A stretch of 64,000 bases of DNA. Source: Caulobacteraceae bacterium (GTDB lineage: Bacteria; Pseudomonadota; Alphaproteobacteria; Caulobacterales; Caulobacteraceae). The stretch lies in assembly GCA_019748055.1 (NCBI GenBank), contig JAIEQC010000050.1:24817-88816 (forward strand). Direction: 5' to 3'. The notes under the pieces were generated by a model. That model did not search any database. It saw only the letters and a list, made by a program, of their open reading frames with translations, and was not told the DNA's origin. Each line of letters starts with the position of its first letter. Within the stretch, counting starts at the first letter, position 1. Positions 1 through 64,000 of the stretch are shown here, piece after piece. The position numbers were made by a program, and so were the translations under genes.

Positions 1-807
1 CCCTTCATGGCTCTGGCGCTGGGAGCCGCGCTGGTCATGCCGTGGCCCGTCGCCCTGCTGGTCTTCGCCATGCTCGGCCTCGGACTGGCGCTGCCCTACG
101 TCGCCGTCAGCTTCAGCCCAGCCGTGCTGCGGCGGCTGCCGAGGCCGGGGCCGTGGATGGAGCGGCTGAAGGGGCTCTTGGCCTTTCCCATGTACGGCAC
201 GGCCCTGTGGCTGGCCTGGGTGTTCAGTCGACAGGCGGGGGCGGAGGCCCTCGCCCTGCTATTCGCCGCCGCCCTGCTGGTCGCCTTCGGCTTGTGGCTG
301 GCGGGCCTGAACCAGTCGGCGCGGGCGGAGGGACGGGCGGCCGTGCTCAGCGCCGTCGCGGCGACCCTGGCTCTGTTCGGCGGTGTGGCGCTGGCCGGCA
401 CGTCGACGATGCTGCCCGCACCGACCGCCGGGGCAGAGGGGCCGGGCGCAACCACCCTGCCGTCGCAACCCTGGGCCGCTGAAGCGGTCGCCGCGGCGCG
501 CGCCGAAGGTCGGCCGGTGCTGGTCAACTTCACCGCCGACTGGTGCGTGACCTGCAAGATCAACGAGCGCGCCGCCCTGTCGTCCGGCCGCGTCGGTCAG
601 GCGCTGGAGGCCGCGAACGCCGTCTATCTGGTCGGCGACTGGACGCGGCGCGACGACGTGATCGCCGCCGAACTGGCCCGCCACGGCCGCTCGGGCGTTC
701 CCCTGTATCTGCTCTATCCGGCCGGAGGCGGCGAGCCACGCATCCTGCCGCAACTGCTCACCGAGGGCACGGTCGTGCGCGCCCTTGAAGAGACTTCCAC
801 CCGCTGA
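1..807 (+). CDS. DsbD-family thiol:disulfide interchange protein, C-terminal part (5'-partial)
   Basis: Frame 1 is open from base 1. Hydrophobic helices are followed by a thioredoxin-fold region with a WCVTCK CxxC site and a GVPLYLLYP tail typical of the DsbD C-terminal domain. Confidence 0.75.
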   Translation, partial: PFMALALGAALVMPWPVALLVFAMLGLGLALPYVAVSFSPAVLRRLPRPGPWMERLKGLLAFPMYGTALWLAWVFSRQAGAEALALLFAAALLVAFGLWLAGLNQSARAEGRAAVLSAVAATLALFGGVALAGTSTMLPAPTAGAEGPGATTLPSQPWAAEAVAAARAEGRPVLVNFTADWCVTCKINERAALSSGRVGQALEAANAVYLVGDWTRRDDVIAAELARHGRSGVPLYLLYPAGGGEPRILPQLLTEGTVVRALEETSTR

Positions 808-824
808 CCCCAAGGAGACGCCCG

Positions 825-1484
825 ATGATCCGCGTGACCCTCGCCTGCGCCGCCGCCCTGGCCCTAGCCGCCTGCTCGCCCGCCTCGGAGACGCCCGAGA
901 CGAAGACGGAAACCGCCGCCTCCACCGCCGCCCTGCCCGCGGCTCCCGCCTTCACTCTGGTCGATTCCGACGGCGTCCAACGCAGTCTTACCGATTTCCG
1001 CGGGAAGACCGTCGTGATCGAGTGGACCAACGAGGGCTGCCCATACGTGAAGAAGCACTACTCCGCCGGCGCCATGCAGGCCTTGCAGCGCGAAGCGACC
1101 GCCGACGGGGTCGTGTGGCTGACGATCATCTCCTCGGCGCCGGGCACGCAGGGCTTCGTCGAGGGCGAGCCCGCCCGCGCCTTCAAGGCCAAGCACGACG
1201 GCGCGTGGACCCACCTGCTGCTCGATCCGACCGGTCAGGTCGGCAAGCTGTACGACGCCAAGACCACGCCCGACATGCGGGTCATCGATCCGGAGGGCCG
1301 CGTCGTCTTCGTCGGCGGCATCGACGACCGGCCGACCAACAAGGTCGAGGATCTGGAAGGCGCCAACAACTTCGTCCGCGCGGCCCTGACGGACCTCGAG
1401 GCCGGCCGCCCCGTGGCGACGCCCTTCGCCCAGCCCTACGGCTGCTCGATCAAGTATCCGGAAACGGTGGAGGCCGAGGCCTAG
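825..1484 (+). CDS. thioredoxin-fold (redoxin-like) lipoprotein
   Basis: Lipobox-type signal (LALAACS) and a redoxin-like segment VVIEWTNEGCPYVKKHY. Lies 18 nt downstream of the DsbD-like gene. Confidence 0.7.
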   Translation: MIRVTLACAAALALAACSPASETPETKTETAASTAALPAAPAFTLVDSDGVQRSLTDFRGKTVVIEWTNEGCPYVKKHYSAGAMQALQREATADGVVWLTIISSAPGTQGFVEGEPARAFKAKHDGAWTHLLLDPTGQVGKLYDAKTTPDMRVIDPEGRVVFVGGIDDRPTNKVEDLEGANNFVRAALTDLEAGRPVATPFAQPYGCSIKYPETVEAEA

Positions 1485-1948
1485 ACTTCCGGCTGCGGCG
1501 GGGCGGTGATCACCGCCACGTTGTCGTCGAACAGATGCACCAGTTCGGAAAGCGCCGAGGCGCGCTCTTCCGGGCTGGCGGCGCTTTCGAAGGCGGTCAG
1601 GCGGACGGGGATGTCCTCCGAAATGCCGCGCAGGATGCATTTCAGGTCGCCGTCGACGCCGCGTTCCTTCAGCACCAGATGCCCCTGCATGTCGCGGTCG
1701 GCCAGCGCCAGGGCGTCGGCCTTGAACGCGGTCCAGTCCGGGCCGCCCAGAACGACGGCCAGATCCATGGAGGCCCAGCCCTCGGCCGTGATCTTCAGCT
1801 TGCCGGCGCGGGCGACGATGTCGACGAAGAGGGGCTCTTCGGCCACCGTGACGGGATCGCCCGGCGTCCAGGCCGGCTGGGCGGCGGCCGCTGCGACGGC
1901 GGGGTCGGTCAGGGACAGGGCGACGGCGAGGGCGAGACCGCAGGACAT
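1481..1948 (-). CDS. hypothetical exported protein
   Basis: 155-aa ORF with an Ala-rich N-terminal signal-like segment. No recognised motif. Coding-like composition, convergent with the upstream gene. Confidence 0.5.
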   Translation of the reverse strand: MSCGLALAVALSLTDPAVAAAAAQPAWTPGDPVTVAEEPLFVDIVARAGKLKITAEGWASMDLAVVLGGPDWTAFKADALALADRDMQGHLVLKERGVDGDLKCILRGISEDIPVRLTAFESAASPEERASALSELVHLFDDNVAVITAPPQPEV

Positions 1949-2056
1949 GGCGGCGTTCCTTGTTCATCCGATCTCGCGCGACTGGCGAATCGGTCATTGA
2001 ATGGGGGTACGCCCCAGCCGTAAACGGACGCTTGACGACCGCCTTCGGAGCTTCTG

Positions 2057-3820
2057 ATGCCGACCGCCCGCCCCGCCGCCACCGACCAGGCTTGGGACAA
2101 GGCCTGGAAGGCCTTTTGCCGCGCCGCCCAGGCCGATGCGAAGACCCGCATCGTCGACTGGTTCGGCCGCGAGCCCGACCGGCTGGCGCGGATGACGCTG
2201 GAGGCGGCCGGCCTGACGCTGGACCTGTCGAAACAGCCGTGGTCGCAGGCGGGTCTGGCCGCGGCGCTGGATCTGGCCCGCGCCGCCGACGTCGAGGGGC
2301 GCCGCGCCGCCCTGTTCGGCGGCGAGGTGGTCAATCCCACCGAGGGCCGCGCGGTCCTGCACCCCGCCCTGCGCGCCCCCGACGGCGCGACGTTCACGGC
2401 GCTGGGCGAACCGGTCTCCCACGAAGTCGAGGCCGTGCGCGAGGCCATGGCGGAGTTCGCCGAGGACGTCCGCACCGCGCGTGAGACCGGCACGGGCGGG
2501 CGGCCTTTCGAGGCGGTCGTCCACATCGGCATCGGCGGATCGGATCTGGGTCCTCGGCTGGTGTGGGACGCCATGCGTCCCGTCGAGCCCACGATCGACC
2601 TGCGCTTCGTCGCCAACATCGACCCGCGCGAGATGGCCGAGGCGCTGGCCGGGCTGGACCCGGAGGCGACGCTGGTCGTGGTCGTGTCCAAGACCTTCAC
2701 CACGCAGGAGACCCTGGCCAACGCCGAGCTGGCCCGCGACTGGCTGAAGACCGCGGTGCCTGCGAAACATCTGGGCCGGCACATCGTCGGCGTCACCGCC
2801 GCGCCGGAACGGGCCGAGGCCTTCGGCTGCGGCCGCACCTTCGCCTTCCGCGACTGGGTGGGCGGGCGTTATTCGCTGTGGTCGGCGGTCGGCCTGTCGT
2901 GCGCGGTCGGTCTGGGCTGGGACGTCTTCTCCGAAATGCTGGAGGGCGCCGCGGAGATGGACGCCCATTTCCGCACCGCGCCGCTGGAGCGCAACGCGCC
3001 CGTCCTGCTGGCGCTGGCCCAGATCTTCAACGTGGCCGGACTGGACCGCACCGCCCGCACCGTCGCCCCCTATGCCCACGGCCTGCGCCGCCTGCCGGCC
3101 TTCCTGCAGCAGCTGGAGATGGAATCGAACGGCAAGGGCGTGACGCTGGACGGCGCGCCGGTCGCGGCGTCCGGGCCGATCGTCTTCGGCGAGCCGGGCA
3201 CCAACGGCCAGCACGCCTTCTTCCAGCAGCTGCATCAGGGGCCGCAGGTGGTGCCCGCCGAGTTCGTCGTGGTGCGCGACACGACCGGCGCGGGCGCGTC
3301 GGAGGCGCCGCTATGGTCCAACGCCCTGGCGCAGGCACGCGCCCTGATGGTCGGCAAGACGGCGGATCAGGCGCGGGCGGAAATGCTGGAGCTGGGCGTC
3401 GAGCCGGAAGAAGCCGACCGTCTGGCCCCGCACAAGGCCTTCCCGGGCGACCGTCCGTCCACCACACTGGTGCTCGACGCGTTGACGCCCCGCGCGGTCG
3501 GAGCGCTGCTGGCCCTGTACGAGCACAAGACCTTCGTCGAGGGCGTGGTCTGGGCGATCAACAGCTTCGACCAGTGGGGCGTGGAACTGGGCAAGGCCAT
3601 GGCCCGCAGCCTTCTGGCCGACGCCGAGGCCGGCGCGCCGTCGGCGGACCTCGACCCCTCCACCGCCGCCCTTCTGACCCGTCTGGCGACCCGGCCCGCG
3701 CCGAAACCTGCGCCGGAGCCCAGGGCGAAGGCCAAGCCGGAGAAGCCGAAAAAGGAAAAGGAGCGCGCCCCCGCGAAGGAAGCGCGCCCCTCGTTCCTGT
3801 CGGTCAGGAAGAAGTCCTAG
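2057..3820 (+). CDS. pgi: glucose-6-phosphate isomerase with Lys/Pro/Ala-rich C-terminal tail
   Basis: Full-length PGI-like sequence (GIGGSDLGPR, VSKTFTTQETL, ESNGK, GEPGTNGQHAFFQ motifs). About 45 extra C-terminal residues follow: APKPAPEPRAKAKPEKPKKEKERAPAKEA. Confidence 0.9.
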   Translation: MPTARPAATDQAWDKAWKAFCRAAQADAKTRIVDWFGREPDRLARMTLEAAGLTLDLSKQPWSQAGLAAALDLARAADVEGRRAALFGGEVVNPTEGRAVLHPALRAPDGATFTALGEPVSHEVEAVREAMAEFAEDVRTARETGTGGRPFEAVVHIGIGGSDLGPRLVWDAMRPVEPTIDLRFVANIDPREMAEALAGLDPEATLVVVVSKTFTTQETLANAELARDWLKTAVPAKHLGRHIVGVTAAPERAEAFGCGRTFAFRDWVGGRYSLWSAVGLSCAVGLGWDVFSEMLEGAAEMDAHFRTAPLERNAPVLLALAQIFNVAGLDRTARTVAPYAHGLRRLPAFLQQLEMESNGKGVTLDGAPVAASGPIVFGEPGTNGQHAFFQQLHQGPQVVPAEFVVVRDTTGAGASEAPLWSNALAQARALMVGKTADQARAEMLELGVEPEEADRLAPHKAFPGDRPSTTLVLDALTPRAVGALLALYEHKTFVEGVVWAINSFDQWGVELGKAMARSLLADAEAGAPSADLDPSTAALLTRLATRPAPKPAPEPRAKAKPEKPKKEKERAPAKEARPSFLSVRKKS

Positions 3821-3823
3821 AAC

Positions 3824-4318
3824 CTACCACCGGCGGTCATAGCGCCAGTCGCGGTCCTGACGATTCTGGGCGCTGCGCCACTCGCCGTGGTTCCGCCAGA
3901 AGCGGCCGTCCCGCCAGTAGCCGCGACCCTGATAGGTCCGGCCGTCGACGTAGCGCTGGTCGTAGCCATAGCCGGACTGATAACCGTAGCGGTTGCGGTC
4001 GATGCCGTTCTCGCGTTCCCAATGGCCCTGGTTCCACCAGCAGCGGCCGTCGCGGTAGAAGCCGCAGTCGTCGCCGCCGTTCGCGGTCGCGCCCACGGCC
4101 GCGCCGGCCAGCGCCCCGCCCAGGATGTAGGTGCCGTCGCCCTGACCGATCACGGCCCCGGCCACCGCGCCCACGGCGGCGCCGATCAGGGCGTCCCGGG
4201 TGGAATCGTTGCGGTCCCGGTCGCGGTCATAGCGATAGTCCTGGGCCGCCGCCGGGGCGGCCGTGAGGCTCAGGGCGGCCAGGGGGGCGGCCGCGGCCAT
4301 CAACATCTTCGTCTTCAT
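3824..4318 (-). CDS. secreted glycine-zipper protein with Arg/Asp/Tyr/Trp-rich repeats
   Basis: The internal Met (MKTKMLMAAAAPLAALSLTAAPAAA) gives a clean signal peptide. Contains a GAAVGAVAGAVIG / GGALAGAAVGA glycine zipper and repeated GRxWxNxGxW segments. Confidence 0.6.
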   Translation of the reverse strand: MKTKMLMAAAAPLAALSLTAAPAAAQDYRYDRDRDRNDSTRDALIGAAVGAVAGAVIGQGDGTYILGGALAGAAVGATANGGDDCGFYRDGRCWWNQGHWERENGIDRNRYGYQSGYGYDQRYVDGRTYQGRGYWRDGRFWRNHGEWRSAQNRQDRDWRYDRRW

Positions 4319-4420
4319 GTTGGCGCTCCTTTCATGAGGCATGTCCGCACCTTGCCCCACGGGGCCTGAACTGCCCCGGGAACGCGCCGTTCAGCCGGCG
4401 TTCATGCCGTTTGCCTTGCC

Positions 4421-5938
4421 GTGACGCTTCAGGACCGGCAGGGTCAGGGCATGCGGATCTGGAGCGGCTTCAGACGATCGATCGCCGGCGCGGCGGTGCT
4501 GGCTTCGCTGGTGCTGGCCGGCTGCGCGACGGCGCAGGACGTGCCGCCTCCACCGCCTCCTCCGCCGCCCGTCGCGCCGCCTCCGCCGCCGCCGCCTCCT
4601 CCTCCTCCACCGCCGTCTCCAACGGACGTGCGCATCTCGGACGCACGGGCGCTGGCCGATGGCGGCGATCTCGTGGGGGCCGAGCCGCTGTACGTCGCCG
4701 CGGCCGAACAGGCGGAGGCGCAGGGCGACGCCGTCGCCGCCTCCGCCGCCTGGATCGAGGTGGCCAAGGCCCGCGCCGGGCTGGGCCGGGAGGACGAGGC
4801 CGACGCCGCCGTGGGCCGCGCGGTGACGGTGGTGGAGAGCGGGCTGGGACCACGCTCAACCGCCCTGATCCCCGCCCTGCTGACCCAGGCCCGCATGCGC
4901 TACATTCAGGGTCGCCACGAGGAGGCGCTGGCCGCCGCGGGGCGCGGGCTGGACCTGGCGGGCCCGGACGGCGACCCCCGGCTGGTCGCCGATCTCACCT
5001 ATGAGCGCGCCAAGAACCTCGACGTGCTGGGCCGCTTCGCCGAGGCCGAGGCCGCGGCGCGGACCGTCATCGCCCTGCGGACCGAGCTGCTGGGCCCCGA
5101 CGACCCCTACGTCGGCGACGCCCTGAACCAGCTGGCCAACGCCCTGATGGCGCAGGGCCGCTATGCCGAGGCCGAGCCGCACCAGCGGCGGGCGCTCGTG
5201 ATATACGAGGCCGCCTACGGCGCCGAGGACGAGCAGGTGGCGCTGGCGCTCAGCAACCTCGGCAACATCCTGCGCCGCACGGGGCGAATGGATGAGGCGG
5301 AGCGTTCGCACCGCCGCGCCGTCGCCATCGCCGGGAAGGTCGAGAACCCGGTCCTTCTGGCCCAGACCCTGACCAACCACGGCTGGCTGCTGCACCTGAC
5401 CGGGCGCGGCGATCTGGCCGAGCCGATCTTCCGTCAGGCGCTGGCCATCGCGCTGGAGCTGGTCGGGCCGGACCATCCCTTCACCGGCATCGCCACCGCC
5501 AACCTCGCCTTCAGCCTGGTCGATCAGGGCCGCCACGCCGAGGCCCTTCCGCTGTTCCAGACGGCGCTTCCGGTGCTGGAGGCGGGGCTGGGGGCGGACA
5601 GTCCCGATCTGGTCACCACCCTGGACGGCTATGGCCAGACGCTGATCGGGCTGGGTCGCCCGGACGAGGCCGAGGCCCTGATGATCCGCGCCGGCGCCAT
5701 CCTGGCCGCACGCCAGCCGGCGGGGCATCCCGACGCGGTGTTCCAGGCCGCGGACCACGGCGCCTTCCTGGCCCGCGCGGGCCGGCCGCGGGACGCGCTG
5801 GCCGTGCTCAGACCCGCGCGCGATGCCCTGTTCCGCCGGGATGGACGGCGGCTGGAGGGAAGCGACCCCACCCGCCGCGCGGCCCCGCTGTTCCGCCGCA
5901 TCGTCCAAGCCGCCTGGCTGGCGAAATCTCCCGACTGA
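4421..5938 (+). CDS. TPR-repeat lipoprotein with long poly-proline linker
   Basis: Lipobox LVLAGC, then P9-VA-P13, then repeated Ala/Leu-rich TPR-like units (YxxALxxxxxxLGxxHP pattern). The start could instead be the MRIW codon at 4451. Confidence 0.75.
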   Translation: MTLQDRQGQGMRIWSGFRRSIAGAAVLASLVLAGCATAQDVPPPPPPPPPVAPPPPPPPPPPPPPSPTDVRISDARALADGGDLVGAEPLYVAAAEQAEAQGDAVAASAAWIEVAKARAGLGREDEADAAVGRAVTVVESGLGPRSTALIPALLTQARMRYIQGRHEEALAAAGRGLDLAGPDGDPRLVADLTYERAKNLDVLGRFAEAEAAARTVIALRTELLGPDDPYVGDALNQLANALMAQGRYAEAEPHQRRALVIYEAAYGAEDEQVALALSNLGNILRRTGRMDEAERSHRRAVAIAGKVENPVLLAQTLTNHGWLLHLTGRGDLAEPIFRQALAIALELVGPDHPFTGIATANLAFSLVDQGRHAEALPLFQTALPVLEAGLGADSPDLVTTLDGYGQTLIGLGRPDEAEALMIRAGAILAARQPAGHPDAVFQAADHGAFLARAGRPRDALAVLRPARDALFRRDGRRLEGSDPTRRAAPLFRRIVQAAWLAKSPD

Positions 5939-5953
5939 ATCGGGCGCCGCGCC

Positions 5954-6019
5954 CTTGACGCCTCCCCGCGCCGGACCTACTTCCGCGGCGCGTTAGCACT
6001 CGGGCACGGCGGCTGCCAA
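5954..6019 (+). promoter_or_regulatory. putative heat-shock promoter plus CIRCE-like inverted repeat upstream of groES
   Basis: CTTGAC (5954-5959) and CCTACTT (5976-5982) resemble sigma32 -35/-10 boxes. TTAGCACTC-N9-GGCTGCCAA (5993-6019) matches the CIRCE consensus TTAGCACTC-N9-GAGTGCTAA perfectly in the left arm and 6/9 in the right arm. hrcA is present in the window. Confidence 0.45.
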
Positions 6020-6075
6020 AAGCGCTGGGGTCCGGGGGCGCTCAATCATCAGAGGCCCTGAAGGGAGAACTACAG

Positions 6076-6363
6076 ATGGCGTTTCGTCCGCTCGGCGATC
6101 GCGTGTTGGTCAAGCGCGTGGAAGAGGAATCGAAGACCAAGGGCGGGATCATCATCCCCGACACCGCCAAGGAGAAGCCGCAGGAAGGCGAAGTCGTCTC
6201 CGTCGGCCCCGGCGCCCGCGACGACTCGGGCAAGGTCAACGCGCTCGAGCTGAAGGCCGGCGACCGCATCCTGTTCGGCAAGTGGTCCGGCACCGAGGTC
6301 AAGATCGACGGCGAAGACCTGATCATCATGAAGGAATCAGACGTCCTGGGCGTGCTGGCTTAA
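6076..6363 (+). CDS. groES: co-chaperonin GroES
   Basis: 95 aa, [18 protein letters not shown]...[19 protein letters not shown], the canonical Cpn10 sequence. Confidence 0.97.
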
Positions 6364-6405
6364 GCCCCCGACGACCCTTCTTTCGCAATCCCATCAGATA
6401 TTTAG

Positions 6406-8067
<1,662 letters not shown>

Positions 8068-8114
8068 GTCCGATCCCGGGCTCGACCCGGGATCAGCCCA
8101 GGCTGAAACGAAGA

Positions 8115-8147
8115 GGGCGGGTCCGGCGACGGGCCCGCCCTTTCCTT
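8115..8147 (+). terminator. rho-independent terminator after groEL
   Basis: GC-rich hairpin GGGCGGGTCCGGCGACGGGCCCGCCC followed by TTTCCTT. A second hairpin GATCCCGGG-N-CCCGGGATC sits just upstream (about 8072-8094). Confidence 0.6.
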
Positions 8148-8151
8148 ATCT

Positions 8152-8763
8152 TCAAGCGACCTTGGTTCGGACTCGCTTCGGGCGCAGCACGGTGAGCGTC
8201 CACGGATTGCCGTCTTGGTCGATCTGAATCTCGATCTGATATCCCGTTTCAGTGGTGAACTTCCGAGCATCGAGCGACTGCGGTCGAGGTCCGTCCGCCT
8301 GCACCATTAAGCCAGCAAAGCGATCTTTCTCCTGACGATACCAGAACACGGACAGTTCAGCTTCAGTTAGGCTGACTTGGGCCTTGATCTGCGGCATCAC
8401 GAGATCGACCAGAGGCTGCGCTTCAACAGAGAAACCAAAGCGGCGCAATGCAATCAAAAGAGCGGCCGCGTCGGCCGCCATGAATCCCTGAGCTCCAAAA
8501 ACTTGAGTGTCCTTCATGCGCGGCCGCGGGAAGAACGCTCGCTCCGGAATTTGGAACGCCTCCGACAGCGACCTCAAATCGATTCGATAGAGCCTCGGAT
8601 CGGTTTCGCAGAGGATGTCCTCGATATCGGCGAACGAAACCCAGCCTTCCCGCGCCGCATGGCGCAAGACCGACGCGTACAGGCCATGCTCTTTCTTAGG
8701 CAACGGCTTTTGAAGTGCATCGCAAAGGAAGGCCAACAAAGTGGGGTCAAATTTGGTCTTCAT
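8152..8763 (-). CDS. hypothetical protein (lower-GC orphan)
   Basis: 203-aa ORF in a visibly lower-GC stretch between groEL and higB. No motif recognised. Confidence 0.55.
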   Translation of the reverse strand: MKTKFDPTLLAFLCDALQKPLPKKEHGLYASVLRHAAREGWVSFADIEDILCETDPRLYRIDLRSLSEAFQIPERAFFPRPRMKDTQVFGAQGFMAADAAALLIALRRFGFSVEAQPLVDLVMPQIKAQVSLTEAELSVFWYRQEKDRFAGLMVQADGPRPQSLDARKFTTETGYQIEIQIDQDGNPWTLTVLRPKRVRTKVA

Positions 8764-8863
8764 TCCCGCTCTCCGAATCGCAAGCGACCATGGTCCTCAG
8801 CTCTCCGGCCGAACGCTATTCAACTTTGCTTGAAAGCTGTATCGCGCGGCGATACAGTGGCCT

Positions 8864-9145
8864 GTGATCCAAAGCTGGAAATCCCGTGACGCGCAACTGG
8901 TCTTCGAAGGCCGGTCGCCCAAGGGCTTTCCGCCTGATCTGGTTAAGGCGACGCGGCGGCGGCTGGAAAGGCTGGACGCCGCCACCACCGTCGAAGACCT
9001 GCGCGTGCCGCCGGGCCACCGGCTGCACAAGCTGAGCGACGACCGCGCGGGACAGTGGTCGATCAGCGTCAACGACCAGTTCCGCATCTGCTTCGTTTGG
9101 GGCGACTTTGGCCCGGAGCAGATCGAGTTCGTAGATTACCACTGA
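8864..9145 (+). CDS. higB: HigB-type (RelE/ParE superfamily) toxin
   Basis: 93 aa. The LERLDAATTVEDLRVPPGHRLHKLSDDRAGQWSISVNDQFRICF pattern is typical of plasmid-maintenance killer HigB. Followed 10 nt later by the antitoxin. Confidence 0.8.
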   Translation: MIQSWKSRDAQLVFEGRSPKGFPPDLVKATRRRLERLDAATTVEDLRVPPGHRLHKLSDDRAGQWSISVNDQFRICFVWGDFGPEQIEFVDYH

Positions 9146-9155
9146 GGACGCCGTC

Positions 9156-9473
9156 ATGACCGTGCGCGACTATGCCGATTTCGTCCAGCCGCTGGCTCAT
9201 CCCGGCGAGCATCTGCGCGAGGACTTCCTGCCGGAATACGACCTGACTCCCGGCAAGCTGGCGCGCGCCATGGGCCTTAAGGAACGCTCTCGCATGGAGC
9301 GTCTGGTGCGCGAGGAGCAGGCGCTGACGCCCGACACGGCGCTGCGGCTCGCGCGGGTGTTCGGGACCTCGGCGGAGTTCTGGATGAATCTTCAGACCCA
9401 ACATGACCTGTCCAAGGCCGCGATGGCCGCGCGCGACGAGTTGGCGGCGATCGTTCCGCTCAAGGTCGCCTAA
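9156..9473 (+). CDS. higA: HigA-type antitoxin (XRE HTH)
   Basis: 105 aa. HPGEHLREDFLPEYDLTPGKLARAMGL...TPDTALRLARVFGTSAEFWMNLQ is the characteristic HigA HTH. Confidence 0.85.
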   Translation: MTVRDYADFVQPLAHPGEHLREDFLPEYDLTPGKLARAMGLKERSRMERLVREEQALTPDTALRLARVFGTSAEFWMNLQTQHDLSKAAMAARDELAAIVPLKVA

Positions 9474-9517
9474 GCCACCCTTGCCTCCCCTCACGTAACC
9501 GTGCCTCCATCGGCTCC

Positions 9518-10702
9518 ATGAGCGAACTCGACGATTTCCGCGCCTCCACCCGCCAGTGGCTGGAGGCGAACTGTCCGCCCGAGGTGCGGGGGCCCGTACG
9601 GTCCGAGGACGAGGTGATCTGGGGCGGGCGCAAGGCCGTCTTCGCCACGCCGGGGCACGAACGCTGGCTGAAGGTCATGGGCGAGCAGGGGTGGACCGCG
9701 CCGGAATGGCCGGTGGAGTACGGCGGCGGCGGCCTGTCGCGGGAACAGGCCAAGGTGCTGGCCCAGGAGCTGGCGCGCCTCGGGGCGCAGCCGGCGCTGA
9801 ACAGCTTCGGCGTCTGGATGCTGGGCCCGGCCCTGCTGAAGTTCGGCACGGAGGAGCAGAAGAAGCGCTTCCTGCCGCCGATCGTGCGCGGCGAAATCCG
9901 CTGGTGCCAGGGCTATTCCGAACCGGGCGCGGGGTCGGACCTGGCCGGCCTGCAGACCCGCGCCGAGGACCGCGGGGACCACTGGATCGTCAACGGCCAG
10001 AAGGTGTGGACCAGCTATGCCGACAAGGCGGACTGGATCTTCTGTCTGGTGCGCACCGATCCGGAGGCGCCCAAGCATCTGGGCATCAGCTTCGTCCTGT
10101 TCGACATGGCGACGCCGGGGGTGACGACCAAGCCGATCACGCTGATTTCCGGCAAGTCGCCCTTCTGCGAGACCTTCTTCGACGACGTGCGGGTGGAGAA
10201 GGAAAATCTGGTCGGGGAGCTGAACCGCGGCTGGGACGTGGCCAAGCACCTGCTGGCGCATGAGCGGACCATGATCGGCGCCATGGGCGAGATCGGCGGC
10301 GGCCGGCCGCTGGGCCAGGTGGCGACCGGCTCGATCGGCGCGGACGACGACGGCCGCCTGCTGGACCCCATGCTGCGCGCGCGCATCGCGGAACTGGAGG
10401 TGGACGCCGCCGCCTTCCGCCTGGCGCTGGAACGCACCGGCGACCGGATGAAAGCGGGTCAGGCGCACCCGGCGCTGGCGTCGATGCTGAAGTACTACGG
10501 CTCCGAGCTGAACAAGCGGCGGCACGAGCTGCTGATGGCCGCCGGCGGCTCTGACGCGCTGGAGTGGGAGGGCGATCGCTCGCGCGACGGCGCCATGGCC
10601 CGCGACTGGCTGCGCACCAAGGCCAACTCCATCGAGGGCGGGACCAGCGAGATCCAGCTGAACATCCTCGCCAAGCACGTGCTGCAGCTGCCGGGGGCGT
10701 GA
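9518..10702 (+). CDS. acyl-CoA dehydrogenase family protein
   Basis: 394 aa with ACAD-like segments (WCQGYSEPGAGSDLAGL, WIVNGQKVWTS, EGGTSEIQLNI). Confidence 0.9.
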   Translation: MSELDDFRASTRQWLEANCPPEVRGPVRSEDEVIWGGRKAVFATPGHERWLKVMGEQGWTAPEWPVEYGGGGLSREQAKVLAQELARLGAQPALNSFGVWMLGPALLKFGTEEQKKRFLPPIVRGEIRWCQGYSEPGAGSDLAGLQTRAEDRGDHWIVNGQKVWTSYADKADWIFCLVRTDPEAPKHLGISFVLFDMATPGVTTKPITLISGKSPFCETFFDDVRVEKENLVGELNRGWDVAKHLLAHERTMIGAMGEIGGGRPLGQVATGSIGADDDGRLLDPMLRARIAELEVDAAAFRLALERTGDRMKAGQAHPALASMLKYYGSELNKRRHELLMAAGGSDALEWEGDRSRDGAMARDWLRTKANSIEGGTSEIQLNILAKHVLQLPGA

Positions 10703-10720
10703 GGATGGCCGCCAGCCTTT

Positions 10721-10877
10721 CCTTCTCCCCTTGCGGGAGAAGGTGGCCTCGCGGAGCGAGGTCGGATGAGTGGTCTCTCCGGCCTCGTCTCATCGACAGC
10801 CGCCGATCGCCTCCCCCTGTGCGACCCCTCATCCGTCAGCCCTTCGGGCTGCCACCTTCTCCCGCAAGGGGAGAAGG
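10721..10877. repeat. intergenic palindromic (REP/MITE-like) element
   Basis: A perfect 27-bp inverted repeat: CCTTCTCCCCTTGCGGGAGAAGGTGGC at 10721-10747 and its exact reverse complement at 10851-10877. Each arm is itself a hairpin. Inner CGGATGAG / CTCATCCG arms extend the palindrome. Confidence 0.8.
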
Positions 10878-10898
10878 GCGACGTTCGGACGACCTGTC

Positions 10899-12014
10899 AT
10901 GCTGATCCTGACCGACGAACAGACCATGCTGAAGGAGGCCGCCGACGGCTTCCTGAACGAGCGCGCGCCGATCGCCCATCTGCGCAAGCTGCGCGACACC
11001 CGAGACCCCGACGGCGTCTCGCGCGAGCTGTGGGCCGCTTTCGGGGAGATGGGCTTCGCCGGCGTCATGATCCCCGAGGCCGACGGCGGCTCCGGCCTCG
11101 GCGCGGTGGAGGCGGGCGTGATCGCCGAGAGCCTGGGCCGCACGCTGACGCCCTCGCCCTTCCTCGGTTCGTCCGTGCTGGCCGCGACCGTGCTGACGCA
11201 GGCGGGGTCCGAGGCGCAGAAACAATGGCTGCCCCGGATCGCGTCGGGAGAGGCGATCCTGTCGCTGGCCGTGGACGAGGGGCCCAAGCACGCGCCTGCC
11301 CGCATCGCCACGACGGCGCAGCGTCAGGGCAACGGCTTCGTCCTGAACGGCGCCAAGGGCTTCGTGCTGGACGGCCACGTCGCCGACGCCCTCATCGTGG
11401 CGGCGAAGACGGACGGCGGCCTGACCCTGTTCCTGATCGATCCCAAGACCGACGGCGTGGAGGTCGAGCGCACCGTCATGGTCGACGCCCACAACGCCGC
11501 GCGGGTCACGCTGAGCGACGTCCGCGTCGACGCCGACGCCGTGATCGGCGCGGTCGACGGGGGCGAGGGGCCACTGACCGCCGCCCTGAACCTGGGCCGC
11601 GCCTGTGCCGCCGCCTCTCTGGTCGGGGCGGGGGATCAGGCCTTCCAGATCACGCTGGAGTACCTGCGCACCCGCAAGCAGTTCGGTCGCGCGATCGGCG
11701 AGTTCCAGGCCCTGCAGCACCGCGCCGCCCATCTGTTCACCGAGATCGAGATCGCCCAGGCCGCCGTTCTGGCCGCCCTGCAGGCGCTGGACGCGGGCCG
11801 TGACGACGCCGGTCTGGTCGTCTCCGTCGCCAAGGCCAGGGCCGGCCGGGTCGCCGAGCTGGCGGTTCAGGAGGCGGTGCAGATGCACGGCGGCGTCGGC
11901 ATGACCGACGAATACGACGTCGGCCTCTATATGAAGCGGGTGCGCGTGCTGAACGAACTGCTGGGCGACGCCGCCTTCCACCAAGAGGCGCTGGCGCGGT
12001 CGCAGGGCTTCTAG
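10899..12014 (+). CDS. acyl-CoA dehydrogenase family protein
   Basis: Starts at the internal ATG (MLILTDEQTMLKEAADGF). The upstream part of the tracked ORF is translation of the palindromic repeat. The C-terminus has the ACAD-like QMHGGVGMTDEYDVGLYMKR. Confidence 0.85.
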   Translation: MLILTDEQTMLKEAADGFLNERAPIAHLRKLRDTRDPDGVSRELWAAFGEMGFAGVMIPEADGGSGLGAVEAGVIAESLGRTLTPSPFLGSSVLAATVLTQAGSEAQKQWLPRIASGEAILSLAVDEGPKHAPARIATTAQRQGNGFVLNGAKGFVLDGHVADALIVAAKTDGGLTLFLIDPKTDGVEVERTVMVDAHNAARVTLSDVRVDADAVIGAVDGGEGPLTAALNLGRACAAASLVGAGDQAFQITLEYLRTRKQFGRAIGEFQALQHRAAHLFTEIEIAQAAVLAALQALDAGRDDAGLVVSVAKARAGRVAELAVQEAVQMHGGVGMTDEYDVGLYMKRVRVLNELLGDAAFHQEALARSQGF

Positions 12015-12015
12015 G

Positions 12016-12777
12016 TCACGCCTGCCGGAAGCCCAGCACGTCCTGCATGTCGTAGAGGCCCGGCTTGCGGCTGCGGACCCAGGCGGCGGCGACCACGGCG
12101 CCCTTGGCGAACAGGCTGCGGTCGACCGCCGAGTGGCTGAGCGTCAGCGTCTCGTCGTCCGAGGCGAAGATGACCGAATGCTCGCCGATGATGCCGCCGG
12201 CGCGCAACGCTGCGAAGCCGATCTCGCCTTCCTTCCGGGCCTGACCCACGCCGTCGCGGGGCGCGGCGCGGACGTCGTCCAGATCGACGCCCCGGCCGTC
12301 GGCGACCGCCTGCCCCAGCATCAGGGCCGTGCCCGACGGTGCGTCCACCTTGCGCCGGTGATGCGCCTCCAGAACCTCCACGTCCCAGTCGCGGCCGTCC
12401 AGACGCTGGGCCGCGTGTTCGACCAGGCCGATCAGGATGTTGACGCCCAGCGAGAAGTTGCCGCTGCGGACCACGGCGACCTTCTCCGCCGCCGCCTCGA
12501 TCCCCGCCAGCTGCTCCGGCGTGAAGCCGGTCGAGCCGATCACCAGCGCCGGCCCGCCGGCCTGCGCGCACGCCTCGGCCAGTTCCAGCGACGCCTCGGG
12601 GGTCGAAAAGTCGATGACCACGTCGCAGCGCGACAGGTCGGGCGTCTCGCCCCGGTCGAAGCGGGCGGCGACCACCACGTCGTCGCGCGCGTCCAGCGCC
12701 GCCGACACGGCCCGGCCCATCCGGCCCCGGGCGCCGGAGATGCCGACGTGCAGCACGCCGTTCGCGCCCAGGCTCAT
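12016..12777 (-). CDS. dapB: 4-hydroxy-tetrahydrodipicolinate reductase
   Basis: MSLGANGVLHVGISGARGRMGR...EAHHRRKVDAPSGTAL is a DapB signature. The ATG at 12777 overlaps the dnaJ stop (ATGA). The longer tracked ORF is an antisense-of-dnaJ extension. Confidence 0.9.
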   Translation of the reverse strand: MSLGANGVLHVGISGARGRMGRAVSAALDARDDVVVAARFDRGETPDLSRCDVVIDFSTPEASLELAEACAQAGGPALVIGSTGFTPEQLAGIEAAAEKVAVVRSGNFSLGVNILIGLVEHAAQRLDGRDWDVEVLEAHHRRKVDAPSGTALMLGQAVADGRGVDLDDVRAAPRDGVGQARKEGEIGFAALRAGGIIGEHSVIFASDDETLTLSHSAVDRSLFAKGAVVAAAWVRSRKPGLYDMQDVLGFRQA

Positions 12778-13952
12778 TGGGCCGTCTCGTTGCTGCCCAG
12801 GATGTCGGCCCAGAAACGTTTGGCCTTGCCGGTGAAGCTGGAGTTGCGCGGCGTCTGGGTCTCGCCCAGCGAATCCGCCAGTTCCTGCAGCAGCTCCTTC
12901 TGACGCGCCGTCAGGTCGGTCGGCGTCTCGACGAACAGCTCGACGACCAGGTCGCCGCGCGCCTTGCCGTTCAGATGGGGCATGCCCTTGCCCTTGATCC
13001 GCACCGTCTTGCCCGTCTGCGATCCGGCGGGGACGCTGACGGGCGCCTTGCACTGGCCGTCGCAGGCGGTGGAGATCAGGCACGGCGCCTCGATCTCGCC
13101 GCCCAGCGCCGCGACGGTCATGGGCACCGGCACGGTGACCAGCAGATCCAGGTTGTCGCGCTCGAACAGGTCGTGCGGCGTCACCGACAGGAAGACGTAC
13201 AGGTCGCCGCGCGGTCCGCCGCGCTGACCCGCATCGCCCTCGCCCGTCAGGCGGATGCGGGAGCCGTCGTCCACGCCGGCGGGGATCTTGAGGCTCAGGC
13301 TGCGGGTCTTGCGCACCAGTCCGTGGCCCATGCACGAGCCGCAGGGCTCGGCGATCATCTTGCCCTGACCGCCGCAGCGGGGGCAGGTCCGCTCCATCTG
13401 GAAGAAGCCATTGGCCGTCCGCACGCGCCCCTGACCGCCGCAGGTGGTGCAGGTGACCGGCTGGGTGCCCGGCTTGGCGCCCGACCCGTCGCAGGTCGAA
13501 CAGGCCAGGGTCGCGGGCACCGAAATCTCGACCTCGGCGCCCTGATAGGCCTGCTCCAGCGTGATCTCGAGGTCGTAGCGCAGGTCTGAGCCGCGCCGCG
13601 GCCCGCCGCGCGCGCCGCCGCCGGCCCGGCCGCCGAACACGTCCCCGAAGGCGTCGCCGAAGACCTGGGCGAAGATGTCGTTGACGTCGTGGAAGCCCTG
13701 ACCCTGACCGAACGGGTGGCCGCCCCCGCCGCCGCCCGCGTGCCCGAAGCGGTCGTAGTGGGCGCGCTTCTGCTCGTCGGAGAGCACGGAGTAGGCCTCG
13801 GAGATCTCCTTGAACTTCGCCATCGACTCTTCCGAGCCGCCGTTGCGATCCGGATGGTGCTGCATCGCCAGCTTGCGATAGGCGGCCTTCAGGGCCGGGG
13901 CGTCGGCCGTCCGCTCGACGCCCAGCACTTCGTAGTAATCACGCTGCGCCAT
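12774..13952 (-). CDS. dnaJ: molecular chaperone DnaJ
   Basis: J-domain (DYYEVLGV...HPDRN), G/F-rich region and four CxxCxGxG zinc motifs. Confidence 0.97.
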   Translation of the reverse strand: MAQRDYYEVLGVERTADAPALKAAYRKLAMQHHPDRNGGSEESMAKFKEISEAYSVLSDEQKRAHYDRFGHAGGGGGGHPFGQGQGFHDVNDIFAQVFGDAFGDVFGGRAGGGARGGPRRGSDLRYDLEITLEQAYQGAEVEISVPATLACSTCDGSGAKPGTQPVTCTTCGGQGRVRTANGFFQMERTCPRCGGQGKMIAEPCGSCMGHGLVRKTRSLSLKIPAGVDDGSRIRLTGEGDAGQRGGPRGDLYVFLSVTPHDLFERDNLDLLVTVPVPMTVAALGGEIEAPCLISTACDGQCKAPVSVPAGSQTGKTVRIKGKGMPHLNGKARGDLVVELFVETPTDLTARQKELLQELADSLGETQTPRNSSFTGKAKRFWADILGSNETAQ

Positions 13953-14060
13953 GCGGCGGGTACCCTCTGACTCTCAGGCCGATCCCTGCGTCGTTCCGAC
14001 GTCTGAAGATGCGGCGATGATCGGGCTGACATGGGAACCCGATCCGGTGATGCAAGGCTT

Positions 14061-14097
14061 AAGAAAAGGCCCCGCCCGTCGGATGACAAGCGGGGCC
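14061..14097 (-). terminator. hairpin (attenuator/terminator) between dnaK and dnaJ
   Basis: On the minus strand GGCCCCGC-loop-GCGGGGCC is followed by TTTTCTT, located between the dnaK stop and the dnaJ start. Confidence 0.5.
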
Positions 14098-14117
14098 GTT
14101 CTTTGATTCAAGGCGCG

Positions 14118-16028
14118 TCAGGCGCTCTTCTTGTCGTCGGAATCCGAGACTTCCTCGAACTCCGCGTCGACCACGCCGTCGTCGGCGGGCTGACCCTCGG
14201 CCGAGGCGCCGTCGCCCGCGCCCTGCTGGGCCGCGTACATGGCCTCGCCCAGCTTCATCGAGGCCTGGGCCAGGACGTTGGTCTTCTCGCGGATGGCTTC
14301 CGGATCCGTGCCGTCCTTGGCCGCCTTCAGGTCGTCCAACGCCGTCTGGATGGCGGTCTTCTCGGTCTCGCCGACCTTGTCGCCGTGCTCCGCAAGGGCC
14401 TTCTCGGTCGAGTGGATCAGGGCGTCGGCCGAATTCTGGGCCTCCACCAGCTCCTTGCGGGCCTTGTCTGCCGTGGCGTTGGCCTCGGCTTCCTTGACCA
14501 TCTTCTCGATGTCGGCGTCCGACAGGCCGCCGTTGGCCTGGATGCGGATCGACTGCTCCTTGTTGGTCGCCTTGTCCTTGGCCGTCACGTGCACGATGCC
14601 GTTGGCGTCGATGTCGAAGGCGACCTCGATCTGCGGCATGCCGCGCGGGGCCGGCGGAATGCCCATCAGGTCGAACTGACCCAGCAGCTTGTTGTCCTGC
14701 GCCATCGGCCGCTCGCCCTGGAAGACCCGGATCGTCACGGCCGACTGGTTGTCGTCGGCGGTCGAGAAGGTCTGGCTCTTCTTGGTCGGGATGGTGGTGT
14801 TGCGCTCGATCAGCGGGGTGAACACGCCGCCCAGCGTCTCGATCCCCAGCGTCAGCGGGGTCACGTCCAGCAGCAGCACGTCCTTGACGTCGCCCTGCAG
14901 CACGCCGGCCTGGACCGCGGCGCCCAGCGCCACGACCTCATCCGGGTTCACGCCCTTGTGCGGCTCCTTGCCGAAGAAGGCCTTAACCGCCTCCTGCACC
15001 TTGGGCATGCGGGTCATGCCGCCCACCAGCACCACCTCGTCGATGTCCGAAGCCTTCATCCCGGCGTCGGCCAGCGCCTTCTTGCAGGGCTCGATGGTAC
15101 GGGCGACCAGGTCCTCGACCAACGCCTCCAGCTTGGCGCGCGACAGTTTGATGTTCAGGTGCAGCGGACCCGACGCGTTCATGGTGATGAACGGCAGGTT
15201 CACCTCGTACTGGGTCGTGGAGCTGAGCTCCTTCTTGGCCTTCTCGGCCTCTTCCTTCAGGCGCTGCAGTGCCAGCTTGTCCTGACGCAGGTCGACGCCC
15301 TGCTCCTTCTTGAACTCGTCGGCCAGATAGTCGACCAGACGCAGGTCGAAGTCCTCGCCGCCCAGGAAGGTGTCGCCGTTGGTGGACTTCACCTCGAATA
15401 CGCCGTCGCCGATCTCCAGGATCGAGACGTCGAAGGTGCCGCCGCCGAGGTCATAGACCGCGATCTTCTGGCCGTCGTTCTTCTCCAGCCCATAGGCCAG
15501 AGCCGCGGCCGTCGGCTCGTTGATGATGCGCAGGACTTCGAGGCCCGCGATCTTGCCGGCGTCCTTGGTGGCCTGGCGCTGGCTGTCGTTGAAATAGGCA
15601 GGGACGGTGATGACGGCCTGTGTGACCTTCTCGCCCAGATAGGCCTCCGCGGCCTCCTTCATCTTGGTCAGGGTGAAGGCCGAGATCTGCTGGGGCGAGT
15701 AGTCCTTGCCGTGAGCCTTCACCCAGGCGTCGCCGGTCGGGCCCTTGACGATCTCATAGGGAACCATGCCCTTGTCCTTCGCCACGACGGGGTCGTCGAA
15801 ATTGCGGCCGATCAGTCGCTTGATGGCGAAGAAGGTGTTGGACGGATTGGTCACCGCCTGGCGCTTGGCCGGTTGCCCGACCAGGACTTCGCCCCCGTCC
15901 TGGATGGCGACGACCGAGGGGGTGGTGCGATTGCCCTCGGCGTTCTCGATGACCTTGGGCGAGCCGCCCTCCATCACCGCGACGCAGGAGTTGGTGGTGC
16001 CGAGGTCGATGCCGATGATCTTGGCCAT
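14118..16028 (-). CDS. dnaK: molecular chaperone DnaK
   Basis: The internal ATG gives [18 protein letters not shown]..., canonical Hsp70 throughout. Confidence 0.98.
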
Positions 16029-16171
16029 GGTCTGGTCTTCGTCTCCGTTGCGGCGGGCGGTTCGGCGGCCTTGCAAGAAGCGCCGCGGCTGACCGCCCCC
16101 TAAAAGGTGGGTTCAGTGTCCGTGTCCGTTGCGAAATCCCTGCTTTCGGCGGGGTTTCTCGGGTCAGGCGG

Positions 16172-16200
16172 CATATGGGAAGCGCGCCCTCGACCGCAAG
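16172..16200 (-). promoter_or_regulatory. putative sigma32-type promoter of dnaK
   Basis: The minus strand reads CTTGCGG-N14-CCCATATG, compared with the E. coli-type consensus CTTGAAA-N13-15-CCCCATNT. It lies about 145 nt upstream of the dnaK ATG. Confidence 0.45.
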
Positions 16201-16327
16201 TGCGTTTCGCGCGGCGAGAAACGGCCACATCGGCGGGCATGGGCGCGGCGACCGGTCACGCCGCGAGGACTCGACGCCCGCGCCGCACGCGGCCAAGGTC
16301 CCGCCTCCGACCGAGAGGGAACTCCAA

Positions 16328-17236
16328 ATGACCATTCGCCTGACCCGCCCCGAGGGGTCCGAACCCCAGGACTTCGCCCTCAGCCGTCGTGCGCTGGCCG
16401 GAGTCTCCGCGGGCAGCCTTTTCTTTGCCGGCTACGCCCCCGCAGCGCTGGCGGCCCAGGCCGCGCCGATCCGGACGGACGCCGAAGGCCTCGCGGTCGG
16501 CGACGTGACCTACCCGGCTCCGGACGGGTTTCAGCTGCCGGCCTATGTGGCCCGACCTAAAGGCGACGGGCCCTATCCGGTCGTGATCGTGGTGTCCGAG
16601 ATTTTCGGCGTGCACGAATACATCCGCGACGTCTGCCGGCGTCTGGCCAAGGCCGGATATGCGGCGATCGCGCCGGCCTTCTTCGTCCGTGCCGAAGACC
16701 CGGCGCCCCTGTCCGACATGCGCCGCGTGCAGGAAATCGTGGCTCAGGCCCGGTATTCCCAAGTCATGGGCGACGTGTCGGCGACGATGGAGTGGGCGTC
16801 CACCCAGACGTGGGCGCGCGACGACCGCATGGGCATCACCGGCTACTGTTGGGGCGGCAAGGTTGTGTGGCAGGCGTGCGCCCGCTTCGCGTCGCTGGAT
16901 GCCGGCGTCGCCTGGTACGGCCGACTCGCCCCCGCCGCCGAGGCCACGCCGGAACAGCGGGCCGCCGGCGAACCCTGGCCCGTCGATCTCGCCGACGATC
17001 TGAAATGCCCGGTGCTGGGCCTCTATGGCGAGGCGGACCGGGGCATCCCCCTGCCGTCGGTGGAGGCGATGAACACGGCGCTTCAGCGCGCCGGGCGCAC
17101 CGACAGCGGCATCCACGTCTATCCCGCAGCGCCGCATGGCTTCCACGCCGACTATCGCGACAGCTACCGCGAAGCCGACGCCCGCGACGGCTGGCGGCGG
17201 CTGCTGGAACTGTTCGACGCGCGGCTGAAGGCGTGA
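16328..17236 (+). CDS. dienelactone hydrolase family protein (Tat-signal)
   Basis: The ATG at 16328 gives MTIRLTRPEG...SRRALAGVSAG...AALAAQA, a twin-arginine signal. The DLH-like core has VVSEIFGVHEYIRDVCRRLA and GYCWGG. Confidence 0.85.
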   Translation: MTIRLTRPEGSEPQDFALSRRALAGVSAGSLFFAGYAPAALAAQAAPIRTDAEGLAVGDVTYPAPDGFQLPAYVARPKGDGPYPVVIVVSEIFGVHEYIRDVCRRLAKAGYAAIAPAFFVRAEDPAPLSDMRRVQEIVAQARYSQVMGDVSATMEWASTQTWARDDRMGITGYCWGGKVVWQACARFASLDAGVAWYGRLAPAAEATPEQRAAGEPWPVDLADDLKCPVLGLYGEADRGIPLPSVEAMNTALQRAGRTDSGIHVYPAAPHGFHADYRDSYREADARDGWRRLLELFDARLKA

Positions 17237-17240
17237 GCCG

Positions 17241-17867
17241 TCAGCCCGCGTCGGCCGCCTTCGCATAGGCCGCGGCGCCCGCCACCTGGTCCGAAGCCGA
17301 CGCCTGCGCGCCCGATCCTTTCGCCGCCACCACGACCATGGCCGGGCGCACGGTGCGGCCGAACAGGGCGTAGCCGGCCTGCAGCGTCTGGATCACCTTG
17401 CCACCGTCCACCTCGGTCGAGGGCTGCTCCATCATCGCCTGATGCAGGTGCGGATCGAAGGTCTCGCCCGCGGCTGGGGCCACGCGGACCAGATTGTTGG
17501 CCTCGAACGCCGACAGCAGCGACTTCTGCGTCATCTCCAGCCCGGTGATCAGGCCGGCCGCGGCGCCTTCCGCATCCTTCGGCGCCGCCTGCAGCGCGCG
17601 CTCGAGGTTGTCGGCCACGCCCAACAGGTCGCGGGCGAAGCGCTGGATGGCATAGGCGCGGGCGTCGTTGTTCTGGGCTTCCGCGCGCTTCTTGGTGTTC
17701 TCGGCTTCCGCCACGGCGCGCAGGGCGCGGTCCTTCCACTGGTCGCGCTCGGCGATCAGCTGGTCGATCGGCCCCAGGTCGTCGCCGGGATGCGCGTTCA
17801 ATCCGGCCTCGGCGTCGGCCTCCAGCTCGGGATCGATGTCGTGCGGGTCGTCAGTCGGTTCGTTCAC
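17241..17867 (-). CDS. grpE: nucleotide exchange factor GrpE
   Basis: 208 aa with ...[17 protein letters not shown]...FDPHLHQAM... GrpE motifs. Its start overlaps the hrcA stop by 4 nt. Confidence 0.95.
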
Positions 17868-18934
17868 GTCTCTTGTCCGTCCAGAATCCGGCCCAGCACC
17901 CGGGCGGTGTAGTCCACCAACGGGATGACTCGGGCATAGTTCAGCCGCGCGGGGCCGATGACTCCCAGAGCCCCGATCACCCGCTGCCGTCCCGTCATAT
18001 AGGGCGCCGCGATCACGGCGGAACCCGAAAGCGAAAACAGTCGCGTCTCCGACCCGATGAAGATGCGCACCCCCTGCGCCGCCGACACCCCGTCCAGCAG
18101 ACCGATCAGCTGCTCCTTCTGCTCCAGATCGTCGAACAGGACGCGGACCCGTTCCAGATCCTCCACCGCCTCGCGGTCCTGCAGCAGGTTGGCCCGGCCG
18201 CGCACGATCAGGGCGCGCTCACGGTCCGGACCGCCCGACCACGCCGCCAGGCCGTCCTCGACCAGACGCGCCGCCGCGGCGTCCAGCTCGCGCCGCGCCG
18301 CGTCCAGCTCGGTGCGCATCTCGGTCCGCGCCTCGTGCAGGGGCCTGCCCTTCAGCCGGGCGTTCAGAAAGTTGGACGCCTCCTGCAGGGTCGACGGCGT
18401 GACCCCGGCCTTCAGCGGCATCAGCCGGTTCTCGACCGTGCCGTCGTCCCCGACCAGCACGGCCAGCGCCTGGTCGTGGCCCAAGGCCACGAACTCGACG
18501 TGCTTGACCCCCGCGTCCCGCACCGGACTGGCGACGATCCCCGCCCCGCCCGCGAGGCCCGAAAGCAGCGCCGAGGCCTCGTTCAGCACCTCGTCGAAGC
18601 CGCGCCCCCGGCTCACCAGACGCGCGTCGATCTCGCGCCGTTCCTCCGCGCCGACGTCTCCGACCTCCAGCAAACCGTCGACGAACAGCCGCAGGCCCGC
18701 GTGCGTCGGAATGCGCCCCGCCGACGTGTGGGGTGACGCCAACAGGCCGGCCAGCGTCAGGTCCTGCATGGTGTTGCGGATCGACGCGGGCGACAGAGAC
18801 ACCCCCGTCAGCGACAGGGTCCGCGACCCCACCGGCTCGCCCGTCTGCAGATAGCTCTCGACGATGCGCCGGAAGATGTCCCGCGCCCGCTGGTCCAGCA
18901 CGGTCAGGGGGGCCGATGCGCCCAGATACGTCAT
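17864..18934 (-). CDS. hrcA: heat-inducible transcription repressor HrcA
   Basis: The internal ATG at 18934 gives [40 protein letters not shown], the canonical HrcA N-terminus. The upstream part of the tracked ORF was rejected. Confidence 0.93.
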
Positions 18935-19536
18935 GCGCGTCCCTCCCAGTCCTGCCGCGTCAGCCGCATGACGAGGCAGTCGTCGGCGTCGAACATCCGC
19001 CGGCCCTCCTCGCGGAAACCCAGACGACGGTAGAACCGGTGCGCCGCCACGTTCGAGTTCAGCGGGTCGATCACCACGGCCTTCACCTCCGGCTCCGCGA
19101 AGCAGCGGTCCAGCATCTGCGTCATCATCCGCGTCCCCACGCCCCGGTTCAGCCACTCGGGCGGGCCGATCCAGACGTCGATCGCCCGCAGGCCCGGCTC
19201 GATCGCTCCCCAGTAATGGCTGGGTTCGGTGTGGGGGTCGCACACCGCCATGACCCCGACGGGCTCGCCCGCGACCTCGGCGATCACATAGGTGAGCTCA
19301 TAGGCGGAGTTCGACAGTTCGTCGGCCCAGTCGATGCCGTCGAACGCGACCTCGGCGTCCGGGTCGTCGCTGGAGCAGGCGATGACGTGCGGTTGCCGGT
19401 CCCATGCGGCCAGCAGGGGCGCGTCGGCGACCGTTGCGGGTCTGAGGGTGACGGTATCCGGGCTCACCCAATCAGGATAAGCAGCGCGCGGACCGTGTCC
19501 AAGCGATCTCCATCCGCTTTCCATCCGATTGTCCAA
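18931..19536 (-). CDS. GNAT acetyltransferase, AAC(6')-Ib-like (Acetyltransf_8-type)
   Basis: [62 protein letters not shown] parallels the AAC(6')-Ib core (GIDxxL...GKGLGT...DPEVTKIQTDPSPSN..AIRCYEKAGF). The stop overlaps the hrcA start. The true start is uncertain. Confidence 0.7.
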
Positions 19537-19538
19537 GG

Positions 19539-20258
<720 letters not shown>

Positions 20259-20261
20259 CGC

Positions 20262-21044
20262 TCACTGGGCGGTCATGCCGCCGTCGATCTTGAACTCCGA
20301 GCCCGTGACGAACTTCGACTCGTCCGAGGCGAGGTAGAGGACGCAATAGGCCACGTCGTCCGGCTCGCCGATGCGCTTCAGAGGGATGCCGCGCGCCAGC
20401 TTCTGATGCGCCACCGCCTCGTCCCCGCCGGCCTTGTCGACGAAGGGGTCGAGGATCGGCGTCTTGATGAACACCGGGTGCACGGAGTTGCAGCGCACGT
20501 TCCACTCATTGCGCGCGGCCTCCAGCGCGATCGTCTTGGTGTACATCCAGACCCCGGCCTTGGTGGCGTTGTAGGCGCCCATGCCCGGCCCCGCGGCCAG
20601 GGCGGCGATCGAGGAGATGTTGACGATCGAGGCCGGCGCCGCGTCGCGCAGGTAGTGCATGGCGTGCTTGCAGCCGAACATCACCGAGCGGAGGTTGATC
20701 TGGTACTGGCGGTCCCAGTTGGCGGCAGTGTCGCCCTCGACGAAGACCAGGTCGCCGCCGACGCCGGCGTTGTTCACCAGCACCGACAGGCCGCCCATGG
20801 CCGCCGCGGCCCGGGCGACCACGTCGGCCCACTGGTCCTCGTCGGTCACGTCGTGATCGAAGCCGAAGGCCGCGCCCTTGATCTCCGCGTCGATCTCGGC
20901 CGCCAGCGCGCGCGCGGCCTCGCCGTCCACGTCGGTGATCGCGACCCTGGCGCCCTCGCGCGCCAGCATCCAGGCCATCGACCGGCCCAGGCCGCCCGCG
21001 CCGCCGGTGATCAGCGCGGTCTTTCCCGAGACCCGCCCCGCCAT
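20262..21044 (-). CDS. SDR-family oxidoreductase
   Basis: The internal ATG gives [20 protein letters not shown] (TGxxxGxG), NNAG, and YNATK (the YxxxK catalytic motif). Confidence 0.9.
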   Translation of the reverse strand: MAGRVSGKTALITGGAGGLGRSMAWMLAREGARVAITDVDGEAARALAAEIDAEIKGAAFGFDHDVTDEDQWADVVARAAAAMGGLSVLVNNAGVGGDLVFVEGDTAANWDRQYQINLRSVMFGCKHAMHYLRDAAPASIVNISSIAALAAGPGMGAYNATKAGVWMYTKTIALEAARNEWNVRCNSVHPVFIKTPILDPFVDKAGGDEAVAHQKLARGIPLKRIGEPDDVAYCVLYLASDESKFVTGSEFKIDGGMTAQ

Positions 21045-21343
21045 CACTTGCCCCCCATGGCGGTGGCCGCCTCGTCGACGAAGCGCGCCAGCGTCACGTC
21101 CTTGTCCGTCACCCCGCCGGCGTCGTGCGTGGTCAGCACGATCTGCACCCCGTTGTAGACGTTGGACCATTCCGGATGATGGTCGGCCTTGTCGGCGTGC
21201 AGGGCGACGCGCGTCATGAAGCCGAAGGCGGCGTTGAAGTCGGCGAACTTCAGATCGCGCCGGATGGCCGGTCGGTCGCCCGGCTCCGCCCGCCAGTGGG
21301 GCAGGTCCTTCAGCACCGCGTTCAGCTCCAGTCGTTCCGTCAT
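21044..21343 (-). CDS. phhB: pterin-4-alpha-carbinolamine dehydratase
   Basis: 99 aa from the internal ATG, ...[42 protein letters not shown]..., the PCD signature. Confidence 0.88.
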
Positions 21344-21439
21344 GGCGTCCTCCAGCTTCCGCTCCGGCCTAGGGCAGGGCGCCGCATCCGACAAGCGCCA
21401 CGGAACGCACGGCCACGCTTGGCGTTGTCGAACGTCGTC

Positions 21440-22159
21440 ATGTCGAGGGATTTCATCGTGGACAATCTTTGGATCGCCTCGCTCGACCCCGCCGACCGGA
21501 AGCGGATCGAGCCGCACCTGAACGAGCGCCCCTTCACCCAGGGCCAGGTCTTGTTCGACGCCGGGGAGGCGGTGGACGAGGTCTGGTTCCCCATGGATGG
21601 CGTCGTCTCCCTGATGACCGTGCTGGCCGACGACCGCATGGTGGAAACCGCCGCCATCGGCCGCGAGGGATTGGTGGGCGTCACCTGCGGCCCGCTGAAC
21701 GCGCGCGCCTCCAGCCGCGCCATCGCCCAGATCGAAGGCTCGGCCGCCTGCTGTCCCGCCGAGGTTTTTTCCGACGCCCTGTCGAAGAGCGAGGCGATGC
21801 GCGCGGCCCTGTCGCGGTTCACCGAGAACCTTCTGGCCCATGTCCAGCAGACCGCCGCCTGCAACGCCCAGCACCGGCTGGACGAACGGCTGGCGCGCTG
21901 GCTGCTGACGCTGCACGACCGCGCCGACGCCGACCGGTTCGACCTGACGCAGCAGGACATCGCCGGCATGCTGGGCGTGCGCCGAGCCACCGTCAGCGAG
22001 ATCGGCACGATGCTGGAGGACCGCAGCCTGATCGCCCGCGGCCGCGGCTGGGTCGAGGTGCTGGACCGCAAGGGCCTCGAGAAGGCGTCGTGCGGCTGCT
22101 ACCGCATGATGCGCGCCGTCTCCGCCGATCTTGGCGTGCCGCTTCCGAATTTTGGCTGA
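21440..22159 (+). CDS. Crp/Fnr-family transcriptional regulator
   Basis: The ATG at 21440 gives a cNMP-binding-like N-terminal domain ([24 protein letters not shown]) and a C-terminal HTH ([24 protein letters not shown]). Confidence 0.8.
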
Positions 22160-22214
22160 AGCCGCGACTTCGCCGCCCGGTGACGCGGGGCGCGCGGGCG
22201 GCTAAACCGCCCCC

Positions 22215-22988
22215 ATGACCGACGCCGCCGGCCCCCAGAAGACCTCGCCCTTCGGCTTCCGCGACATGGAGGCGGGCGAGAAGGTGCGCGCGGTGCGGGG
22301 CGTCTTCGAAAGCGTCGCCCCCAGCTACGACCGCATGAACGACCTGATGTCGGGCGGGGTGCACCGCCTGTGGAAGGACGCGGTGGCGGTCCGGATGAAC
22401 CCGCGTCCGGGCGAGACGATCCTGGACGTGGCGGGCGGCACCGGCGACCTGGCGCGACGCTATGCGGCCCTGGCCCGCAAGGCTCAGCAGCGGAACGGCG
22501 GCCCCGACGCCTCGGTCATCGTGCTGGACTACAACGCCGAGATGATCCGCGCGGGCGTCGCGCGCGGGCACGAGCCGGAGCTGACCTGGGTGGTCGGCGA
22601 CGCCATGGCCCTGCCCCTGCCCGACGCCTCGGTCGACGCCTATTCTATCGGTTTCGGAATCCGCAACGTGGCGGACGTCGCCCAGGCCCTGCGCGAGGCC
22701 CGACGCGTGCTGAAGCCCGGCGGCCGGTTCCTTTGCCTGGAGTTCAGTCGGCCGATCGCCGCGCCCATCCGCGCCGCCTATGACGCCTGGTCGTTCCACG
22801 CCATCCCGAAGATCGGCAAGTGGGTGGCGAAGGACGAGGACAGCTACGTCTATCTGGTGGAGAGCATCCGCCGCTTCCCGGACCAGCAGACGTTCAAGAC
22901 CATGATCGAGGCCGCCGGATTCGGCCGGGTGACCGTCACCAACCTGTCGGGCGGGGTCGCGGCCCTGCATCAGGGGTGGGCGATCTGA
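22215..22988 (+). CDS. ubiE: ubiquinone/menaquinone C-methyltransferase UbiE
   Basis: 257 aa with [24 protein letters not shown] and [11 protein letters not shown] motifs. Confidence 0.93.
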
Positions 22989-23071
22989 CCCGGCTGGCCG
23001 ACGTCGCCACCCCTCCGCCCCCGCCGCCGGCCCAGCCGGTGCGGCGGCCTCTGGACGCCCTGATCCAGCTG

Positions 23072-24577
23072 ATGCGATGGGGCTGGGTGCTTCTGAGGCA
23101 CGACGCCCTGATCCCCCGCGAGATCACGCCCCTGCTGCCGCCCGGCGCGCGGCTGGTCGCCGGGCTGGCGCACCTGTTCGCCGGGCGCGGCGCGCGCGAG
23201 GGACGTCCGGGCCAGAGGCTGGGCCGCGCCTTCGAACATCTGGGGCCGGTGGCGATCAAACTGGGACAAGTGCTGGCCACGCGCGCCGACATCTTCGGCA
23301 TCGAGTTCGCCCGCGATCTGGGGCGACTGAAGGACAAGCTGCCCGCCTTTCCCCTGGCCGATGCGCGGCGCGAGATCGAGCGTGGCCTGGGTCGGCCGGT
23401 CGAGGCCCTGTTCGTCGATCTGGAGCCTGCTGTCGCAGCCGCCTCGCTGGCGCAGGCGCACCCGGCCCGCCTGCACGACGGGCGCAAGGTGGCGGTCAAG
23501 GTGCTGCGCCCCGGCGTGGAGCGGCGCGTGGCGCGCGGACTGGACGCCATGCGCCTGGCGGCGCGTCTGGCGCACCGCTTCGTACCGCTGTCGCGTCGGC
23601 TGGAGCCGCGCGCCTTCGTCGAGATCGTGGCGCGGTCCATGGTCATCGAGCTGGATATGCGGCTGGAGGCCGCCGCCGCGTCGGAGCTGGGCGAGGTCAT
23701 GGCCAGGGCCCGGGACGCCGGCCGCGCCCACATGTCGGCCCCCGCCGTCGTCTGGGACGGCGTGGGCAAGCGAGTGCTGACCCTGGAATGGGCGCCCGGC
23801 CTGCCGATGACCGACCCGGCCGCGGCCGAGCAGCCGGGGCTCGACAAGGACGCGCTCGCCGACAATGTGGTGCGGGCTTTCCTGATCCAGGCGCTGGATC
23901 ACGGAACTTTCCATGCCGATCTGCACGAGGGGAACCTGTTCTGTCATGCCCCGGCCGAGCTGACGGCGATCGACTTCGGCATCGTCGGCCGGCTGGGTCC
24001 GGCCGAGCGGCGTTACCTTGCCGAGATCCTCTGGGGCTTCCAGAACCGCAACTACGACCGGATCGCCGCAGTTCATTTCGAGGCCGGGTACGTCCCGCCT
24101 GAGCATTCGGTCGAGGCCTTCGCCCAGGCGCTTCGGGCGGTCGGCGAGCCCGTGATCGGCAAGCAGGCGTCGCAGGTGTCGATGGGGAGGTTGCTGGGCC
24201 AACTGTTCGAGATCACCGAACTGTTCGACATGCACCTGAGGCCCGAACTGATCCTGCTGCAGAAGACCATGGTCTCGGTCGAGGGCGTGGCGCGGCGGCT
24301 GAATCCCGACCACGACCTGTGGGCGGCCGCCGAACCGGTCGTCGCCGCATGGATCAGGCGAGAACTCGGCCCACAGGCCCAGGTACGAGACCTGCTGGAG
24401 GAGGCGCGGGCCGTGTTGAAGGCCCTGTCTCGTCAGGCCCAGGCCCCACATACGCCGCCCGCTGTCGTCGTCGAGCGCGCCCGGACGCCCCTTTGGCCTT
24501 CGGTTCTCGCCGTGCTCGCATTCTTGGCCGGAGCCCTTGCCCTCGTTCGGTCGTTTTGGCCGGACATTCTGGGGTGA
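23072..24577 (+). CDS. ubiB: ubiquinone biosynthesis regulatory kinase-like protein UbiB
   Basis: ABC1/UbiB kinase-like motifs (LGPVAIKLGQVLATRADI, AAASLAQAH, KVLRPGV, HADLHEGNL) and a C-terminal TM helix. The start is uncertain: the ATG at 23072 was chosen, but an upstream non-ATG start near 22985 is possible. Confidence 0.88.
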   Translation: MRWGWVLLRHDALIPREITPLLPPGARLVAGLAHLFAGRGAREGRPGQRLGRAFEHLGPVAIKLGQVLATRADIFGIEFARDLGRLKDKLPAFPLADARREIERGLGRPVEALFVDLEPAVAAASLAQAHPARLHDGRKVAVKVLRPGVERRVARGLDAMRLAARLAHRFVPLSRRLEPRAFVEIVARSMVIELDMRLEAAAASELGEVMARARDAGRAHMSAPAVVWDGVGKRVLTLEWAPGLPMTDPAAAEQPGLDKDALADNVVRAFLIQALDHGTFHADLHEGNLFCHAPAELTAIDFGIVGRLGPAERRYLAEILWGFQNRNYDRIAAVHFEAGYVPPEHSVEAFAQALRAVGEPVIGKQASQVSMGRLLGQLFEITELFDMHLRPELILLQKTMVSVEGVARRLNPDHDLWAAAEPVVAAWIRRELGPQAQVRDLLEEARAVLKALSRQAQAPHTPPAVVVERARTPLWPSVLAVLAFLAGALALVRSFWPDILG

Positions 24578-24605
24578 AACGCGCCCTGTTCAGGAGTTCT
24601 CCGCC

Positions 24606-25082
24606 ATGAAGACCGTCCCCATCATCATGGCGGCCCTCACCGCCGGCATGGCCGGAACCGCCGTCGCGCAGGAAACGGTCGCGGCCGGGCGAATCCAGAA
24701 CACCTTCGACGGGTCGGGTCGGCAGACCGCGGTCGCCGTGCCCGCGCGCAGCGAACCCGACCCCCGGTCGGAGCCCGCGATCCGGGCCTTCATCGGCGGC
24801 CTGCAGACCGGAACTGTGGATTGGAACGCCTTCACACCCAGTATGGTCGAGCAGATGCAGCCGGGCGAGGCCGCGGCGGTGGAGATGATCGGGGGTCTTG
24901 GTGCGCTGGAAAGCGTGGAGTGGTTTCAACACCGCTCTGGAATGGATCACTATCTGGTCCGGTTTGAGAACGCCGACACTCAGTGGATCATAGGCTTCGA
25001 CGACGCAGACAAAATCGCGGCCCTTTTGTTCAGACCGGCCCCGCCGATTCCGTCATCGACCGAGGCCGTCGCCGAAGACTGA
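24606..25082 (+). CDS. hypothetical exported protein
   Basis: The ATG at 24606 gives the signal peptide MKTVPIIMAALTAGMAGTAVAQE. No catalytic motif recognised. Confidence 0.6.
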   Translation: MKTVPIIMAALTAGMAGTAVAQETVAAGRIQNTFDGSGRQTAVAVPARSEPDPRSEPAIRAFIGGLQTGTVDWNAFTPSMVEQMQPGEAAAVEMIGGLGALESVEWFQHRSGMDHYLVRFENADTQWIIGFDDADKIAALLFRPAPPIPSSTEAVAED

Positions 25083-25084
25083 CC

Positions 25085-25486
<402 letters not shown>

Positions 25487-25511
25487 TCCGCCATGATGCC
25501 GTCCTCGAGCG

Positions 25512-26480
25512 TCAGCCCCAAGGCCCCCGGCGCGGCGCCGGCGTCTCAGGCACGCTGGCGCCCGACCAAGGTGCGGTGACGGCGGCGGCGGGGATCGGCG
25601 TGGGCGCGGCCCGCACGGGCACTCCCATCCGGGTCGCCAGCTCCAGCAGCGCCTTCACACGATTGCCCGTCGCCGGATGGGTCGAGAACAGATTGTCTGC
25701 GCCCTTGCCGGCCAGAGGGTTGATGATGAACAGCTGGGCCGAGGCCGGATTGCGCTCGGCCGTCGGATTCACGATGCGGCGGGCGTGGGCCTCGATCTTC
25801 TGGAGCGCGCTGGCCAGGGCCTGGGGGTCGCCGGCGATCTCGGCCCCGACGCGGTCGGCTTCATATTCGCGCGAGCGGCTGATGGCCATCTGCACCAAGG
25901 CAGCGGCCATGGGGGCCAACAGCATCAAGGCGATCGTGCCGATCATGCCGCCGGGCCGATCCCGGTCGCCGCCGAAGATCAGGGCGAAGTTGGCCAGTGC
26001 GGAGATCGCGCCCGCGATCGTCGCCGTCACCGTCATCGTCATCGTCAGGGTGTCGCGGTTCTTCACGTGCGCCAGTTCGTGGGCCATCACGCCGCGCACC
26101 TCCTCACGGGTCAGCAGGTCCAGCAGGCCGGTGGTGGCGCAGACGGCGGCGTTCTTCGGGTCGCGGCCGGTGGCGAAGGCGTTCGGCTGATCCGATGGGA
26201 TGATCGCAACCTTCGGCCGGGGCAGGCCGGCGTCACGTGCCATCTCCACGACGTCGGTCACATAGGCGCGCACCATGGCGTTGGGGTGCGCCTCATCCAC
26301 GATCTGCGCCTTGTAGAGACGCATCACGATCTTGTCGGCGTTCCAGTAGCTGAACAGGTTCATCGCGCCCGCGATCGCCAGCGCAATCAGCATGCCGTTG
26401 ACTCCGCCCAGCCACAGGCCGACGGCGCCGAACAGGGCGGTCAGCGCCGCCAGCAGGATGAAGGTCTTCAGATGGTTCAT
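25512..26480 (-). CDS. htpX: zinc metalloprotease HtpX
   Basis: The ATG at 26480 gives [14 protein letters not shown].... Contains [10 protein letters not shown] (HExxH) and four TM segments. Confidence 0.92.
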
Positions 26481-26556
26481 AATCGCAGTCTCGTCGCGGA
26501 ACCCGCCGCACTGCATTAAATGAGAAGCCGTACCTCCGCCTCAAGAGAAAGCCCCT

Positions 26557-26781
26557 GTGACCGAAGCGCCCACCGACGCCCCGCACCTGAACGCCGACGT
26601 GCCCGGAGCGCGCCCGGACCGGCCTCTTACAGACGTGGAGAGAGCCGTTCTGATGGAGGCCGAGGCGCGCCGACGCGCGGCCGCTGATCTCGACCTGCCG
26701 CCCGAAGACGGCGGCCCGCGCGGGCCGGAACCGACGCGCTACGGCGACTGGGAGAAGAAGGGGCTGGCGATCGACTTCTGA
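26557..26781 (+). CDS. DUF1674-family small protein
   Basis: GTG start. The C-terminus [18 protein letters not shown] is the DUF1674 signature. Confidence 0.75.
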
Positions 26782-26878
26782 CGTTCGCCGCTCGGGCGAA
26801 ATTCGCCTGACGCAGGATTTTCGAACCGGCGCGGGCGATTGGCGTTAACCTTTGCTAAACCACGCGGAGGAGGGACCC

Positions 26879-27493
26879 ATGCGCCGCATCGTCTTCGGAG
26901 CCTTGGCGGGCACGGCCGTGCTGGCGGCGGCCGGCGCCGCTTCGGCCCAGTACGTCACCTATGGACAGCCGAGCTACGGGGCACAGGCTCACGTGACCTA
27001 TGGCCAGCCGACGGTTCAGGACTACCGCTACGCCCACGGCGGCCAGACGGCCGTCGTGGAGAGCCGTCCGGGCGCCTATGCGGCGACCGGCGCCTGGGCC
27101 GACGGCCGATCGGGATATGGATACGGTTACGGCTCGGGCGGCGTCGGCTACGGCGGTTGCCATGACCGCTGCGGCGGTCACTACGCGCCTCCGCCGCCCT
27201 CATACGGATGCAGTTCCCCGTGCGGAGGCTATGGCCAGGGCTACGCCCACGCCGGCGGATACGCCTACTCGCAGACGACACACTGGTCCGAGCGCCGGGG
27301 TCACTGGAGCCGGTATCGGGCCTATGGTCGTCACGACCGCGGCGGGCGCTACGGCTACAGCGTGGGTCACGACCGGCGCGGCTACTACGAGCGGGACGGC
27401 TACCACGACGACCGGCCGCCTGCCGGTCACGACCGTCGCCGGCGTGGCCACGACCGCGACTGCGACTGCTACACCATTCTGGATGACCGCTGA
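26879..27493 (+). CDS. secreted Gly/Tyr/Arg/His-rich protein
   Basis: The ATG at 26879 gives the signal peptide MRRIVFGALAGTAVLAAAGAASA. Repeated VTYGQP units, G/Y-rich middle, R/H/D-rich tail. Confidence 0.6.
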   Translation: MRRIVFGALAGTAVLAAAGAASAQYVTYGQPSYGAQAHVTYGQPTVQDYRYAHGGQTAVVESRPGAYAATGAWADGRSGYGYGYGSGGVGYGGCHDRCGGHYAPPPPSYGCSSPCGGYGQGYAHAGGYAYSQTTHWSERRGHWSRYRAYGRHDRGGRYGYSVGHDRRGYYERDGYHDDRPPAGHDRRRRGHDRDCDCYTILDDR

Positions 27494-27502
27494 GCCGCTG
27501 GA

Positions 27503-28225
27503 TCAGGCGGCGGCCATCTCGGCGGCGATGCGAGCCGCGGCCATCAGCGGGTCGGGGTCGGCGAGCACGGGCCGCGCGACCACAAGATGCGTGGCGCCGG
27601 CCTGGAGCGCCTCAGCCGGCGTGGCGACCCGCTGCTGATCCCCCACGTCGGCGCCCGCTGGGCGGACGCCGGGCGTGACGATCAGGAACTCAGGGCGGCC
27701 GGCCTGGACCGCAATTTCACGTACGCGAGCGGCCTCCAGCGGGCTTGAAACGACGCCGTCGAGGCCGCAGTCCAGCGCTTGGCGCACGCGCCGCTCAACC
27801 AGCGTGGCCGCGTCGTCCGAATGGCCCAACTCAATCAGGTCGGCGTCCGACAGGCTGGTCAGCACGGTCACGCCGAGGATCTTCGTGCCGGTACCGGCAG
27901 TGTCGCGGCCCTTGAGCGCCGCGCGCATCACCTGCGGGTGAGCGTGGACGGTGAGAAAGTCGCAGCCGCCCTCGGCCACCGACCGCGCCGCGCCTTCGAC
28001 CTGAGCGCCGATGTCGTGCAGCTTCCAGTCCTGGAACACCGCCTTGCCGCATGCCCGCAGCTCATGGGCGAACGCCACCCCGCCGGGACGCGAGAGCAGG
28101 GTCAGGCCGATCTTGTAGCTTTCGACCGCGCCGCCCAACCGGTCGACCATGGCCCTCGCCGCGTCCAGCGACGGCAGGTCCAGCCCGACGAACAGACGCG
28201 GATCGGACAGGAGAGGGCTGGTCAT
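27503..28225 (-). CDS. pyrF: orotidine 5'-phosphate decarboxylase
   Basis: The internal ATG at 28225 gives MTSPLLSDPRLFVGLDLP...FQDWKLHDIG...IVTPGVRP, OMP decarboxylase motifs. The remainder of the 502-aa tracked ORF was rejected. Confidence 0.9.
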   Translation of the reverse strand: MTSPLLSDPRLFVGLDLPSLDAARAMVDRLGGAVESYKIGLTLLSRPGGVAFAHELRACGKAVFQDWKLHDIGAQVEGAARSVAEGGCDFLTVHAHPQVMRAALKGRDTAGTGTKILGVTVLTSLSDADLIELGHSDDAATLVERRVRQALDCGLDGVVSSPLEAARVREIAVQAGRPEFLIVTPGVRPAGADVGDQQRVATPAEALQAGATHLVVARPVLADPDPLMAAARIAAEMAAA

Positions 28226-28315
28226 CGTCGATCCTCCGGCCCTCAGGGGGTGGACGCGGGCGGGCGCTTCCCCCCATGAAGGGGTCTGGGCTGGTTTGAG
28301 GGGCGAGCGAAGGTC

Positions 28316-29014
28316 ATGGACGCGGTCGATCTGGGGGTCAACCTGTTCGTGGCGCTGTTCGCCCTGGTCGATCCCATCGGCAACATCCCCATCTTCGCGG
28401 CCGCCACGGCGGGCGCCAGCCTGCGGCAGAGGGCGTCGCTGGCGGCGCTGATCTGCATCTTCGCGGCTTTCCTGCTGGGCTTCTTCTTCCTGACGGGCCT
28501 GTCGCTGCTGCAGTTCTTCGGCATCTCGCTGGCGGCGTTCCGGATCGCGGGCGGCATCCTGCTGCTGCTGCTGGGCCTGCACATGACGGGCGACGACTTT
28601 CTGAAGAGCTTCACCGACGCCGACGCGGGGACGGACCTGAAGGACGTGCGGGGCTATGCGCGGCGGCGGTTTCAGCGTCTGGTCGTGCCCTTCGCCATGC
28701 CGCTGATGATCGGCCCGGGCGCCATCTCGACCATGATCATCCAGGCGGGCGAGGCGGCCAAGATCGGGCCGGCGGCCACGATCGCGGGCTACGTCGCCAT
28801 TGCCGCGGCGGCCTTCGTCACCTTCATCTGCTTCGCTCTGACCGGGCCGATCAGCCGTCTGCTGGGCGAGGTCGGCATGGCGATCATCGTGCGCGTTCTG
28901 GGCCTGATCCTGTGCGCCCTGGCCATTCAGTTCATCCTGCTGGGCCTGTCGGAGGCCATTCCGGGCATGATCAGCGGCGCGGTGACCACGCCCTATCCCG
29001 ACGCGGGTCACTGA
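28316..29014 (+). CDS. MarC-family (UPF0056) integral membrane protein
   Basis: 232 aa. N-terminal FVALFALVDPIGNIPIF motif and six hydrophobic segments. Confidence 0.85.
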   Translation: MDAVDLGVNLFVALFALVDPIGNIPIFAAATAGASLRQRASLAALICIFAAFLLGFFFLTGLSLLQFFGISLAAFRIAGGILLLLLGLHMTGDDFLKSFTDADAGTDLKDVRGYARRRFQRLVVPFAMPLMIGPGAISTMIIQAGEAAKIGPAATIAGYVAIAAAAFVTFICFALTGPISRLLGEVGMAIIVRVLGLILCALAIQFILLGLSEAIPGMISGAVTTPYPDAGH

Positions 29015-29020
29015 GGCCGG

Positions 29021-29530
29021 TCAGAAGGCGGGGGCCGTCGCCGTCCGCCGGTCGAAGTCGTCCTGGGCCGCGACGGTCGAGCGCCGGTACATCAGCGCCT
29101 CGGCCACATGCGACCGCCGGATGCCGTCGGCGCCGTCCAGATCGGCGATGGTGCGGGCCAGTCGCAGCGTGCGCGTCCAGCCGCGCGCGGTGAGCCCCGC
29201 CGCCTCTCCGGCCCGCGCCAGCAAGGCCTTGCCGGCCTCGTCGGGCGACGCGAACCGCTCCAGCGCCTCGCCCTCCAGCCGCGCGTTGATCCCGCCGGTC
29301 CGGGCCGTCTGGGCGTCGCGCGCGGAGGCCACCCGGGCGGCCGCCTCGGCCGTGCCCTCCGCCGGCGCCGGCAGAGCCATGTCCGCCGCGGTCACCGGCG
29401 GAACCTCCACCGTCAGGTCGATGCGGTCGAACAGGGGGCCGGAGATGCGCCCGGCATAGTCGCGCTGGCAGCGTGGAGCCTTGCCGCAGGCCCCCTTGCC
29501 CGCACCGCCGAGGCCGCAGCGGCATGCTCG
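29021..29530 (-). pseudogene. comM: comM (YifB/Mg-chelatase-like ATPase), 3' fragment only
   Basis: CRCGLGGAGKGACGKAPRCQRDYAGRISGPLFDRIDLTVEVPP...ARGWTRTLRLARTIADLDG...HVAEALMYRR matches only the last third of ComM. The AAA+ and Lon-like N-terminal two thirds are absent, and similarity stops near 29525-29535. Confidence 0.75.
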
Positions 29531-29588
29531 TGTTGCCCTTTTGCTTGCCGGCATTCAGCGATCCCTAGTCGCGCCTCGGCGAGAATCT

Positions 29589-29969
29589 GTGCTGCTGCAG
29601 GATGCGAGCGTTGGGCAACGACTTGCGCATCGTCGCTACGAGTTGGGACATCGAATAGTCGATGCCGCGGGTCTAGGCGGCGTCGATACAAAAACATGGA
29701 TGGGGTGGGAGCGGGAGGAACACGCACCGACCGTTCAGCACTATCCTGCGCTCATCCGGTACCTCGGATCGGAGCCATGGGCGGTGCCGGATACGCTCGG
29801 AGACAGGCTTCTTGCTCAACGTCGGCGCCTGGGATTGTCGATAAAGCGTGCTGCGATAATCTCGGGTGTCGATGAGGGAACGTTTCGGCGGTGGGAGCGC
29901 GGGGACTGGAAGCCTCAGCCCAGATCGCTCTCTTTGATCGAGGCGTTTCTAGAACGGGCGGAGATTTAG
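29589..29969 (+). CDS. tandem-HTH (XRE-like) regulator at island edge
   Basis: Two HTH-like repeats, each ending in W-x-W/R-E-R (VDTKTWMGWEREEH and VDEGTFRRWERGDW). The GTG at 29589 is a plausible start. The tracked ORF start at 29481 overlaps the comM remnant. Confidence 0.6.
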   Translation: MLLQDASVGQRLAHRRYELGHRIVDAAGLGGVDTKTWMGWEREEHAPTVQHYPALIRYLGSEPWAVPDTLGDRLLAQRRRLGLSIKRAAIISGVDEGTFRRWERGDWKPQPRSLSLIEAFLERAEI

Positions 29970-30079
29970 CACCTGTGCGGTCTCGTGCCCGTCCGACCGG
30001 AAGTATGAGGCTGTCCCCACATTGCCGGGCAGTGACGCTGGTCTGAATGGTATCGCATACTGGCTGAGAACCCGGAGGG

Positions 30080-31171
30080 TCATGCGAGGGCACCGGTCGC
30101 GTGATTGGCGCACTGGTCAAGGAGCCTGCAGAGCGGGGTGTCGGGCTCGTCAATCATATCCAAGAGACGTTTCAGGACCGCTCCAGGTCTGTCTACAAGG
30201 TCGTTGCGACTGAAGGTGTCCGATGGAAGGCCCAACCCCCTTAGGGGCGTGGCGGGACGGCCTTCAAGGACCGTCGCCGTCACCCATGGCAGGATCCAGA
30301 ACAGCACAAGCGCGTGGCCGAGCCGATATCGCACCGCAGCCTGGTTTGCGTAGCTCAGGGCCTGGCCCAGCGCGACGTGGGGGCCGTCGTTACGAACGGC
30401 GGCGGCCCTGAAGCGGGTGATCCAGCCGCGTTCGCGGGGATAGCCCGCCGTACAGAAGTAGAGGGTAGGGTCTTCAAGGATGCGGCGCGGCGACGTGAGC
30501 GCGCCGGCGCGCTCCACGCGACGGCGGGTCGCGCCTGTCAGCGCTCGCGCGCGCAAGAACAGGCGCGTCGTCTCGGCATGCAGCTCGGAGCCGTCCGGCG
30601 CATATTCTCGTTGCAGGCCGCCCCACCGCTGATAATCGATGAGGCGATAACCGCAGGCCTTGTCGTCAACGAGCGTCTCTTGGGCGTCATCGACTTCGTA
30701 GGCGCGGAGCACCTGATCCACTTTCAGCTCCAGTTCGCGGTAAGCGAGCAGACGCGAACTGCCGTCCTGGGCACGACCAATCGATCCTTCGAGCAGAACA
30801 TTGGCGCCAGCGGCTGCCCTCATGCGCTCGAGGTATCCTGGCAAATAGATCGTGTCGGCGTCCCCCTGCAGAATCAGGACATCGTCGGGGCGAAGGCCTC
30901 GCTTTTGCGCAAGGTCAGCCGCATGCAGCACACCCCGGTGCCTGGGGGGCACGAAGCCGCGCCTACGTTCACGCACGCGGTGGATGCGACCATCACCACT
31001 CGAGACCAAACCACCAAGAATGGTCCACGTGGCGTCTGTCGATCCATTGTCCACGAGGATGATATCCGCGTCGGGTGGGAGTGGGTTCGACTCCGTCAGC
31101 GAATTCGCCGTCGCATGGACATGCGCCTCCTCATTCAAGCAAGGGATGACGATGGCCACATGCGTCGCCAC
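30080..31171 (-). CDS. family 2 glycosyltransferase
   Basis: VAIVIPCLNEE...IILVDNGSTD...LQGDADTIY (DxD) are GT-A/GT2 motifs. Last gene of the operon, 4 nt after the GNAT stop. Confidence 0.85.
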   Translation of the reverse strand: MATHVAIVIPCLNEEAHVHATANSLTESNPLPPDADIILVDNGSTDATWTILGGLVSSGDGRIHRVRERRRGFVPPRHRGVLHAADLAQKRGLRPDDVLILQGDADTIYLPGYLERMRAAAGANVLLEGSIGRAQDGSSRLLAYRELELKVDQVLRAYEVDDAQETLVDDKACGYRLIDYQRWGGLQREYAPDGSELHAETTRLFLRARALTGATRRRVERAGALTSPRRILEDPTLYFCTAGYPRERGWITRFRAAAVRNDGPHVALGQALSYANQAAVRYRLGHALVLFWILPWVTATVLEGRPATPLRGLGLPSDTFSRNDLVDRPGAVLKRLLDMIDEPDTPLCRLLDQCANHATGALA

Positions 31172-31175
31172 AGGG

Positions 31176-31631
31176 TCAGCGCTGCCGAACCCAGCGCATC
31201 AGGCACTGTGAATGGTCGATCGGGGTGACGTCTTCGTAGCCCGCCGCCGCCGCTGCCCGCCTCGACGCCTCGTTGGATTTGCGCATATGTGCGTAAATCA
31301 TGTCGTACTGGCTTTCCTCACTCGCCAGTCGATAGGCGATGCGGCCGATTCCGAGGCCTTGGCTCTGCCGGTTGAGGTATATTTGGATCGAGGCGTGGGG
31401 GCCGATCGGCGGTTCGTTGATCCAGTTGATGTAGACCCGCCCCGCGCGGGAGTTTTTAAGGAAGACCGACCAGGCTTCCCCGCCGGGGCCGCCGCCAGTC
31501 TCCGCCCCACCCTTCCCGCGCGAGAGCCGGACGTCGCTCGGCGAGACCCGCTCCTCCGGCGGAGCCGGCGCGACGGGTCTGGGCTTGGGTGTGGCGCGGG
31601 TCCCCGGACGCCGCTTGGGAGATTTAGGCAT
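31176..31631 (-). CDS. GNAT-like acetyltransferase with basic Pro-rich N-terminus
   Basis: The ATG at 31631 gives MPKSPKRRPGTRATPKPRP.... The core QIYLNRQSQGLGIGRIAYRLA...NEASRRAAAAAGYE resembles the GNAT motif A/B. Confidence 0.6.
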   Translation of the reverse strand: MPKSPKRRPGTRATPKPRPVAPAPPEERVSPSDVRLSRGKGGAETGGGPGGEAWSVFLKNSRAGRVYINWINEPPIGPHASIQIYLNRQSQGLGIGRIAYRLASEESQYDMIYAHMRKSNEASRRAAAAAGYEDVTPIDHSQCLMRWVRQR

Positions 31632-32607
31632 AGAGCTCTCCCAAGGTACCACGAAGTGCGCGATCGGCGGCGTCCCATAGTTCGGACGGGAAGAATCCCG
31701 GCGAATAGGCGATGATCGCATCTTCGATCCGGTCGACTACGCCGCCACGCCGAAGCGCCATCGCCACGCTGCGAATTCGCGCGATGACGGCCTCGGCCGG
31801 CGGATCGAGCCGCTCAGCTCGTTCTGACCAATCCCCGTCGCCATCGAACCGGTTATTGAAGTAGTCCATATCCACGTGGAGGAGCACGGGACCGGAGGCA
31901 AGGTTCTCGATCCATTCGCTGATGTCCGGGGTGAGCATGTAGCGCCCCGCACCGCAGCCAACTGCCGGATGTAGCCTGATGGCCGGACGTCTGGCATCGA
32001 GATCGATGAGATCATCCTCCTGCAGATGCGGCTGGATCTCGAAGAGGGCGGTTGATGCAGCTTTCGGCGGCTGACAGAGGTGCCTAACCTCTGCGTTTGG
32101 AAAAGCGTGCAGCACCGGCGTCAGGAAGCTGCCCATCCCGACCGCGCCGCTCCCGAGGGCCCGTCGGACGCTTTCCGGCTCCCCGAAATCGAAAAGCCCG
32201 CCGGCAATCGGATCACGCCAGCCGCCGTCGCCCACGAACAGACGCGGCGACATCAGGTCACGATGATCATCGACGTGCAGAATGGTCAGGTGCGCATCGC
32301 GACGTGTGCCGGAAGCTGCAGCCCAGCGGGCCCAGCTGACCAATGTCCAAGTGTCGTAAAGCGCCGTCGTTACGCGGCCCTGACGCCGTACCGCCTCCAC
32401 CATCTGGCCAAGCCCGGGCGCCCAGCCCTTCAGGTGATCAGTCAGCAGTGGGTCAATGTGTCGTTCTGGCTCGTCCGGCCACCGAAAGTTCAGGCGCCAG
32501 CCGCCAGCTTCAGGCGTCGCCACCGCGTCACGATCGCAGAAGTAGTCTCTCAGGCGTGCGTGCCGGGCGTGTGGTTCTTCCGGCAACCGGTCCCATGGCA
32601 ACCACAC
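31624..32607 (-). CDS. arginase/deacetylase-fold-like protein (UPF0489-like)
   Basis: LHVDDHRDLMSP and LLHVDMDYFNN resemble the metal-binding DxHxD and DxD motifs of the ureohydrolase fold. A GTG at 32607 lies 2 nt after the radical SAM stop. The tracked ORF extends to 32685. Confidence 0.55.
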   Translation of the reverse strand: MWLPWDRLPEEPHARHARLRDYFCDRDAVATPEAGGWRLNFRWPDEPERHIDPLLTDHLKGWAPGLGQMVEAVRRQGRVTTALYDTWTLVSWARWAAASGTRRDAHLTILHVDDHRDLMSPRLFVGDGGWRDPIAGGLFDFGEPESVRRALGSGAVGMGSFLTPVLHAFPNAEVRHLCQPPKAASTALFEIQPHLQEDDLIDLDARRPAIRLHPAVGCGAGRYMLTPDISEWIENLASGPVLLHVDMDYFNNRFDGDGDWSERAERLDPPAEAVIARIRSVAMALRRGGVVDRIEDAIIAYSPGFFPSELWDAADRALRGTLGELYA

Positions 32608-32609
32608 GC

Positions 32610-34736
32610 TCAAGCCGCCAGTGATACTGCGCCCCGTGAGCGGAGCACGGCGGCGAGCGCAGCGCCCGCCCCGGTGAGCTGGCACTGCTCCAGCGTCGCG
32701 AACGCCTGAGCCAAATTCCGGTCGGTGTCCGCCAGTTGGTTGCGCGCCCGGGCGACCATTCTGGCCGGTCCCGAGGCCAGCACATGCTCCCAGAAGCGTC
32801 TCAGTTCTACGAAGACGAAGATGGCGTGCAACAGGCCGGAGACTGGCCGTAGGTCTTCACGCCAAGGGGAGACGACCAGATCCCCCGGTAGCGTTGTGGG
32901 GAAACGGCGCTCAAAGAGATAGAGCTTCTGGTGCCGATGCTCGTGAAGCAGAGAGTCCGCCAGATCGTAGGCGTCGACCATGCCATTTCCCTGACGAACC
33001 GAGACGAAGAGGGCACCGGGCACCGCATCGTCGCTGAAGGACACGATCTTGTCTGGATGGGCCGTCGGATCGCGGATGAACTGCACTGCCGGGCTCGTGA
33101 CCTCGATCTCCCGGCCAAGCGCCGGCCGCCATTCTGCAAGAATGTGTAGCGCCTCATCGACGAGCGGCCGCGCGGCGGCGGCGATCTCCGACGGCTCGAA
33201 CAAGATCGCGTCGCCAAAAGGCCTGCGGAGCCAGCGATCGTCCGCCCCAACGACCGGGGTCTCGATGGGAGATTGGCACAGTCGCTCGATCTCCTCGACA
33301 TAGTCAGCGTCCAGCGCCAGTGGCGCGCCGGCGACGTCACAGACAGTTCGCCCGTCCCGCGTCGCAAGCGTCACATTGCTCCAAGCGACTACGCCGGGTT
33401 GCCAGCTTATGTTGTCCAAGCGCTCTGTCGACAGGGCCAGGATGCGCAGCGCGGTCTCTCCTGTTTGGCCGCCCCGGGTCGCAACGTAGCGCAACGCCGC
33501 CTCCAGAGATGCGCGATGAGCTCGGCCGGCGCCCTCGCGCAGGCTCGCCATCACAGCCTCACCCGTCTCCGCGAGCTCAAAAGCGTCGATATCCATGTCG
33601 AGCTCTGGCTCCCCCACCTCGGCGTCAAGCGCTTCGCTCAGGCGCAACCGAGCATGGGCAATGAGCGCCATCATCTCTCGGCAGTAGACAGTGGGATTGT
33701 TGAAGCCTGCCTCGCTCCACCGGTGCGGCACGGCGCCGCCACCACAGATTTCCGAGACCGCGCAGGCCTGGCACGTCGCACTGAGTCCGGATTTCGAGAG
33801 CAGACGACGATGTGCTTCCAGCTGAGGGGATCTGGCCGACTCGGCGATGGACGTGTTCAGCACACTCCCGCCGAGCTGGGTGTCGTTGCCCACCACCTTC
33901 AGAACATCGAGGTCGTGGTAAGTCCCATCGGTTTCTATGGAGATCAGGCTCACGTCGCCGAAGCCGAACGCATCAGTCCCGGACGGCAACCCCATGATGG
34001 CGTCAAGGAGTGCCTCAAAACTACGGACGGACAGTGATGGATACTGATCGAGCCAGATGTCGAAGGCTCGTTTGAGCCAGCGGACGTATAGATCCGGGTC
34101 CTCGCCCCTACCCTGCGGCGGGCGTCCGTGGTGCGCGTCTGGCAGGAGGAAGTCGATACGCGGAGGGGCGTGGTCTGCGAAATATCCCAAAATCTCAGCG
34201 GGATCCGTCCTCCCGTCGACGACGGCGATCACCCCTGCGAACACGCTGGGCCTGAGCTTCAGGCGCTCAAGGGCGGCTTCGACCTTTTCGAAGCTTGAGC
34301 GGCGCCGACGAGTTGTTCGATGGAGGTCATTTACGGTGCGCGGGCCGTCAAGGCTAAGCGACACGCCGATGCCAGCAGCCTCAAGAAGGTCGAGGGCTGC
34401 GTCGTCCAGCAGCAGGCCGTTCGTCTGCAAACCAATGTCGACGTCGATGCCAGCGCCAGCTGTCTCGCGGATCAGACGAGCGAACTCACAGAGCGACGCC
34501 GCGCCGGCCAGAAGGGGCTCGCCACCGTGGAAGATGACGGCAGCCCGCTTCAGGTCGATGGCTCGAGCATACTCCGCCAGCCGAGCTGCGAAGGCCTCGC
34601 GGTGCTCGTCACTCAATACCTGCGGCATCGTTCGCCACGATTGGTCGGCGTGGTGATAGATGTAGCAGTAGTCGCAATCGAGGTTGCAACGGGACGCGAC
34701 CTTGACGAGGAAGGATGAGATCCTCGTGGGCGTCAT
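32610..34736 (-). CDS. radical SAM/SPASM peptide maturase with C-terminal HExxH domain (FxsB-like)
   Basis: N-terminal SRCNLDCDYCYIYHHADQSW (Cx3Cx2C), a SPASM-type cluster CQACAVSEICGGG...YC, and a roughly 300-aa C-terminal extension with LLHEHRHQKL (HExxH). Confidence 0.85.
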   Translation of the reverse strand: MTPTRISSFLVKVASRCNLDCDYCYIYHHADQSWRTMPQVLSDEHREAFAARLAEYARAIDLKRAAVIFHGGEPLLAGAASLCEFARLIRETAGAGIDVDIGLQTNGLLLDDAALDLLEAAGIGVSLSLDGPRTVNDLHRTTRRRRSSFEKVEAALERLKLRPSVFAGVIAVVDGRTDPAEILGYFADHAPPRIDFLLPDAHHGRPPQGRGEDPDLYVRWLKRAFDIWLDQYPSLSVRSFEALLDAIMGLPSGTDAFGFGDVSLISIETDGTYHDLDVLKVVGNDTQLGGSVLNTSIAESARSPQLEAHRRLLSKSGLSATCQACAVSEICGGGAVPHRWSEAGFNNPTVYCREMMALIAHARLRLSEALDAEVGEPELDMDIDAFELAETGEAVMASLREGAGRAHRASLEAALRYVATRGGQTGETALRILALSTERLDNISWQPGVVAWSNVTLATRDGRTVCDVAGAPLALDADYVEEIERLCQSPIETPVVGADDRWLRRPFGDAILFEPSEIAAAARPLVDEALHILAEWRPALGREIEVTSPAVQFIRDPTAHPDKIVSFSDDAVPGALFVSVRQGNGMVDAYDLADSLLHEHRHQKLYLFERRFPTTLPGDLVVSPWREDLRPVSGLLHAIFVFVELRRFWEHVLASGPARMVARARNQLADTDRNLAQAFATLEQCQLTGAGAALAAVLRSRGAVSLAA

Positions 34737-34744
34737 CGGCGCGC

Positions 34745-34909
34745 CTACGAGCGATTGTGGCGGTGATGCATCCGGTCGTAGCTGGTGATCACTTCGCTCG
34801 CCTGAGCGTCCGAGCGAAGGCGGCCCTGCAACCGCTGAAGAGCCGGGTTGGCCATCTTGGCCTTAAGGACGGACGTCCGGAGCGTGGTAGTCTCTGCAGC
34901 TTGCATCAT
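34745..34909 (-). CDS. 54-aa putative RiPP precursor peptide (not in ORF track)
   Basis: The minus strand reads GAAGGAGATCGCT-ATG ATG.... Translation: MMQAAETTTLRTSVLKAKMANPALQRLQGRLRSDAQASEVITSYDRMHHRHNRS. Strong RBS. The stop lies 8 nt before the radical SAM ATG. Confidence 0.6.
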   Translation of the reverse strand: MMQAAETTTLRTSVLKAKMANPALQRLQGRLRSDAQASEVITSYDRMHHRHNRS

Positions 34910-35019
34910 AGCGATCTCCTTCAAGATAGAGCTAACCTCGATCTACGAATACCGCAACGTGCAATTCCAACCTCCTGAGGGCTCCGCTGTACTAGAGGCT
35001 CGCCTCTCGACCCGCTGGG

Positions 35020-35343
35020 CTAAGGCGCTGACGCAACAGGCGCGCCCCTCGACCGGGGCACGTTCTTCAGACCGACTTGCCGCTCCAAAGCGGCGACATC
35101 CCAACGCAGAAGCGGCAGGTGGCGCTGCGCCATCCTCAGGTTCTGTGGGGCGCCATCGAGGTCGCCGTTCGCGATTTGCGTCGCCGCCAGAGAGTGCGCG
35201 CAGAGGAATTGGCTCCGGGACGGCCCGGACCCGCTGAGGCGTTTTCCGCACTTCGGAGTTTCCTGGGCGGGCAAGTCTTCCTGTTGGCGCAACAGCGTCG
35301 CGGTGAGCAAGTCTCCGGGATCCACCCTTAGCCGACCGACCAC
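35020..35343 (-). pseudogene. remnant paralogous to the C-terminus of the wHTH-TPR regulator at 35986-37212
   Basis: HSLAATQIANGDLDGAPQNLRMAQRHLPLLRWDVAALERQVGLKN aligns with RALAAAQVATGDLEGALQNLRTAQRRMPFLRRDILVLERQIALRDN. The DNA is also alignable (about 35080-35200 vs 36030-36170). Confidence 0.5.
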
Positions 35344-35367
35344 TCCCGACCCATTGCAGACTTCGGG

Positions 35368-35754
35368 TCAGCCGAGTTTCAAACCTTGGGGTTGCGCACC
35401 CGTCACACCGACAATCCGGGGACCGCGCACGAGCCAGCCCAACGTCACGGGGACTAGGTGAAGGAGATGGCTGAGGTGAAAGACATGCGGTTCCAACCCT
35501 TCCCAGCGCGGGCCAAAGTTCAGCGACAAGACCATCAATACGATCCACCAGCCGGTGAGATTTGCGTTCTTCAAGCGTTGAAACGTCAGAACCACGAGGG
35601 CGATGTAGATCGGCAAACCGGCGAGCGTAGCTATCCAGTCTGAAGCTCCCAGCATCCTCAATAGGACAGGGATAACGATGATTGCCGCGATGAGTGCGAC
35701 ACTGGCCCAGCGGTAGTTCTGGATTGCGCACAGACGGTGAAAGAACGTCGCCAT
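35368..35754 (-). CDS. DUF805-family inner membrane protein
   Basis: 128 aa, three to four TM helices, and QRLKNANLTGWWIVL, which resembles the DUF805 RLHD..SGWW motif. Confidence 0.7.
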   Translation of the reverse strand: MATFFHRLCAIQNYRWASVALIAAIIVIPVLLRMLGASDWIATLAGLPIYIALVVLTFQRLKNANLTGWWIVLMVLSLNFGPRWEGLEPHVFHLSHLLHLVPVTLGWLVRGPRIVGVTGAQPQGLKLG

Positions 35755-35985
35755 GAGCGAAGGCTAGCAGTGGTGGAGTAAGCAAACCACCCTCAGGCGA
35801 GCGTCGGCTTCCCACCCTCAGCGGACATTCGCACCGTCCGCTCTAGAGAGGGGCCCCATGTAGTCTACAAGGACGTCTGATGCGCATTTTGGCCGGCGGA
35901 GCGAGGGACGTGGGCGCCATCGGTCAGTGACGCCGGGTGGGGACCGCGCGCATCCTCGTGGCGTTCCCGTCTGGCGCGTCCCGGT

Positions 35986-37212
35986 TCAGGAGGCAGAGGT
36001 AGCTGCCTCGGGATTGTCCCTCAAAGCGATCTGCCGCTCCAAAACGAGGATGTCACGACGAAGGAAGGGCATGCGGCGCTGCGCCGTCCTGAGGTTCTGC
36101 AGCGCCCCCTCCAGGTCGCCCGTGGCGACCTGCGCTGCCGCAAGCGCTCGCCGGTACTCGGGCATCTCGGGATTGGCGGCTACGAGAGACCGAGCCTCCG
36201 TCAGTGCTGCGCGGGCGACCCGTCGGTCATGGCCATGCTCCATCACCAGCCGGACGTCGATCCTAACCCTTAGCGCCCGGGCGAGTGTGAACCGCGGCTG
36301 CACTTCTAGAGCGGATTGCAGCAGCTCCCGCGCAGCCAGCAGGCTGGTTTCATCACCATTGCGGGCAAGCTCCGAAGCGGCGAGATAAAGTTCTTTCGCT
36401 TTCCTCGGCTGCACCAAGAACCCGTTCTCTTGCATCGGCAGACCCAGCACCTCGACTTGGGCGTGGATGGCCGAGACGAAGTGCGACACCGCGCGATCCC
36501 ACGAACCCTCCCGCAGCGGATAGGTTTCGGCCCAGAGCACGAGCCCTGTGGCCGTCTCCACGAGCTCCAGTGCCAAGGCTTCATCGCCCGCAAGCGCGAT
36601 CCTTCGCATGCCGACCACGAGATCCGTGGAACCTTCGCCGTCGCCCGCAACAACAGCTAGGCCAGACAGCCGGGACAAGTCCCGAACCAACAGGCGCCGC
36701 GCGCTGCCCAATGCCTCCGCCGACGTCGAGGTGTCGACGGCGGCTTCGCTTCTGATCGAAAGCGTCAGTGGCTTGGCCGCCCCTGCGCCGCCGTGCTGGA
36801 CGAGGACGATGAGGAGGACCGCGCAAATCGCAGCCACCGCTATTGCGGCCTGTACTCTTCTGCCCCTCCAAAGCGAGGCGCCGATCCCGGCCTGTTCGTA
36901 GGTGCCGAGCGACGTCGTCAGGCGGTAGCCGACGCTTCGTACAGCCTCAATCCCGTCGCGCATCCCCAGGGCGGCCAAGCCGTCGCGCAGCATCTTGGCT
37001 CTCTGTTTGACCGTCTCCCGCGAAACCTGGGCACCCCAGACCCGCTGCTCTATCTCCGCGAATGAGACCGGCTCCGGTGCGCGTTCGCCGAGCACACGGA
37101 GCAGACGGAATGACAAATCCGCCAACTTCACCTCCCGCCTGCCGCAACGGACGGTGCGCGTCGCGTCGCAGACATCCAGCTCCGCCGCAAGGTTTCGATC
37201 TCTATATGTCAT
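35986..37212 (-). CDS. CadC/OmpR-type winged-helix regulator with TM anchor and TPR-like C-terminal domain
   Basis: The ATG at 37212 gives MTYRDRNL.... The wHTH is LSFRLLRVLGERAPEPVSFAEIEQRVWG...VSRETVKQRAKMLRDGL...VRSVGYRL. One TM segment (AAIAVAAICAVLLIVLV) is followed by helical repeats. Confidence 0.75.
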   Translation of the reverse strand: MTYRDRNLAAELDVCDATRTVRCGRREVKLADLSFRLLRVLGERAPEPVSFAEIEQRVWGAQVSRETVKQRAKMLRDGLAALGMRDGIEAVRSVGYRLTTSLGTYEQAGIGASLWRGRRVQAAIAVAAICAVLLIVLVQHGGAGAAKPLTLSIRSEAAVDTSTSAEALGSARRLLVRDLSRLSGLAVVAGDGEGSTDLVVGMRRIALAGDEALALELVETATGLVLWAETYPLREGSWDRAVSHFVSAIHAQVEVLGLPMQENGFLVQPRKAKELYLAASELARNGDETSLLAARELLQSALEVQPRFTLARALRVRIDVRLVMEHGHDRRVARAALTEARSLVAANPEMPEYRRALAAAQVATGDLEGALQNLRTAQRRMPFLRRDILVLERQIALRDNPEAATSAS

Positions 37213-37318
37213 TGAGCACTCGCAGTGTTTTCCATCCTTCACCAATATTTTCTTTGCCGCCGCCACCGGCCACCTCAGGACTGCGGGCCAAGCGTCAAAG
37301 CCAAGGTGAGAAGAAAAC

Positions 37319-38752
37319 ATGCGTGTAACAAGGCGTACGGTCGCGGTGGGGGCAGCGGCGTGGCTCTTCGCCCCCGGAGCAACCGCTCTTGAGGACCCGG
37401 ATGGTCCCCTCAGCGCCGCTGAGGTGTCACAGATCATCCTCGAGGCGGTCGCCAAGGCGAACGGCGTGCCCGGGATGTCGGCTGCGGTGGTGAGGGACGG
37501 TTGCGTCCTGTGGACCGGGACGACTGGCTCCCGGGACCTTGAGCGCGGCTTGGCGGTCGTGCCTGAGACGGCTTTCCGGCTGGCCAGCGTCTCCAAGCTG
37601 ATCACCGCCACAGCAGCAGCAAGGCTTGAGGATGAGGGCCTGCTCGACGTCAATGCTCCGATCCAAGATACAGTCCATTACCTGAGCGGCGCCTGGCCCA
37701 TCATGACCGCCCGCCAGCTTGCGTCCCACACGGCGGGGTTGCCCCACTACCAAGCCATCGACACTGACCGCGGCAGGCAGTCATTCGCATCTGTACGCGA
37801 AACGGTCGCCCTTTTCGAAAGGCGTCCGCTGCTCTCCTCGCCGGGGGAGCGCTACTCTTACAGCTCCTGGGGCTACACGCTGCTCAGCGCCGTCGTTGAG
37901 GAAGCCGCCGGCGTGCCGTTCCTTGACTATGTCGCGACTGACGTCACCGCCGGCCTAGACATCGTGCCCGACACCGCACCCGCCGCCGCGACCGACACGC
38001 TCGCCTATGAGATCGAAGGCGGCTCCCCGAAACGGGCGGCTCCGCATGACTACAGCTATTCCTGGGGAGGCGCCGGCTTCCGCGCACCCGCTTTCGCCCT
38101 CGCCCTGTTCGGCGACCGTGTGATGTCCCCGGCCTTCCTTTCGGATGCGGCGCGCGAGGCGATGTGGACCCCCACGCGCACGAATGATGGACAGGCGGTG
38201 ACCGACGACGACAGCGAGGTCGCCTTCGGTTGGCGCATCACATCCTCCATCGACGGGGAGCGCATGGCCCACCACGCGGGCGCCGCGATCGGAGCGCGCA
38301 GCGTTCTGCTTGTCTACCCGGAACAGCGTGTCTCCGTCGCCTTGCTGTCCAACGCGTCGTGGATTTCGTCCATCGAGCGGACAGCTGAGATGATTTCCGC
38401 ACCGATCAGAGACGTGCCTGCAGGTGCTGGCGACGCCCCATGCCCAGTGGGTGCACGCGCGTTCCACGGAACCTTCCAGGATGCGCACGTCACAGGAACA
38501 GTCCGCTTCCAACTGGAGGGCGGCCTGTGCCAAGGGTCGGTCTCGGCCGACAATGCTTTCGGCAGATGGCTGAACGGGTTCACGCAAAAGCCTCTCGCCG
38601 CCTTCGAGGTGATTGCCCTGAGGGCGGACGGTCGTCTCGACCGCGCCGCCTTCGTCTCCCCGATCGGGGCCCACGAGGTCAGGCGCGGACCCGAAGGAGG
38701 CTTCCAAGTGGACTTCGGCGGCGGTCGCAGCCTTGAGATAGTCCTGCAATGA
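37319..38752 (+). CDS. beta-lactamase-family serine hydrolase with extra C-terminal domain
   Basis: Signal-like N-terminus, SxxK motif in FRLASVSKLITA, YSYSSWGY, and a later HHAGAAIG. The C-terminal part of about 120 aa is unassigned. Confidence 0.85.
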   Translation: MRVTRRTVAVGAAAWLFAPGATALEDPDGPLSAAEVSQIILEAVAKANGVPGMSAAVVRDGCVLWTGTTGSRDLERGLAVVPETAFRLASVSKLITATAAARLEDEGLLDVNAPIQDTVHYLSGAWPIMTARQLASHTAGLPHYQAIDTDRGRQSFASVRETVALFERRPLLSSPGERYSYSSWGYTLLSAVVEEAAGVPFLDYVATDVTAGLDIVPDTAPAAATDTLAYEIEGGSPKRAAPHDYSYSWGGAGFRAPAFALALFGDRVMSPAFLSDAAREAMWTPTRTNDGQAVTDDDSEVAFGWRITSSIDGERMAHHAGAAIGARSVLLVYPEQRVSVALLSNASWISSIERTAEMISAPIRDVPAGAGDAPCPVGARAFHGTFQDAHVTGTVRFQLEGGLCQGSVSADNAFGRWLNGFTQKPLAAFEVIALRADGRLDRAAFVSPIGAHEVRRGPEGGFQVDFGGGRSLEIVLQ

Positions 38753-38862
38753 GCCCCGGCCGGTCGTCTTCAGCTTGAGCGCAAGGGGGGCGGCCTTGCG
38801 CCAGGAGCGGAACTTCGAGCTGATGCGGAAAGCCGACTGTCGAACTGTACCAGCTCAATTGG

Positions 38863-39450
38863 TCATGTCGCGTTGAGACTGCGGCGCACAACAGCCGGAA
38901 GGCTCGTGCACATCTCCACCCGTTCACGCCCAATGCAGGCGATGACCTCTGCTACGTGGTGCGCCGCCACACGCATCCTCGCATCCACCAACGCTCCATA
39001 CAGTGCGTCGCCGAGGCCAGCCTCGCCTAGCCCAGCGCGGACCCCGGGCGTTAACAGCAGGTCAATGGTCGACGCGACCACAAGGCCAGGAAAACGGACA
39101 GCCGCCAGCGACGTCGCCTTGCGCTCGTCGATATAGGCCACCACGCCGGCCCGTTCGGCGTATACCAGCGTCGCCGCCTCACCGTCATCCAAGGTCTGGG
39201 CTGCATCACCGGCCAGAAGGCTAAGAAAAACGTCTTCATCCTGGGGGTCTAGATCGACCACCTGCATCAGGCCGAGATGCAGCCAGACCGCCACGTGATC
39301 AGCCGCATGCCGCCCCTTATCGCGGCCTCGCTCCAGTTCGGTGAGCGCGGTCCGCGTGATTTCGAGGCTTCCGTCGTAGAGCCCCAGAATCCTGTCAGCG
39401 CAGCCCGTGGCGGCGAGATTGATCCAGACGCTCGCATCGGCGACGGCCAT
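38863..39450 (-). CDS. PIN-like nuclease-fold protein
   Basis: N-terminal VADASVWINL (Asp), DDGEAATLVYA (Glu) and YIDERKA (Asp) spaced as in PIN-like domains. Starts 7 nt after the XRE-ImmA stop. Confidence 0.55.
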   Translation of the reverse strand: MAVADASVWINLAATGCADRILGLYDGSLEITRTALTELERGRDKGRHAADHVAVWLHLGLMQVVDLDPQDEDVFLSLLAGDAAQTLDDGEAATLVYAERAGVVAYIDERKATSLAAVRFPGLVVASTIDLLLTPGVRAGLGEAGLGDALYGALVDARMRVAAHHVAEVIACIGRERVEMCTSLPAVVRRSLNAT

Positions 39451-39457
39451 GCGCGCC

Positions 39458-40627
39458 TCAGAGCATCGGACGGGAGGACGCGTTATCGACCTCCTCGTCC
39501 TCGAAGGCGTCGATCAACTCGCGGATTTCCACCCGATCGAGCTGCAAGAGCCCCGCCAACTGGCCTTCGCTCAGGAGGTTCTTCTTCCAGGCCTCGCGCG
39601 CCAGCATGCCAAGCCGCAATGACACGGGCCGGGCCGCGTCCGCCTTTCGGGCGTCGACGCTCCAAGCGTCGCCGAGGACCTGCCGCGCCTGGTCGTTGGT
39701 GATTCCGCCGTTGTGCTCGAACCAATCCCAGGTTCCAACCTTGGTCAGGCCAAGCTCTTCCAGTCGGCGAACCATGGCTTCGCGCGCCACGCCAAAGGCA
39801 TGGGCGAGCACGATGACGTGGCGCCGTGTCAACGCGGAACTGCCAGCGGTGACATCCCGGAACATGGCCATTACGGAGCGGGCCGGGGTGAGAAAAGCCC
39901 GGGCGAAGGCGTTCGCGTAGCGCTCTTCGCGACTGGCTTCGGGTGAGCCGTCGTAGAGGGCGTCCGGTGCCCGCCGGGTCGAGACCAAATGGCCAAGCTC
40001 GTGACCGCCGGTCTGGGCGCGGCGCTCGCGCGGGTGGGCGGCGTTCAGAAGAATGCAGGGACCGGCGGCCTCATGGTAGGCGTAGAGGCCAGAGATCTTG
40101 GCCGGCAGGCGGCGAACGAACACTCTGACGCCGAGCTGAAGTTCGAGCAGCGAGACGATGTCGTGCACCGGCGCTTGGCCGATGCCCAGCCACTGGCGCA
40201 ATTCAGCCGCGTCGTGCTCCGCCTGGAGGACTACGTCTCCAGGCATGAGCGGGCGCTCGGGCGGATCGTTTCGGGTGCGACGCACGCCGAGGAGATCCTC
40301 GAGTTCCAATTCTGCCTGGACGAGGGTGGTCAAGAGGGTGACGGCGCCTTCGACCCCAGCATCCTGCTCGCCCATCCGTCGGAAGCGGGGCTTGAGATCG
40401 ACCTGCACCGCTTCACGTCGCAACAGCGCGTTCAATGAAACGCCATATAGCGACGCCAGCCGCTGCAGCTCGTCGAGCTTGGCCCTACGTTGGCCCTGCT
40501 CGATGGCGACCACAGTCGTGCGAGCTACCTCAAGGGCCGCGGCGGCGGCTGCCTGGGTGATCCTTGCCGCCTCCCGCGCGATCCGCAGCCGCTCGCCGAC
40601 TTCATGAGGGGATAGCGCTTCACTCAT
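39458..40627 (-). CDS. XRE HTH - ImmA/IrrE zinc-metallopeptidase fusion
   Basis: The ATG at 40627 gives MSEALSPHEVGERLRIAREAARITQAAAAAALEVARTTVVAIEQG (the HTH). The peptidase motif is TGGHELGHLV (HExxH). The start overlaps the upstream stop (ATGA). Confidence 0.85.
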   Translation of the reverse strand: MSEALSPHEVGERLRIAREAARITQAAAAAALEVARTTVVAIEQGQRRAKLDELQRLASLYGVSLNALLRREAVQVDLKPRFRRMGEQDAGVEGAVTLLTTLVQAELELEDLLGVRRTRNDPPERPLMPGDVVLQAEHDAAELRQWLGIGQAPVHDIVSLLELQLGVRVFVRRLPAKISGLYAYHEAAGPCILLNAAHPRERRAQTGGHELGHLVSTRRAPDALYDGSPEASREERYANAFARAFLTPARSVMAMFRDVTAGSSALTRRHVIVLAHAFGVAREAMVRRLEELGLTKVGTWDWFEHNGGITNDQARQVLGDAWSVDARKADAARPVSLRLGMLAREAWKKNLLSEGQLAGLLQLDRVEIRELIDAFEDEEVDNASSRPML

Positions 40628-42000
40628 TGCTGGACGGCCGAAAGGCCCCGGACGAAGGAGGTCGGCGCGAGCGCTGCAAGGAACCGATGCCATTCGGCTG
40701 CGTGACGGGCGAGCAGCGAACGCAACAACGCTTCGATGGCGACCGGATCTTCGTGCAGGACCTCTGCAGTTTCCCGGGCTACGCGCCGCACAGCGCGGAC
40801 CGCGCTCGGCGCGGTTGCTAACTCGGCGAGATGATCCATGTGCAAAACGCCGGCGATCGCGTGCTCGCGCATGGACTCGGTGATGCCAGTGAACCCGGGG
40901 GCCGCGCCAGCCTCCAAGGTCGGCGCAGAGAGATCTTCCCAGATGTAGGAGTCAGCCGGTTCGGCCAAGCCGGCGTTGAACATGCTCATGCGGCGCAGCA
41001 TGCAGGCCGCACAGATGCCGCACTGGCGGCGATGGCTATCGACGGAGGCGTGCCGCGACTGCTGCCAGCAGGAGCGGGTGTCGTCCCAGGTCGGCGGGTT
41101 AGGAAGGGCAGCGGCCTCGGCTAGAGTCTCGGCCTTAGTGGACCATAGCCGAGGGTATTCGTAGCGCGCACTCGACCCCACCAGGGCCTCGAAGAGAACT
41201 TCCATCCGTGTGGTGAAGAGCGGGTGGACGCGGTAGTCCGGGTAGATCTGCCCGCTGACGGCCATCATCGGGCCGAAGGCGCCTTGGCCGCTCTCGGTCA
41301 CGACGATGCGCTCGACGTTCGCAATCTGTGCCGCGACTCCGGTGACGACGGCGAACTTGAAGCCCCGCGACCGGGCGGACGATTCCTTGCGAGCCGGAAC
41401 GCGGACCTTGTAGGGCACGAGGGTGAAGGCGGCCCGGCGACGTTCGCGAAGCGGATCGTCAACGCCAACGGAACCGAGCCGCACGCGCACCAAGGCCGAG
41501 CCGCCCAGAGCTTGTGCGATAAGGGCGTGGACAGCGCGGGAATCCAGCCCATCGCTATAGGGCATGATGGCCTTGGCATTGGCTGGCAACTCCAGGCTCA
41601 GAGGACGCATGGTCTCGGCGCTCTTCTGGCGCGCGACGAAGCTGAACGACCAGGTGTCGCCGGTGAGGAAGGTCAAGGCGTCCTCGAGGGCGCTCTGGAC
41701 CGGAGCCGACGACCAAAGGCCCGGATCGTGCACGGCGACGCGGACGTTGAAGGTCCGTGCCCAAGAGACGGTCGAGCGCGCCTTGGCCGCGTCGCAATAT
41801 TCCGTCGTCGCCGCCACCACCAAGAGGTCGAAAAGCTCCGGGCGCCAATTCGAGAAGAAGTAGGTCTCCAGCCCTTCGGTCGACAGGCGGATCGCGGCGC
41901 CGAGTTCGGCAAGCTCAGCGCCGGGGCGGACCTGAACCCCGGGCTCAACGATGTCCACGACCATGGGCTCATCGACCAGTCGGACAGCAACGGTGGTCAC
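40624..42000 (-). CDS. QueC-like PP-loop ATPase with N-terminal extension and Zn-ribbon
   Basis: PYSDGLDS is a variant of the SGGxDS PP-loop. SCWQQ...x17...CGICAACMLRR resembles the QueC SCY...CGxCxxCxLR zinc site. The N-terminal domain of about 140 aa is unassigned. GTG start overlaps the upstream stop (GTGA). Confidence 0.7.
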   Translation of the reverse strand: MTTVAVRLVDEPMVVDIVEPGVQVRPGAELAELGAAIRLSTEGLETYFFSNWRPELFDLLVVAATTEYCDAAKARSTVSWARTFNVRVAVHDPGLWSSAPVQSALEDALTFLTGDTWSFSFVARQKSAETMRPLSLELPANAKAIMPYSDGLDSRAVHALIAQALGGSALVRVRLGSVGVDDPLRERRRAAFTLVPYKVRVPARKESSARSRGFKFAVVTGVAAQIANVERIVVTESGQGAFGPMMAVSGQIYPDYRVHPLFTTRMEVLFEALVGSSARYEYPRLWSTKAETLAEAAALPNPPTWDDTRSCWQQSRHASVDSHRRQCGICAACMLRRMSMFNAGLAEPADSYIWEDLSAPTLEAGAAPGFTGITESMREHAIAGVLHMDHLAELATAPSAVRAVRRVARETAEVLHEDPVAIEALLRSLLARHAAEWHRFLAALAPTSFVRGLSAVQQ

Positions 42001-42563
42001 AGGCGCACTCCTTCGTCGAGACCGGTCCGATCGATGGGCGAAGTTAGATCGCGGGCCGACACGCCGGCCACCAGCGCCGAGGCGAGCCCCTTCAAATCCA
42101 CGGCAGCCATCGACTCGGTCAGCCGCGCGCGCATCCCGGCGGCCTTACCCTGCGAGGCCTCGCGCCGGTAGTGCTCCTCCACCTGACGTTGGCCGCGGTC
42201 CGCGCGCTCGACGAGAGTCGCGAACGCGGCGTCCTCCAAGGCTTCAGCACCCCGACGGCCGTCACGCAATGCGTCCAGGGCGTTATCGGCTAGCAGCGCC
42301 TCCATAGGGTTGGAGTGCTGCGCGCGCAGGCGGCAGACCTCCTGCTTGGCGACTTCAAGCATCAGCAGGCCCCTTTCATCGTCGCCGAGGGCGGCGCGCA
42401 TCTGGCGCAAGAAGGACTGGCCGATTTCACGCCAGTCTGCCGCCAGCGCCGCCGGGACCGCCTCCGCCACTTCCGCATTGGTGTGGGCGGCGTTGCCGGC
42501 AAGCTTCGCCAGAGCCTTCCATTTGGTGCTCATCTTCAGGGTCTTGTAGGGGCCGTCGCTCAT
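41997..42563 (-). CDS. hypothetical helical protein (first gene of QueC-like operon)
   Basis: 188 aa, Ala/Glu/Arg-rich, predicted helical. No motif recognised. Confidence 0.6.
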   Translation of the reverse strand: MSDGPYKTLKMSTKWKALAKLAGNAAHTNAEVAEAVPAALAADWREIGQSFLRQMRAALGDDERGLLMLEVAKQEVCRLRAQHSNPMEALLADNALDALRDGRRGAEALEDAAFATLVERADRGQRQVEEHYRREASQGKAAGMRARLTESMAAVDLKGLASALVAGVSARDLTSPIDRTGLDEGVRL

Positions 42564-42811
42564 GCAGGCATCCTCGAATGTCAGGATGAATGCCCGAGTC
42601 GTCCGGCAATGTCAAATATTCCCACCATCTGCCTGACAATGTCAGATCCGGGCGGCAAACGATCTTTGACAGCGGGTAGGATTGGTGCCGACTAGGGGAC
42701 CTTCCCAACGTCTGCGTGGAGTCAGATGCGGCACTGATTCAGGTTCCGACCCGAGAGCGGACGGTGCGAACGTTCGCCAGAGTTAGGATCAAACGCTGAT
42801 AGCCGTAGGCG

Positions 42812-43174
42812 TTACCGGCTGGCGAGAACGAAGGTATTGCCCTCGTGGTCTTTAAACTTGGCGAAAGTTCCCCACGGCTGCGCTTCCGGTGGGCCTTCGA
42901 ACTCGACCCCCCGCTCGCGCAGCTGGCGATAGGTGTAGTCGACGTCGTCGCAGCCGAACGAGCCATTGAAGAACGTGCCGACGCGATCCTCCTGGCCCTC
43001 CGGGGTGAAGAGGACGATTCCCGTCTGAGCTCCGGGGATCGCCAATTCGATCCACCTCTGGGCCCCGAACGGCTGGTCCGTGGCCACGGCGAACCCCACC
43101 TTCTGCGTCCAGAAGGCAAGCGCCGCGTCTTGATCCCGGGTCGGCACGCCGACGAATTTGAGCTGCTTGATCAT
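42812..43174 (-). CDS. VOC/glyoxalase-family protein
   Basis: 120 aa. The KFVGVPTRDQDAALAFWTQKVGF...WGTFAKFKDHEGNTFVL pattern is typical of glyoxalase I-like fold proteins. Confidence 0.85.
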   Translation of the reverse strand: MIKQLKFVGVPTRDQDAALAFWTQKVGFAVATDQPFGAQRWIELAIPGAQTGIVLFTPEGQEDRVGTFFNGSFGCDDVDYTYRQLRERGVEFEGPPEAQPWGTFAKFKDHEGNTFVLASR

Positions 43175-43244
43175 GGTGGTCTCCTCGGGATCGATCTACG
43201 GCGAGGCCTTGCGGAGACAAAGGTGATCATCCATTGCTATAGCA

Positions 43245-43538
43245 ATGGCTGCCGCTTACACGCTCGACGCCTATGTTCTCGACACGCTGATGCGCGACCT
43301 CGTCGGTCACGATCGCCGCCCTTCCGCCTATCTGGTGTACCTCGTGGTCCTGACGCAGGAAGACAGCTTGGGCTGTCGACTGAGCCACGCGGAATTGTCG
43401 GCCCGCACCGGCCTCTCCAAAAGGGCCGTCCAGGACGCCTTGGCGCACCTCAAGCGGCGAGAACTGATCTCAAACAAGTCGACCGGGCCGACGCAAATCA
43501 CATGGCATAAAGCCCAGCGACCTTGGCGTCGTGCATGA
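43245..43538 (+). CDS. small winged-helix/HTH protein
   Basis: 97 aa. LSHAELSARTGLSKRAVQDALAHLKRRELI is an HTH-like segment. Divergent from the VOC gene. Confidence 0.55.
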   Translation: MAAAYTLDAYVLDTLMRDLVGHDRRPSAYLVYLVVLTQEDSLGCRLSHAELSARTGLSKRAVQDALAHLKRRELISNKSTGPTQITWHKAQRPWRRA

Positions 43539-43697
43539 GGTCCGCGAGCCCTTCCGGCCCCTGCTCGCACCTCGGCTGCATTCAGGGCGAAGGATGCATG
43601 GCCAACCCGCTGCAAGTCGCTTTCGAAGCGAGCCTCCCCATGAAGGCCTGACAGCCAGTCTAAATGACGGCCGGTCGATGCCGTTGGAGCAGGTTCG

Positions 43698-44543
43698 TCA
43701 GTGAGCCATGAGCACCGGGCACGGGGGAGCTTGCAGGACACTGCGGGTGGCTCCTCCCAGAATGAACTCGCTCATCCGGGAATGCCCGAACGCGCCCATG
43801 ACGAGAAGGTCGAAGCGCTGCCCGGCCACATAGGCCGACAGGACCTCGCCAATCTTGCGACCGCTCGCGTCCTCTTCGTAGACCCTCGCGTTCACGTCGT
43901 TAAGGGCGAGCCGCAGCGCGAGCCGGCTGGCTGACGAAGTCGCCGGGATCGACTTTTCATTGACGACGATCAACACCACCACCTCCTCCGCGCGCCGCAG
44001 CAGCGGCATGGCGTGGGCGATCGCACTGGCCGCGGGAGCGCCGAAATCCCACGCGACCACGATGCGTCGGAGCGATGGGCGCTCGCCAAGCGATTCTGCC
44101 GGGACGACCAGAACAGGCCCTCCACCCCCGAAGGCAATCGCCTCGGCGACGTCCTGTTGTTGGCCAAGCGAAGCCAGCAGAGGAACGACAGCGACGTCGC
44201 GCAGGCGGGCCGTCCTGGCGGCTAAAGACGGAATGTCGTGACCTGAGCAGATCGTGGTGACCGCGGCGACTGAACCGAAGTGGGTTTCGAGGCCCGAGGC
44301 CAGTGCGGTGTACCGTCGCGCCGTTTCCGCGCTCCGGGCGCGTTGCGCGGCCGCCATCGCCGGCAGATTCAGCAGCGCATTGGCCAAGGGGTTTGAAGGG
44401 GCCTGGATGTCCACCTCGAAGATCTCGAGCGAGAGACTGGCCTCGAGGAGTTGAGAAAACTGATGAGCCCAGGACAGAGCCTCGTCCGGCACGGGGTCCG
44501 GGTAGGTCACCAGTTGCAGAAGCACGTCGCGCACGTGGGGCAT
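43698..44543 (-). CDS. tandem universal stress protein (UspA family)
   Basis: Two Usp-like halves. The C-terminal DLLVMGAFGHSRMSEFILGGATRSVL is the Usp ATP-binding motif. The ATG at 44543 was chosen as the start. Confidence 0.8.
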   Translation of the reverse strand: MPHVRDVLLQLVTYPDPVPDEALSWAHQFSQLLEASLSLEIFEVDIQAPSNPLANALLNLPAMAAAQRARSAETARRYTALASGLETHFGSVAAVTTICSGHDIPSLAARTARLRDVAVVPLLASLGQQQDVAEAIAFGGGGPVLVVPAESLGERPSLRRIVVAWDFGAPAASAIAHAMPLLRRAEEVVVLIVVNEKSIPATSSASRLALRLALNDVNARVYEEDASGRKIGEVLSAYVAGQRFDLLVMGAFGHSRMSEFILGGATRSVLQAPPCPVLMAH

Positions 44544-44595
44544 CCTCCGGCTGAGGAGCATGCCCGACGCATTGTTGAGAGACCGGGCTCCCATG

Positions 44596-44617
44596 CGCAT
44601 CGAGCATGCTCGATGCG
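44596..44617. promoter_or_regulatory. 22-bp perfect palindrome (candidate operator)
   Basis: CGCATCGAGCATGCTCGATGCG lies just upstream of the Usp start. It shares the half-site CGCATCGAG with 44950-44958 and 45126-45134. Confidence 0.4.
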
Positions 44618-45127
44618 GACCGACATCACGATCACTGGATCGTCAGAGGGGCCCGGGCCGCTCGTATAGGCGTACCGAGGCATCCGATTTCGGTCAACGC
44701 AGGGACCGGGGTGAGCAGCGCTGCGCATCGCGTGTTGATGCCCCCTCAGCCCTCGCCGCACAGATCAGGACCTGGTTTGTCTGATCTCGGTTAGGAAGGC
44801 GCGATCAGGCGGAGAGGGGCCGGCCGTCCTATGCCGCCACCGCCGACAGGCGTCATGGATTCCTCAGCGCTACCAGCGCCTTGGCGTGAACGACGGTGCC
44901 CTCTGCATGCATGCCGCAGCCTGGTAGGCATCTCTGTGCGCCGGTGCCTCGCATCGAGGAGTTGGGCGACGTCCGCGCGGCATTAGAAACCCGGCCAAAG
45001 CGGACATGAGCGCTGATTATGCGCCTCTTCACCACCCCTTACTGGCCGAAGTGGACCAGAAAGGTGATGCTCCTGCTGCGGACCGGGCCCCTCTGGCGAC
45101 TTTCCCTCAGTCGCGATGTCGGTCCGC

Positions 45128-45143
45128 ATCGAGCGCGCTCGAT
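45128..45143. promoter_or_regulatory. 16-bp perfect palindrome related to 44596-44617
   Basis: ATCGAGCGCGCTCGAT, preceded by GC, giving GCATCGAGC. Lies about 70 nt upstream of the DUF465 gene start. Confidence 0.4.
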
Positions 45144-45212
45144 TCGGTCAGGGCCTCATCAACCCAGTACCTGTCCACATCGGGGGCGCTCCCTAACCCA
45201 GAGGAGCGAACC

Positions 45213-45398
45213 ATGACCCGAACCTACATCCACCGACTGCACGGGCGTCACGCCCTGCTGGAAGGCGCCCTGGCCCAGGAACTGCGACGTCCGTCCCCCG
45301 ACGCGGCGACGCTGGCGGCGATCAAGAAGCGCAAGCTGCAGCTCAAGGACCGCCTGCGGGCGCTTGAGCTGAAGCTGGCCTCGCAGGGCCTCAACTGA
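45213..45398 (+). CDS. DUF465 (YdcH-like) small protein
   Basis: The ATG at 45213 follows a GAGGAG RBS. The 61-aa HRLHGRHALLEGALAQELRRPSPDAATLAAIKKRKLQLKDRL is the DUF465 pattern. Confidence 0.7.
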   Translation: MTRTYIHRLHGRHALLEGALAQELRRPSPDAATLAAIKKRKLQLKDRLRALELKLASQGLN

Positions 45399-45476
45399 CG
45401 TCGACCCGACCACCGGTGATCGCTTGACCCCGCGCCTGAGATCAGGCTGCGGGGTCACCTTTGCGCGTAGGACGCC

Positions 45477-46454
45477 ATGGATTTCCTGACACAAGAATTC
45501 CTGACCAAGCCCGTGTGGATGTGGGCGGCCTTCCTCACCATCGTCGCCGTGCTGCTGGCGCTGGACCTCGGCGTCCTGCACCGCAAGCATCGCGAGATCG
45601 GCGTGCGCGAGAGCCTCGCCCTGTCGGCGGGATATCTGACGCTGGGCCTCGCCTTCGGCGGCTGGGTCTGGACCTCGCTCGGCGCCCAGGCCGGCATGGA
45701 ATACCTGACCGGGTTCGTCGTGGAGAAGTCGCTGGCGATGGACAACGTCTTCGTCATCGCGATGATATTCGCCTACTTCGCCATCCCGCCGCACCTTCAG
45801 CATCGGGTGCTGTTCTGGGGCATCCTGGGCGTGATCGTGCTGCGTGCGATCATGATCGCCGGCGGCGCCGCCCTGGTCAGCGAGTTCGGCTGGGTTCTCT
45901 ACGTCTTCGCCGCCTTCCTGATCGCGACGGGCGTAAAGATGCTGCTGATGGCCGACAAAGAGCACTCGCTTGAGGACAACGCCCTGCTCAAGCTGCTTCG
46001 CAAGCGCCTTAGCGTGACGTCGGACCTGCACGGCGAGCGGTTTTTCGTGAAGGCTCCGCATCCCAGGACGGGCAAGCTGGCGACGTTCGCGACGCCGCTG
46101 TTCCTCGCGCTCGTCCTGATCGAGGTGGCCGACGTCATCTTCGCCGTGGATTCCGTCCCGGCGATCTTCGCCATCACCACGGACCCCTACCTCGTCTACA
46201 CGTCCAACATTTTCGCGATCCTCGGCCTGCGGGCGCTCTACTTCGCCCTCGCGGCCATCATTCACCGCTTCGCATACCTCAAGTACGCGCTGGCCGTGCT
46301 CCTGATCTTCATCGGCTCGAAGATCTTCCTCGCCGACCTGTTCGGATTGGAGAAGTTCCCGCCGCAGGTCTCGCTTGGCGTGACCTTCGCCATCCTAGCG
46401 GCAGGCGTCTTCTGGTCGCTGTGGAAGACGCGGAACGGGAGGGCGACCTCATGA
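45477..46454 (+). CDS. TerC-family integral membrane protein
   Basis: 325 aa with EKSLAMDNVFVI and ADVIFAVDSVPAIFAIT (the duplicated TerC motifs). Confidence 0.9.
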   Translation: MDFLTQEFLTKPVWMWAAFLTIVAVLLALDLGVLHRKHREIGVRESLALSAGYLTLGLAFGGWVWTSLGAQAGMEYLTGFVVEKSLAMDNVFVIAMIFAYFAIPPHLQHRVLFWGILGVIVLRAIMIAGGAALVSEFGWVLYVFAAFLIATGVKMLLMADKEHSLEDNALLKLLRKRLSVTSDLHGERFFVKAPHPRTGKLATFATPLFLALVLIEVADVIFAVDSVPAIFAITTDPYLVYTSNIFAILGLRALYFALAAIIHRFAYLKYALAVLLIFIGSKIFLADLFGLEKFPPQVSLGVTFAILAAGVFWSLWKTRNGRATS

Positions 46455-47059
46455 TGTCGGAAGTGGATCCGCTGATCGCGGGATTCGAGCGGGGTCTGGC
46501 CTCGACCCCGCCGTCCCGGATGCCGTGGTCGACGCCCCGACGGCCGCACACGGCCGTCGTCGCCTGCTCGGACGCCGGCGTAGATCCGGAGCGGCTGTTC
46601 GACGCCTCGCCCGGGGAACTCTACGTCATCCGCAACCTCGGCGGCCTGGTGCCCGAGTATGCGCCGGACGGGGGCTGCCACGGGACCAGCGCGGCTCTCG
46701 AGTATGCGGTGCGCGTGCTCAAGGTGCGGCGCGTGGTGTTGCTTGGACATCTCGGTTGCGATGGGGTCCACGCCATGATCAACGGACCGCTGAAGAACGC
46801 TCAGGATTTCGTCTTCCCGTGGATGGAGCAGGCGGAAACGGTGATCTGGAACCTCCACCGACTGGAGCCGGGCCGCTCGGTCCAGGACCAGCTTGAAGAC
46901 GACGTCTTGAGGCTGTCGTACGCGAACCTGCTGGGCTTTCCCTGGGTACGCGATCGCGTTTCGTCCGGCAGTCTCAGGCTTGACGCCTTCAAACACGACG
47001 CGAAGCGCAGCCGGCTTCTGGCGGTCATGTCCGAAGGCAGTAACGGCGTCGGCGAGTGA
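46451..47059 (+). CDS. divergent beta-carbonic-anhydrase-like protein
   Basis: The ATG overlaps the TerC stop (ATGA). VVACSDAGVDPERLF...ELYVIRNLGG...LLGHLGCDG parallels the beta-CA motifs CxDSR / RNxGN / HxxCG, but with DAG in place of DSR. Confidence 0.75.
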   Translation: MMSEVDPLIAGFERGLASTPPSRMPWSTPRRPHTAVVACSDAGVDPERLFDASPGELYVIRNLGGLVPEYAPDGGCHGTSAALEYAVRVLKVRRVVLLGHLGCDGVHAMINGPLKNAQDFVFPWMEQAETVIWNLHRLEPGRSVQDQLEDDVLRLSYANLLGFPWVRDRVSSGSLRLDAFKHDAKRSRLLAVMSEGSNGVGE

Positions 47060-47108
47060 CCGCATCGCCGACCTTGTTCTGCGAGGGGCCAAGCGCGATC
47101 CTCATTCC

Positions 47109-47957
47109 ATGATCCGCGACCTCGACCTCGCCCTGCTGCGTACCTTCGTCACCATCGCGGACGCCGAGAGCTTCACGCGTGCCGCGGCCCGGCTGGACCT
47201 GACCCAGCCGGCGGTGAGTCTGCAGATGCGCAAGCTCGAAGGGCTCCTTGATCGACAGCTGTTCGACCGCCGCCACGGCGGCGTCGCCCTCACCGTCCAG
47301 GGCAGCGATCTGCTGCCTCAGGCCCGGCGCCTCCTCGCTCTCAACGACCAGATCCTGGCCAGCCTGCGCGAAACCGAGATCGAAGGAGACGTCCGCTTCG
47401 GAGCGCCGGAAGATCTCGCCTCCACGCACCTTCCCACCATCATCGCCCGCTTCGCGGAACGCCATCCGCGCGTGCGCCTATCGGTCACCTGCGACTTCAC
47501 CGCCAACCTCATGACGGCGCTCTCGCAGGGCCGGATCGATCTGGCCCTGATCAAACGGCGCCCGGCGCCGCGGGGCTCCGACGAGCGGGTGTTTGAGGAG
47601 CGCTTGGTCTGGCTCGCCAGAGAGGCCGGCCAGTTCGAGGCTCGCCCTCTCCCCTTGGTGATCGCCCCCACACCCGACGCCTATCGCGCCCGAGCGCTCG
47701 ACGCGCTGCAGGAGGCGGACATCAGCTTCCGCGAGGCCTTCGTCTCACCGAGCCTGGCCGGACAACTCGCCGCCGTCCGCGCGGGGCTGGGCGTCGCCAT
47801 CGCCCCGGCGACCCTCGCGCCGAAGGATCTCGTCGTGGCCGGGCAGGTCCTGCCCACGCCGGCGGCCGTCGAGATCGCCCTTCTGATCGGCAAGGGCCGG
47901 GCCGGCGGCGCGGTCGAGCTGTTGGCCCGCGAAGTCAAGGACGTGATTTTCCGCTGA
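47109..47957 (+). CDS. LysR-family transcriptional regulator
   Basis: The ATG at 47109 gives MIRDLDLALLRTFVTIADAESFTRAAARLDLTQPAVSLQMRKLE, a canonical LysR HTH. Confidence 0.9.
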   Translation: MIRDLDLALLRTFVTIADAESFTRAAARLDLTQPAVSLQMRKLEGLLDRQLFDRRHGGVALTVQGSDLLPQARRLLALNDQILASLRETEIEGDVRFGAPEDLASTHLPTIIARFAERHPRVRLSVTCDFTANLMTALSQGRIDLALIKRRPAPRGSDERVFEERLVWLAREAGQFEARPLPLVIAPTPDAYRARALDALQEADISFREAFVSPSLAGQLAAVRAGLGVAIAPATLAPKDLVVAGQVLPTPAAVEIALLIGKGRAGGAVELLAREVKDVIFR

Positions 47958-48058
47958 GTCATGAGTGACGCTTATGGGCCGCATCAGCCCAATAAGGTTG
48001 AAAGCGGCGCACCCGGTCATCAGAAGCGGCCCCCGTCACCCGCCGGGAACCGCGCCGC

Positions 48059-49024
48059 ATGTCCTCCGCCTTCGATCTGCTGACCTCGCCAGCGATCCTG
48101 TTCTTCTTCATTGGCGTGATCGCGGCTTTGGCCCGGTCCGACCTGGCCCTGCCGGAGCAGGCGGCGAAGACCCTGTCGCTCTATCTGATGCTGTGCATCG
48201 GCTTCAAAGGCGGGGTTGAAGCGAGGGCTGCGGGCCTGTCGGCCGACTTCGGCGTCGCCGCAGGGCTCGGTCTCGCGCTCAGCGCCCTGATGCCGCTGGC
48301 TGCCTACGCCATCCTGCGCCGGGGCACGAAGCTTGACCGGCCCACGCTCTGCGCCATGGCCGCGACCTATGGCTCGGTGTCCGTGGTCACCTTCGCGGCG
48401 GGCCAGCAGCACCTGGCGGCCACCGGCGTCGACTTCGGCGGCTACATGGCCGCCGTCCTCGCGCTCATGGAGACGCCGGCGATCCTGACCGCCCTGATCC
48501 TGCTGAACCGCGCCGGTCGCGGCATCCCCGGGGAGCGGTCGAAGGTGCTGCGCGAGGTGTTCGTCAACGCCGCGGCAGTGATGTTGATCGGCAGCTTCGT
48601 CGTCGGCGCGATCTCGGGCGAGCGCGGCATGGAGCGGCTCGAGATCTTCGTCGGTCCGCTGTTTCAGGGCGCCCTGTGCTTCTTCCTGCTGGACGTCGGC
48701 CTGATCGCGGCGCGCCGGCTGATGGCCGACGGCCGGAAGATGACGCCCGGCGTGATCGCCTTCGCCGTGGTGTTCCCGGTCGTCGCCGCGCTGGCCACCC
48801 TCGCCTTGTCCCGCGCCCTCGGCCTCGAGCAGGGCGACGCGGCCTTGATGGCCATCCTCGCCGGTTCCGCCTCCTACATCGCCGTCCCGGCGGCCATGCG
48901 GTTGGCCGCGCCCCAGGCCGACCCCGGCGTGTTCGCCTCCTCCTCCCTCGCCGTGACCTTCCCGTTCAACCTGGTCCTCGGGATCCCGGCCTATGCGGCG
49001 CTCGCCGCCTGGCTCTGGGCCTGA
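48059..49024 (+). CDS. SbtA-like (Sbt_1/DUF897) sodium-dependent bicarbonate transporter family permease
   Basis: 321 aa, about 10 TM. The N-terminus LLTSPAILFFFIGVIAALARSDLALPEQAAKTLSLYLMLCIGFKGGVE is typical of this family. Confidence 0.78.
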   Translation: MSSAFDLLTSPAILFFFIGVIAALARSDLALPEQAAKTLSLYLMLCIGFKGGVEARAAGLSADFGVAAGLGLALSALMPLAAYAILRRGTKLDRPTLCAMAATYGSVSVVTFAAGQQHLAATGVDFGGYMAAVLALMETPAILTALILLNRAGRGIPGERSKVLREVFVNAAAVMLIGSFVVGAISGERGMERLEIFVGPLFQGALCFFLLDVGLIAARRLMADGRKMTPGVIAFAVVFPVVAALATLALSRALGLEQGDAALMAILAGSASYIAVPAAMRLAAPQADPGVFASSSLAVTFPFNLVLGIPAYAALAAWLWA

Positions 49025-49045
49025 GGCCGCCTCCTGGAGACCCTG

Positions 49046-49765
49046 ATGCCCATGTCCCGCAGACGCCTGATCGAAACCGCCGCCGCCCTTCCATTCGCCG
49101 CCGGCCTCGCCGTGACGCCGTCGGGCTCCTTCGCCTCGACGGACTGGACCCCGCCCCCGCCTACGGACCTGACTCCGGACCAAGCCCTGGAGCTCCTCAA
49201 ACAGGGCAACGCCGCCTTCCAGGCGGACGCGCCGCTGCATCCGTCCATCGACGGCCGACGCCGGGGCGAGATCGCCCAGGCGCAAGCGCCCATCGCGGCC
49301 ATCCTCAGCTGCGCCGACTCGCGCGTTCCGCCGGAGCTGCTCTTCGGCCGAGGTCTCGGCGAGCTGTTCGTCGTCCGCAACGCCGGGAACGTCGCCGACG
49401 TCGCGGCCGTCGGCAGCCTGGAGTTCGCCGTCGCCGTGCTGGGCGCGCCCCTGATCGTCGTCATGGGTCATGAGCGGTGCGGGGCCGTCGCGGCGGCCCT
49501 CACCGTCATTGACCAAGCGCAGGAGTATCCGGGCAGCATTGGGACCATGCTGGAGCCGATCCTGCCCGCCGCCATGGGCGCGCGGCACCAACCGGGCGCG
49601 GCCTTGGTGAACGCCACGCGCGCGCATGTGCTGCGCACGGTGACCCGTCTGCGTGCCGTGGCCAGCCCTCTGCTCATCCCGCCCCAAGAGGAAAACCGGC
49701 TCAGGATCGTCGGCGCCGTCTACGATCTGGACACGGGCGCGGTGGAGTTCCTGGAGCCGACCTGA
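49046..49765 (+). CDS. beta-carbonic anhydrase with Tat signal
   Basis: MSRRRLIETAAALPFAAGLA (twin-Arg), CADSRVPPE, VVRNAGN and GHERCGAV are the canonical beta-CA motifs. Confidence 0.88.
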   Translation: MPMSRRRLIETAAALPFAAGLAVTPSGSFASTDWTPPPPTDLTPDQALELLKQGNAAFQADAPLHPSIDGRRRGEIAQAQAPIAAILSCADSRVPPELLFGRGLGELFVVRNAGNVADVAAVGSLEFAVAVLGAPLIVVMGHERCGAVAAALTVIDQAQEYPGSIGTMLEPILPAAMGARHQPGAALVNATRAHVLRTVTRLRAVASPLLIPPQEENRLRIVGAVYDLDTGAVEFLEPT

Positions 49766-49888
49766 TCGCGCGCGGTGGTCGACAGGCTGCGACCAGATGG
49801 CCCGGGAGCGGAACCCCCCGCCTGGCGTTTTGTACGCTGACGGACGCAAGCCTGCCCACCGCAGGCGCGCGTCCCTGAGGGCGGGGTC

Positions 49889-50089
49889 ATGACGAGTTAT
49901 GTGTTGAAGGTCTTCTACGAGGACGAACCTCGTCCCCGCGAGACCTTGGGCGAAGACAGGGGCAGCGAAGTTCTGGCGATGATCCCCCGCCTCCTGGCCC
50001 GCCACCCGGGATGCCATCGCGTCCGCGTCTATCTGGGCGACGCTCTGCTGTTCGCGGTCGACTGCAACGGCATGGACGTCGCTGAGTGA
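49889..50089 (+). CDS. hypothetical small protein
   Basis: 66-aa ORF with non-repetitive composition. No motif recognised. Confidence 0.4.
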   Translation: MTSYVLKVFYEDEPRPRETLGEDRGSEVLAMIPRLLARHPGCHRVRVYLGDALLFAVDCNGMDVAE

Positions 50090-50327
50090 GCTGCGGACGG
50101 ATCGTTCCCGTCGCGTCGCCATTCGCATCGCTTATGAGGCTCTTACGGCTTGGCTATTGGCCCGCCCTCGGGTCCGCCGCTAACCTCGTTTCATCGGGCA
50201 GGCTCGAACAGCGGTTGTCCCCTTGGCCGTGACGCGGGTCCACCTGGGCGCGCCCGGCGCTTCGAGCTCCCAATGGCTTGTCGTCGCCGGGCCGCCCGAC
50301 CGTCGCCCTCCAGCGCACTCAGACGCC

Positions 50328-51242
50328 ATGCTCCACCCGCACGCAGAGTTTGACGACCTCCCGCAAGACGACGCCCGCACCGGCGGACTGCACCCTTATC
50401 AAGGCCAGACCGCCGTCCTCGTCACCATGCACGGCAAAGAAGAGGTTCTGCAGCCGCTGCTGACCCAAGCGATGGGACTGAAGGTGGGGCTCGCCACCGG
50501 CGTCGACACCGACCGGTTCGGCACCTTCAGCCGCGACGTCGCGCGGCCCGGATCGGCGCTCGACGCCGCTCGGGCGAAGATCGCGGCCGGCTTCGAGGCG
50601 GATCCTGCGGCCCGCGTCGGCCTGGCGAGCGAGGGGAGCTTCGGAGCCCATCCGGCCTTGCCCTTTCTGCCGTTCGCTGAGGAGCTGGTTCTCATGATCG
50701 ATCGGAAAACCGGCTTCGAGCTGGCCGGTCACGATCGTGGCGTGCGGACGAACTTCGCCAGCGCGCTCATTCAGGACCCTGCCGAAGCCGCGACCTTCGC
50801 GGCGCGCGTGGGGTTCCCGTCTCACGGAGTGGTCGTGACGGCCAGTCGCGACGGCGTGCCCGCTCCTGACCTGTATCTCGAGAAGGAGGCCGTAGACCTG
50901 CTCGGGCTTGAGGCGGCGGTCGAGCGCGCCCTGGCTCTCGGCGGTCCGGCATGCCTCGAGACCGACATGCGCGCGCACCGCAACCCCACGCGCATGGAGG
51001 CGATCGCACGCGCGGCCGAGGATCTCGTGCGCCGCTTCGCCAGCCGATGCCCCGCCTGTCGCCGGCCGGGCTTTTCCGTGACGTCGCTTCGCCGCGGCCT
51101 GCCCTGCGCCTGGTGCGGCGACCCCACCCATGCGCCGATCGCGGAAGTGTCGGCGTGCCCGGCCTGCGGCCACGTCGAGGAGCGACCTCTGACGACGGCG
51201 ACGACCGCTGACCCGGGGCAATGCGCGGCGTGCAATCCGTGA
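50328..51242 (+). CDS. hypothetical protein with C-terminal double zinc-ribbon
   Basis: The internal ATG at 50328 was chosen. The C-terminus has four CxxC pairs (CPAC, CAWC, CPAC, CAAC). Confidence 0.6.
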   Translation: MLHPHAEFDDLPQDDARTGGLHPYQGQTAVLVTMHGKEEVLQPLLTQAMGLKVGLATGVDTDRFGTFSRDVARPGSALDAARAKIAAGFEADPAARVGLASEGSFGAHPALPFLPFAEELVLMIDRKTGFELAGHDRGVRTNFASALIQDPAEAATFAARVGFPSHGVVVTASRDGVPAPDLYLEKEAVDLLGLEAAVERALALGGPACLETDMRAHRNPTRMEAIARAAEDLVRRFASRCPACRRPGFSVTSLRRGLPCAWCGDPTHAPIAEVSACPACGHVEERPLTTATTADPGQCAACNP

Positions 51243-51475
51243 CGGAGGACGCTGGTCACGCGACCGTGCGAGAGGTCGAGGATCCCATCGCCTGGGTTCT
51301 CGCGCATCCCGGCATGAGCGCCTGGCTGAAGGCGACCCTCACGTCCGCACTGAAGGAGGATTCCCTCGCCTTGGCCAACGATCTGGAGATCCTAAATCAC
51401 CTGCTCGGTCCCCGCGTGGGGGCAGTGAGCAGACCGCACCAACCCGACGCCACTCGTCAGACGGATGAAGTCTGA
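51221..51475 (+). CDS. hypothetical small protein
   Basis: 84-aa ORF overlapping the previous stop and the convergent pyrC end. Weak support. Confidence 0.3.
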   Translation: MRGVQSVTEDAGHATVREVEDPIAWVLAHPGMSAWLKATLTSALKEDSLALANDLEILNHLLGPRVGAVSRPHQPDATRQTDEV

Positions 51476-52554
51476 TCTCCTTCCAGGGAGGGCGCCGCGC
51501 CGCAGAAGCTCCACGGGAGCGTCTCGCCGGCGTGAAAGGGGACGAGGTCTCCGCTCGAAGGACCTTCCAGCCGCTGCGGCACAGCGACCGCGCTCCGCTT
51601 GAGCCGCACCCTGCCCGCGTTCAGAGCCTTGCCGTAGAAGCGCGCGCCACGCTCGGAGGCGAACCCTTCCAGCCGGTCGAGCGCGCCTTCCTCCTCGAAG
51701 GTCGTGGCGTAGCTCTCGAGCGCATGCGGCGCGTTGAAGATGCCGGCGCAGCCGCACGCCGACTCCTTGCGCGTTCTCTCATGCGGGGCCGAATCCGTCC
51801 CCAGGAAGAACTTGGGCGACCCCGAAGTGGCCGCGCGCCGCAACGCCTGTCGATGCCTTTCGCGCTTGGCGACGGGGAGACAGTAGGCATGCGGCCTGAA
51901 GCCGCCGGCGAACATGGCGTTACGGGTGATGCGCAGGTGGTGAGGCGTGATCGTGGCGGCCAGGTTTGGTCCCCCGGCTTCCACGAAGGCGACGGCGTCG
52001 CGGGTGGTGACGTGTTCGAACACCGTCCTCAGCCCGGGAAAGTCCACAATGAGGTTCGAGAAGACGGTGTCGATGAAGACGGCTTCCCGATCGAAGACGT
52101 CCACGTCTGGATCGGTGACCTCGCCATGCACCAGAAGCGGCATCCCCAGCCGCTGCATGACCTCGAGGACGGGGCGGATCTTGCGGACGTCGGTCACCCC
52201 GTGGTCGGCGTTGGTGGTCGCATGGGCGGGATAGAGCTTGCAGGCGGTGAACACCCCGGACTCGAAACCACGACGGATCTCCTCCGGACTGGCGTCGTCG
52301 GTGAGGTAGCAGGTCATCAGCGGCTCGAAGCGGGCGTCGGCGCCCAGCGCCCTCAGGATGCGGTCGCGGTACGCGGCGGCGGCTTCGACCGTGGTGATCG
52401 GCGGGGTGAGGTTCGGCATCACGATCGCCCGGCGGAACTGCCGCGCCGTATGCTTCGCCACCGCCTCGAGCATCGCCCCGTCCCGCAAATGGACATGCCA
52501 GTCGTCCGGCGTGCGAAGCACGAGGTCATCTAGCGGCGCGTCGGGCGGGCTCAT
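51457..52554 (-). CDS. pyrC: dihydroorotase (homodimeric type)
   Basis: PDDWHVHLRDG, VMPNLTPPITT, KLYPAHATTN, HGE, and FLGTDSAPH are class II PyrC motifs. Confidence 0.9.
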   Translation of the reverse strand: MSPPDAPLDDLVLRTPDDWHVHLRDGAMLEAVAKHTARQFRRAIVMPNLTPPITTVEAAAAYRDRILRALGADARFEPLMTCYLTDDASPEEIRRGFESGVFTACKLYPAHATTNADHGVTDVRKIRPVLEVMQRLGMPLLVHGEVTDPDVDVFDREAVFIDTVFSNLIVDFPGLRTVFEHVTTRDAVAFVEAGGPNLAATITPHHLRITRNAMFAGGFRPHAYCLPVAKRERHRQALRRAATSGSPKFFLGTDSAPHERTRKESACGCAGIFNAPHALESYATTFEEEGALDRLEGFASERGARFYGKALNAGRVRLKRSAVAVPQRLEGPSSGDLVPFHAGETLPWSFCGAAPSLEGDQTSSV

Positions 52555-52883
52555 GGTCGGATCTCCTCGTGTTTCTCGCGAGCCTTCGACCCGGCAAGCT
52601 GAAGGGGACGGCGGCGACGCATCCTAAGCCTCGACCGCCGAGACCCCAACGCGTCGTGGGTCAGCGCGCAGCGACCGCTCCGAGGCATGGCCGCAATCAA
52701 GCATGACTTGTCGTCGTTCGCTTGGGACTCTAGCTTGCCGATGCCTACGGGCAGGAGGTTTTTTGTCAGCTTTCAACCGCACCGCCTGATCCAGGCGCGC
52801 TCTCGAAGGAGGGCGCCTGAGCAGAGCGCAGCCGCTGGAAATCGGCGGGCGCTTCTTCATGCCTGATCAAAGCGAGAAAAACG

Positions 52884-53360
52884 TTGAACGCCATCATTAT
52901 CCGCCCGCTTTGCGCGGACGATCTGCCGTCCGCCAAAAAGGTCATCGACTCCACCGGACTGTTCCCCGGAGAGATGCTGGCCGAAATGGCCGCGCCCTTC
53001 CTGACGGGTACGGCGCCTGACGACCTCTGGTTCGTCGCCCTGGACCAGAAGAAGATCGTTCTGGGGCTGGTCTACTGCTCCCCTGAACGGATGACGGACG
53101 CGACCTGGAACCTGCTCCTGATCGCGGTGCGGGAAAACCTTCAGGGCCAAGGAGTGGGGTCTCGCCTCACCCGGCACCTCGAACAGACGCTGTCCCAGCG
53201 GAACGCCCGCGTTCTGATCGTCGAAACGTCGGGCTTGGCAGAGTTCGACCGCACCCGCGGCGTCTACGCGACGCTAGGTTACGACGAAGTGGCGCGCATC
53301 CCCGAGTTCTACGCGACTGGGGAAGACAAGGTCGTCTTCTGGAAGCGACTATCCGACTAA
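52884..53360 (+). CDS. GNAT N-acetyltransferase
   Basis: 158 aa. IAVRENLQGQGVGSRLTRHLE (motif A) and ...TLGYDEVARIPEFY. Confidence 0.85.
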   Translation: MNAIIIRPLCADDLPSAKKVIDSTGLFPGEMLAEMAAPFLTGTAPDDLWFVALDQKKIVLGLVYCSPERMTDATWNLLLIAVRENLQGQGVGSRLTRHLEQTLSQRNARVLIVETSGLAEFDRTRGVYATLGYDEVARIPEFYATGEDKVVFWKRLSD

Positions 53361-53458
53361 CGGATGGGGGGCGGAGGCTTGGCTTCCGCCCCTTCCCCGC
53401 CAGAAAGTGGTGCTTCAGCTCCATTGCGGACGCACGACAGGCCGGTCACAACCGGATC

Positions 53459-53833
53459 ATGCTTCGGCGCATCAAGTCGTGGGCCAGAAACCTGAAGCGC
53501 GACGTTCTCGCACTGTGGCTCGCCTCGCGCAGCCCGCGGACGCCGCTTGCTGCGAAGCTGATTGCAGGAGCGGTCGCGGCCTATGCGTTGAGTCCGATCG
53601 ATCTGATTCCTGACTTCATCCCGGTGCTCGGTTATCTCGACGACCTCGTGATCGTGCCGCTGGGAGTTGCGCTCGCCGTCCGAATGATACCCGCCACCCT
53701 AATGGCCGAATTCCGAACACAGGCGACGAACCACGCAAGGCCGACCAACCGGCCCATGGCCATTGCGATAGTCAGCCTCTGGACTCTGGCAGGCATATCC
53801 GCCGCGATCTGGGTCTGGGGAAAGATCTGGTAG
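53459..53833 (+). CDS. DUF1232 (YkvA-like) membrane protein
   Basis: AAYALSPIDLIPDFIPVLGYLDDLVIVPLG is the DUF1232 signature. Confidence 0.8.
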   Translation: MLRRIKSWARNLKRDVLALWLASRSPRTPLAAKLIAGAVAAYALSPIDLIPDFIPVLGYLDDLVIVPLGVALAVRMIPATLMAEFRTQATNHARPTNRPMAIAIVSLWTLAGISAAIWVWGKIW

Positions 53834-54035
53834 CGCCGAAGGCTGGCGGGACCGCAGACCTGCCGGCGTGACTGGGAGGCGACGAGCTGCAACGCCGCGA
53901 CGAGACCGAGCTGAGCCACGGCCTCTTGCACGCCGCGCGCAGCCCTGCGTCCAGGGCTCTCGGCGGGAGAGAACACCTGGAGGCATCCCCTCCGGCGCCA
54001 GCGGCGGCGCCGGTTACGTGGTAGAGTCCGGACAT

Positions 54036-54305
54036 ATGAACACTCCCTATGAACTGACCCCGCGAGAATGGGTGGAAGTGGCGGCCGTGCAGGCGGTGGC
54101 GGATGCCTTTGGGCTTGAGGACGAGGAAGCTCCAGCACGATGGTTGGCGGTGAACGCTTACGGCGTGCGCTTCGACTTTCAGACTGACGGCCCGGAGTAT
54201 GCTGGCCCCTTGTACCTGATCCAGGGTTCGGGCGCGCCGGAGTGTGGCCCCATGAGCCTGATCCGAGGCCCCGAAGGGCAACTGAAAGTGCTCGAGCCGT
54301 CCTGA
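54036..54305 (+). CDS. hypothetical small protein
   Basis: The internal ATG at 54036 gives an 89-aa ORF. No motif recognised. Confidence 0.4.
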   Translation: MNTPYELTPREWVEVAAVQAVADAFGLEDEEAPARWLAVNAYGVRFDFQTDGPEYAGPLYLIQGSGAPECGPMSLIRGPEGQLKVLEPS

Positions 54306-54320
54306 GCCAACCCTAGGGGG

Positions 54321-55505
54321 TCACCCGAGCTCTGCGCTGAACGGGCGGCTGGGGGCGCCGTCGATCATGAGCTTCACGTAGAAGTTCCTGTTTGGAAGGT
54401 TGAGGAGGTCAATGACCTCAAACGTCGGCTGGAGCTCCGCGGCTAGCCTCGGGGCATCCTCTGCCCCGACGCGGAAGACCACGAGCGATCCGGCATTCCC
54501 TAGGACGGCATGTCGGACCTCTGGCTCCAGCTGGTGAAGATGCTGGTGCGCAAGCGTCAGCCCGACCCCGTACTTCCGAAGCTCGGCCAGCATGTTGGCG
54601 AACGAGAGCGTGGTGAAGCTCTGGAACTCGTCGAGGTACAGGAAGAAGGGACGGCGTCCGGCGGCGGCGTCTTCTGCTCGGCTCATAGCTGCGAGACCGA
54701 TCGTCGAGGCGATCAGACTGCCGAGAACCGCAGCGCCGTCCGCCCCCAGCCGCCCCTTCGCAAGGTTTACGATCAGGGCCTCTCCCCGGTCCATGATGCG
54801 GCGAAAACTCAAGGGCCGCTCCGGCGCGACGAGAATGCGATGGAGGCGCGGATCGGTCAGGAGGGCCCCGAGTTTGTTCTGGATTGGAGCCACGGCCTCC
54901 AGTCGTGTGCGATCCGGATAGGCGGCGAACTCCTCTGTCCAGAACCGCCGAACGGTGGGATTGCGTATCTGCCGCACCAGCGATCGACGGAACGCCTTGT
55001 CCGAGTAGAGCGCGAGAATGTCCGGCAGCGTCGAACCGTCACGCTCAAGGAGCGCGTACAGGCTGTTGCGCAGCACGTGCTCCATGCGAACGCCCCACGC
55101 GTCGGGCCAGAGCTTCCTGAAGGCATCAAGGAGCCCGGAAGCAGCCAATGGGATCTTGTCGTCCCTGACCCTGCGAAGCGGATTATAGCCGTACGGCTGG
55201 TCGAGATCGGCAGCGTCCAGATAGTGGAGCCGCGGTCCCAGCACTGCTGCGGCCCCATCTCGCACACGTTCTGCCAAGTCGCCATGCGGGTCGATGAGCG
55301 CGAAGCCACGGCCCGCAGTGACGTCCTGGCCAGCAAGCCGCTCGAGAAGGGCCGACTTCCCCACGCCGGTCTTGCCGATGATGTAGAGATGCGAAAGCCG
55401 GTCGCGCTGCCGTATCCCGAACGAGACGCCGCGACGGTGAAATGTGGTTTGGCCGACGTATGTCACGGCCTCGGAGGCGGGCGCCATCACCAGACGGTAC
55501 CGCAA
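54321..55505 (-). CDS. T4CP/TraD-HerA-like P-loop ATPase (no TM segment)
   Basis: Walker A IIGKTGVGKS, Walker B-like FFLYLDEFQSF, and LRKYGVGLTLAHQHLHQL. This is the architecture of soluble type IV secretion DNA-binding-domain ATPases. Confidence 0.8.
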   Translation of the reverse strand: MRYRLVMAPASEAVTYVGQTTFHRRGVSFGIRQRDRLSHLYIIGKTGVGKSALLERLAGQDVTAGRGFALIDPHGDLAERVRDGAAAVLGPRLHYLDAADLDQPYGYNPLRRVRDDKIPLAASGLLDAFRKLWPDAWGVRMEHVLRNSLYALLERDGSTLPDILALYSDKAFRRSLVRQIRNPTVRRFWTEEFAAYPDRTRLEAVAPIQNKLGALLTDPRLHRILVAPERPLSFRRIMDRGEALIVNLAKGRLGADGAAVLGSLIASTIGLAAMSRAEDAAAGRRPFFLYLDEFQSFTTLSFANMLAELRKYGVGLTLAHQHLHQLEPEVRHAVLGNAGSLVVFRVGAEDAPRLAAELQPTFEVIDLLNLPNRNFYVKLMIDGAPSRPFSAELG

Positions 55506-55558
55506 CAGGGTTCCGGCTGGATGAGGGCGATTTCGTTCCCATCAGCTTACCGTGGTTT

Positions 55559-56302
55559 TTATCGCTCGATCCAAATCAGACTTGCCATTCGGCCGGCGGC
55601 TTTGCCGTCCCGGCGCACCGAATGCAGTCTCACGTCGCTGAAGGTGCAGAACCCGCCACCCGAGATGTTTTCCACCGGGATGCCCAGGGCCTGCAGGGTG
55701 CTTCGGGCAAAGGCGTAGAGATCCATCTGGTATTTGCCGTAAGGCCGGGTTTTGAACACGCCTTCAGTCGCAAATGGACTGCCGGCAAATTCTTCGCGGA
55801 TATCGTCCCCCACTTCATAGTGAGGTCCGCTGATCGCAGGTCCGAGCCAAACGAAAACGTCCGAGGGTCGGGCCTCCAACGCTTCAAAAGTGGAGACGAT
55901 CACGCCGTCTCGGAGCCCCTTCCACCCGGCGTGGGCGATGCCCACAGACCGTGCGCCGGTGACGGCGAAGAACACCGGAAGGCAATCCGCCGATCGCATC
56001 GCGCAAACTACCCCGGGAACGTCCGTGACGGCCCCGTCAGCCAGCATGTCGGACGCGTCGGGCAACCGAACCGCGCGTCGCCCATGCGGCTGTTCGAGCC
56101 ATCGGAGAGAAGTTGTCGGCCCAATGAACTGCTCCAAAGCGTGCCGCGAACGGATGGCGAGTTCGTCGACACCCTTGAAGTCGACATCCGACGCTGCGCG
56201 CGCACCTGCGACGGTATACGCACGGACCCCGTCCAAACCGGGCCAATGAGGACTCAGGAATAGGAAATCGCTCGACATCGTGTTTTCAGACCAGTCTATC
56301 AC
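55559..56302 (-). CDS. PgeF/YfiH (laccase-domain, DUF152) family enzyme
   Basis: EQPHGRRAV, ADGAVTDVPGVVCAMRSADCLPVFF, GIAHAGWKGL, GPAISGPHYEV and CTFSD...HSVRRDG...GRMASLIW are the characteristic YfiH motifs. An alternative start lies at 56278. Confidence 0.85.
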   Translation of the reverse strand: MIDWSENTMSSDFLFLSPHWPGLDGVRAYTVAGARAASDVDFKGVDELAIRSRHALEQFIGPTTSLRWLEQPHGRRAVRLPDASDMLADGAVTDVPGVVCAMRSADCLPVFFAVTGARSVGIAHAGWKGLRDGVIVSTFEALEARPSDVFVWLGPAISGPHYEVGDDIREEFAGSPFATEGVFKTRPYGKYQMDLYAFARSTLQALGIPVENISGGGFCTFSDVRLHSVRRDGKAAGRMASLIWIER

Positions 56303-57233
56303 GTCTGAGCTCCCCGCTTATGACTTGGGCACGACACGCGTTCATCAAATCATCGCTTACAAAACACGAATTGTCCCAAAAAGACTCAAAGTAGCGGTTC
56401 AGGACGCTATACATGCAGCGAGGAGATTCTCGTGGTGAGGTCATTTTCCTCGCAAAGATCTGGGGAAGAGATTGGCCGCCGTCGCCTCTTCCATAGACGG
56501 CGACCGACGCGACGGCCTCCGCATCATTGACGAGCATCGTTCGAAAGATCGGCAACTCGTCCATACGCTCGGCTCTGTACGTCCGTACCTCGATCTGGGC
56601 GCCAACAGACTCGCAGAGTTGCCTTATCCGGCCCAATGCGTATCTCGCTTGATCCTGGTATTCGTGGGGTGGCTTGTTACGTGTGACCGCGGCTTCGCTC
56701 AGGGCTTGTGATGATGGGTCCGCGAGAAGCAGACGCACTCGACCCCTGCTCTCCCTTACCCGCTTCAGCATTGCGGCGAATTCCGGCAGGTCGCAAAAAC
56801 TGAACGCGTTGGTGCCGATGAGGGCAAAGCTCGTCGTCGTTCTGTCCATGGTATCGCGATATGTCGTACGCGAAACGGTGGACGTGATGTAGTTGAAGCC
56901 AATCCCCCAGAAAGCGCTCAGCTCTCGCAGCAGGTGTGCAGAGACTGCGATAAGGCTGATGAAGCCAAGCCAAACGATGCCTGCTGAGGTCATCGCATTA
57001 TGAAACGAGAATCCAATTGCGAGAAATGCGATGGCGATGATCGACACCACCAAGATCGAATAGTTGCGGCGATTTGAAGTTAGCCACCGGAAGAAGGGTT
57101 GCGCGCCAGCAGCAGACGCCCGTCGCCAGAATAGACGCATCAACGCAGCAACGATCAAGCAAAAGACCGTCGCGGCGACGTTCACGGCAAAGTCGGCCGG
57201 CACGTGGCCCAGGGTCGGCGGCAGGGTGAACAA
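56286..57233 (-). CDS. membrane protein with C-terminal DUF5919-like domain
   Basis: Four hydrophobic helices in the N-terminal half. The C-terminal RVRLLLADPSSQ...QIEVRTYR...IFRTMLVNDAEAVASVAVYG resembles the DUF5919 domain seen on actinobacterial XRE regulators. Lower GC. Confidence 0.6.
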   Translation of the reverse strand: MFTLPPTLGHVPADFAVNVAATVFCLIVAALMRLFWRRASAAGAQPFFRWLTSNRRNYSILVVSIIAIAFLAIGFSFHNAMTSAGIVWLGFISLIAVSAHLLRELSAFWGIGFNYITSTVSRTTYRDTMDRTTTSFALIGTNAFSFCDLPEFAAMLKRVRESRGRVRLLLADPSSQALSEAAVTRNKPPHEYQDQARYALGRIRQLCESVGAQIEVRTYRAERMDELPIFRTMLVNDAEAVASVAVYGRGDGGQSLPQIFARKMTSPRESPRCMYSVLNRYFESFWDNSCFVSDDLMNACRAQVISGELRRDRLV

Positions 57234-57265
57234 GAGCTCCTCCCACGCTTAGGGCTTGACCCATA

Positions 57266-57664
57266 TCACACCCAAGCGTCGTTCTGCGTCCACCTTCTTC
57301 TTGCGGGCACGATGATGCCTGCCTCTCGCTCATCTTTTTGACCGGGCAGCGCCTCCCGCTTCTTGTAAAAACGACCACCGCCCCACGCGCACCTTTGCGC
57401 ACCTGTGTGCCGAGCGCTGCCCACTGCCGGTACGACGCCCAGACATTTGAGCAGAATCCTTACCGCCTCCCCCGAGCCCACGGGGCGACGATGTTGACGC
57501 CTTGGTACGGCTTGCCGGTTGCGGCGTTCATCGGTCGGTCGAAGCCGAGGTCCGCGCGTGCCACGGCTTCACGAATTCCCCCGCCCCTTCTTTGATCGCC
57601 GTCACGATGGTTTGGGTAATGGCGCGTAGACGCCCGTGCGTTTGGAAAGAACCTGGTCAGTCAT
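57266..57664 (-). pseudogene. decayed ArdC-like (DUF1738 N-terminal domain) antirestriction gene
   Basis: Minus-strand pieces in shifting frames: MTDQVLSKRTGVY / ITQTIVTAIKEGAGEFVKPWH / PMNAATGKPYQGVNIVAPW / WASYRQWAALGTQVRKGARGAVVVF / YKKRE...IIVP. Together these recapitulate the ArdC N-domain order, with at least 3 frame breaks or stops. The metalloprotease half is absent. Confidence 0.55.
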
Positions 57665-57872
57665 GGTGTGGCCCTCCTTGGTGCCGGAGAAGGCCCCCAG
57701 GCGGGGCGCTCTCCGGCCTCACGGAAGGCCTGCCTTCCGACCCGATCGTCTCGCACGCGATTTACTTGCGAAAGGGGGCGCCGCCTGGCGTGGGTCGCTG
57801 TCTGGACTCCAGCGGCTTGGGCGCTAGCTTGATCGCGAGGGAGGGACGGTCTCGCATGAGCCCGAAAGGCGG

Positions 57873-58403
57873 ATGACCAACAAGGCAAATGGATGCGCGG
57901 GCTGGGCGGTGGCGGGCGTGCTGGGCGTTATCGCAGTCGGTCAGTGCATGGGCGAAGACCCCGTGCCGTCTCAAGCCAGCGATCCCTTGGCGTTGGCTAC
58001 GCCCTCCCCGGCACCAGTCATGCGCGAGACTGCAAGGCAATTTCTTTACGTCCGAGCGGAAACCTTGAACTGCCGCGCTTCCCCGTCAACGAGCAGCGAG
58101 ACGGTGCGACGCCTCGCGGACCGCGATCTCGTCGGTGTTGTCCGCGAAGAGAATGGATGGGCTAAACTCAGTGATCCGGCTTGTTGGGTCAGACGCGATT
58201 ATCTCGGATCGAGCCCGCGCGAACGGCCGGTCGCCCAGCCCCAACCGCTCTACGCCAGCGGCTCTCGAAGAAGCGCGAGCTCCTCAGCCTACTATCGCAA
58301 CTGCTCGGAGGCTCGTGCTGCGGGAGCCGCCCCGGTCTATGCGGGCGATCCCGGCTATGCCCGCAGACTGGATCGTGATGGAGACGGCGTCGGCTGCGAG
58401 TGA
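57873..58403 (+). CDS. SH3b-like + Excalibur calcium-binding domain protein
   Basis: N-terminal TM/signal, LNCRASPSTSSETVRRL...GWAKL (SH3b-like), and the C-terminal YYRNCSEARAAGAAPVYAGDPGYARRLDRDGDGVGCE (Excalibur signature). Confidence 0.75.
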   Translation: MTNKANGCAGWAVAGVLGVIAVGQCMGEDPVPSQASDPLALATPSPAPVMRETARQFLYVRAETLNCRASPSTSSETVRRLADRDLVGVVREENGWAKLSDPACWVRRDYLGSSPRERPVAQPQPLYASGSRRSASSSAYYRNCSEARAAGAAPVYAGDPGYARRLDRDGDGVGCE

Positions 58404-58417
58404 CGGAGACGGCCTCG

Positions 58418-58987
58418 TCAGCGCTCCGCCACACACAAGAGCCGATGATGCGGCCCGAGCGGCATGCCGCCCGGATCGTAGCGGATGGACTGTCCGCGTC
58501 CGAGGAACGGCTGCGTCCAGCGGTCGAACCAATGGATGATGTAGAGCTTGCCGCGCTCGGCCGCGGCTAAGGTCGTGGGACGCCCCTCGTAGGTGTAGAC
58601 GTCGCGGGAAACGAAATGGAGCTGCGGCCGGGAGCGCGCCTGGGGCTCGTACGGCGGCACCGCCGGCCACATGAGCCCCTCGTTCCAGAAGAACAGGCGC
58701 GTCCATCGGGCTGCTGCGTTCTGGTAGTGCTGCTCGCGCATGAGGGTCTGCAGTTCCGTCATCGTCGGTGCCCGCCAGCCCGATATCGCGGGCACGGGAA
58801 CGGCTGCGCAGATCCGGTCAGCGTCGCGCCAATGGCGGTCCGTCAGGTCGAGCTGGCCGACATACCAGACCAACTCCCCTCCCCGGCTCTGTACCGTGTT
58901 CGGGTGCGGCCCACGCGACACCTGTGCGTCCGCTGGCGTGGCTGCGATGAGGGTCGTCGTCGCGATCAAGAAGGCCAGTCTATGCAT
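58418..58987 (-). CDS. secreted DUF1566 (Lcl C-terminal)-like protein
   Basis: Signal peptide MHRLAFLIATTTLIAATPADA. GWRAPTMTELQTL matches the DUF1566 GWRLPTxxEL motif. Confidence 0.6.
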   Translation of the reverse strand: MHRLAFLIATTTLIAATPADAQVSRGPHPNTVQSRGGELVWYVGQLDLTDRHWRDADRICAAVPVPAISGWRAPTMTELQTLMREQHYQNAAARWTRLFFWNEGLMWPAVPPYEPQARSRPQLHFVSRDVYTYEGRPTTLAAAERGKLYIIHWFDRWTQPFLGRGQSIRYDPGGMPLGPHHRLLCVAER

Positions 58988-59405
58988 CGGAGGGGGCCGT
59001 CACCGCGGCTTCCGCCGCGCGCTTGCGCAACACCATGATGGCAATCGGGGCCGCGAGGATGGCGACGGTCACGAGGAGCGTCATGGTGTTCATGCCGCTC
59101 ATGGCGTTGGTGCTGCCTTCCATGAGGGCGCGGCTCTCGGGGTCAACGGTGCCGAGCGAGGAAATGTCGCGGTTGACGCTCTTCATGTAGCCGCCGCCGA
59201 ACATCATGAGGTGCCAGGTGGGTGAGAGGAGAAACATCTTCACCCAGGCCAGAAGGTCGACGATCACCACCCACTGGCGCTCCCCTGCCCATGCGGCGCC
59301 TGCGAGGATGAGGACGGCGAGGAGGCTCACGTAGTTTCCGAGGACCGGGATGGGGAGCGAGATGAGAAGCAGGACGAAGGCGGTTATGCCAAGGCTCTTG
59401 CCCAT
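58980..59405 (-). CDS. hypothetical integral membrane protein
   Basis: 141 aa, about four hydrophobic helices. Overlaps the downstream gene start by 8 nt. Confidence 0.6.
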   Translation of the reverse strand: MGKSLGITAFVLLLISLPIPVLGNYVSLLAVLILAGAAWAGERQWVVIVDLLAWVKMFLLSPTWHLMMFGGGYMKSVNRDISSLGTVDPESRALMEGSTNAMSGMNTMTLLVTVAILAAPIAIMVLRKRAAEAAVTAPSDA

Positions 59406-59423
59406 GGTGCGGATCCTTCTCGG

Positions 59424-60092
59424 TTAGGGTTGGGTGCGCGGGATGGCTACGGACTCGGAGGAGCCGCCAACCTCGTAGAAGACGATGAGACCGGTCTGGC
59501 CGCGGACCGCGGGCACAAAGACCCAGCCTTGCGCGGAGGTGCCAGGCGCAATCGGGCCCACGCGCAGGCTTTCTCGCGAGAGCCGCTCAGCCATGCGGCC
59601 GATGCGGTCCCCCTCGAACATCGGCCGGAAGGCGATGAGGGCACCGCCAATGAGGGCGGCCGGCGGAAACAGGAACATCCCCGCCACCATGCCGGCGGTG
59701 CCCACACCCGCCGTGAGGAGACCTTCGCGGACGAGGTTGGGCGGTTTGACGAGCTCGGCCGCTCCTTGCGCGGCGTCGAGCACGATGCCGCCGTCGATCT
59801 GTTCCTGGACCCTCGTGAGGCTCACGGTGCGCGAGCCGACGTTTGAGACCGACATCCGTATCTGGAGCCAGTTGGGGTCGCTCGGGATGAAGCCGGGCTG
59901 CCCGGCCATGATCACCTGATCGACCGCAACACGTAGATCACGGCTGCTAACTGCCTCGTACGAGAAGGTCTCTAGGGCGATGGCTTCTGGTGGACGCGAC
60001 CCGCCGAAATCCATCCCGCCGCCCGCGCATCCTACAAGAAGCGCGCTCGCCAGCGCGATCGACACCCCTGCCCGCATCATGCCCTCCCGCAT
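59424..60092 (-). CDS. hypothetical lipoprotein
   Basis: The internal ATG gives MREGMMRAGVSIALASALLVGCAGG (lipobox) and a C-terminal hydrophobic segment. The upstream part of the tracked ORF was rejected. Confidence 0.6.
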   Translation of the reverse strand: MREGMMRAGVSIALASALLVGCAGGGMDFGGSRPPEAIALETFSYEAVSSRDLRVAVDQVIMAGQPGFIPSDPNWLQIRMSVSNVGSRTVSLTRVQEQIDGGIVLDAAQGAAELVKPPNLVREGLLTAGVGTAGMVAGMFLFPPAALIGGALIAFRPMFEGDRIGRMAERLSRESLRVGPIAPGTSAQGWVFVPAVRGQTGLIVFYEVGGSSESVAIPRTQP

Positions 60093-60164
60093 CGAGATGT
60101 CCCCAATATGGGGACGCCCTGAACGCTCTCTACCAAAGGACCGCTGAGTTGGAAAGCGGGCCGC

Positions 60165-60425
60165 ATGAAGCGTCGTTGGGTTGGATCTCCGGACTACCGG
60201 GCGGCAGTCGCAACACTCCGTGCCGCCCGTGAAGCGCAGGGCCTCTCCCAACGCGAAGTTGCGCGGCGCCTCAGGAAGCCGGTAAGTTTTCTCAACAAGA
60301 TCGAGCTTCTAGAGCGCCGGATCGACATTCTGGAGTTCGTCCAGCTCTGTCGAGCCTTAGGCGTGCAGCCTGGCGAGCTTATGGCTGAAATCGCCGCCAG
60401 TACTCGTCCCGATGCGGAGTTTTAG
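60165..60425 (+). CDS. XRE-family HTH regulator
   Basis: 86 aa. LRAAREAQGLSQREVARRLRKPVSFLNKIELLERRIDILEF is an XRE HTH. Confidence 0.8.
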   Translation: MKRRWVGSPDYRAAVATLRAAREAQGLSQREVARRLRKPVSFLNKIELLERRIDILEFVQLCRALGVQPGELMAEIAASTRPDAEF

Positions 60426-60556
60426 GGCGCTGCAGGAGCCGCCGTTGGCGACTAAGGGAGTGAGCATCACCTCGTTCAGCGACGTTTTATGCCCGGCAGG
60501 AACTCCCGCAACCGATTCTGGCGTACTCGCCTGCTAGTTGACGACCTTCGCTATCC

Positions 60557-61150
60557 GTGCGCCCATTGGGGGAAGGCGCGGCGGTATGGAGGGGGCTCTT
60601 GTCACACGATCGTCGAACGACGCTGCGCCGACTTTTGGCGGGCGGCGCCCTTTTCGCCCTTTGGCCCAGAGCGGCCTTCGCCGAAGACCCGGTGATATAC
60701 ACATACGATGCTCTGGGTCGGCTGACCTCGGCTGCCTACCCCAACGGCGTCACTATCACCTATACCTATGACGCTGCGGGCAACCGGCTTCAGGTGTCTA
60801 CGGGCGGCGCTCCTCCTCCGCCTCCGCCTCCCCCTCCGCCTCCGCCTCCTCCGCCGCTAAACGCGTCGGTGTCGCCCACAAGCTGGACAAGCACGCCGTC
60901 AAGCGAGGATCCGCCGGTTCAGGTGACGGTGACCGGCGGCACGCCCCCATATAGCTACGCGTGGCAGCGGGTTTCCGGACATCAATTCACCTTCGCCTCA
61001 ACGCCGGCCGCGAATTCGACGACTTGGTACGTCTCGGGGGGCACGCTTTTCCCGCCCATCAAGACCTCGGTCTGGCGCTGCCAGGTCACAGACGCTGCTT
61101 CCGCCTCGACCTTCACCTCGAACGTGTCGGTGTCCATCGATGTCAGCTGA
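60557..61150 (+). CDS. YD-repeat / poly-Pro / Ig-like secreted protein
   Basis: Tat-like signal (DRRTTLRRLLAGGALFALWPRAAFA), YD repeats (YTYDALGRLTSAAYPNGVTITYTYDAAGNRL), 15 consecutive Pro, then a beta-rich domain. The likely true start is the TTG at 60599, after a GGAGGGGG RBS. Confidence 0.7.
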   Translation: MRPLGEGAAVWRGLLSHDRRTTLRRLLAGGALFALWPRAAFAEDPVIYTYDALGRLTSAAYPNGVTITYTYDAAGNRLQVSTGGAPPPPPPPPPPPPPPPLNASVSPTSWTSTPSSEDPPVQVTVTGGTPPYSYAWQRVSGHQFTFASTPAANSTTWYVSGGTLFPPIKTSVWRCQVTDAASASTFTSNVSVSIDVS

Positions 61151-64000
61151 TCGGAACACCAAGCGTCGCACCCTTCTGCTCGTCGCGGCGGCTACCGGCA
61201 GCCTATGGGGTTCAACGGCATTCGCCCAGACCGCTCAGGGCGCCCAGGCACCAGAGAACTACGCCGTCGACGGCAATAGCATCGACGTCATACGGGGCAC
61301 CTTCAATCACTCCGCCACCGACGTCGCCATCGGGCCGCAGCAAGGCGGCCTTGCCTACACCAGAACGATCGCCGGGGAGGTGCGACGCGGGAACCTCGAC
61401 GGACTCATTGAGGTCCAGGTAGTCGGCGAGGTTATCCCCGGCCAGTTCATCTACCAGTACAGCGTGAGCATCGGCAGCTCCAGCTCGCTGTTTCAGAGCT
61501 ACGCGGCGACCACGATGGACAGCCTCGAAGCCGATGGCGCAACGTTGAGCTATGACGGAACCGGCTACACCTTCACGGACGCCGCCGGGACGGTGAGTTT
61601 GTTCAACCCGGCCCTCGCGAACCCGTTGCCGCCGTACGCGAGTTCGCCGCCGGCCGGGCCGGGCGGGCGCCTCACGCGGATGACCAAACCCAACGGTGAG
61701 CGCTGGGACTGGTACTATCGCTCGGCGACCATTGGCTCGGCCATCCCCGTGCACCGCGTTCAGTCGGTCACCAACACGCTCGGCTATCAGGTCAAGTTCG
61801 AGTACGCCTTCAATGGCACGCCCACGACACAGGCGGAGTTGGACGCGTTCGGGACTACCACGAAGGCTCTTGCGATCAACAACACCGTCGACTGGTGCGA
61901 CCCGACCGGGGACACCTGCGGTTCACTTACCCAGAATTGGCCGCAAGCGCAGTACCAGACGACGAACTTCACCGGCGGCTTCCGGCTAGACGTCACCAAC
62001 GCGCTGTCTCAAACCACGGGCTACGTATTTGGAAGCGAAGGCGGTGGATCCTTCGCATACCTAACAGAGATCGACTGGCCTGAGCCGGGCCGCGCTTCCA
62101 CCACGCTCACCTACAGCGGCGAGAAGGTCGTCACTTACTCGGATGGCCGAGGGACTTGGAACTATAGCTACGTGCCAAGCGGCACCAACTTCCAAGAAAC
62201 GACCGTCACGGACCCGAACGCCCAAGCAACCATCTATCGGGCCCGTCTCCGCTTTGGACCTCCGCCCGGCCCCATGGGCGACTACACGGAAATGCAGCGC
62301 CTCACCTGGTTTCAGGATCCGACGGGCGCGCGGACCTACACGCAGTACGACGAGAACGCCCGTCTCATCGGCGTTACCGCGCCCCAAGGGAACAAGGTCG
62401 AGTACACCCGCGACGGTCGCGGAAACATCACGGAGATGCGCCGTATCGCGAAACCATCCGCGCCGGCACCGACCCTCACGTCCACCTGGACCTATTCGAA
62501 CTCCTGCACCAATCGCTTCACCTGCAACCTACCGACCTCCGCCACCGACGCGCGAGGGAACACGACCGACTACGTCTACGACCAGTCGCATGGCGGTCTT
62601 CTGACTGAGACCCGGCCTGCTGCGGCGTTGGGACAGGATCGGCCGCAGACCCGCTACACGTATCAGGCGCTTCAGGCATGGCGACGGACCAGCTCGTCAT
62701 CAACCCAAGTCGCAGCCCCAGCAGTTATGCTGCCAGTCCAGGTCTCGGCCTGCGCCTCGGGCATCGCGCCGTCATGTGTCGGCACGGCGCAGGAGGTGCG
62801 GACGACGACCGCCTACCAGGCGGGAAACAGCTCGACCGGCTCGAACCTGCTTCCCGTCTCGCTCACCGCAGGTGCCGGTGACGGCTCGCTGCTGGCCACG
62901 ACCACCACGACCTGGGACTCGCGCGGCGACAAAAAGACCGTGGATGGGCCGTTGCCGGGTACGGCGGACACCACTTGGTATGCCTACGACGCCTTGCGAC
63001 GGAATGTAGGCGTCATCGCTTCGGACCCCGACGGCGCGGGCCCCCTGCCGTTCCCGGCGACCCGGACGGTCTTCAACGCCGACGGCCAACCGATCGAAGT
63101 CGAGCAGGGGTCGGCAACCGCGCAGTCTGACGCCGCGCTCGCGTCGATGACCGTGCTCAGCGAGGTCGTCACGGCCTACGACGCTCAGGGGCGCAAGGTC
63201 AAAGACACGCAGGTGCTCGGCACGGGCACGATCAGTGTGACGCAATACTCCTATGACAATAAAGGGCGGCTCATCTGCACCGCGGTTCGTATGAACCCTG
63301 CCGCGTTTGGGAGTCTTCCCAGCGACGTCTGTGCGCTCGGCGCCGCCGGCACCTTTGGCGATGATCGCATCAGCCGCAATGGCTACGACACCGTAGATCG
63401 CCTGACGCAGGTGGAGACGGGTGTGGGCACGACGGTGGCACAGGTCAGCCGGCTCCAGAACTGGACCGCCAACGGCAAACTCGATTGGGTCCAAGACGCC
63501 AATCAGAACCGATCGGAGTACGCCTATGATGGGTTCGACCGGTTGCTGAAGCTGGAGTTCCCGCTACCCACCTTGGGTGCCCAGGCGGCGAACCCGAACG
63601 ACTATGAGCAGTATGGCTATGACGCGAACGACAACCTGACATCCCGTCGGCTGCGGGACGGTCAAGAGATCACATTCAATTATGACGCTCTGAACCGTGA
63701 GACCGTGAAGAATGTGCCGGGCTACGGCGGAACCAACGACGTGGCGACCGGCTATGATCTGCTGGACCGACGTCTGACCGCCGCTTTCCTGGAGGACTTT
63801 GGCGTCGGCTCCCTGGCCTGGACCTGGGACGCGCTTGGCCGACCGACCAGCGAGAGCCAAGGCATCTTCGTCATTGGGTCCGCCTACGACCTCGCGGGGA
63901 GGCGCACCCGGATGACCTTGCCGTCGGGCCACGGCGTGGATTTCGAGTGGGACTTGGCCGACCGGATGACAATGGTGTGGGAGGCCAGTCAGTCTCCGTC
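61140..64000 (+). CDS. RHS/YD-repeat protein (3'-partial, runs off window)
   Basis: The ATG at 61140 overlaps the upstream stop by 11 nt. Signal peptide MSADRNTKRRTLLLVAAATGSLWGSTAFA. The frame stays open to base 64000, with many YD-type repeats (YxYDxxGNxT, YAYDALRRNVG, YSYDNKGRL, YAYDGFDRLL, YGYDANDNLT, FNYDALNRE). Confidence 0.85.
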   Translation, partial: MSADRNTKRRTLLLVAAATGSLWGSTAFAQTAQGAQAPENYAVDGNSIDVIRGTFNHSATDVAIGPQQGGLAYTRTIAGEVRRGNLDGLIEVQVVGEVIPGQFIYQYSVSIGSSSSLFQSYAATTMDSLEADGATLSYDGTGYTFTDAAGTVSLFNPALANPLPPYASSPPAGPGGRLTRMTKPNGERWDWYYRSATIGSAIPVHRVQSVTNTLGYQVKFEYAFNGTPTTQAELDAFGTTTKALAINNTVDWCDPTGDTCGSLTQNWPQAQYQTTNFTGGFRLDVTNALSQTTGYVFGSEGGGSFAYLTEIDWPEPGRASTTLTYSGEKVVTYSDGRGTWNYSYVPSGTNFQETTVTDPNAQATIYRARLRFGPPPGPMGDYTEMQRLTWFQDPTGARTYTQYDENARLIGVTAPQGNKVEYTRDGRGNITEMRRIAKPSAPAPTLTSTWTYSNSCTNRFTCNLPTSATDARGNTTDYVYDQSHGGLLTETRPAAALGQDRPQTRYTYQALQAWRRTSSSSTQVAAPAVMLPVQVSACASGIAPSCVGTAQEVRTTTAYQAGNSSTGSNLLPVSLTAGAGDGSLLATTTTTWDSRGDKKTVDGPLPGTADTTWYAYDALRRNVGVIASDPDGAGPLPFPATRTVFNADGQPIEVEQGSATAQSDAALASMTVLSEVVTAYDAQGRKVKDTQVLGTGTISVTQYSYDNKGRLICTAVRMNPAAFGSLPSDVCALGAAGTFGDDRISRNGYDTVDRLTQVETGVGTTVAQVSRLQNWTANGKLDWVQDANQNRSEYAYDGFDRLLKLEFPLPTLGAQAANPNDYEQYGYDANDNLTSRRLRDGQEITFNYDALNRETVKNVPGYGGTNDVATGYDLLDRRLTAAFLEDFGVGSLAWTWDALGRPTSESQGIFVIGSAYDLAGRRTRMTLPSGHGVDFEWDLADRMTMVWEASQSP

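Follow-up and report, generated by a model that had tools for sequence, protein, structure and literature searches.

A 64,000-nucleotide stretch of a Caulobacteraceae genome (the window) contains a five-gene operon that probably encodes a tailored triceptide (three-residue cyclophane) biosynthetic cluster. Crosslinking and hydroxylation of the peptide would be followed by arginase, GNAT acyltransferase and GT2 glycosyltransferase steps, and we put the probability of this reading at roughly 0.55. The core pair, a YhhA peptide and a ChlB-type enzyme, is by sequence of an already known type. The new part is the conserved, unannotated downstream trio, which is led by a distant peptide-arginase relative termed P3. 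No report on the chemistry of the three tailoring genes in such clusters was found in the literature reached, which had the primary triceptide reports outside its scope, and the accessory genes may already be discussed in those primary papers.

Operon organization and genomic setting

The operon occupies 30080–34909 on the minus strand. The five genes described in the initial annotation were all present when the open reading frames were checked in the sequence, in the order precursor, radical SAM/HExxH enzyme, P3, GNAT and GT2 (Table 1). The junctions along this order are 8, 2, −8 and 4 nt, and the GNAT start overlaps the P3 end by 8 nt. The precursor was started at an ATG (54 aa; the longest mechanical open reading frame reaches a TTG at 34924) and P3 at a GTG (327 aa; the longest reaches 32685), and these starts match the lengths and alignments of homologues.

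Table 1. Features of the operon, with coordinates in the window.
Feature	Coordinates	Strand	Evidence
Shine-Dalgarno-like AGGAG	34916..34920	-	6 nt upstream of precursor ATG, read from sequence
Precursor, 54 aa, YhhA family	34745..34909	-	NF041705, 63.6 bits vs cutoff 36
Radical SAM/HExxH protein, 708 aa	32610-34736	-	CNLDCDYC and LHEHRH in translation
Predicted radical SAM/SPASM domain, residues 1-372, YhhB/ChlB-type three-residue cyclophane synthase	33621..34736	-	TIGR04269, NF041707, PDB 9gm3
Linker and predicted aKG-HExxH beta-hydroxylase domain, residues about 381-708, LHEHRH	32610..33596	-	TIGR04267.2, PDB 8s5f
P3, 327 aa, unannotated ureohydrolase-fold protein, distant relative of peptide arginase OspR	31624..32607	-	Profile, AF2, Foldseek
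GNAT acyltransferase, 151 aa	31176..31631	-	PF13302, 26.0 bits vs cutoff 25.4
GT2 glycosyltransferase, 363 aa	30080..31171	-	PF00535, 50.6 bits vs 23.3

The identical gene order was found in Phenylobacterium, Brevundimonas, Novosphingobium, Sphingomonas, Hyphomonadaceae and Salinicola genomes and in 69 distinct metagenomic loci, a sample skewed to close relatives. Alpha- and gammaproteobacteria share it, as do low-GC metagenomic lineages. Nucleotide comparison with Phenylobacterium sp. VNQ135 detected similarity over exactly 30080–34966 and none beyond, with the shared region stopping exactly at the GT2 stop codon. The five-gene arrangement is not chance because its order recurs in other genera and metagenomic loci and the Phenylobacterium similarity is limited to the operon, and the earlier view that the genes form one RiPP operon is borne out. 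Across the operon GC drops from 0.70 to 0.65 and GC3 from 0.9 to 0.74, as expected from the earlier description of an island in an alphaproteobacterial genome. A truncated comM gene adjoins the operon. Together, the end of the Phenylobacterium similarity at the operon ends, the fall in GC and GC3 and the truncated comM neighbor suggest that the five genes are one discrete module that would have been moved horizontally into this lower-GC island. Neither the operon nor the adjoining sequence encodes a protease or an exporter, as had been noted for the operon, and leader removal and export would be done by enzymes encoded elsewhere.

The linkage of the downstream genes to the maturase was determined in other loci. 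In 38 of 38 metagenomic loci and in each of the 15 further contexts examined, P3 comes directly after a cyclophane radical SAM gene, and P3 homologues outside such clusters were not seen in any of these contexts. A GNAT gene follows P3, within 400 nt, in 56 of 57 loci, and in some organisms the two are fused. GT2 was found in 24 of 31 assessable loci and is missing from about a quarter. These data bear on the idea that the first two genes of a plain YhhA/ChlB triceptide cluster make the product and that P3, GNAT and GT2 are unrelated passengers with, for example, cell-envelope or housekeeping roles. In the published work, YhhB and ChlB were reconstituted either as the maturase on its own or with no partner other than the hydroxylase. 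Some YhhB loci are also devoid of the whole trio, and one locus (L004) has P3 only; passenger genes would explain each of these observations. However, the junctions that tie the trio to the maturase gene are tight, the order is kept over a wide range of lineages, the P3 and GNAT linkages are nearly without exception, and the region shared with Phenylobacterium ends with the last gene of the trio. We consider passenger genes very unlikely.

The precursor and the radical SAM/HExxH enzyme

The precursor leader contains a conserved NPALQRLQGRL motif, and the C-terminal core reads EVITS-YDR-M-HHR-HNR-S. These aromatic-X-Arg three-residue motifs are those of the YhhA/YhhB (ChlA/ChlB) triceptide systems. 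YDR is the native motif of ChlB and HNR is a YhhB cyclophane (PMC11499958), and the core YDR-M-HHR-HNR-S consists of published cyclophane motifs. It is near-identical in L001–L007 and in 37 metagenomic loci. A natural HHK core variant exists, showing that the maturase tolerates Lys. NCBI gives close relatives of the precursor the name 'YhhA family cyclophane-containing RiPP'. The initial annotation stated that the peptide differs from the FxSxx-COOH type, and neither an FxS motif nor FxSxx-COOH repeats are present in the precursor, which ends HNRS. However, the peptide is not a new partner, but a member of the YhhA family by its NF041705 score.

All three sequence hallmarks reported for the 708-aa enzyme (CNLDCDYC, a SPASM Cys cluster and LHEHRH) are present, and the Cys cluster falls within the ChlB alignment. 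The FxsB-subfamily model TIGR04269 reaches 511 bits (cutoff 370) and covers profile positions 1–361 of 363, and the HExxH model TIGR04267.2 scores 127 bits against 40 over residues 526–696. These scores agree with the earlier assignment as an FxsB-subfamily maturase with a C-terminal HExxH domain, and NCBI labels the enzyme 'FxsB family radical SAM/SPASM domain protein'. The anaerobic sulfatase maturase model gives only 127 bits, below its cutoff of 349. FxsB-like is correct at the level of the subfamily, but the specific subtype is YhhB/ChlB. The YhhB model NF041707 reaches 483 bits (cutoff 445), and the radical SAM domain is 56% identical to ChlB. The PDB search matched 9gm3 (ChlB radical SAM domain) with E 1.5e-139, including the C-terminal Cys cluster, and 8s5f (ChlH) with E 1.3e-79 over residues 381–697. 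YhhB crosslinks Tyr-C3 and His-C2 to Arg-Cbeta (PMC11002830), and the HExxH domain, when fused, acts on Asp and His, hydroxylating them once the cyclophanes are in place (PMC12636437).

The known systems place the core pair. The ChlA/ChlB triceptide system of Chlorogloeopsis sp. (PDB 9gm3, 9gmc, 8s5f) was reportedly described by Morishita et al. in Nat Chem in 2024. The fused radical SAM/SPASM and aKG-HExxH architecture of ChlB is common to the window enzyme, the native YDR motif is common to the window core, and Asp and His hydroxylation by ChlH requires pre-formed cyclophanes. The window cluster adds three tailoring genes to the ChlA/ChlB pair, the chl locus content being outside this comparison. 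The YhhA/YhhB/YhhC system is said to have been reported by Sugiyama et al. in JACS in 2022. The window precursor and maturase pass the YhhA and YhhB equivalogs, and the predicted chemistry is alike (Tyr-C3 and His-C2 to Arg-Cbeta). In the Yhh system Asp is beta-hydroxylated and the hydroxylase, YhhC, is a stand-alone protein; in the window this function is fused to the radical SAM enzyme. An arginase-like, GNAT or GT2 step for the Yhh system is not described in the literature reached (primary report aside). Classic actinobacterial FxsA/FxsB pairs share the radical SAM/SPASM subfamily (TIGR04269) and often have an HExxH partner. In contrast, the window precursor has no FxS repeats and passes the YhhA rather than the Fxs model, and the host is a member of the Caulobacteraceae.

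The earlier reading was that an FxsB-like maturase had been recruited to a new kind of precursor, giving a new RiPP subclass. The FxsB subfamily score, the NCBI FxsB-family label and the absence of FxS from the peptide fit this view. However, the peptide and the enzyme pass the YhhA and YhhB equivalogs, YDR and HNR are published ChlB/YhhB substrates, and crystal structures exist for a homologue with 56% identity over the radical SAM domain. A new subclass is thus highly improbable, and for the core it is refuted by the YhhA/YhhB model scores, the ChlB/ChlH PDB matches and the published substrates. Because the cutoffs are passed, the chemistry and crystal structures of the subtype are published and the proteins are named by NCBI, the high novelty initially given to the core is unwarranted. 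What is new is the downstream trio.

Fold, metal site and context of P3

P3 matched no Pfam or NCBIfam model and is annotated "hypothetical". Clustering at 50% identity divides its family into about 460 groups, every one of them labelled hypothetical, and the family has no model in Pfam or NCBIfam. The family profile was compared to the PDB, and the sole significant match was 8brp 'Peptide arginase' (OspR), E 8.8e-8. The AF2 model of P3 (pLDDT 92.2, pTM 0.91) was searched with Foldseek and matched 8brp chains A–C (E 2e-9 to 6e-9, probability 1.00, TM 0.51–0.57, 16–18% identity). The next matches had E > 0.01, and HDAC and other ureohydrolases were insignificant. On this model P3 has an arginase-type alpha-beta-alpha fold that is closest to OspR, in agreement with the arginase-like fold proposed initially. 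The peptide arginase model PF12640 did not match the P3 of the window even at E <= 10. It matched 37 of 47 P3 relatives, all below threshold (best E 2.3e-4), and the relative P0157 scored 20.8 bits against the cutoff of 27.

The metal site was compared by aligning 150 divergent P3 representatives. The OspR ligands D39, H41, D43, D165 and D167 align with P3 D113, H115, D117, D246 and D248, which are conserved in 141/141, 141/141, 142/142, 142/143 and 142/142 representatives, respectively. The P3 motifs D113-D-H115-R-D117 and H244-V-D246-M-D248-Y-F align to DxHxD and LDIDLDYF of OspR; the hhalign comparison of P3 with OspR aligned only the DxHxD region. The EEH(N/H)EAF motif, which holds the OspR MnA ligand His12 and Glu11, is absent from P3, and the matching segment is L-Y-D85-T/S86-W. 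Position 85, which aligns next to OspR His12, has Asp in 123 of 137 representatives, Glu in 11 and His in the other 3 (non-His in 134/137). A six-residue binuclear-type site is plausible because this position is always Asp, Glu or His, and a carboxylate may substitute for His12.

The PF12640 peptide arginases include OspR, KspR, PhaR, FlmR, OhkR and PbsE, with OspR the best match of P3. They have the DxHxD and (L/H)xDxDYF metal motifs in common with P3 and, like P3, are encoded in RiPP clusters with Arg-containing cores. PbsE and KgrD are a precedent for arginases limited to a pre-modified, ring-adjacent Arg. P3 differs from the PF12640 arginases in falling below threshold, in lacking EEH(N/H)EAF, in having Asp in place of His12 and in an N-terminal extension of about 75 residues. 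P3 is also linked to cyclophane (triceptide) precursors, which do not appear among the substrates listed for peptide arginases.

The maturase partners of P3 belong to two families, YhhB and GrrM/OscB (L017), and the cores with either family are aromatic-X-Arg repeats (YDR/HHR/HNR, YSR/YHR/HSR and YTR/WKR/WQR). An Arg-free core was not found among 37 P3-linked precursors, and each precursor examined has at least two Arg in ring motifs. One locus (L015) has three P3 paralogues and a core with three Arg. The co-occurrence of P3 and Arg is consistent with an arginase role but discriminates weakly, because YhhB-type enzymes need Arg anyway and the YhhA loci L008, L024 and L025 have Arg and no P3. 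P3 is fused to GNAT in five proteins (P0121, P0134, P0157, P0219 and P0178), with both P3-GNAT and GNAT-P3 orders, and once to an ATP-grasp domain. GNAT and ATP-grasp are both amine-acylating enzyme classes.

P3 could instead be an arginase/deacetylase-fold metallohydrolase that is not an arginase. It would use the intact MnB/Zn-like site (H115, D113, D246, D248) to hydrolyze a different C-N bond of the peptide, as in deacylation or editing of the GNAT product, amide hydrolysis or, in an operon that encodes no protease, leader removal. The missing His12 ligand and EEH(N/H)EAF motif, the failure of PF12640 membership and the modest TM and identity values to OspR all point in this direction. In HDAC-type relatives of the arginase fold, the corresponding site works with a single metal. 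Against a role of this kind, position 85 always carries a potential ligand (Asp, Glu or His), OspR is the only significant match, and the GNAT and ATP-grasp fusions fit an enzyme that unmasks an amine. Peptide-backbone cleavage is not known for the arginase/deacetylase fold. We regard a non-arginase P3 as unlikely, although it carries real weight.

Proposed acylation, glycosylation and overall pathway

The assignments of the fourth and fifth genes as GNAT and GT2 are upheld by PF13302 and PF00535, although the GNAT score is barely above cutoff. The GNAT consists of a Pro/Lys/Arg-rich N-terminal linker and a core of roughly 105 aa that contains the CoA-binding motif QGxGIG, and its alignment shows conserved motifs. 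Its best PDB profile match, SpeG (E 0.3), is not significant. In the GT2, the motifs VDNGS.D and DxD (QxDAD) are invariant, as are D46, D104, D106 and D170 (alignment of 8 orthologues). The PDB profile search with the GT2 found nothing more specific than generic GT2 nucleotide-binding folds, confined to about the first 80 residues; the C-terminal two thirds had no known match in this search, and the single-sequence AF2 model, with a pLDDT of 38, was unusable. The glycocin-type RiPP glycosyltransferases SunS and ThuS are GT2 enzymes. The window shares with glycocin systems a GT2-family enzyme in a RiPP operon, with its DxD intact, but specific similarity to SunS or ThuS was not detectable by the PDB profile search.

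The selidamide pathways combine an arginase and a GNAT. In the kamptornamide (KspR/KspN) and phaeornamide (PhaR/PhaI/PhaN) pathways, the arginase, a hydroxylase in some cases, and then a GNAT act to acylate the ornithine delta-amine. Acylation is strictly arginase-dependent, since the peptide arginase has to act before the GNAT acylates ornithine (PMC8784127). Selidamides are lanthipeptide-type proteusin or Nif11 RiPPs with fatty-acyl-specific GNATs, whereas the window has a triceptide scaffold and a minimal GNAT. P3 and GNAT are co-encoded like the selidamide arginase-GNAT pair, and their chemistry would be coupled in the same way.

These comparisons lead to a proposed pathway in which crosslinking and hydroxylation are assigned by homology to characterized enzymes, and we infer the order crosslinking, beta-hydroxylation, Arg-to-ornithine conversion, N-acylation and glycosylation. 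The leader of the precursor would be the binding handle. The radical SAM/SPASM domain would make three C-C crosslinks, joining Arg-Cbeta to Tyr-C3 in YDR and to His-C2 in both HHR and HNR, and the fused aKG-HExxH domain would beta-hydroxylate ring Asp and His strictly after ring formation. P3, as a divergent binuclear-metal ureohydrolase, would hydrolyze the guanidino group of at least one ring-locked Arg to give ornithine and urea. The GNAT would acylate the freed delta-amine, probably with acetyl-CoA as the donor. The GT2 may glycosylate the conserved Thr/Ser of ITS, the C-terminal Ser or a newly made beta-hydroxyl.

The sequence does not reveal the order of action, and P3 could convert Arg to ornithine, or otherwise prepare the peptide, before crosslinking, with the GNAT acetylating a hydroxyl or the peptide N-terminus instead of ornithine. 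In favor of this, OspR is active on linear peptides, the family description of PF13302 counts N-terminal acetyltransferases among its GNATs, and O-acylation has been proposed for other RiPP GNATs. However, neither YhhB nor ChlB needs an arginase to crosslink peptides that contain Arg, and the tolerance of the maturase seen in the HHK variant is for Lys. The specific arginases PbsE and KgrD accept pre-modified substrates only, and the P3-GNAT fusions argue for consecutive steps at one site. We consider this alternative order and acylation site quite unlikely.

The 11-residue core is near-invariant across lineages as far apart as Caulobacteraceae and low-GC groups, which would point to a single dedicated function of the product, possibly metal binding. 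We tentatively propose, at somewhat less than even odds, that P3 represents a new, Pfam-undetected peptide arginase clade that has a His-to-Asp swap in the metal site and is specialized for cyclophane-locked Arg, and that with the GNAT and GT2 it would give the first (acyl-)ornithine and sugar-bearing triceptides. If this is true, the product unites beta-hydroxy-Asp, imidazoles and acyl-ornithine.

Operon layout and triceptide core

Both the ORF listing and the sequence itself, read directly, confirm a row of five genes on the minus strand, which encode a precursor peptide, a radical SAM/SPASM (rSAM) enzyme with a C-terminal HExxH domain, a protein of 327 residues termed P3, a GNAT, and a GT2. 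Their junctions of 8, 2, -8, and 4 nt are exactly those of the initial annotation, and 6 nt separate an AGGAG ribosome-binding site from the precursor ATG downstream. The CNLDCDYC and LHEHRH motifs reported there are both found in the 708-aa enzyme, and the ORF listing and neighbouring genes likewise contain no protease or exporter in or near the operon. A promoter and terminator consensus scan of the high-GC DNA was uninformative.

Features of the operon and its surroundings in the window
Feature	Position	Strand	Length	Source
Precursor peptide	34745-34909	(-)	54 aa	ORF listing and direct reading
Radical SAM/HExxH enzyme	32610-34736	(-)	708 aa	ORF listing
P3	31624-32607	(-)	327 aa	ORF listing
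GNAT	31176-31631	(-)	151 aa	ORF listing
GT2	30080-31171	(-)	363 aa	ORF listing
comM fragment	29021-29554	(-)	177 residues
HTH gene	29481-29969	(+)
Predicted membrane protein	35368-35754	(-)	128 aa
Run of defence-island-type genes	38863-42563	(-)
HTH + M78 (IrrE/RmrA-like) regulator	39458-40693	(-)
QueC-like/QatC-like protein	40624-42000	(-)
mad8-like ATPase	54321-55505

In NCBIfam, the precursor scores above cutoff for a curated equivalog, 'YhhA family cyclophane-containing RiPP' (63.6 bits, cutoff 36). The 708-aa enzyme does so for the FxsB subfamily (511 bits, cutoff 370) and for a narrower equivalog-domain model, YhhB (483 bits, cutoff 445), and its C terminus does so for aKG-HExxH beta-hydroxylases (127 bits, cutoff 40). 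The suggested HMM check thus places the protein above cutoff for both FxsB and HExxH models, and its family-level assignment was right. An anaerobic sulfatase maturase is ruled out (127 bits, with the cutoff at 349), as is a classic fxs locus, the precursor having no FxS motif. PDB searches matched the N-terminal half of the enzyme to the radical SAM domain of the triceptide protein ChlB (9gm3, E 1.5e-139, 56% identity) and the C-terminal half to ChlH (8s5f, E 1.3e-79). A search for the Chlorogloeopsis chl locus with the ChlB rSAM sequence did not return ChlB; the top match was 61% identical.

YhhB joins Tyr-C3 and His-C2 to Arg-Cbeta (PMC11002830); the native ChlB motif is YDR, with HNR among the YhhB cyclophanes (PMC11499958). 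As an aKG/Fe enzyme, the fused HExxH domain adds beta-hydroxyl groups to Asp and His, and only once the cyclophanes exist (PMC12636437), and erythro-beta-hydroxy-Asp is the YhhC product (PMC12186529). The core of the window precursor is YDR-M-HHR-HNR-S and, given the literature on YDR and HNR, consists of published substrate motifs. The new kind of peptide partner initially proposed for the enzyme is not correct. An exact look-up traced the window to a Caulobacteraceae MAG, in which the 708-aa protein already bears the name 'FxsB family radical SAM/SPASM domain protein', and near-identical Phenylobacterium peptides already carry the YhhA family name. The core cluster is an ordinary, further member of a characterised, already auto-annotated RiPP family.

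P3 and the peptide arginases

P3 had no match in Pfam or NCBIfam. All 442 homologues from a word-indexed search are annotated as 'hypothetical' and are without a Pfam domain. With clustering at 50% identity, an exhaustive profile search yielded 459 representatives, of which 404 have E <= 1e-10. The motifs LHVDDHRD, HxDxDYFNNR, and SPGFFPxE are invariant in a 47-sequence alignment. The sole significant PDB match of the P3 profile is OspR (8brp, 'Peptide arginase', E 8.8e-8), with both metal motifs aligned. Foldseek with the AlphaFold model of P3 (pLDDT 92.2, pTM 0.91) gave three OspR chains as the only significant matches (E 2e-9 to 6e-9, probability 1.0, TM 0.51-0.57). The matches to conventional arginases and HDACs were insignificant and other ureohydrolases trailed far behind, and these identities were rejected. 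Peptide arginases constitute the Pfam family PF12640 (PMC12703449), and sub-threshold PF12640 matches occur in 37 of the 47 aligned P3 family members. P3 is a distant relative of the peptide arginases. It probably represents a new peptide arginase clade, and it leads a tailoring module that is conserved and uncharacterised.

The two Mn ions of OspR are coordinated by His12, Asp39, His41, Asp43, Asp165, and Asp167 (PMC10028609). Five of these six ligands align with P3 D113, H115, D117, D246, and D248, which are invariant across 150 divergent representatives. The sixth, His12 of the EEH(N/H)EAF motif, is not kept as His in P3, and without a conserved motif of this kind P3 is not a formal PF12640 member. 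Comparison with P0270, a PF12640 member, places Asp85-Thr/Ser86 of P3 at the Glu11-His12 position; aligning the P3 profile with P0270 in hhalign covered the DxHxD region only, and the equivalence comes from spacing and conservation. The OspR fragment, used as a query, recovered two PF12640 fragments only; the N-terminal motif came from P0270. Among 137 representatives, 123 have Asp at position 85, 11 have Glu, and 3 have His, a residue capable of binding metal in every case. P3 most likely retains a predicted binuclear-type site with a His-to-carboxylate swap.

Conservation and genomic setting of the module

Genomes were scanned with the 708-aa protein, and the loci were then examined by tblastn using all five proteins. 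The peptide-maturase-P3-GNAT-GT2 order occurs in Phenylobacterium, Brevundimonas, Novosphingobium, and Hyphomonadaceae, and Sphingomonas sp. HMP6 has the complete five-gene set. Phenylobacterium zucineum is among the carriers of this operon. Sphingomonas SRS2 has the same gene order, with no peptide detected by tblastn and a maturase match that begins at residue 99. The order peptide-maturase-P3-GNAT is found in an alphaproteobacterial MAG and the gammaproteobacterium Salinicola, and Insolitispirillum has peptide-maturase-P3 alone. The last 17 precursor residues (SEVITSYDRMHHRHNRS) hardly vary among these taxa. At the nucleotide level, similarity to Phenylobacterium sp. VNQ135 extends over exactly 30080-34966, and the tblastn comparison found none of the window's flanking genes in common with the relatives' loci. 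As a module, the operon is both conserved and discrete.

Scanning metagenomes with the P3 alignment yielded 69 distinct loci, a sample biased towards close relatives. A fused rSAM-HExxH gene lies immediately 5' of P3 in all 38 assessable metagenomic loci, and a precursor was detected in 37 of 38. GNAT genes follow P3 within 400 nt in 56 of 57 loci, and GT2 is present in 24 of 31. The cores are YDRMHHRH(N/S)RS (33, two with a C-terminal PG extension), YDRMHHKHNRS (2), FDRMHHRHNRS (1), and YSRMHNRHNRS (1); all of these precursors have Arg in the core. Divergent P3 members, in the contexts examined, always follow a small ORF and a cyclophane radical SAM gene. Their cores include YDRMHHRHNRS (L015, GC 0.36), YSRMYHRHSRT (L021, GC 0.31, with an unfused YhhB), YSRMHHRHNRS (L019, GC 0.53), and YTRWKRWQR (L017, GC 0.43), the last beside a maturase of another subfamily, GrrM/OscB (404 bits, cutoff 310). 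Two caveats apply to a link between P3 and ring arginines: YhhB-type enzymes require Arg with or without P3, and some YhhA-like loci have no P3, as in L008, L024, and L025.

Several of these loci have further features. L015:1098-10937 (JGI metagenome 3300002334) is a larger version of the cluster with three P3 paralogues of 341 aa, 677 aa (a ParB-like 'DGVHR' N-terminal region, P3, and GNAT), and 978 aa (P3 and a weak ATP-grasp match); there may be one paralogue per arginine of the core. Precursors 5' of the rSAM gene in L070, L079, and L103 have the YDRMHHKHNRS variant, with Lys for the middle ring Arg, which is compatible with a need for a side-chain amine at this site. In the YhhB-type loci L024:6173-6886 (Longimicrobium MAG) and L025:6182-6985 (farmland MAG), the product of the gene 5' of the rSAM combines a YhhA-like leader (HPALVRL...) with one YSRS motif, directly followed by a 'CFPAG...' Hint/intein-like domain. 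It resembles a cyclophane precursor joined to a Hint domain of the self-cleaving kind; amine-oxidase genes are found nearby. A Cys-rich protein of ~140-210 aa (LGYPxCC ... HxPCSxxC) with no family assignment, absent from the window, occurs at L022:4286-4819, at L015:4614-5243, and in 15 of 31 metagenomic loci, and is placed between GNAT and GT2 in many operon versions.

GC falls from ~0.70 to ~0.65 at 30 kb, and GC3 is ~0.72-0.74 in the operon genes against ~0.9 in backbone genes. The comM fragment beside the operon encodes only the C-terminal part of a ComM/YifB Mg-chelatase-like protein (PF13335 and the last ~50 positions of PF01078). It abuts the HTH gene and the lower-GC stretch that opens with the RiPP operon; its N-terminal part was searched for in the window and not found. 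This arrangement points either to insertion of an island of at least 34 kb into comM or to a deletion. The lower-GC stretch also contains defence-type genes, and together with the GC and GC3 drop and the comM fragment they support the island setting first proposed. The defence-island-type run has small ORFs of no known type on either side and includes the RmrA-like regulator (PADLOC RmrA, 100.7 bits) and the QueC-like protein (88.8 bits). On a metagenomic contig, KwaA/KwaB genes (Kiwa anti-phage system; L022:6013-7491) adjoin the same RiPP operon; there too the module borders defence genes. The predicted membrane protein encoded a short way upstream of the precursor shows, by eye, a segment resembling DUF805 ('QRLKNANLTGWW'); it has no Pfam match and is not conserved beside the operon in other genomes.

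Proposed pathway and its meaning

P3-GNAT fusion proteins exist in both domain orders. Amine acylation is common to GNAT and ATP-grasp enzymes, and P3 would fit an amine-unmasking enzyme because these fusion partners acylate amines. In selidamide biosynthesis, a peptide arginase and an optional hydroxylase precede ornithine acylation by a GNAT, which is strictly arginase-dependent (PMC8784127), a direct precedent for the arginase-then-GNAT order. PbsE and KgrD are RiPP arginases that take pre-modified substrates only.

The window GNAT passes PF13302 narrowly. Its core of ~105 residues has a QGxGIG CoA-binding motif, and its Pro/Lys/Arg-rich N-terminal linker resembles those of the fusion proteins. 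A single-sequence PDB search found nothing, and the best profile matches in the PDB, to spermidine acetyltransferases (SpeG), were not significant. GT2 passes PF00535 with invariant VDNGS.D and DxD motifs. Its single-sequence PDB search also found nothing, the profile gave generic GT2 matches only, with the rest of the protein unmatched, and a single-sequence structure model (pLDDT 38) was discarded.

Close homology to characterised enzymes predicts leader-guided formation of three cyclophanes, then beta-hydroxylation of ring residues. P3 would deguanidinate one or more ring arginines, the GNAT would N-acylate the resulting ornithine, and GT2 would glycosylate the peptide. As neither proteolysis nor export is encoded nearby, both would be provided in trans.

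The surveyed literature, with key subscription papers outside its scope, describes only hydroxylation, ADP-ribosylation, and C-terminal amidation as triceptide tailoring and links no peptide arginases to cyclophane precursors. The accessory genes may already be mentioned in those outside papers, which include the primary triceptide reports. Conversion of Arg to N-acetyl-ornithine changes the computed residue mass by only -0.011 Da (156.1011 versus 156.0899), and because the shift is so small such products could have escaped low-resolution screens. The known part of the operon is its ordinary, annotated core, and the new part is a conserved, uncharacterised tailoring module. This accessory module is more useful than the core, as it points to a large 'hypothetical' family that PF12640-based mining for peptide arginases would miss. 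The P3 family would extend ornithine-installing chemistry to cyclophane peptides, and the module predicts a defined, testable pathway to more heavily decorated triceptides.

Follow-up and report, generated by a model that had tools for sequence, protein, structure and literature searches.

The open reading frame at positions 34745..34909, on the minus strand of the window (the whole 64,000-nucleotide stretch of Caulobacteraceae DNA analysed here), very probably encodes a triceptide precursor of the YhhA/ChlA family and would stand at the head of a compact operon of five genes on this strand. The frame opens with two consecutive ATG codons (34909..34904) and ends with a TAG stop codon (34747..34745), which is included in the above coordinates, and yields a peptide of 54 aa from the first ATG or 53 aa from the second; its 54 codons, read from the reverse complement of 35100..34700, are given by MMQAAETTTLRTSVLKAKMANPALQRLQGRLRSDAQASEVITSYDRMHHRHNRS. 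An earlier note on this DNA, in which the strand was not specified, had placed a GAAGGAG ribosome-binding site 5-6 nt before the double ATG and the stop codon 8 nt before the start of the maturase gene. Both placements hold on direct reading: the Shine-Dalgarno-like GAAGGAG lies at 34916..34922 (minus strand), separated from the first ATG by the 6-nt spacer ATCGCT, and the gap between the stop codon and the maturase ATG (34736) consists of the eight nucleotides GCGCGCCG. Translation likewise returns the last 11 residues as originally described, YDR-M-HHR-HNR-S, with three aromatic-x-Arg units at the C-terminus S-Y44-D-R-M-H48-H-R-H51-N-R-S54. From the core sequence, Y44-D-R46, H48-H-R50 and H51-N-R53 (34748..34780, minus strand) are the predicted cyclophane motifs.

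Since homologues begin with MQ, one of the two adjacent ATG codons should serve as the start, the second being the likelier candidate. A mechanical ORF list instead extends the frame to TTG 34924 (59 aa), a start that we rejected, as this codon overlaps the ribosome-binding site and the homologues start where the two ATG codons lie. An exact look-up of the 54-aa peptide matches Logan assemblies only, for which reason the deposited record appears to name the maturase alone; the precursor gene is thus probably missing from the deposited genome annotation.

The assignment to a family is carried by a curated model. The precursor scores 63.4 bits (E 1.5e-17) against the NCBIfam equivalog NF041705, 'YhhA family cyclophane-containing RiPP', which has a cutoff of 36, and it displays the traits of this family, namely a core with Tyr-x-Arg, His-x-Arg and His-x-Arg motifs and an adjoining gene for a YhhB-type maturase. 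Proteins from Phenylobacterium zucineum and Phenylobacterium sp. VNQ135 that share 91-92% identity with it carry the same name in their annotation. Moreover, the C-terminus of the crystallised 'ChlA R3A mutant' (PDB 9gmc, chain B), ITSYDAMHHRHNRS, equals the core of the window peptide, ITSYDRMHHRHNRS, apart from the engineered R-to-A exchange. Membership in the FxsA (FXSXX-COOH), XyeA or GrrA families was considered and rejected, as no model other than that for YhhA is passed by the precursor, and the enzyme stays under the XyeB and GrrM cutoffs.

The adjoining gene (32610..34736, minus strand) encodes a yhhB/chlB-type fused maturase of 708 aa, whose exact look-up leads to NCBI entry MBX9576414.1 from a Caulobacteraceae MAG. 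Its N-terminal part, residues 6-369 (33630..34721), constitutes a radical SAM/SPASM cyclophane synthase domain that scores 483 bits against NF041707 (cyclophane-forming radical SAM/SPASM peptide maturase YhhB; cutoff 445) and, over residues 6-362, 511.2 bits against TIGR04269 (FxsB family; cutoff 370). In the PDB, residues 4-373 find a match in the 'ChlB radical SAM domain' of 9gm3 and 9gmc (E 1.5e-139), with a blastp identity of 56.5%. Alignment with ChlB locates the CX3CX2C motif at C17, C21 and C24 (34665..34688), and four cysteines nearer the C-terminal end of this domain, Cys322, 325, 331 and 352, align with ChlB cysteines as well. The equivalog models for XyeB and GrrM gave scores below their cutoffs (142 vs 450 and 105 vs 310 bits, respectively). 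The C-terminal part of the protein, residues 381-697 (32646..33596), corresponds to an aKG-HExxH beta-hydroxylase domain: it matches 'ChlH from Chlorogloeopsis sp.' (PDB 8s5f, E 1.3e-79), residues 526-696 score 127-129 bits against TIGR04267 (aKG-HExxH-type peptide beta-hydroxylase; cutoff 40), and the HExxH motif is read as H598-E-H-R-H602 (32931..32945). With NF041705, NF041707 and TIGR04269 all passed, the proposal of the earlier note, a precursor of three-residue cyclophanes with Tyr44, His48 and His51 joined to the C-beta of Arg, is well borne out at the level of sequence. The note had overlooked two points, the hydroxylase domain fused to the maturase and the fact that the family had already been named, modelled by HMMs and crystallised.

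Considering that high-GC DNA harbours many spurious reading frames (in this window, 597 ORFs reach 30 aa or more), one can ask whether the ORF is merely an untranslated chance frame in a genome of 67% GC, with the true substrate of the radical SAM enzyme encoded elsewhere. Within these 597 ORFs (70,859 residues), the precursor is the only one whose last 13 residues include three aromatic-x-Arg units in near succession, and this C-terminal motif is unlikely to have arisen by chance. The only other ORF in the window with three such units, 62772..63494 on the minus strand, carries them internally (HRRAHTRLHLR, from residue 19 of 240), probably as a chance match in an Arg/His-rich, high-GC translation. 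A protein search returned 287 homologues of the precursor, and 120 of the 123 examined end in Y.R.H.RH.R followed by one last residue. In the alignment, the core SEVITSYDRMHHRHNRS (34748..34798, minus strand) is almost invariant, and R11, N21, A23, R26, L27 and R30 are invariant in the leader, the match to the ChlA core falling within the same conserved segment. We place the leader at residues 1-37 (34799..34909, minus strand), with R11 and N21-P-A-L-Q-R-L-x-G-R30 as its conserved elements and a boundary to the core that is suggested by conservation. As to the helical leader predicted in the earlier note, modelling of the free peptide with AF2 does yield helices at residues 2-16 and 22-34, but the confidence is moderate (mean pLDDT 70.8, with block means of 80-85 over residues 11-30), and the model lends this part of the proposal weak support.

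Related loci, obtained by a scan with one genome per species, numbered 13. Seven of them (L001-L007) contain a full-length fused enzyme with 54-84% identity to that of the window and belong to Phenylobacterium, Brevundimonas, Novosphingobium, Insolitispirillum, two alphaproteobacterial MAGs and the gammaproteobacterium Salinicola. In all seven, a small ORF stops 7-22 nt before the gene of the fused enzyme and ends in ...S(E/Q)VITSYDRM(H/Y)HRH(N/S)RS. Conservation upstream of homologous maturases, one of the points on which the earlier note had let its proposal stand or fall, was thus found for both the ORF and its C-terminal motif, and position, ribosome-binding site and core of the small ORF are kept across genera at this degree of enzyme divergence. 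In a comparison of the last 17 codons, 34 synonymous and 4 non-synonymous codon exchanges separate the window from the seven related loci, a bias that indicates selection on the translated peptide, for which the comparison provides strong evidence. Together with the curated model and the agreement with a crystallised substrate, these conservation data effectively refute the reading as a chance frame, which we regard as scarcely credible.

In the usual radical SAM chemistry, applied to this enzyme, SAM would be cleaved reductively, and the resulting 5'-deoxyadenosyl radical would take a hydrogen from the C-beta of the Arg residue, after which the C-C bond is formed. By analogy with the YhhB/ChlB literature, the radical SAM domain of the window maturase would bind the leader of the precursor and, by orthology, install three rings in its core, from Tyr44-C3 to Arg46-C-beta, from His48-C2 to Arg50-C-beta and from His51-C2 to Arg53-C-beta. 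The fused aKG/Fe(II) HExxH domain would then beta-hydroxylate Asp and His residues once the cyclophane scaffold is in place, probably in the middle positions, Asp45 and His49. The products of the three genes described below (arginase-like, GNAT and GT2) would probably tailor the peptide.

This scheme draws on a chemistry that has largely been worked out elsewhere. Triceptides contain three-residue cyclophanes, formed on aromatic-X2-X3 motifs by cross-links from the aromatic residue to a C-beta, and are made by radical SAM enzymes termed '3-CyFEs' (PMC11499958); the same source credits YhhB with the 'HNR cyclophane' and gives YDR as the native motif of ChlB. For the YhhA family, PMC11002830, citing Sugiyama et al. 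2022 (JACS 144:11580), names cross-links from Tyr-C3 and His-C2 to Arg-C-beta, and the statement in the earlier note that Tyr- and His-based motifs had been reported is correct (Sugiyama et al. 2022). [quoted passage not shown] It is conceivable that the peptide is a genuine substrate whose linkage differs from that made by ChlB and YhhB, be it to the C-gamma of Arg, as reported for WprB, or through C-O or C-N bonds, since the regiochemistry of cyclophane synthases varies between families (PMC11851443, PMC11499958). However, the maturase passes the equivalog-level YhhB model, shares 56% identity with ChlB and faces a core that matches that of ChlA, making such a deviation very improbable.

Among known systems, that of Chlorogloeopsis sp., ChlA/ChlB(-ChlH), is the closest counterpart of the one in the window; it is represented by the PDB entries 9gm3, 9gmc and 8s5f and by Morishita et al. 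2024 (Nat Chem 16:1882) and Ruel et al. 2025 (JACS 147:16850). Besides the identical core, ITSYDRMHHRHNRS bar the R-to-A exchange engineered into the crystallised chain, the two systems have in common a maturase in which a radical SAM/SPASM and an aKG-HExxH domain are fused, and a leader region with an NPAL-x-R motif. They differ in their hosts, a cyanobacterium as opposed to an alphaproteobacterium (the Caulobacteraceae MAG), in the N-terminal part of the leader, which diverges, and possibly in the arginase-like, GNAT and GT2 genes that follow in the window operon. When the ChlB radical SAM sequence, taken from the PDB alignment, was used for a sequence search, the best match was 61% identical and the chl locus was not among the matches. 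Resemblance to YhhA/YhhB is equally clear, with both curated models passed and the motifs Y-x-R, H-x-R and H-x-R present, although the hydroxylase of the published system has a name of its own, YhhC, and may be a separate protein; in the window, the corresponding domain makes up the C-terminal part of the 708-aa maturase. FxsA/FxsB, XyeA/XyeB, GrrA/GrrM-OscB, HaaB and HtkB represent the same enzyme class, linking the aromatic residue 1 to the C-beta of residue 3 (PMC11499958); they differ in their precursor motifs, and the window enzyme misses the XyeB and GrrM cutoffs.

The three genes downstream of the maturase are likewise closely packed. The maturase stop codon TGA (32612..32610) is followed by the start of the third gene (31624..32607, minus strand), which encodes a protein distantly resembling peptide arginases (UPF0489-like), 327 aa long if GTG 32607 is the start codon and 325 aa long if it is TTG 32601. 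Its TAA stop codon (31626..31624) overlaps the region of the ATG (31631) of a GNAT acyltransferase gene, as seen in ATGCCTAA. This fourth gene (31176..31631, minus strand; a longer ORF starts from 31721) matches PF13302 right at the cutoff, with 25.4 bits. The GNAT stop codon TGA (31178..31176) lies 4 nt before the GTG start (31171) of the fifth gene, a family-2 glycosyltransferase (GT2; 30080..31171, minus strand; PF00535, E 2.7e-13). A comparison with PDB sequences gave no match for the GNAT and GT2 proteins, and neither a protease nor an exporter was found among the operon genes. By tblastn, the third gene follows the maturase in L001-L007 and in L009, the GNAT gene is found in seven loci and the GT2 gene in five, always in the same order. 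All three genes are absent from L008 and from L010-L016, more distant loci of the FxsB/YhhB-like kind; this absence is uninformative for the chl cluster.

Neither Pfam nor NCBIfam provides an assignment for the product of the third gene. The large, unnamed family that contains it comprises at least 518 clusters and, at 50% identity, 456 representatives; among 120 listed homologues, all members named by their source are called 'hypothetical protein'. A profile built from 25 family members nevertheless found one convincing match in the PDB, the peptide arginase OspR (8brp, E 3e-7), collinear over most of both proteins. In agreement with this, a Foldseek search with the AF2 model (pLDDT 91.4) yielded 8brp chains as its top three and sole significant matches (E 5.7e-10 to 4e-9, TM 0.50-0.57), followed, with marginal scores, by agmatinase (E 9.7e-3) and other ureohydrolases. 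OspR coordinates Mn via H12, D39, H41, D43, D165 and D167 (PMC10028609). Two motifs that are invariant in the family, D111-D-H113-R-D115 and D244-M-D246, would place D111, H113, D115, D244 and D246 in correspondence with five of these six ligands; a His equivalent to H12 was not found at the expected spacing in the family, and an invariant D83 is located nearby. Against the curated peptide-arginase model NF052474 (FlmR/OhkR), the window protein fails, with 12.7 bits compared to a cutoff of 350. A distant member of the family, P0412, passes Pfam UPF0489 (PF12640; 29.6 vs 27), the Pfam family of OspR-like peptide arginases (PMC8784127). In three further members from other organisms, P0366, P0379 and P0423, a GNAT domain is attached at one end or the other, and another one, P0429, is fused to an ATP-grasp domain; the arginase-like/GNAT fusions provide a Rosetta-stone hint that hydrolase and acyltransferase share a substrate. 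A precedent for such a pairing exists in the selidamides, where an arginase is followed by a hydroxylase and then by GNAT acylation of ornithine (PMC8784127). With OspR, KspR, PhaR and the selidamide GNATs, the third and fourth genes of the window have in common an arginase-like fold, DxHxD and DxD motifs, a neighbouring GNAT and a pathway that includes a hydroxylase; in contrast to OspR, KspR and PhaR, the third-gene product possesses an extra N-terminal region of about 70 residues. The arginase-associated precursors known so far are of the NHLP, Nif11, SCIFF, SCCRRSCN and DD(I/V)LF types, and it is a triceptide precursor that sets the window system apart from peptide arginase systems with NHLP, Nif11, SCIFF or DD(I/V)LF precursors.

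The third gene probably encodes a tailoring enzyme of the triceptide, and the translational coupling of GNAT and GT2 genes to it, in a conserved order, suggests that the peptide undergoes acyl and glycosyl tailoring. A specific extension of our preferred explanation, applying to proteobacterial yhhA operons of this kind, would be that the ChlB-type tricyclophane is an intermediate only: the arginase-like enzyme, from a hitherto unrecognised and strongly divergent branch of the peptide-arginase (UPF0489-like) fold, would turn at least one of the invariant Arg residues into ornithine, the GNAT would acylate the newly formed amine and GT2 would add a sugar, resulting in a mature product unlike anything characterised for YhhA or ChlA. 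This sequence of events is compatible with the gene order and tight coupling kept in related loci, with the likeness to OspR in both profile and fold, with the invariant DxHxD and DxD metal motifs, with GNAT-fused relatives elsewhere, some members of the family passing or approaching UPF0489, and with the selidamide order of arginase, hydroxylase and GNAT. However, NF052474 was failed by a wide margin, the identity to OspR amounts to only 16-17% at a TM score of about 0.55, and no obvious equivalent was found for the first metal-binding His of OspR. Furthermore, the predicted rings engage the C-beta of all three core Arg residues and might thereby stand in the way of an arginase, and the arginase/deacetylase fold supports other hydrolytic reactions too. 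We therefore put this particular route forward as a tentative one, with the odds rather against it, on top of the YhhA/ChlA-type tricyclophane that we consider the primary product of the maturase.

Before more distant, unfused radical SAM relatives with 30-33% identity, L010 (5753..5926) and L011, L012 and L013 (about 5615..5968) have ORFs ending in ...YNRGGGPKG(Q/S)YDR(T/H)Y(T/D)K.TG, and these Tyr-x-Arg/Tyr-x-Lys ORFs look like a different family of triceptide-like precursors. In L014 (5173..5886) and L015 (5182..5985), ORFs of 237-267 aa with weak Hint-domain matches lie directly before unfused YhhB-like radical SAM genes (49-52% identity); no small YhhA-type ORF is seen directly before the radical SAM gene in these two loci, and an amine-oxidase/DAO gene adjoins. 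On an alphaproteobacterial MAG contig, L008 (2338..3650) comprises a weak YhhA-like match (39.6% over 48 residues, E about 6e-6) and then an unfused radical SAM gene, a pair located some 2.4 kb upstream of a fused radical SAM-HExxH gene (6001..8082). Judging by this arrangement, L008 may be a two-maturase cluster.

For the regulation of the operon, scans of 29400..36000 returned no promoter-like site and terminator-like sites no commoner than in shuffled sequences, and an Rfam scan of the 5' region of the precursor gene gave no match. Just upstream of yhhA, the minus strand encodes a CadC-like winged-helix regulator with TPR repeats (35986..37653) and a membrane protein of 128 aa (35368..35754). 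As they are not conserved in the related loci, we did not count these two proteins as components of the yhhA system, and they probably lie outside it. Directly 3' of the GT2 gene, at 29021..29554 (minus strand), we find the C-terminal part of a Mg-chelatase/ComM-YifB-like protein, covering positions 155-206 of the Mg_chelatase profile plus the C-terminal domain, which could be a truncated gene, fitting an insertion. The wider surroundings have an accessory or mobile appearance at 38863..42563 and 54321..55505, both on the minus strand: the former region includes a protein with an HTH and an IrrE/M78 peptidase domain (39458..40693), a QueC-like protein of 458 aa (40624..42000) and several ORFs without a Pfam match, and the latter encodes a TrwB/TraD-like coupling-protein ATPase.

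The YhhA/ChlA peptide family and its enzyme are known from named and curated HMMs, RefSeq annotations, a defined chemistry and enzyme-substrate crystal structures. Given that the family has already been named, characterised and crystallised, the identification of the precursor is correct but ordinary; its gain is one of annotation, adding one further alphaproteobacterial copy, from a Caulobacteraceae MAG, to a known RiPP family. Possible novelty is confined to the arginase-like/GNAT/GT2 module, which lies outside the precursor finding. Among the papers that we searched, none treats these three genes or connects an arginase with a triceptide cluster; the trio may already have been noted in the primary triceptide papers. 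The bioactivities of triceptides are still unelucidated (PMC12257519), which raises the possibility that the heterologous products of ChlB and YhhB may not be the mature natural products. If it holds true, the proposed maturation of the window peptide would be the first reported case of arginase, acyl and glycosyl tailoring in a triceptide and would give a sizeable orphan protein family a function.

Follow-up and report, generated by a model that had tools for sequence, protein, structure and literature searches.

What kind of system is encoded by four adjoining minus-strand genes, g1-g2-g3-g4 (42563..38863), in a bacterium of the Caulobacteraceae? The window that we analyzed is a stretch of 64,000 nt around these genes, which the initial annotation had read as a candidate defence or conflict system composed of a helical protein, a QueC-like enzyme, an XRE/ImmA protease and a PIN-like nuclease. 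We favor, at a probability of about 55%, an autoregulated, horizontally mobile four-gene conflict system, most likely directed against phages, which would make it a second class of Qat architecture. Judged by its sequence, the cassette seems to be a so far undescribed relative of the Qat anti-phage system; surveys of Qat architectures in the literature list qatA-D combinations only (PMC13434339).

A GTGA overlap links g1 to g2, an ATGA overlap links g2 to g3, and 7 nt separate the end of g3 from the start of g4. These junctions, the ribosome-binding sites and the synteny in 66 loci bear out the translationally coupled operon described earlier: the four genes are one unit and travel together. 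Relatives with 76-84% nucleotide identity (L001-L009) could be aligned only across 38870-38969..42615-42649, and the nucleotide alignment revealed no flanks common to the window and these relatives. Because homology to the relatives stops at the limits given in Table 1, we regard the locus as a discrete mobile cassette of ~3.8 kb. Its own neighbours in the window are housekeeping-type genes and no defence island. Among the ORFs that we scanned to both sides of the cassette there is no queD, queE or queF, in agreement with the initial annotation, and no QatA, QatD or CD-NTase.

Table 1. Positions of the cassette and its features in the window
Feature	Position	Strand	Remarks
Whole mobile cassette	38870..42649	-	limits set by the extent of homology to relatives
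Promoter/operator region	42564..42649	-	palindromes, half-site, -35-like element, RBS
Perfect palindrome CTGACA-T-TGTCAG	42645..42633	-	
Second site TTGACATTGCCGG	42615..42603	-	with -35-like TTGACA
Half-site CTGACA	42584..42579	-	just 5' of the RBS
RBS GAGGA	42575..42571	-	7 nt upstream of the g1 ATG at 42563
g1, 188 aa, all-helical	41997..42563	-	ATG start; candidate substrate/partner of g2
g2, 458 aa, QatC-family PP-loop ATP pyrophosphatase (QueC superfamily)	40624..42000	-	GTG start
g3, 389 aa, XRE-type HTH and M78 (ImmA/IrrE) zinc peptidase	39458..40627	-	ATGA overlaps g2 stop
g4, 195 aa, PIN-domain (VapC-like) nuclease	38863..39450	-	GAGG upstream; candidate toxin/effector

In all 66 genome loci examined these four genes recur in an unchanged order, except where a contig breaks off within the block or, in a few cases, where the copy has decayed. 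The loci span Alpha-, Beta- and Gammaproteobacteria. Each of the four ORFs is conserved at the protein level, and the order is kept down to identities of 28% (g1), 43% (g2), 55% (g3) and 34% (g4). Rhizobiales plasmids also carry the cassette: we drew four copies from the ~25 plasmid records matching both g2 and g4, and the block was present in each of them. Conjugative plasmids are frequent carriers, while the cassette was not found among IMG/VR viral contigs. Neither in the 66 loci nor in the four plasmid copies did homologues of g2 reside in a preQ0/queuosine operon. All computational checks proposed in the initial annotation spoke for its interpretation. Genes adjoining the cassette in other loci include GajA, SoFic, AriA, mad3, PDC-S24/S31, MmeI and Abi_2, as well as AbiEi/AbiEii/AbiJ and an OLD-type nuclease.

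We then considered the enzyme encoded by g2, whose GTGA start overlaps the g1 stop and is preceded by AAGGAG. The PP-loop variant SDGLDS (residues 149-154, not SGGxDS) and the QueC-type zinc site (C311...C327-G-I-C330-A-A-C333-M-L-R-R), both pointed out in the initial annotation, are present and invariant in the family. QatC was the best match in PADLOC (8e-26) and in NCBIfam, and the PDB QatC structures 9zee and 9vlk match with E values of 1e-12 to 2e-17. The N-terminal ~140 aa, previously called unassigned, proved to be the QatC-specific extension: it aligns with 9zee/9vlk from residue 57 on, including the motifs D58, D70-x4-R75...W80-x-R82 and D115-x-W117-xxx-F121. Further, the invariant columns of g2 are common to canonical QatC and every cluster-2 (QatC) motif from PMC13329287 is found, so that g2 shares with QatC all signature motifs, the N-terminal extension, the zinc site with its RR and the catalytic Asp. 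These comparisons place g2 in the QatC branch of the QueC family, not as QueC itself, with the ATP site, the zinc site and the QatC catalytic Asp (D58) all intact. However, g2 differs from canonical QatC in several respects. It is 20-25% identical and forms a separate clade, its NCBIfam score of 99 bits compares with a cut-off of 280, its PP-loop reads SDGLDS, and [Y]xDYRxHP (Y253-P-D-Y-R-V-H-P in the window) replaces STRTTHP. In the sequence alignment a QueC/Cap9-like Y-x-D motif stands where canonical QatC has T-x-T, although its placement differs between MAFFT and HMMER alignments. The g2 clade also has a C-terminal extension of its own, unlike that of QatC, which is the QatB-binding surface, and this divergence fits a partner other than QatB.

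The small all-helical protein encoded by g1 is the candidate for this partner. Its gene occupies the position of QatB, directly upstream of the enzyme gene and with its stop overlapping the start of the latter, as in qatB-qatC. Invariant features are the N-terminus M-S-D-G-P, W15 and E129-E130-H131, and the C-terminal tail is conserved and disordered. Codons 2-5 vary only synonymously among 59 distinct g1 genes, and the MSDGP terminus is under purifying selection; distant plasmid copies start with M[S/T]DGP. A strictly conserved extreme N-terminus is likewise a property of the Qat partner, but QatB begins with MGTS and its N-terminal Gly is essential, as it is in CdnD, whereas g1 would expose Ser or Thr after removal of Met. 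Moreover, g1 has no long disordered tail and its homology to QatB is undetectable (hhalign probability 0.1%). The AF2 model (pLDDT 88.7) had no match among PDB structures, and no Pfam, PADLOC or NCBIfam profile matched the protein. The homologue search returned 900 clusters, and among the 150 listed nearly all are about 188 aa long. From gene order and sequence, g1 can be described as a positional, non-homologous analogue of QatB. The earlier statement that the usual partners are absent thus holds for QatA, QatD and the CD-NTase, while QatB is replaced by this analogue. The suggestion that g1 is the modification target gains real support from the QatB position, the overlap with the enzyme gene and the invariant pentapeptide; by analogy, g1 is probably a small modification target of g2.

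As a whole, the cassette resembles QatABCD also in having a nuclease gene within the operon and in its defence-type and plasmid contexts, but it lacks QatA (KAP NTPase) and QatD (TatD) and adds an XRE-M78 protein and a PIN nuclease. Type IV CBASS offers a second comparison. Like Cap9 with CdnD, g2 is a QueC-family enzyme that would modify the N-terminus of the protein encoded beside it, and it retains a Y-x-D type motif like that of Cap9 and QueC. However, a CD-NTase, Cap10 (TGT-like) and a cyclic-nucleotide effector are all missing from the cassette, g2, being of the QatC type, is long compared to the minimal Cap9 (~185 aa), and the acceptor N-terminus of g1 is not glycine.

The second half of the cassette begins with g3, for which the proposed ImmA/IrrE-XRE fusion was confirmed by Pfam (Peptidase_M78 1.4e-16, HTH_3 1.7e-11), by PADLOC (RmrA 1.7e-29 as the best of many RmrA profiles, CapP 3.6e-14, CapH 8.8e-6) and by an intact, invariant HExxH (H209-E210-x-x-H213; E234/E235). 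The HTH spans residues ~9-70 and the M78 domain ~164-289, followed by a conserved C-terminal domain. NCBIfam assigns the protein to the spr1629-family repressor/antitoxins, and its closest solved relatives are 9vzy, ImmR and DdrO. It is probably the autorepressor and an antitoxin or sensor. A longer ORF start for g3 (411 aa) was rejected, as other loci give it no support.

For g4, the assignment as a PIN-like nuclease was upheld by Foldseek, in which the top matches of the AF2 model (pLDDT 93) were nearly all PIN-domain proteins, VapC among them (probability 1.0, TM of 0.6-0.69 on the target). With the invariant acidic residues D5, E38, D89/E91, D108 and D130, the model indicates that g4 folds as a PIN nuclease and that its acidic active site is intact. 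Homologues are named 'predicted nucleic acid-binding protein' or 'VapC family toxin' in their sources, and PADLOC gave a match to PDC-S70 (3e-5). The fold and the conserved acidic quartet are those of VapC; differences from VapBC are the absence of a VapB-type antitoxin from the cassette, a helical C-terminal extension of ~60 aa that follows the PIN domain, and the lack of any match to Pfam PIN models at E<=0.1. Taken alone, g3 and g4 look by sequence like a RosmerTA-type toxin-antitoxin pair (RmrT/RmrA), an HTH-M78 protein with intact HExxH followed by a putative toxin. However, RosmerTA consists of two genes, while here g1 and g2 always precede the pair in one operon, g4 matches none of the RmrT profiles in PADLOC, and the C-terminal ~100 aa of g3 lie beyond the RmrA match.

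Next, we analyzed the region 5' of g1, whose upstream edge (42649) is the point where homology to the relatives starts. Of 60 distinct upstream regions, 59 contain the motif TGACA-N-TGTC[AG], located at -84..-78 and/or -52..-45, and distant plasmid copies keep it too. It occurs only 79 times in the 903 kb of loci, nearly always in cassette upstream regions. This distribution points to a system-specific palindromic operator that overlaps the promoter. Such operators are also found with CapH/CapP, ImmR/ImmA and DdrO/IrrE, which likewise combine an XRE repressor domain and an M78 protease with a stress- or defence-induced operon. In contrast to these, g3 fuses repressor and protease in one polypeptide and lies inside the operon that it presumably controls, coupled to the enzyme gene, not divergently upstream.

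For an anti-phage conflict system of the Qat family we propose the following course. The HTH of g3 would bind the TGACA-N-TGTCA sites and repress the operon in the manner of ImmR, CapH and TA antitoxins. The g2 enzyme would bind g1 and, driven by ATP, ligate an activated carboxylate to its N-terminal amine, that of Ser2 once Met has been removed. The carboxylate would probably be 7-carboxy-7-deazaguanine (CDG), because g2 keeps Y-x-D in place of T-x-T. This reaction would be analogous to that of QatC on QatB and of Cap9 on CdnD; QatBC is the minimal unit, in which the essential QatB N-terminus sits in the QatC active site (PMC13279940; PMC13376578), and an N-terminal peptide of QatB bearing NDG has been detected by LC-MS/MS (PMC13639016). 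The modification would be coupled to the g3/g4 repressor/toxin pair, acting as a RosmerTA module in which g3 restrains both the PIN toxin and the promoter; ImmA-type antitoxins paired with PIN toxins are already known (PMC10440598). When the cell is infected or its DNA damaged, the control by g3 could be lifted through the state of g1, through an activated M78 protease or through both, so that the operon would be derepressed and the PIN nuclease freed, leading to cell arrest or destruction of the invader nucleic acid. Communication between the g1/g2 half and the g3/g4 half is what we infer here.

It is this communication that would be missing if two independent modules, a QatBC-like pair (g1 and g2) and a RosmerTA-type pair (g3 and g4), merely travelled together, a reading that we consider possible but rather unlikely. 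The first pair would then work alone as a minimal defence pair, as QatBC does against lambda, and g3 would additionally regulate transcription of the shared operon. CapH/CapP-type regulators are indeed attached to many unrelated defence systems, and HTH-M78 antitoxins with swappable toxins, PIN among them, are a known stand-alone class. QatBC by itself is also enough against some phages (PMC13279940). However, one half never occurred alone among the loci and plasmid copies that we examined, which span Alpha-, Beta- and Gammaproteobacteria and identities down to 28-43%, and searches with g2 and with g4 returned nearly identical sets of ~25 plasmid records. In translation, g2 and g3 are coupled by the ATGA overlap, in the window as in most loci, and the cassette has a single promoter/operator region. 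In addition, g3 is the most conserved of the four proteins (55-97% identity across loci), beyond what is expected of an interchangeable regulator.

Several loci have SOS/DNA-repair surroundings, which could indicate a role in the DNA-damage response instead of phage defence. In several Caulobacterales the cassette is inserted between imuB and dnaE2, and on plasmid pAoF64/95 it adjoins dinB, an SOS-response-associated peptidase and ligD. The cassette would then be a module of mobile elements, for addiction or regulation, that responds to DNA damage or stress and is not primarily anti-phage. In it, g3 would sense damage like ImmA, IrrE and CapP, the PIN protein would arrest growth, and g1 and g2 would adjust the response or modify some cellular target in place of g1. 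The frequency on conjugative plasmids would suit such a module, and M78/XRE pairs are classic damage-responsive switches (ImmA/ImmR), with DdrO and ImmR among the matches of g3. Nevertheless, we consider it improbable: these contexts are a minority, the other flanks are unrelated and many are recognised defence genes. The reading also overlaps with that of an anti-phage system, as a damage trigger is compatible with abortive infection (CapH/CapP-regulated CBASS).

A metabolic or biosynthetic operon under XRE control, in which g2 would be a genuine 7-cyano-7-deazaguanine synthase or a small-molecule amidoligase of another kind, is very improbable: RefSeq and JGI give g2 homologues that enzyme name, Pfam QueC matches just over its cut-off (27 bits) and the YPD motif is kept (aligned with YPD of QueC 2pg3), but TIGR00364 QueC gives 19.5 bits where its cut-off is 150, the QatC-specific set replaces the QueC motifs YxQxHxxE and VPxRN, canonical QatC does not complement a queC deletion (PMC13329287), the window cassette has neither queD/E/F nor folE neighbours, Rfam families, the preQ1 riboswitch included, are absent from 38000..43600, and g2 is accompanied by a protease-repressor and a PIN nuclease in a mobile cassette with unrelated flanks. 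Finally, the plasmid search showed a clear gap between the g2 clade of the cassette (37-48% identity) and canonical QatC (25-29%).

The ORF check bore out the minus-strand unit of four genes, junctions included, that the initial annotation had proposed as a candidate defence or conflict system; the genes are named g1 to g4 in order of transcription.

Genes of the four-gene cassette in the window, in order of transcription
Gene	Coordinates	Strand	Product and junction
g1	42563..41997	-	188 aa ORF
g2	42000..40624	-	458 aa ORF; GTG start within a GTGA overlap with g1
g3	40627..39458	-	389 aa ORF; ATGA overlap with g2
g4	39450..38863	-	195 aa ORF; 7-nt gap after g3

Shine-Dalgarno-like sequences precede g1, g2 and g4; g3 lacks one, in keeping with its translational coupling. 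The longer version of the g3 ORF (411 aa) was given no support by its relatives. When the window was compared with its closest relatives, nucleotide identity of 76-84% started at 42649-42615 and stopped at 38870-38969 with unshared flanks, and because the homology is confined to the cassette edges without a common flank, the cassette is a discrete mobile unit. Its GC content of about 0.66 is like that of its surroundings. The region 30000-47000, which includes the cassette, has a lower GC content (0.62-0.67) than its flanks (0.69-0.72) and carries accessory-looking genes (glycosyltransferase, GNAT, a 708-aa radical SAM protein, beta-lactamase-like hydrolase, Usp, TerC), and this whole stretch is possibly a larger accessory region. 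The search for tRNA genes in the whole window was negative, as was the Rfam search of 38000..43600.

Scanning a single genome for each species gave 66 loci, all of which carry g1-g4 in the same order and orientation, barring truncations at contig ends and a few decayed copies. They belong to Caulobacterales, Sphingomonadales, Rhizobiales, Inquilinus, Burkholderiales, Thauera and Sedimenticola. A tblastn search of plasmids matched 26 records with g4 and 25 with the g2 clade, the two sets being nearly identical, and the complete block was present in each of the four plasmid regions inspected, so that the synteny of the proposed unit holds in genomes and plasmids alike. The plasmid matches to g2 were bimodal, with 37-48% identity for the g2 clade, 25-29% for canonical QatC and none between. 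Since the other QatC-like plasmid matches labelled ‘synthase’ proved to be ordinary qatABCD, the QatC family occurs on plasmids in two architectures, qatABCD and the g1-g4 cassette. The viral contigs searched held no cassette copy. The cassette is widespread, with about 900 clusters at 50% identity for the g1 family; conjugative plasmids carry it, and so do Alpha-, Beta- and Gammaproteobacteria. Some copies look decayed: one locus (L018:6314-7006) has only 76 aa of g1 left and lacks the start of g2, and in Caulobacter sp. UC70_42 (NZ_CP171994.1; L003:9551-10012) g4 is shortened to 153 aa.

In the window the neighbours of the cassette are ordinary (glyoxalase, a small HTH protein, Usp, TerC, a beta-lactamase-like hydrolase and a response-regulator-like protein). 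Among 97 immediate neighbours in the other loci we observed no recurrent partner; recognised defence proteins are common there, among them GajA, SoFic, AriA, mad3, PDC-S24, PDC-S31, MmeI, Abi_2 and an ABC-3C domain. On plasmids, AbiEi/AbiEii/AbiJ and an OLD-type nuclease are among the neighbours. DNA-repair surroundings are seen for a minority of the loci. In several Caulobacterales the cassette has dnaE2 (1081-1086 aa) on one side and an imuB-like Y-family gene on the other (L007:3045-11681, L011:3044-11703, L016 and L019), and therefore within the SOS mutagenesis operon imuA-imuB-dnaE2, in opposite orientation; the right-hand side of this layout is also seen in L002 and L017. This recurrent position may reflect a hotspot for insertion, or else point to a link with DNA damage. 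On the Agrobacterium plasmid pAoF64/95 (L075:6614-12561) a DUF3800 gene, dinB, a gene for an SOS-response-associated peptidase (SRAP) and ligD come after the cassette, giving another neighbourhood of DNA-repair type. About 12 kb from the cassette in the window, an ORF at 54321-55505 (-) has weak matches to TrwB/TraG-type coupling proteins and AAA domains and may be the remnant of a conjugative element.

The g2 product carries both the SDGLDS loop and the C...CGICAAC-MLRR zinc motif that had been read from the sequence. Its best matches are QatC profiles in PADLOC (8e-26) and NCBIfam (2e-28), and its only solved relatives are QatC structures (9zee/9zef and 9vlk/9vll). For the QatC equivalog NF041925 it scores 99.3 bits, below the curated cut-off of 280, which explains why RefSeq names its homologues ‘7-cyano-7-deazaguanine synthase’. 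A published survey places QatC in cluster 2 of the QueC superfamily, defined by D63, D-x4-R...W-x-R, D-x-W/Y-xxx-F, the PP-loop, R-x-R-xxx-F/Y, E-x-G, H-P, P-x4-T-K, Cys...CGxCxxC..RR and Y376 (PMC13329287). In an alignment of the g2 clade and canonical QatC (six sequences, taken from qatABCD loci on plasmids), the following residues are invariant in both: D58 (D63 of QatC), D70/R75/W80/R82, D115/W117/F121, S149/G151/D153/S154, R210/R212/F214/F216, E236/G238, P260, P283/T288/K289, C311/C327/G328/C330/C333/R336/R337 and Y352. Only in the most distant plasmid copies is the H-P motif altered, its His being replaced by Phe; the second position of the PP-loop is D, E or N, not G. Judged by this motif set g2 is a member of the QatC family, in a clade distinct from canonical QatC at 20-25% sequence identity. 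As QatC-cluster motifs are invariant in both groups, the N-terminal domain, described as unassigned in the initial annotation, is the QatC N-terminal extension. The C-terminal extension of g2 differs from that of QatC, where it is the QatB-binding surface (PMC13279940).

A further difference is found in the substrate motif, which reads S-T-R-T-T-H-P in canonical QatC and [Y]-x-D-Y-R-x-H-P in g2. QueC and Cap9 hold the deazaguanine with a Tyr and an Asp, for which the QatC motif has its two Thr (PMC13279940, PMC13639016). We take the [Y]-x-D motif as a hint that the g2 clade may still bind a 7-deazaguanine carboxylate; HMMER pairs it with YPDC(R) of QueC 2pg3, while MAFFT aligns the region differently. 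The alternative that the cassette is a queuosine/preQ0 operon was rejected on a score of 19.5 bits against TIGR00364 (QueC; cut-off 150) and on its surroundings, in which, in line with the reported absence of queD, queE and queF, we found neither que genes nor a preQ1 riboswitch. Of the QueC motifs YxQxHxxE, VPxRN and YPDC, g2 keeps a YPD-like motif only.

The candidate partner of g2 is the small protein encoded by g1, for which we obtained no Pfam, PADLOC, NCBIfam or PDB sequence match. In structure models, which were built from database homologues, it is all-helical (AF2, pLDDT 88.7) with the final 11 residues disordered, and Foldseek against the PDB returned noise only, from a library that ends at 2026-04-08 and may predate the QatB structures. 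The N-terminus M-S-D-G-P is identical in 66 of 66 loci, the remainder falling to 28% identity. In 59 distinct genes codons 2-5 vary among AGT/AGC, GAT/GAC, all four GGN and all four CCN with zero amino-acid changes, and on this codon evidence the N-terminus is under purifying selection; distant plasmid copies start with M-[S/T]-D-G-P. W15, E129-E130-H131 and a C-terminal G-[LV]-[DN]-x-G-[VP] tail are conserved as well. The invariant E-E-H sits on the longest helix (residues 126-134), and the conserved tail R-x-G-[LV]-[DN]-x-G-[VP]-x-L (residues 178-188) is predicted to be disordered; the tail might serve the M78 peptidase or the PIN domain as a site of docking or cleavage. We also considered g1 as a diverged QatB. 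Canonical QatB sequences (n = 7) have 275-296 aa, start with MGTS and have a long low-complexity tail, and the profile-profile comparison of g1 with all seven was negative (hhalign probability 0.1%). A g1 profile searched against 1.84 billion representatives gave 900 clusters, and the 150 matches listed are nearly all of about 188 aa, with no protein of QatB length among them.

The remaining two proteins were recognisable by domain. As claimed for an ImmA/IrrE-XRE fusion, g3 combines an XRE HTH (HTH_3, 1.7e-11) with an M78 peptidase (1.4e-16), and H209-E210-x-x-H213 and a downstream Glu are invariant. It is the best conserved of the four proteins (55-97% identity across loci). Many PADLOC models of RmrA, the RosmerTA antitoxin, match it (best 1.7e-29, residues 12-295), as do the CapP and CapH profiles, and the nearest solved proteins are the full-length HTH-M78 protein 9vzy, ImmR and DdrO. 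The PIN-like nuclease proposed for g4 is corroborated by an AF2 model (pLDDT 93) with a PIN domain and a helical extension of ~60 aa, and by Foldseek, whose top matches (probability 1.0) are, with few exceptions, PIN-domain proteins, VapC among them. D5, E38, D89/E91, D108 and D130 are invariant; by its modelled fold and conserved acidic quartet, g4 is a PIN (VapC-like) protein. One homologue, from a Caulobacteraceae MAG, is 100% identical, which gives the window its taxonomic placement. Every g4 homologue (P0241-P0360) bears a precomputed Pfam label PF11848, in discrepancy with our fresh hmmscan against Pfam-A, which gave no match at E<=0.1 and did not reproduce that label.

Of 60 distinct regions upstream of g1, 59 contain a palindrome, TGACA-N-TGTC[AG], at fixed distances (-84..-78 and/or -52..-45), and it is kept in distant plasmid copies. 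In its usual form, TTGACA[AT]TGTCAG, it contains the -35-like hexamer TTGACA; an extra CTGACA often abuts the g1 RBS. The palindrome is rare, with 79 copies in 903 kb of fetched loci and a single exact match in the 64-kb window (42634..42644). As the scan for a sigma-70 consensus returned no strict promoter, and one implausible internal terminator only, it is the conserved TTGACA palindrome on which the promoter call stands. Since the g3 HTH is the sole DNA-binding domain in the cassette, the natural inference is that g3 would autorepress the operon via this putative operator. In CapH/CapP-type regulated defence operons the repressor binds a palindrome in the promoter and is cleaved by the protease upon a signal; the observations on the cassette that bear on this are the overlap of its palindrome with the -35-like TTGACA and the CapP and CapH matches of g3.

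The finding that QueC-family enzymes conjugate a 7-deazaguanine to protein N-termini is recent and comes from type IV CBASS. Cap9 modifies CdnD in like manner to the Qat case, and CapH/CapP is a damage-activated repressor-protease switch. In Qat, a 1:1 complex of QatB and QatC is the minimal defence unit (PMC13279940), the QatB N-terminus lies in the QatC active site with Gly2 being essential (PMC13279940, PMC13376578), and a QatB N-terminal peptide bearing the N-terminal deazaguanine mark (NDG) was detected (PMC13639016). HTH-M78 proteins are validated RosmerTA antitoxins known to pair with PIN toxins, and ImmR/ImmA is another damage-activated repressor-protease switch (PMC10440598). Given the QatC scaffold of g2 and the overlapping upstream gene for a small helical protein with an invariant N-terminus, we propose that g2 would ligate an ATP-activated carboxylate, probably 7-carboxy-7-deazaguanine, to the N-terminus of g1, much as the enzymes of Qat and type IV CBASS act on the N-terminal amine of their partner. 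The g3 protein would repress the operon and restrain g4, and the PIN nuclease would be released by a trigger that either passes through g1/g2 or is detected by the protease. We give this overall model a probability of roughly 55%, and as far as sequence analysis reaches, the general interpretation of the initial annotation is supported. The weakest step is the link between the g1/g2 and g3/g4 halves, for which the evidence is co-occurrence, translational coupling and a single promoter. The main rival explanation, that two independent modules travel together, concerns this link, and we consider it rather unlikely. A more far-reaching reading would be a toxin-antitoxin-like switch set by protein-nucleobase conjugation, in which g2 deazaguanylates g1. 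The acceptor would be Ser2/Thr2 of g1, or Gly4 after the M78 peptidase trims Met-Ser-Asp, and either the modified or the unmodified form of g1 would control the XRE-M78 protein, which in turn would release the PIN nuclease and derepress the operon; we advance this switch version tentatively, as rather unlikely.

The cassette is not a member of Qat, type IV CBASS, RosmerTA or CapHP as these are defined. The usual partners were correctly reported as absent: qatABCD has QatA, QatD and a helical QatB of ~275 aa with a long disordered N-tail that starts with MGTS, whereas g1 has 188 aa and starts with MSDGP, has no QatB match in PADLOC or NCBIfam, and the cassette gave no match to QatD/TatD, its nuclease candidate being the PIN domain. 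No QatA, KAP or P-loop NTPase is present in it or adjoins it in the plasmid copies inspected. Type IV CBASS consists of a CD-NTase, Cap9 and Cap10, whereas the cassette has no match to a CD-NTase or a TGT (Cap10-like). The RmrA-type HTH and M78 Zn-peptidase of g3 resemble RosmerTA, but that system has two genes, with an RmrT toxin neutralised by RmrA, while the cassette always has four, and g4 matches no RmrT profile. The enzyme step of the cassette would be like that of Qat or type IV CBASS, and its control and effector step like that of RosmerTA or CapHP. The cassette shares with Qat the enzyme family and probably a chemistry of the same kind; from the sequences, what appears new is that three of four components differ, that the acceptor N-terminus would be non-glycine, and that a repressor-protease is built in. 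Published surveys of Qat architecture give only qatA-D combinations (PMC13434339), the QueC-family survey including its supplement lists only KAP and TatD as QatC-cluster neighbours (PMC13329287), and our literature search found no paper joining QueC/QatC with M78 and PIN.

The cassette is a widespread second architecture on the enzyme family of Qat. Three structural papers of 2026 leave unexplained how QatBC, the core of qatABCD, stops phage, and the cassette should be easier to study, as its putative enzyme-substrate pair is linked to parts with readily measured outputs: a metalloprotease, a PIN toxin and a repressor whose operator is defined. Its enzyme keeps the QueC/Cap9-like substrate motif lost from canonical QatC, and the N-terminus of its putative acceptor is different and invariant. 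If the coupling is real, the role of Qat-type modification becomes directly testable and the chemistry of protein-nucleobase conjugation is broadened; if the switch version is true, the Qat family gains a version with a readable output and deazaguanylation extends past N-terminal glycine. The cassette lies in an annotation blind spot, with g1 to g4 labelled ‘hypothetical’, ‘7-cyano-7-deazaguanine synthase’, ‘XRE family regulator’ and ‘hypothetical’ in RefSeq and no PADLOC v2 profile properly covering g1 or g4. On three canonical qatABCD plasmids (L069, L070 and L072) the RefSeq qatB starts 60-90 codons late, the true ORF beginning with MGTS directly after qatA, which agrees with a published remark on qatB misannotation (PMC13279940).
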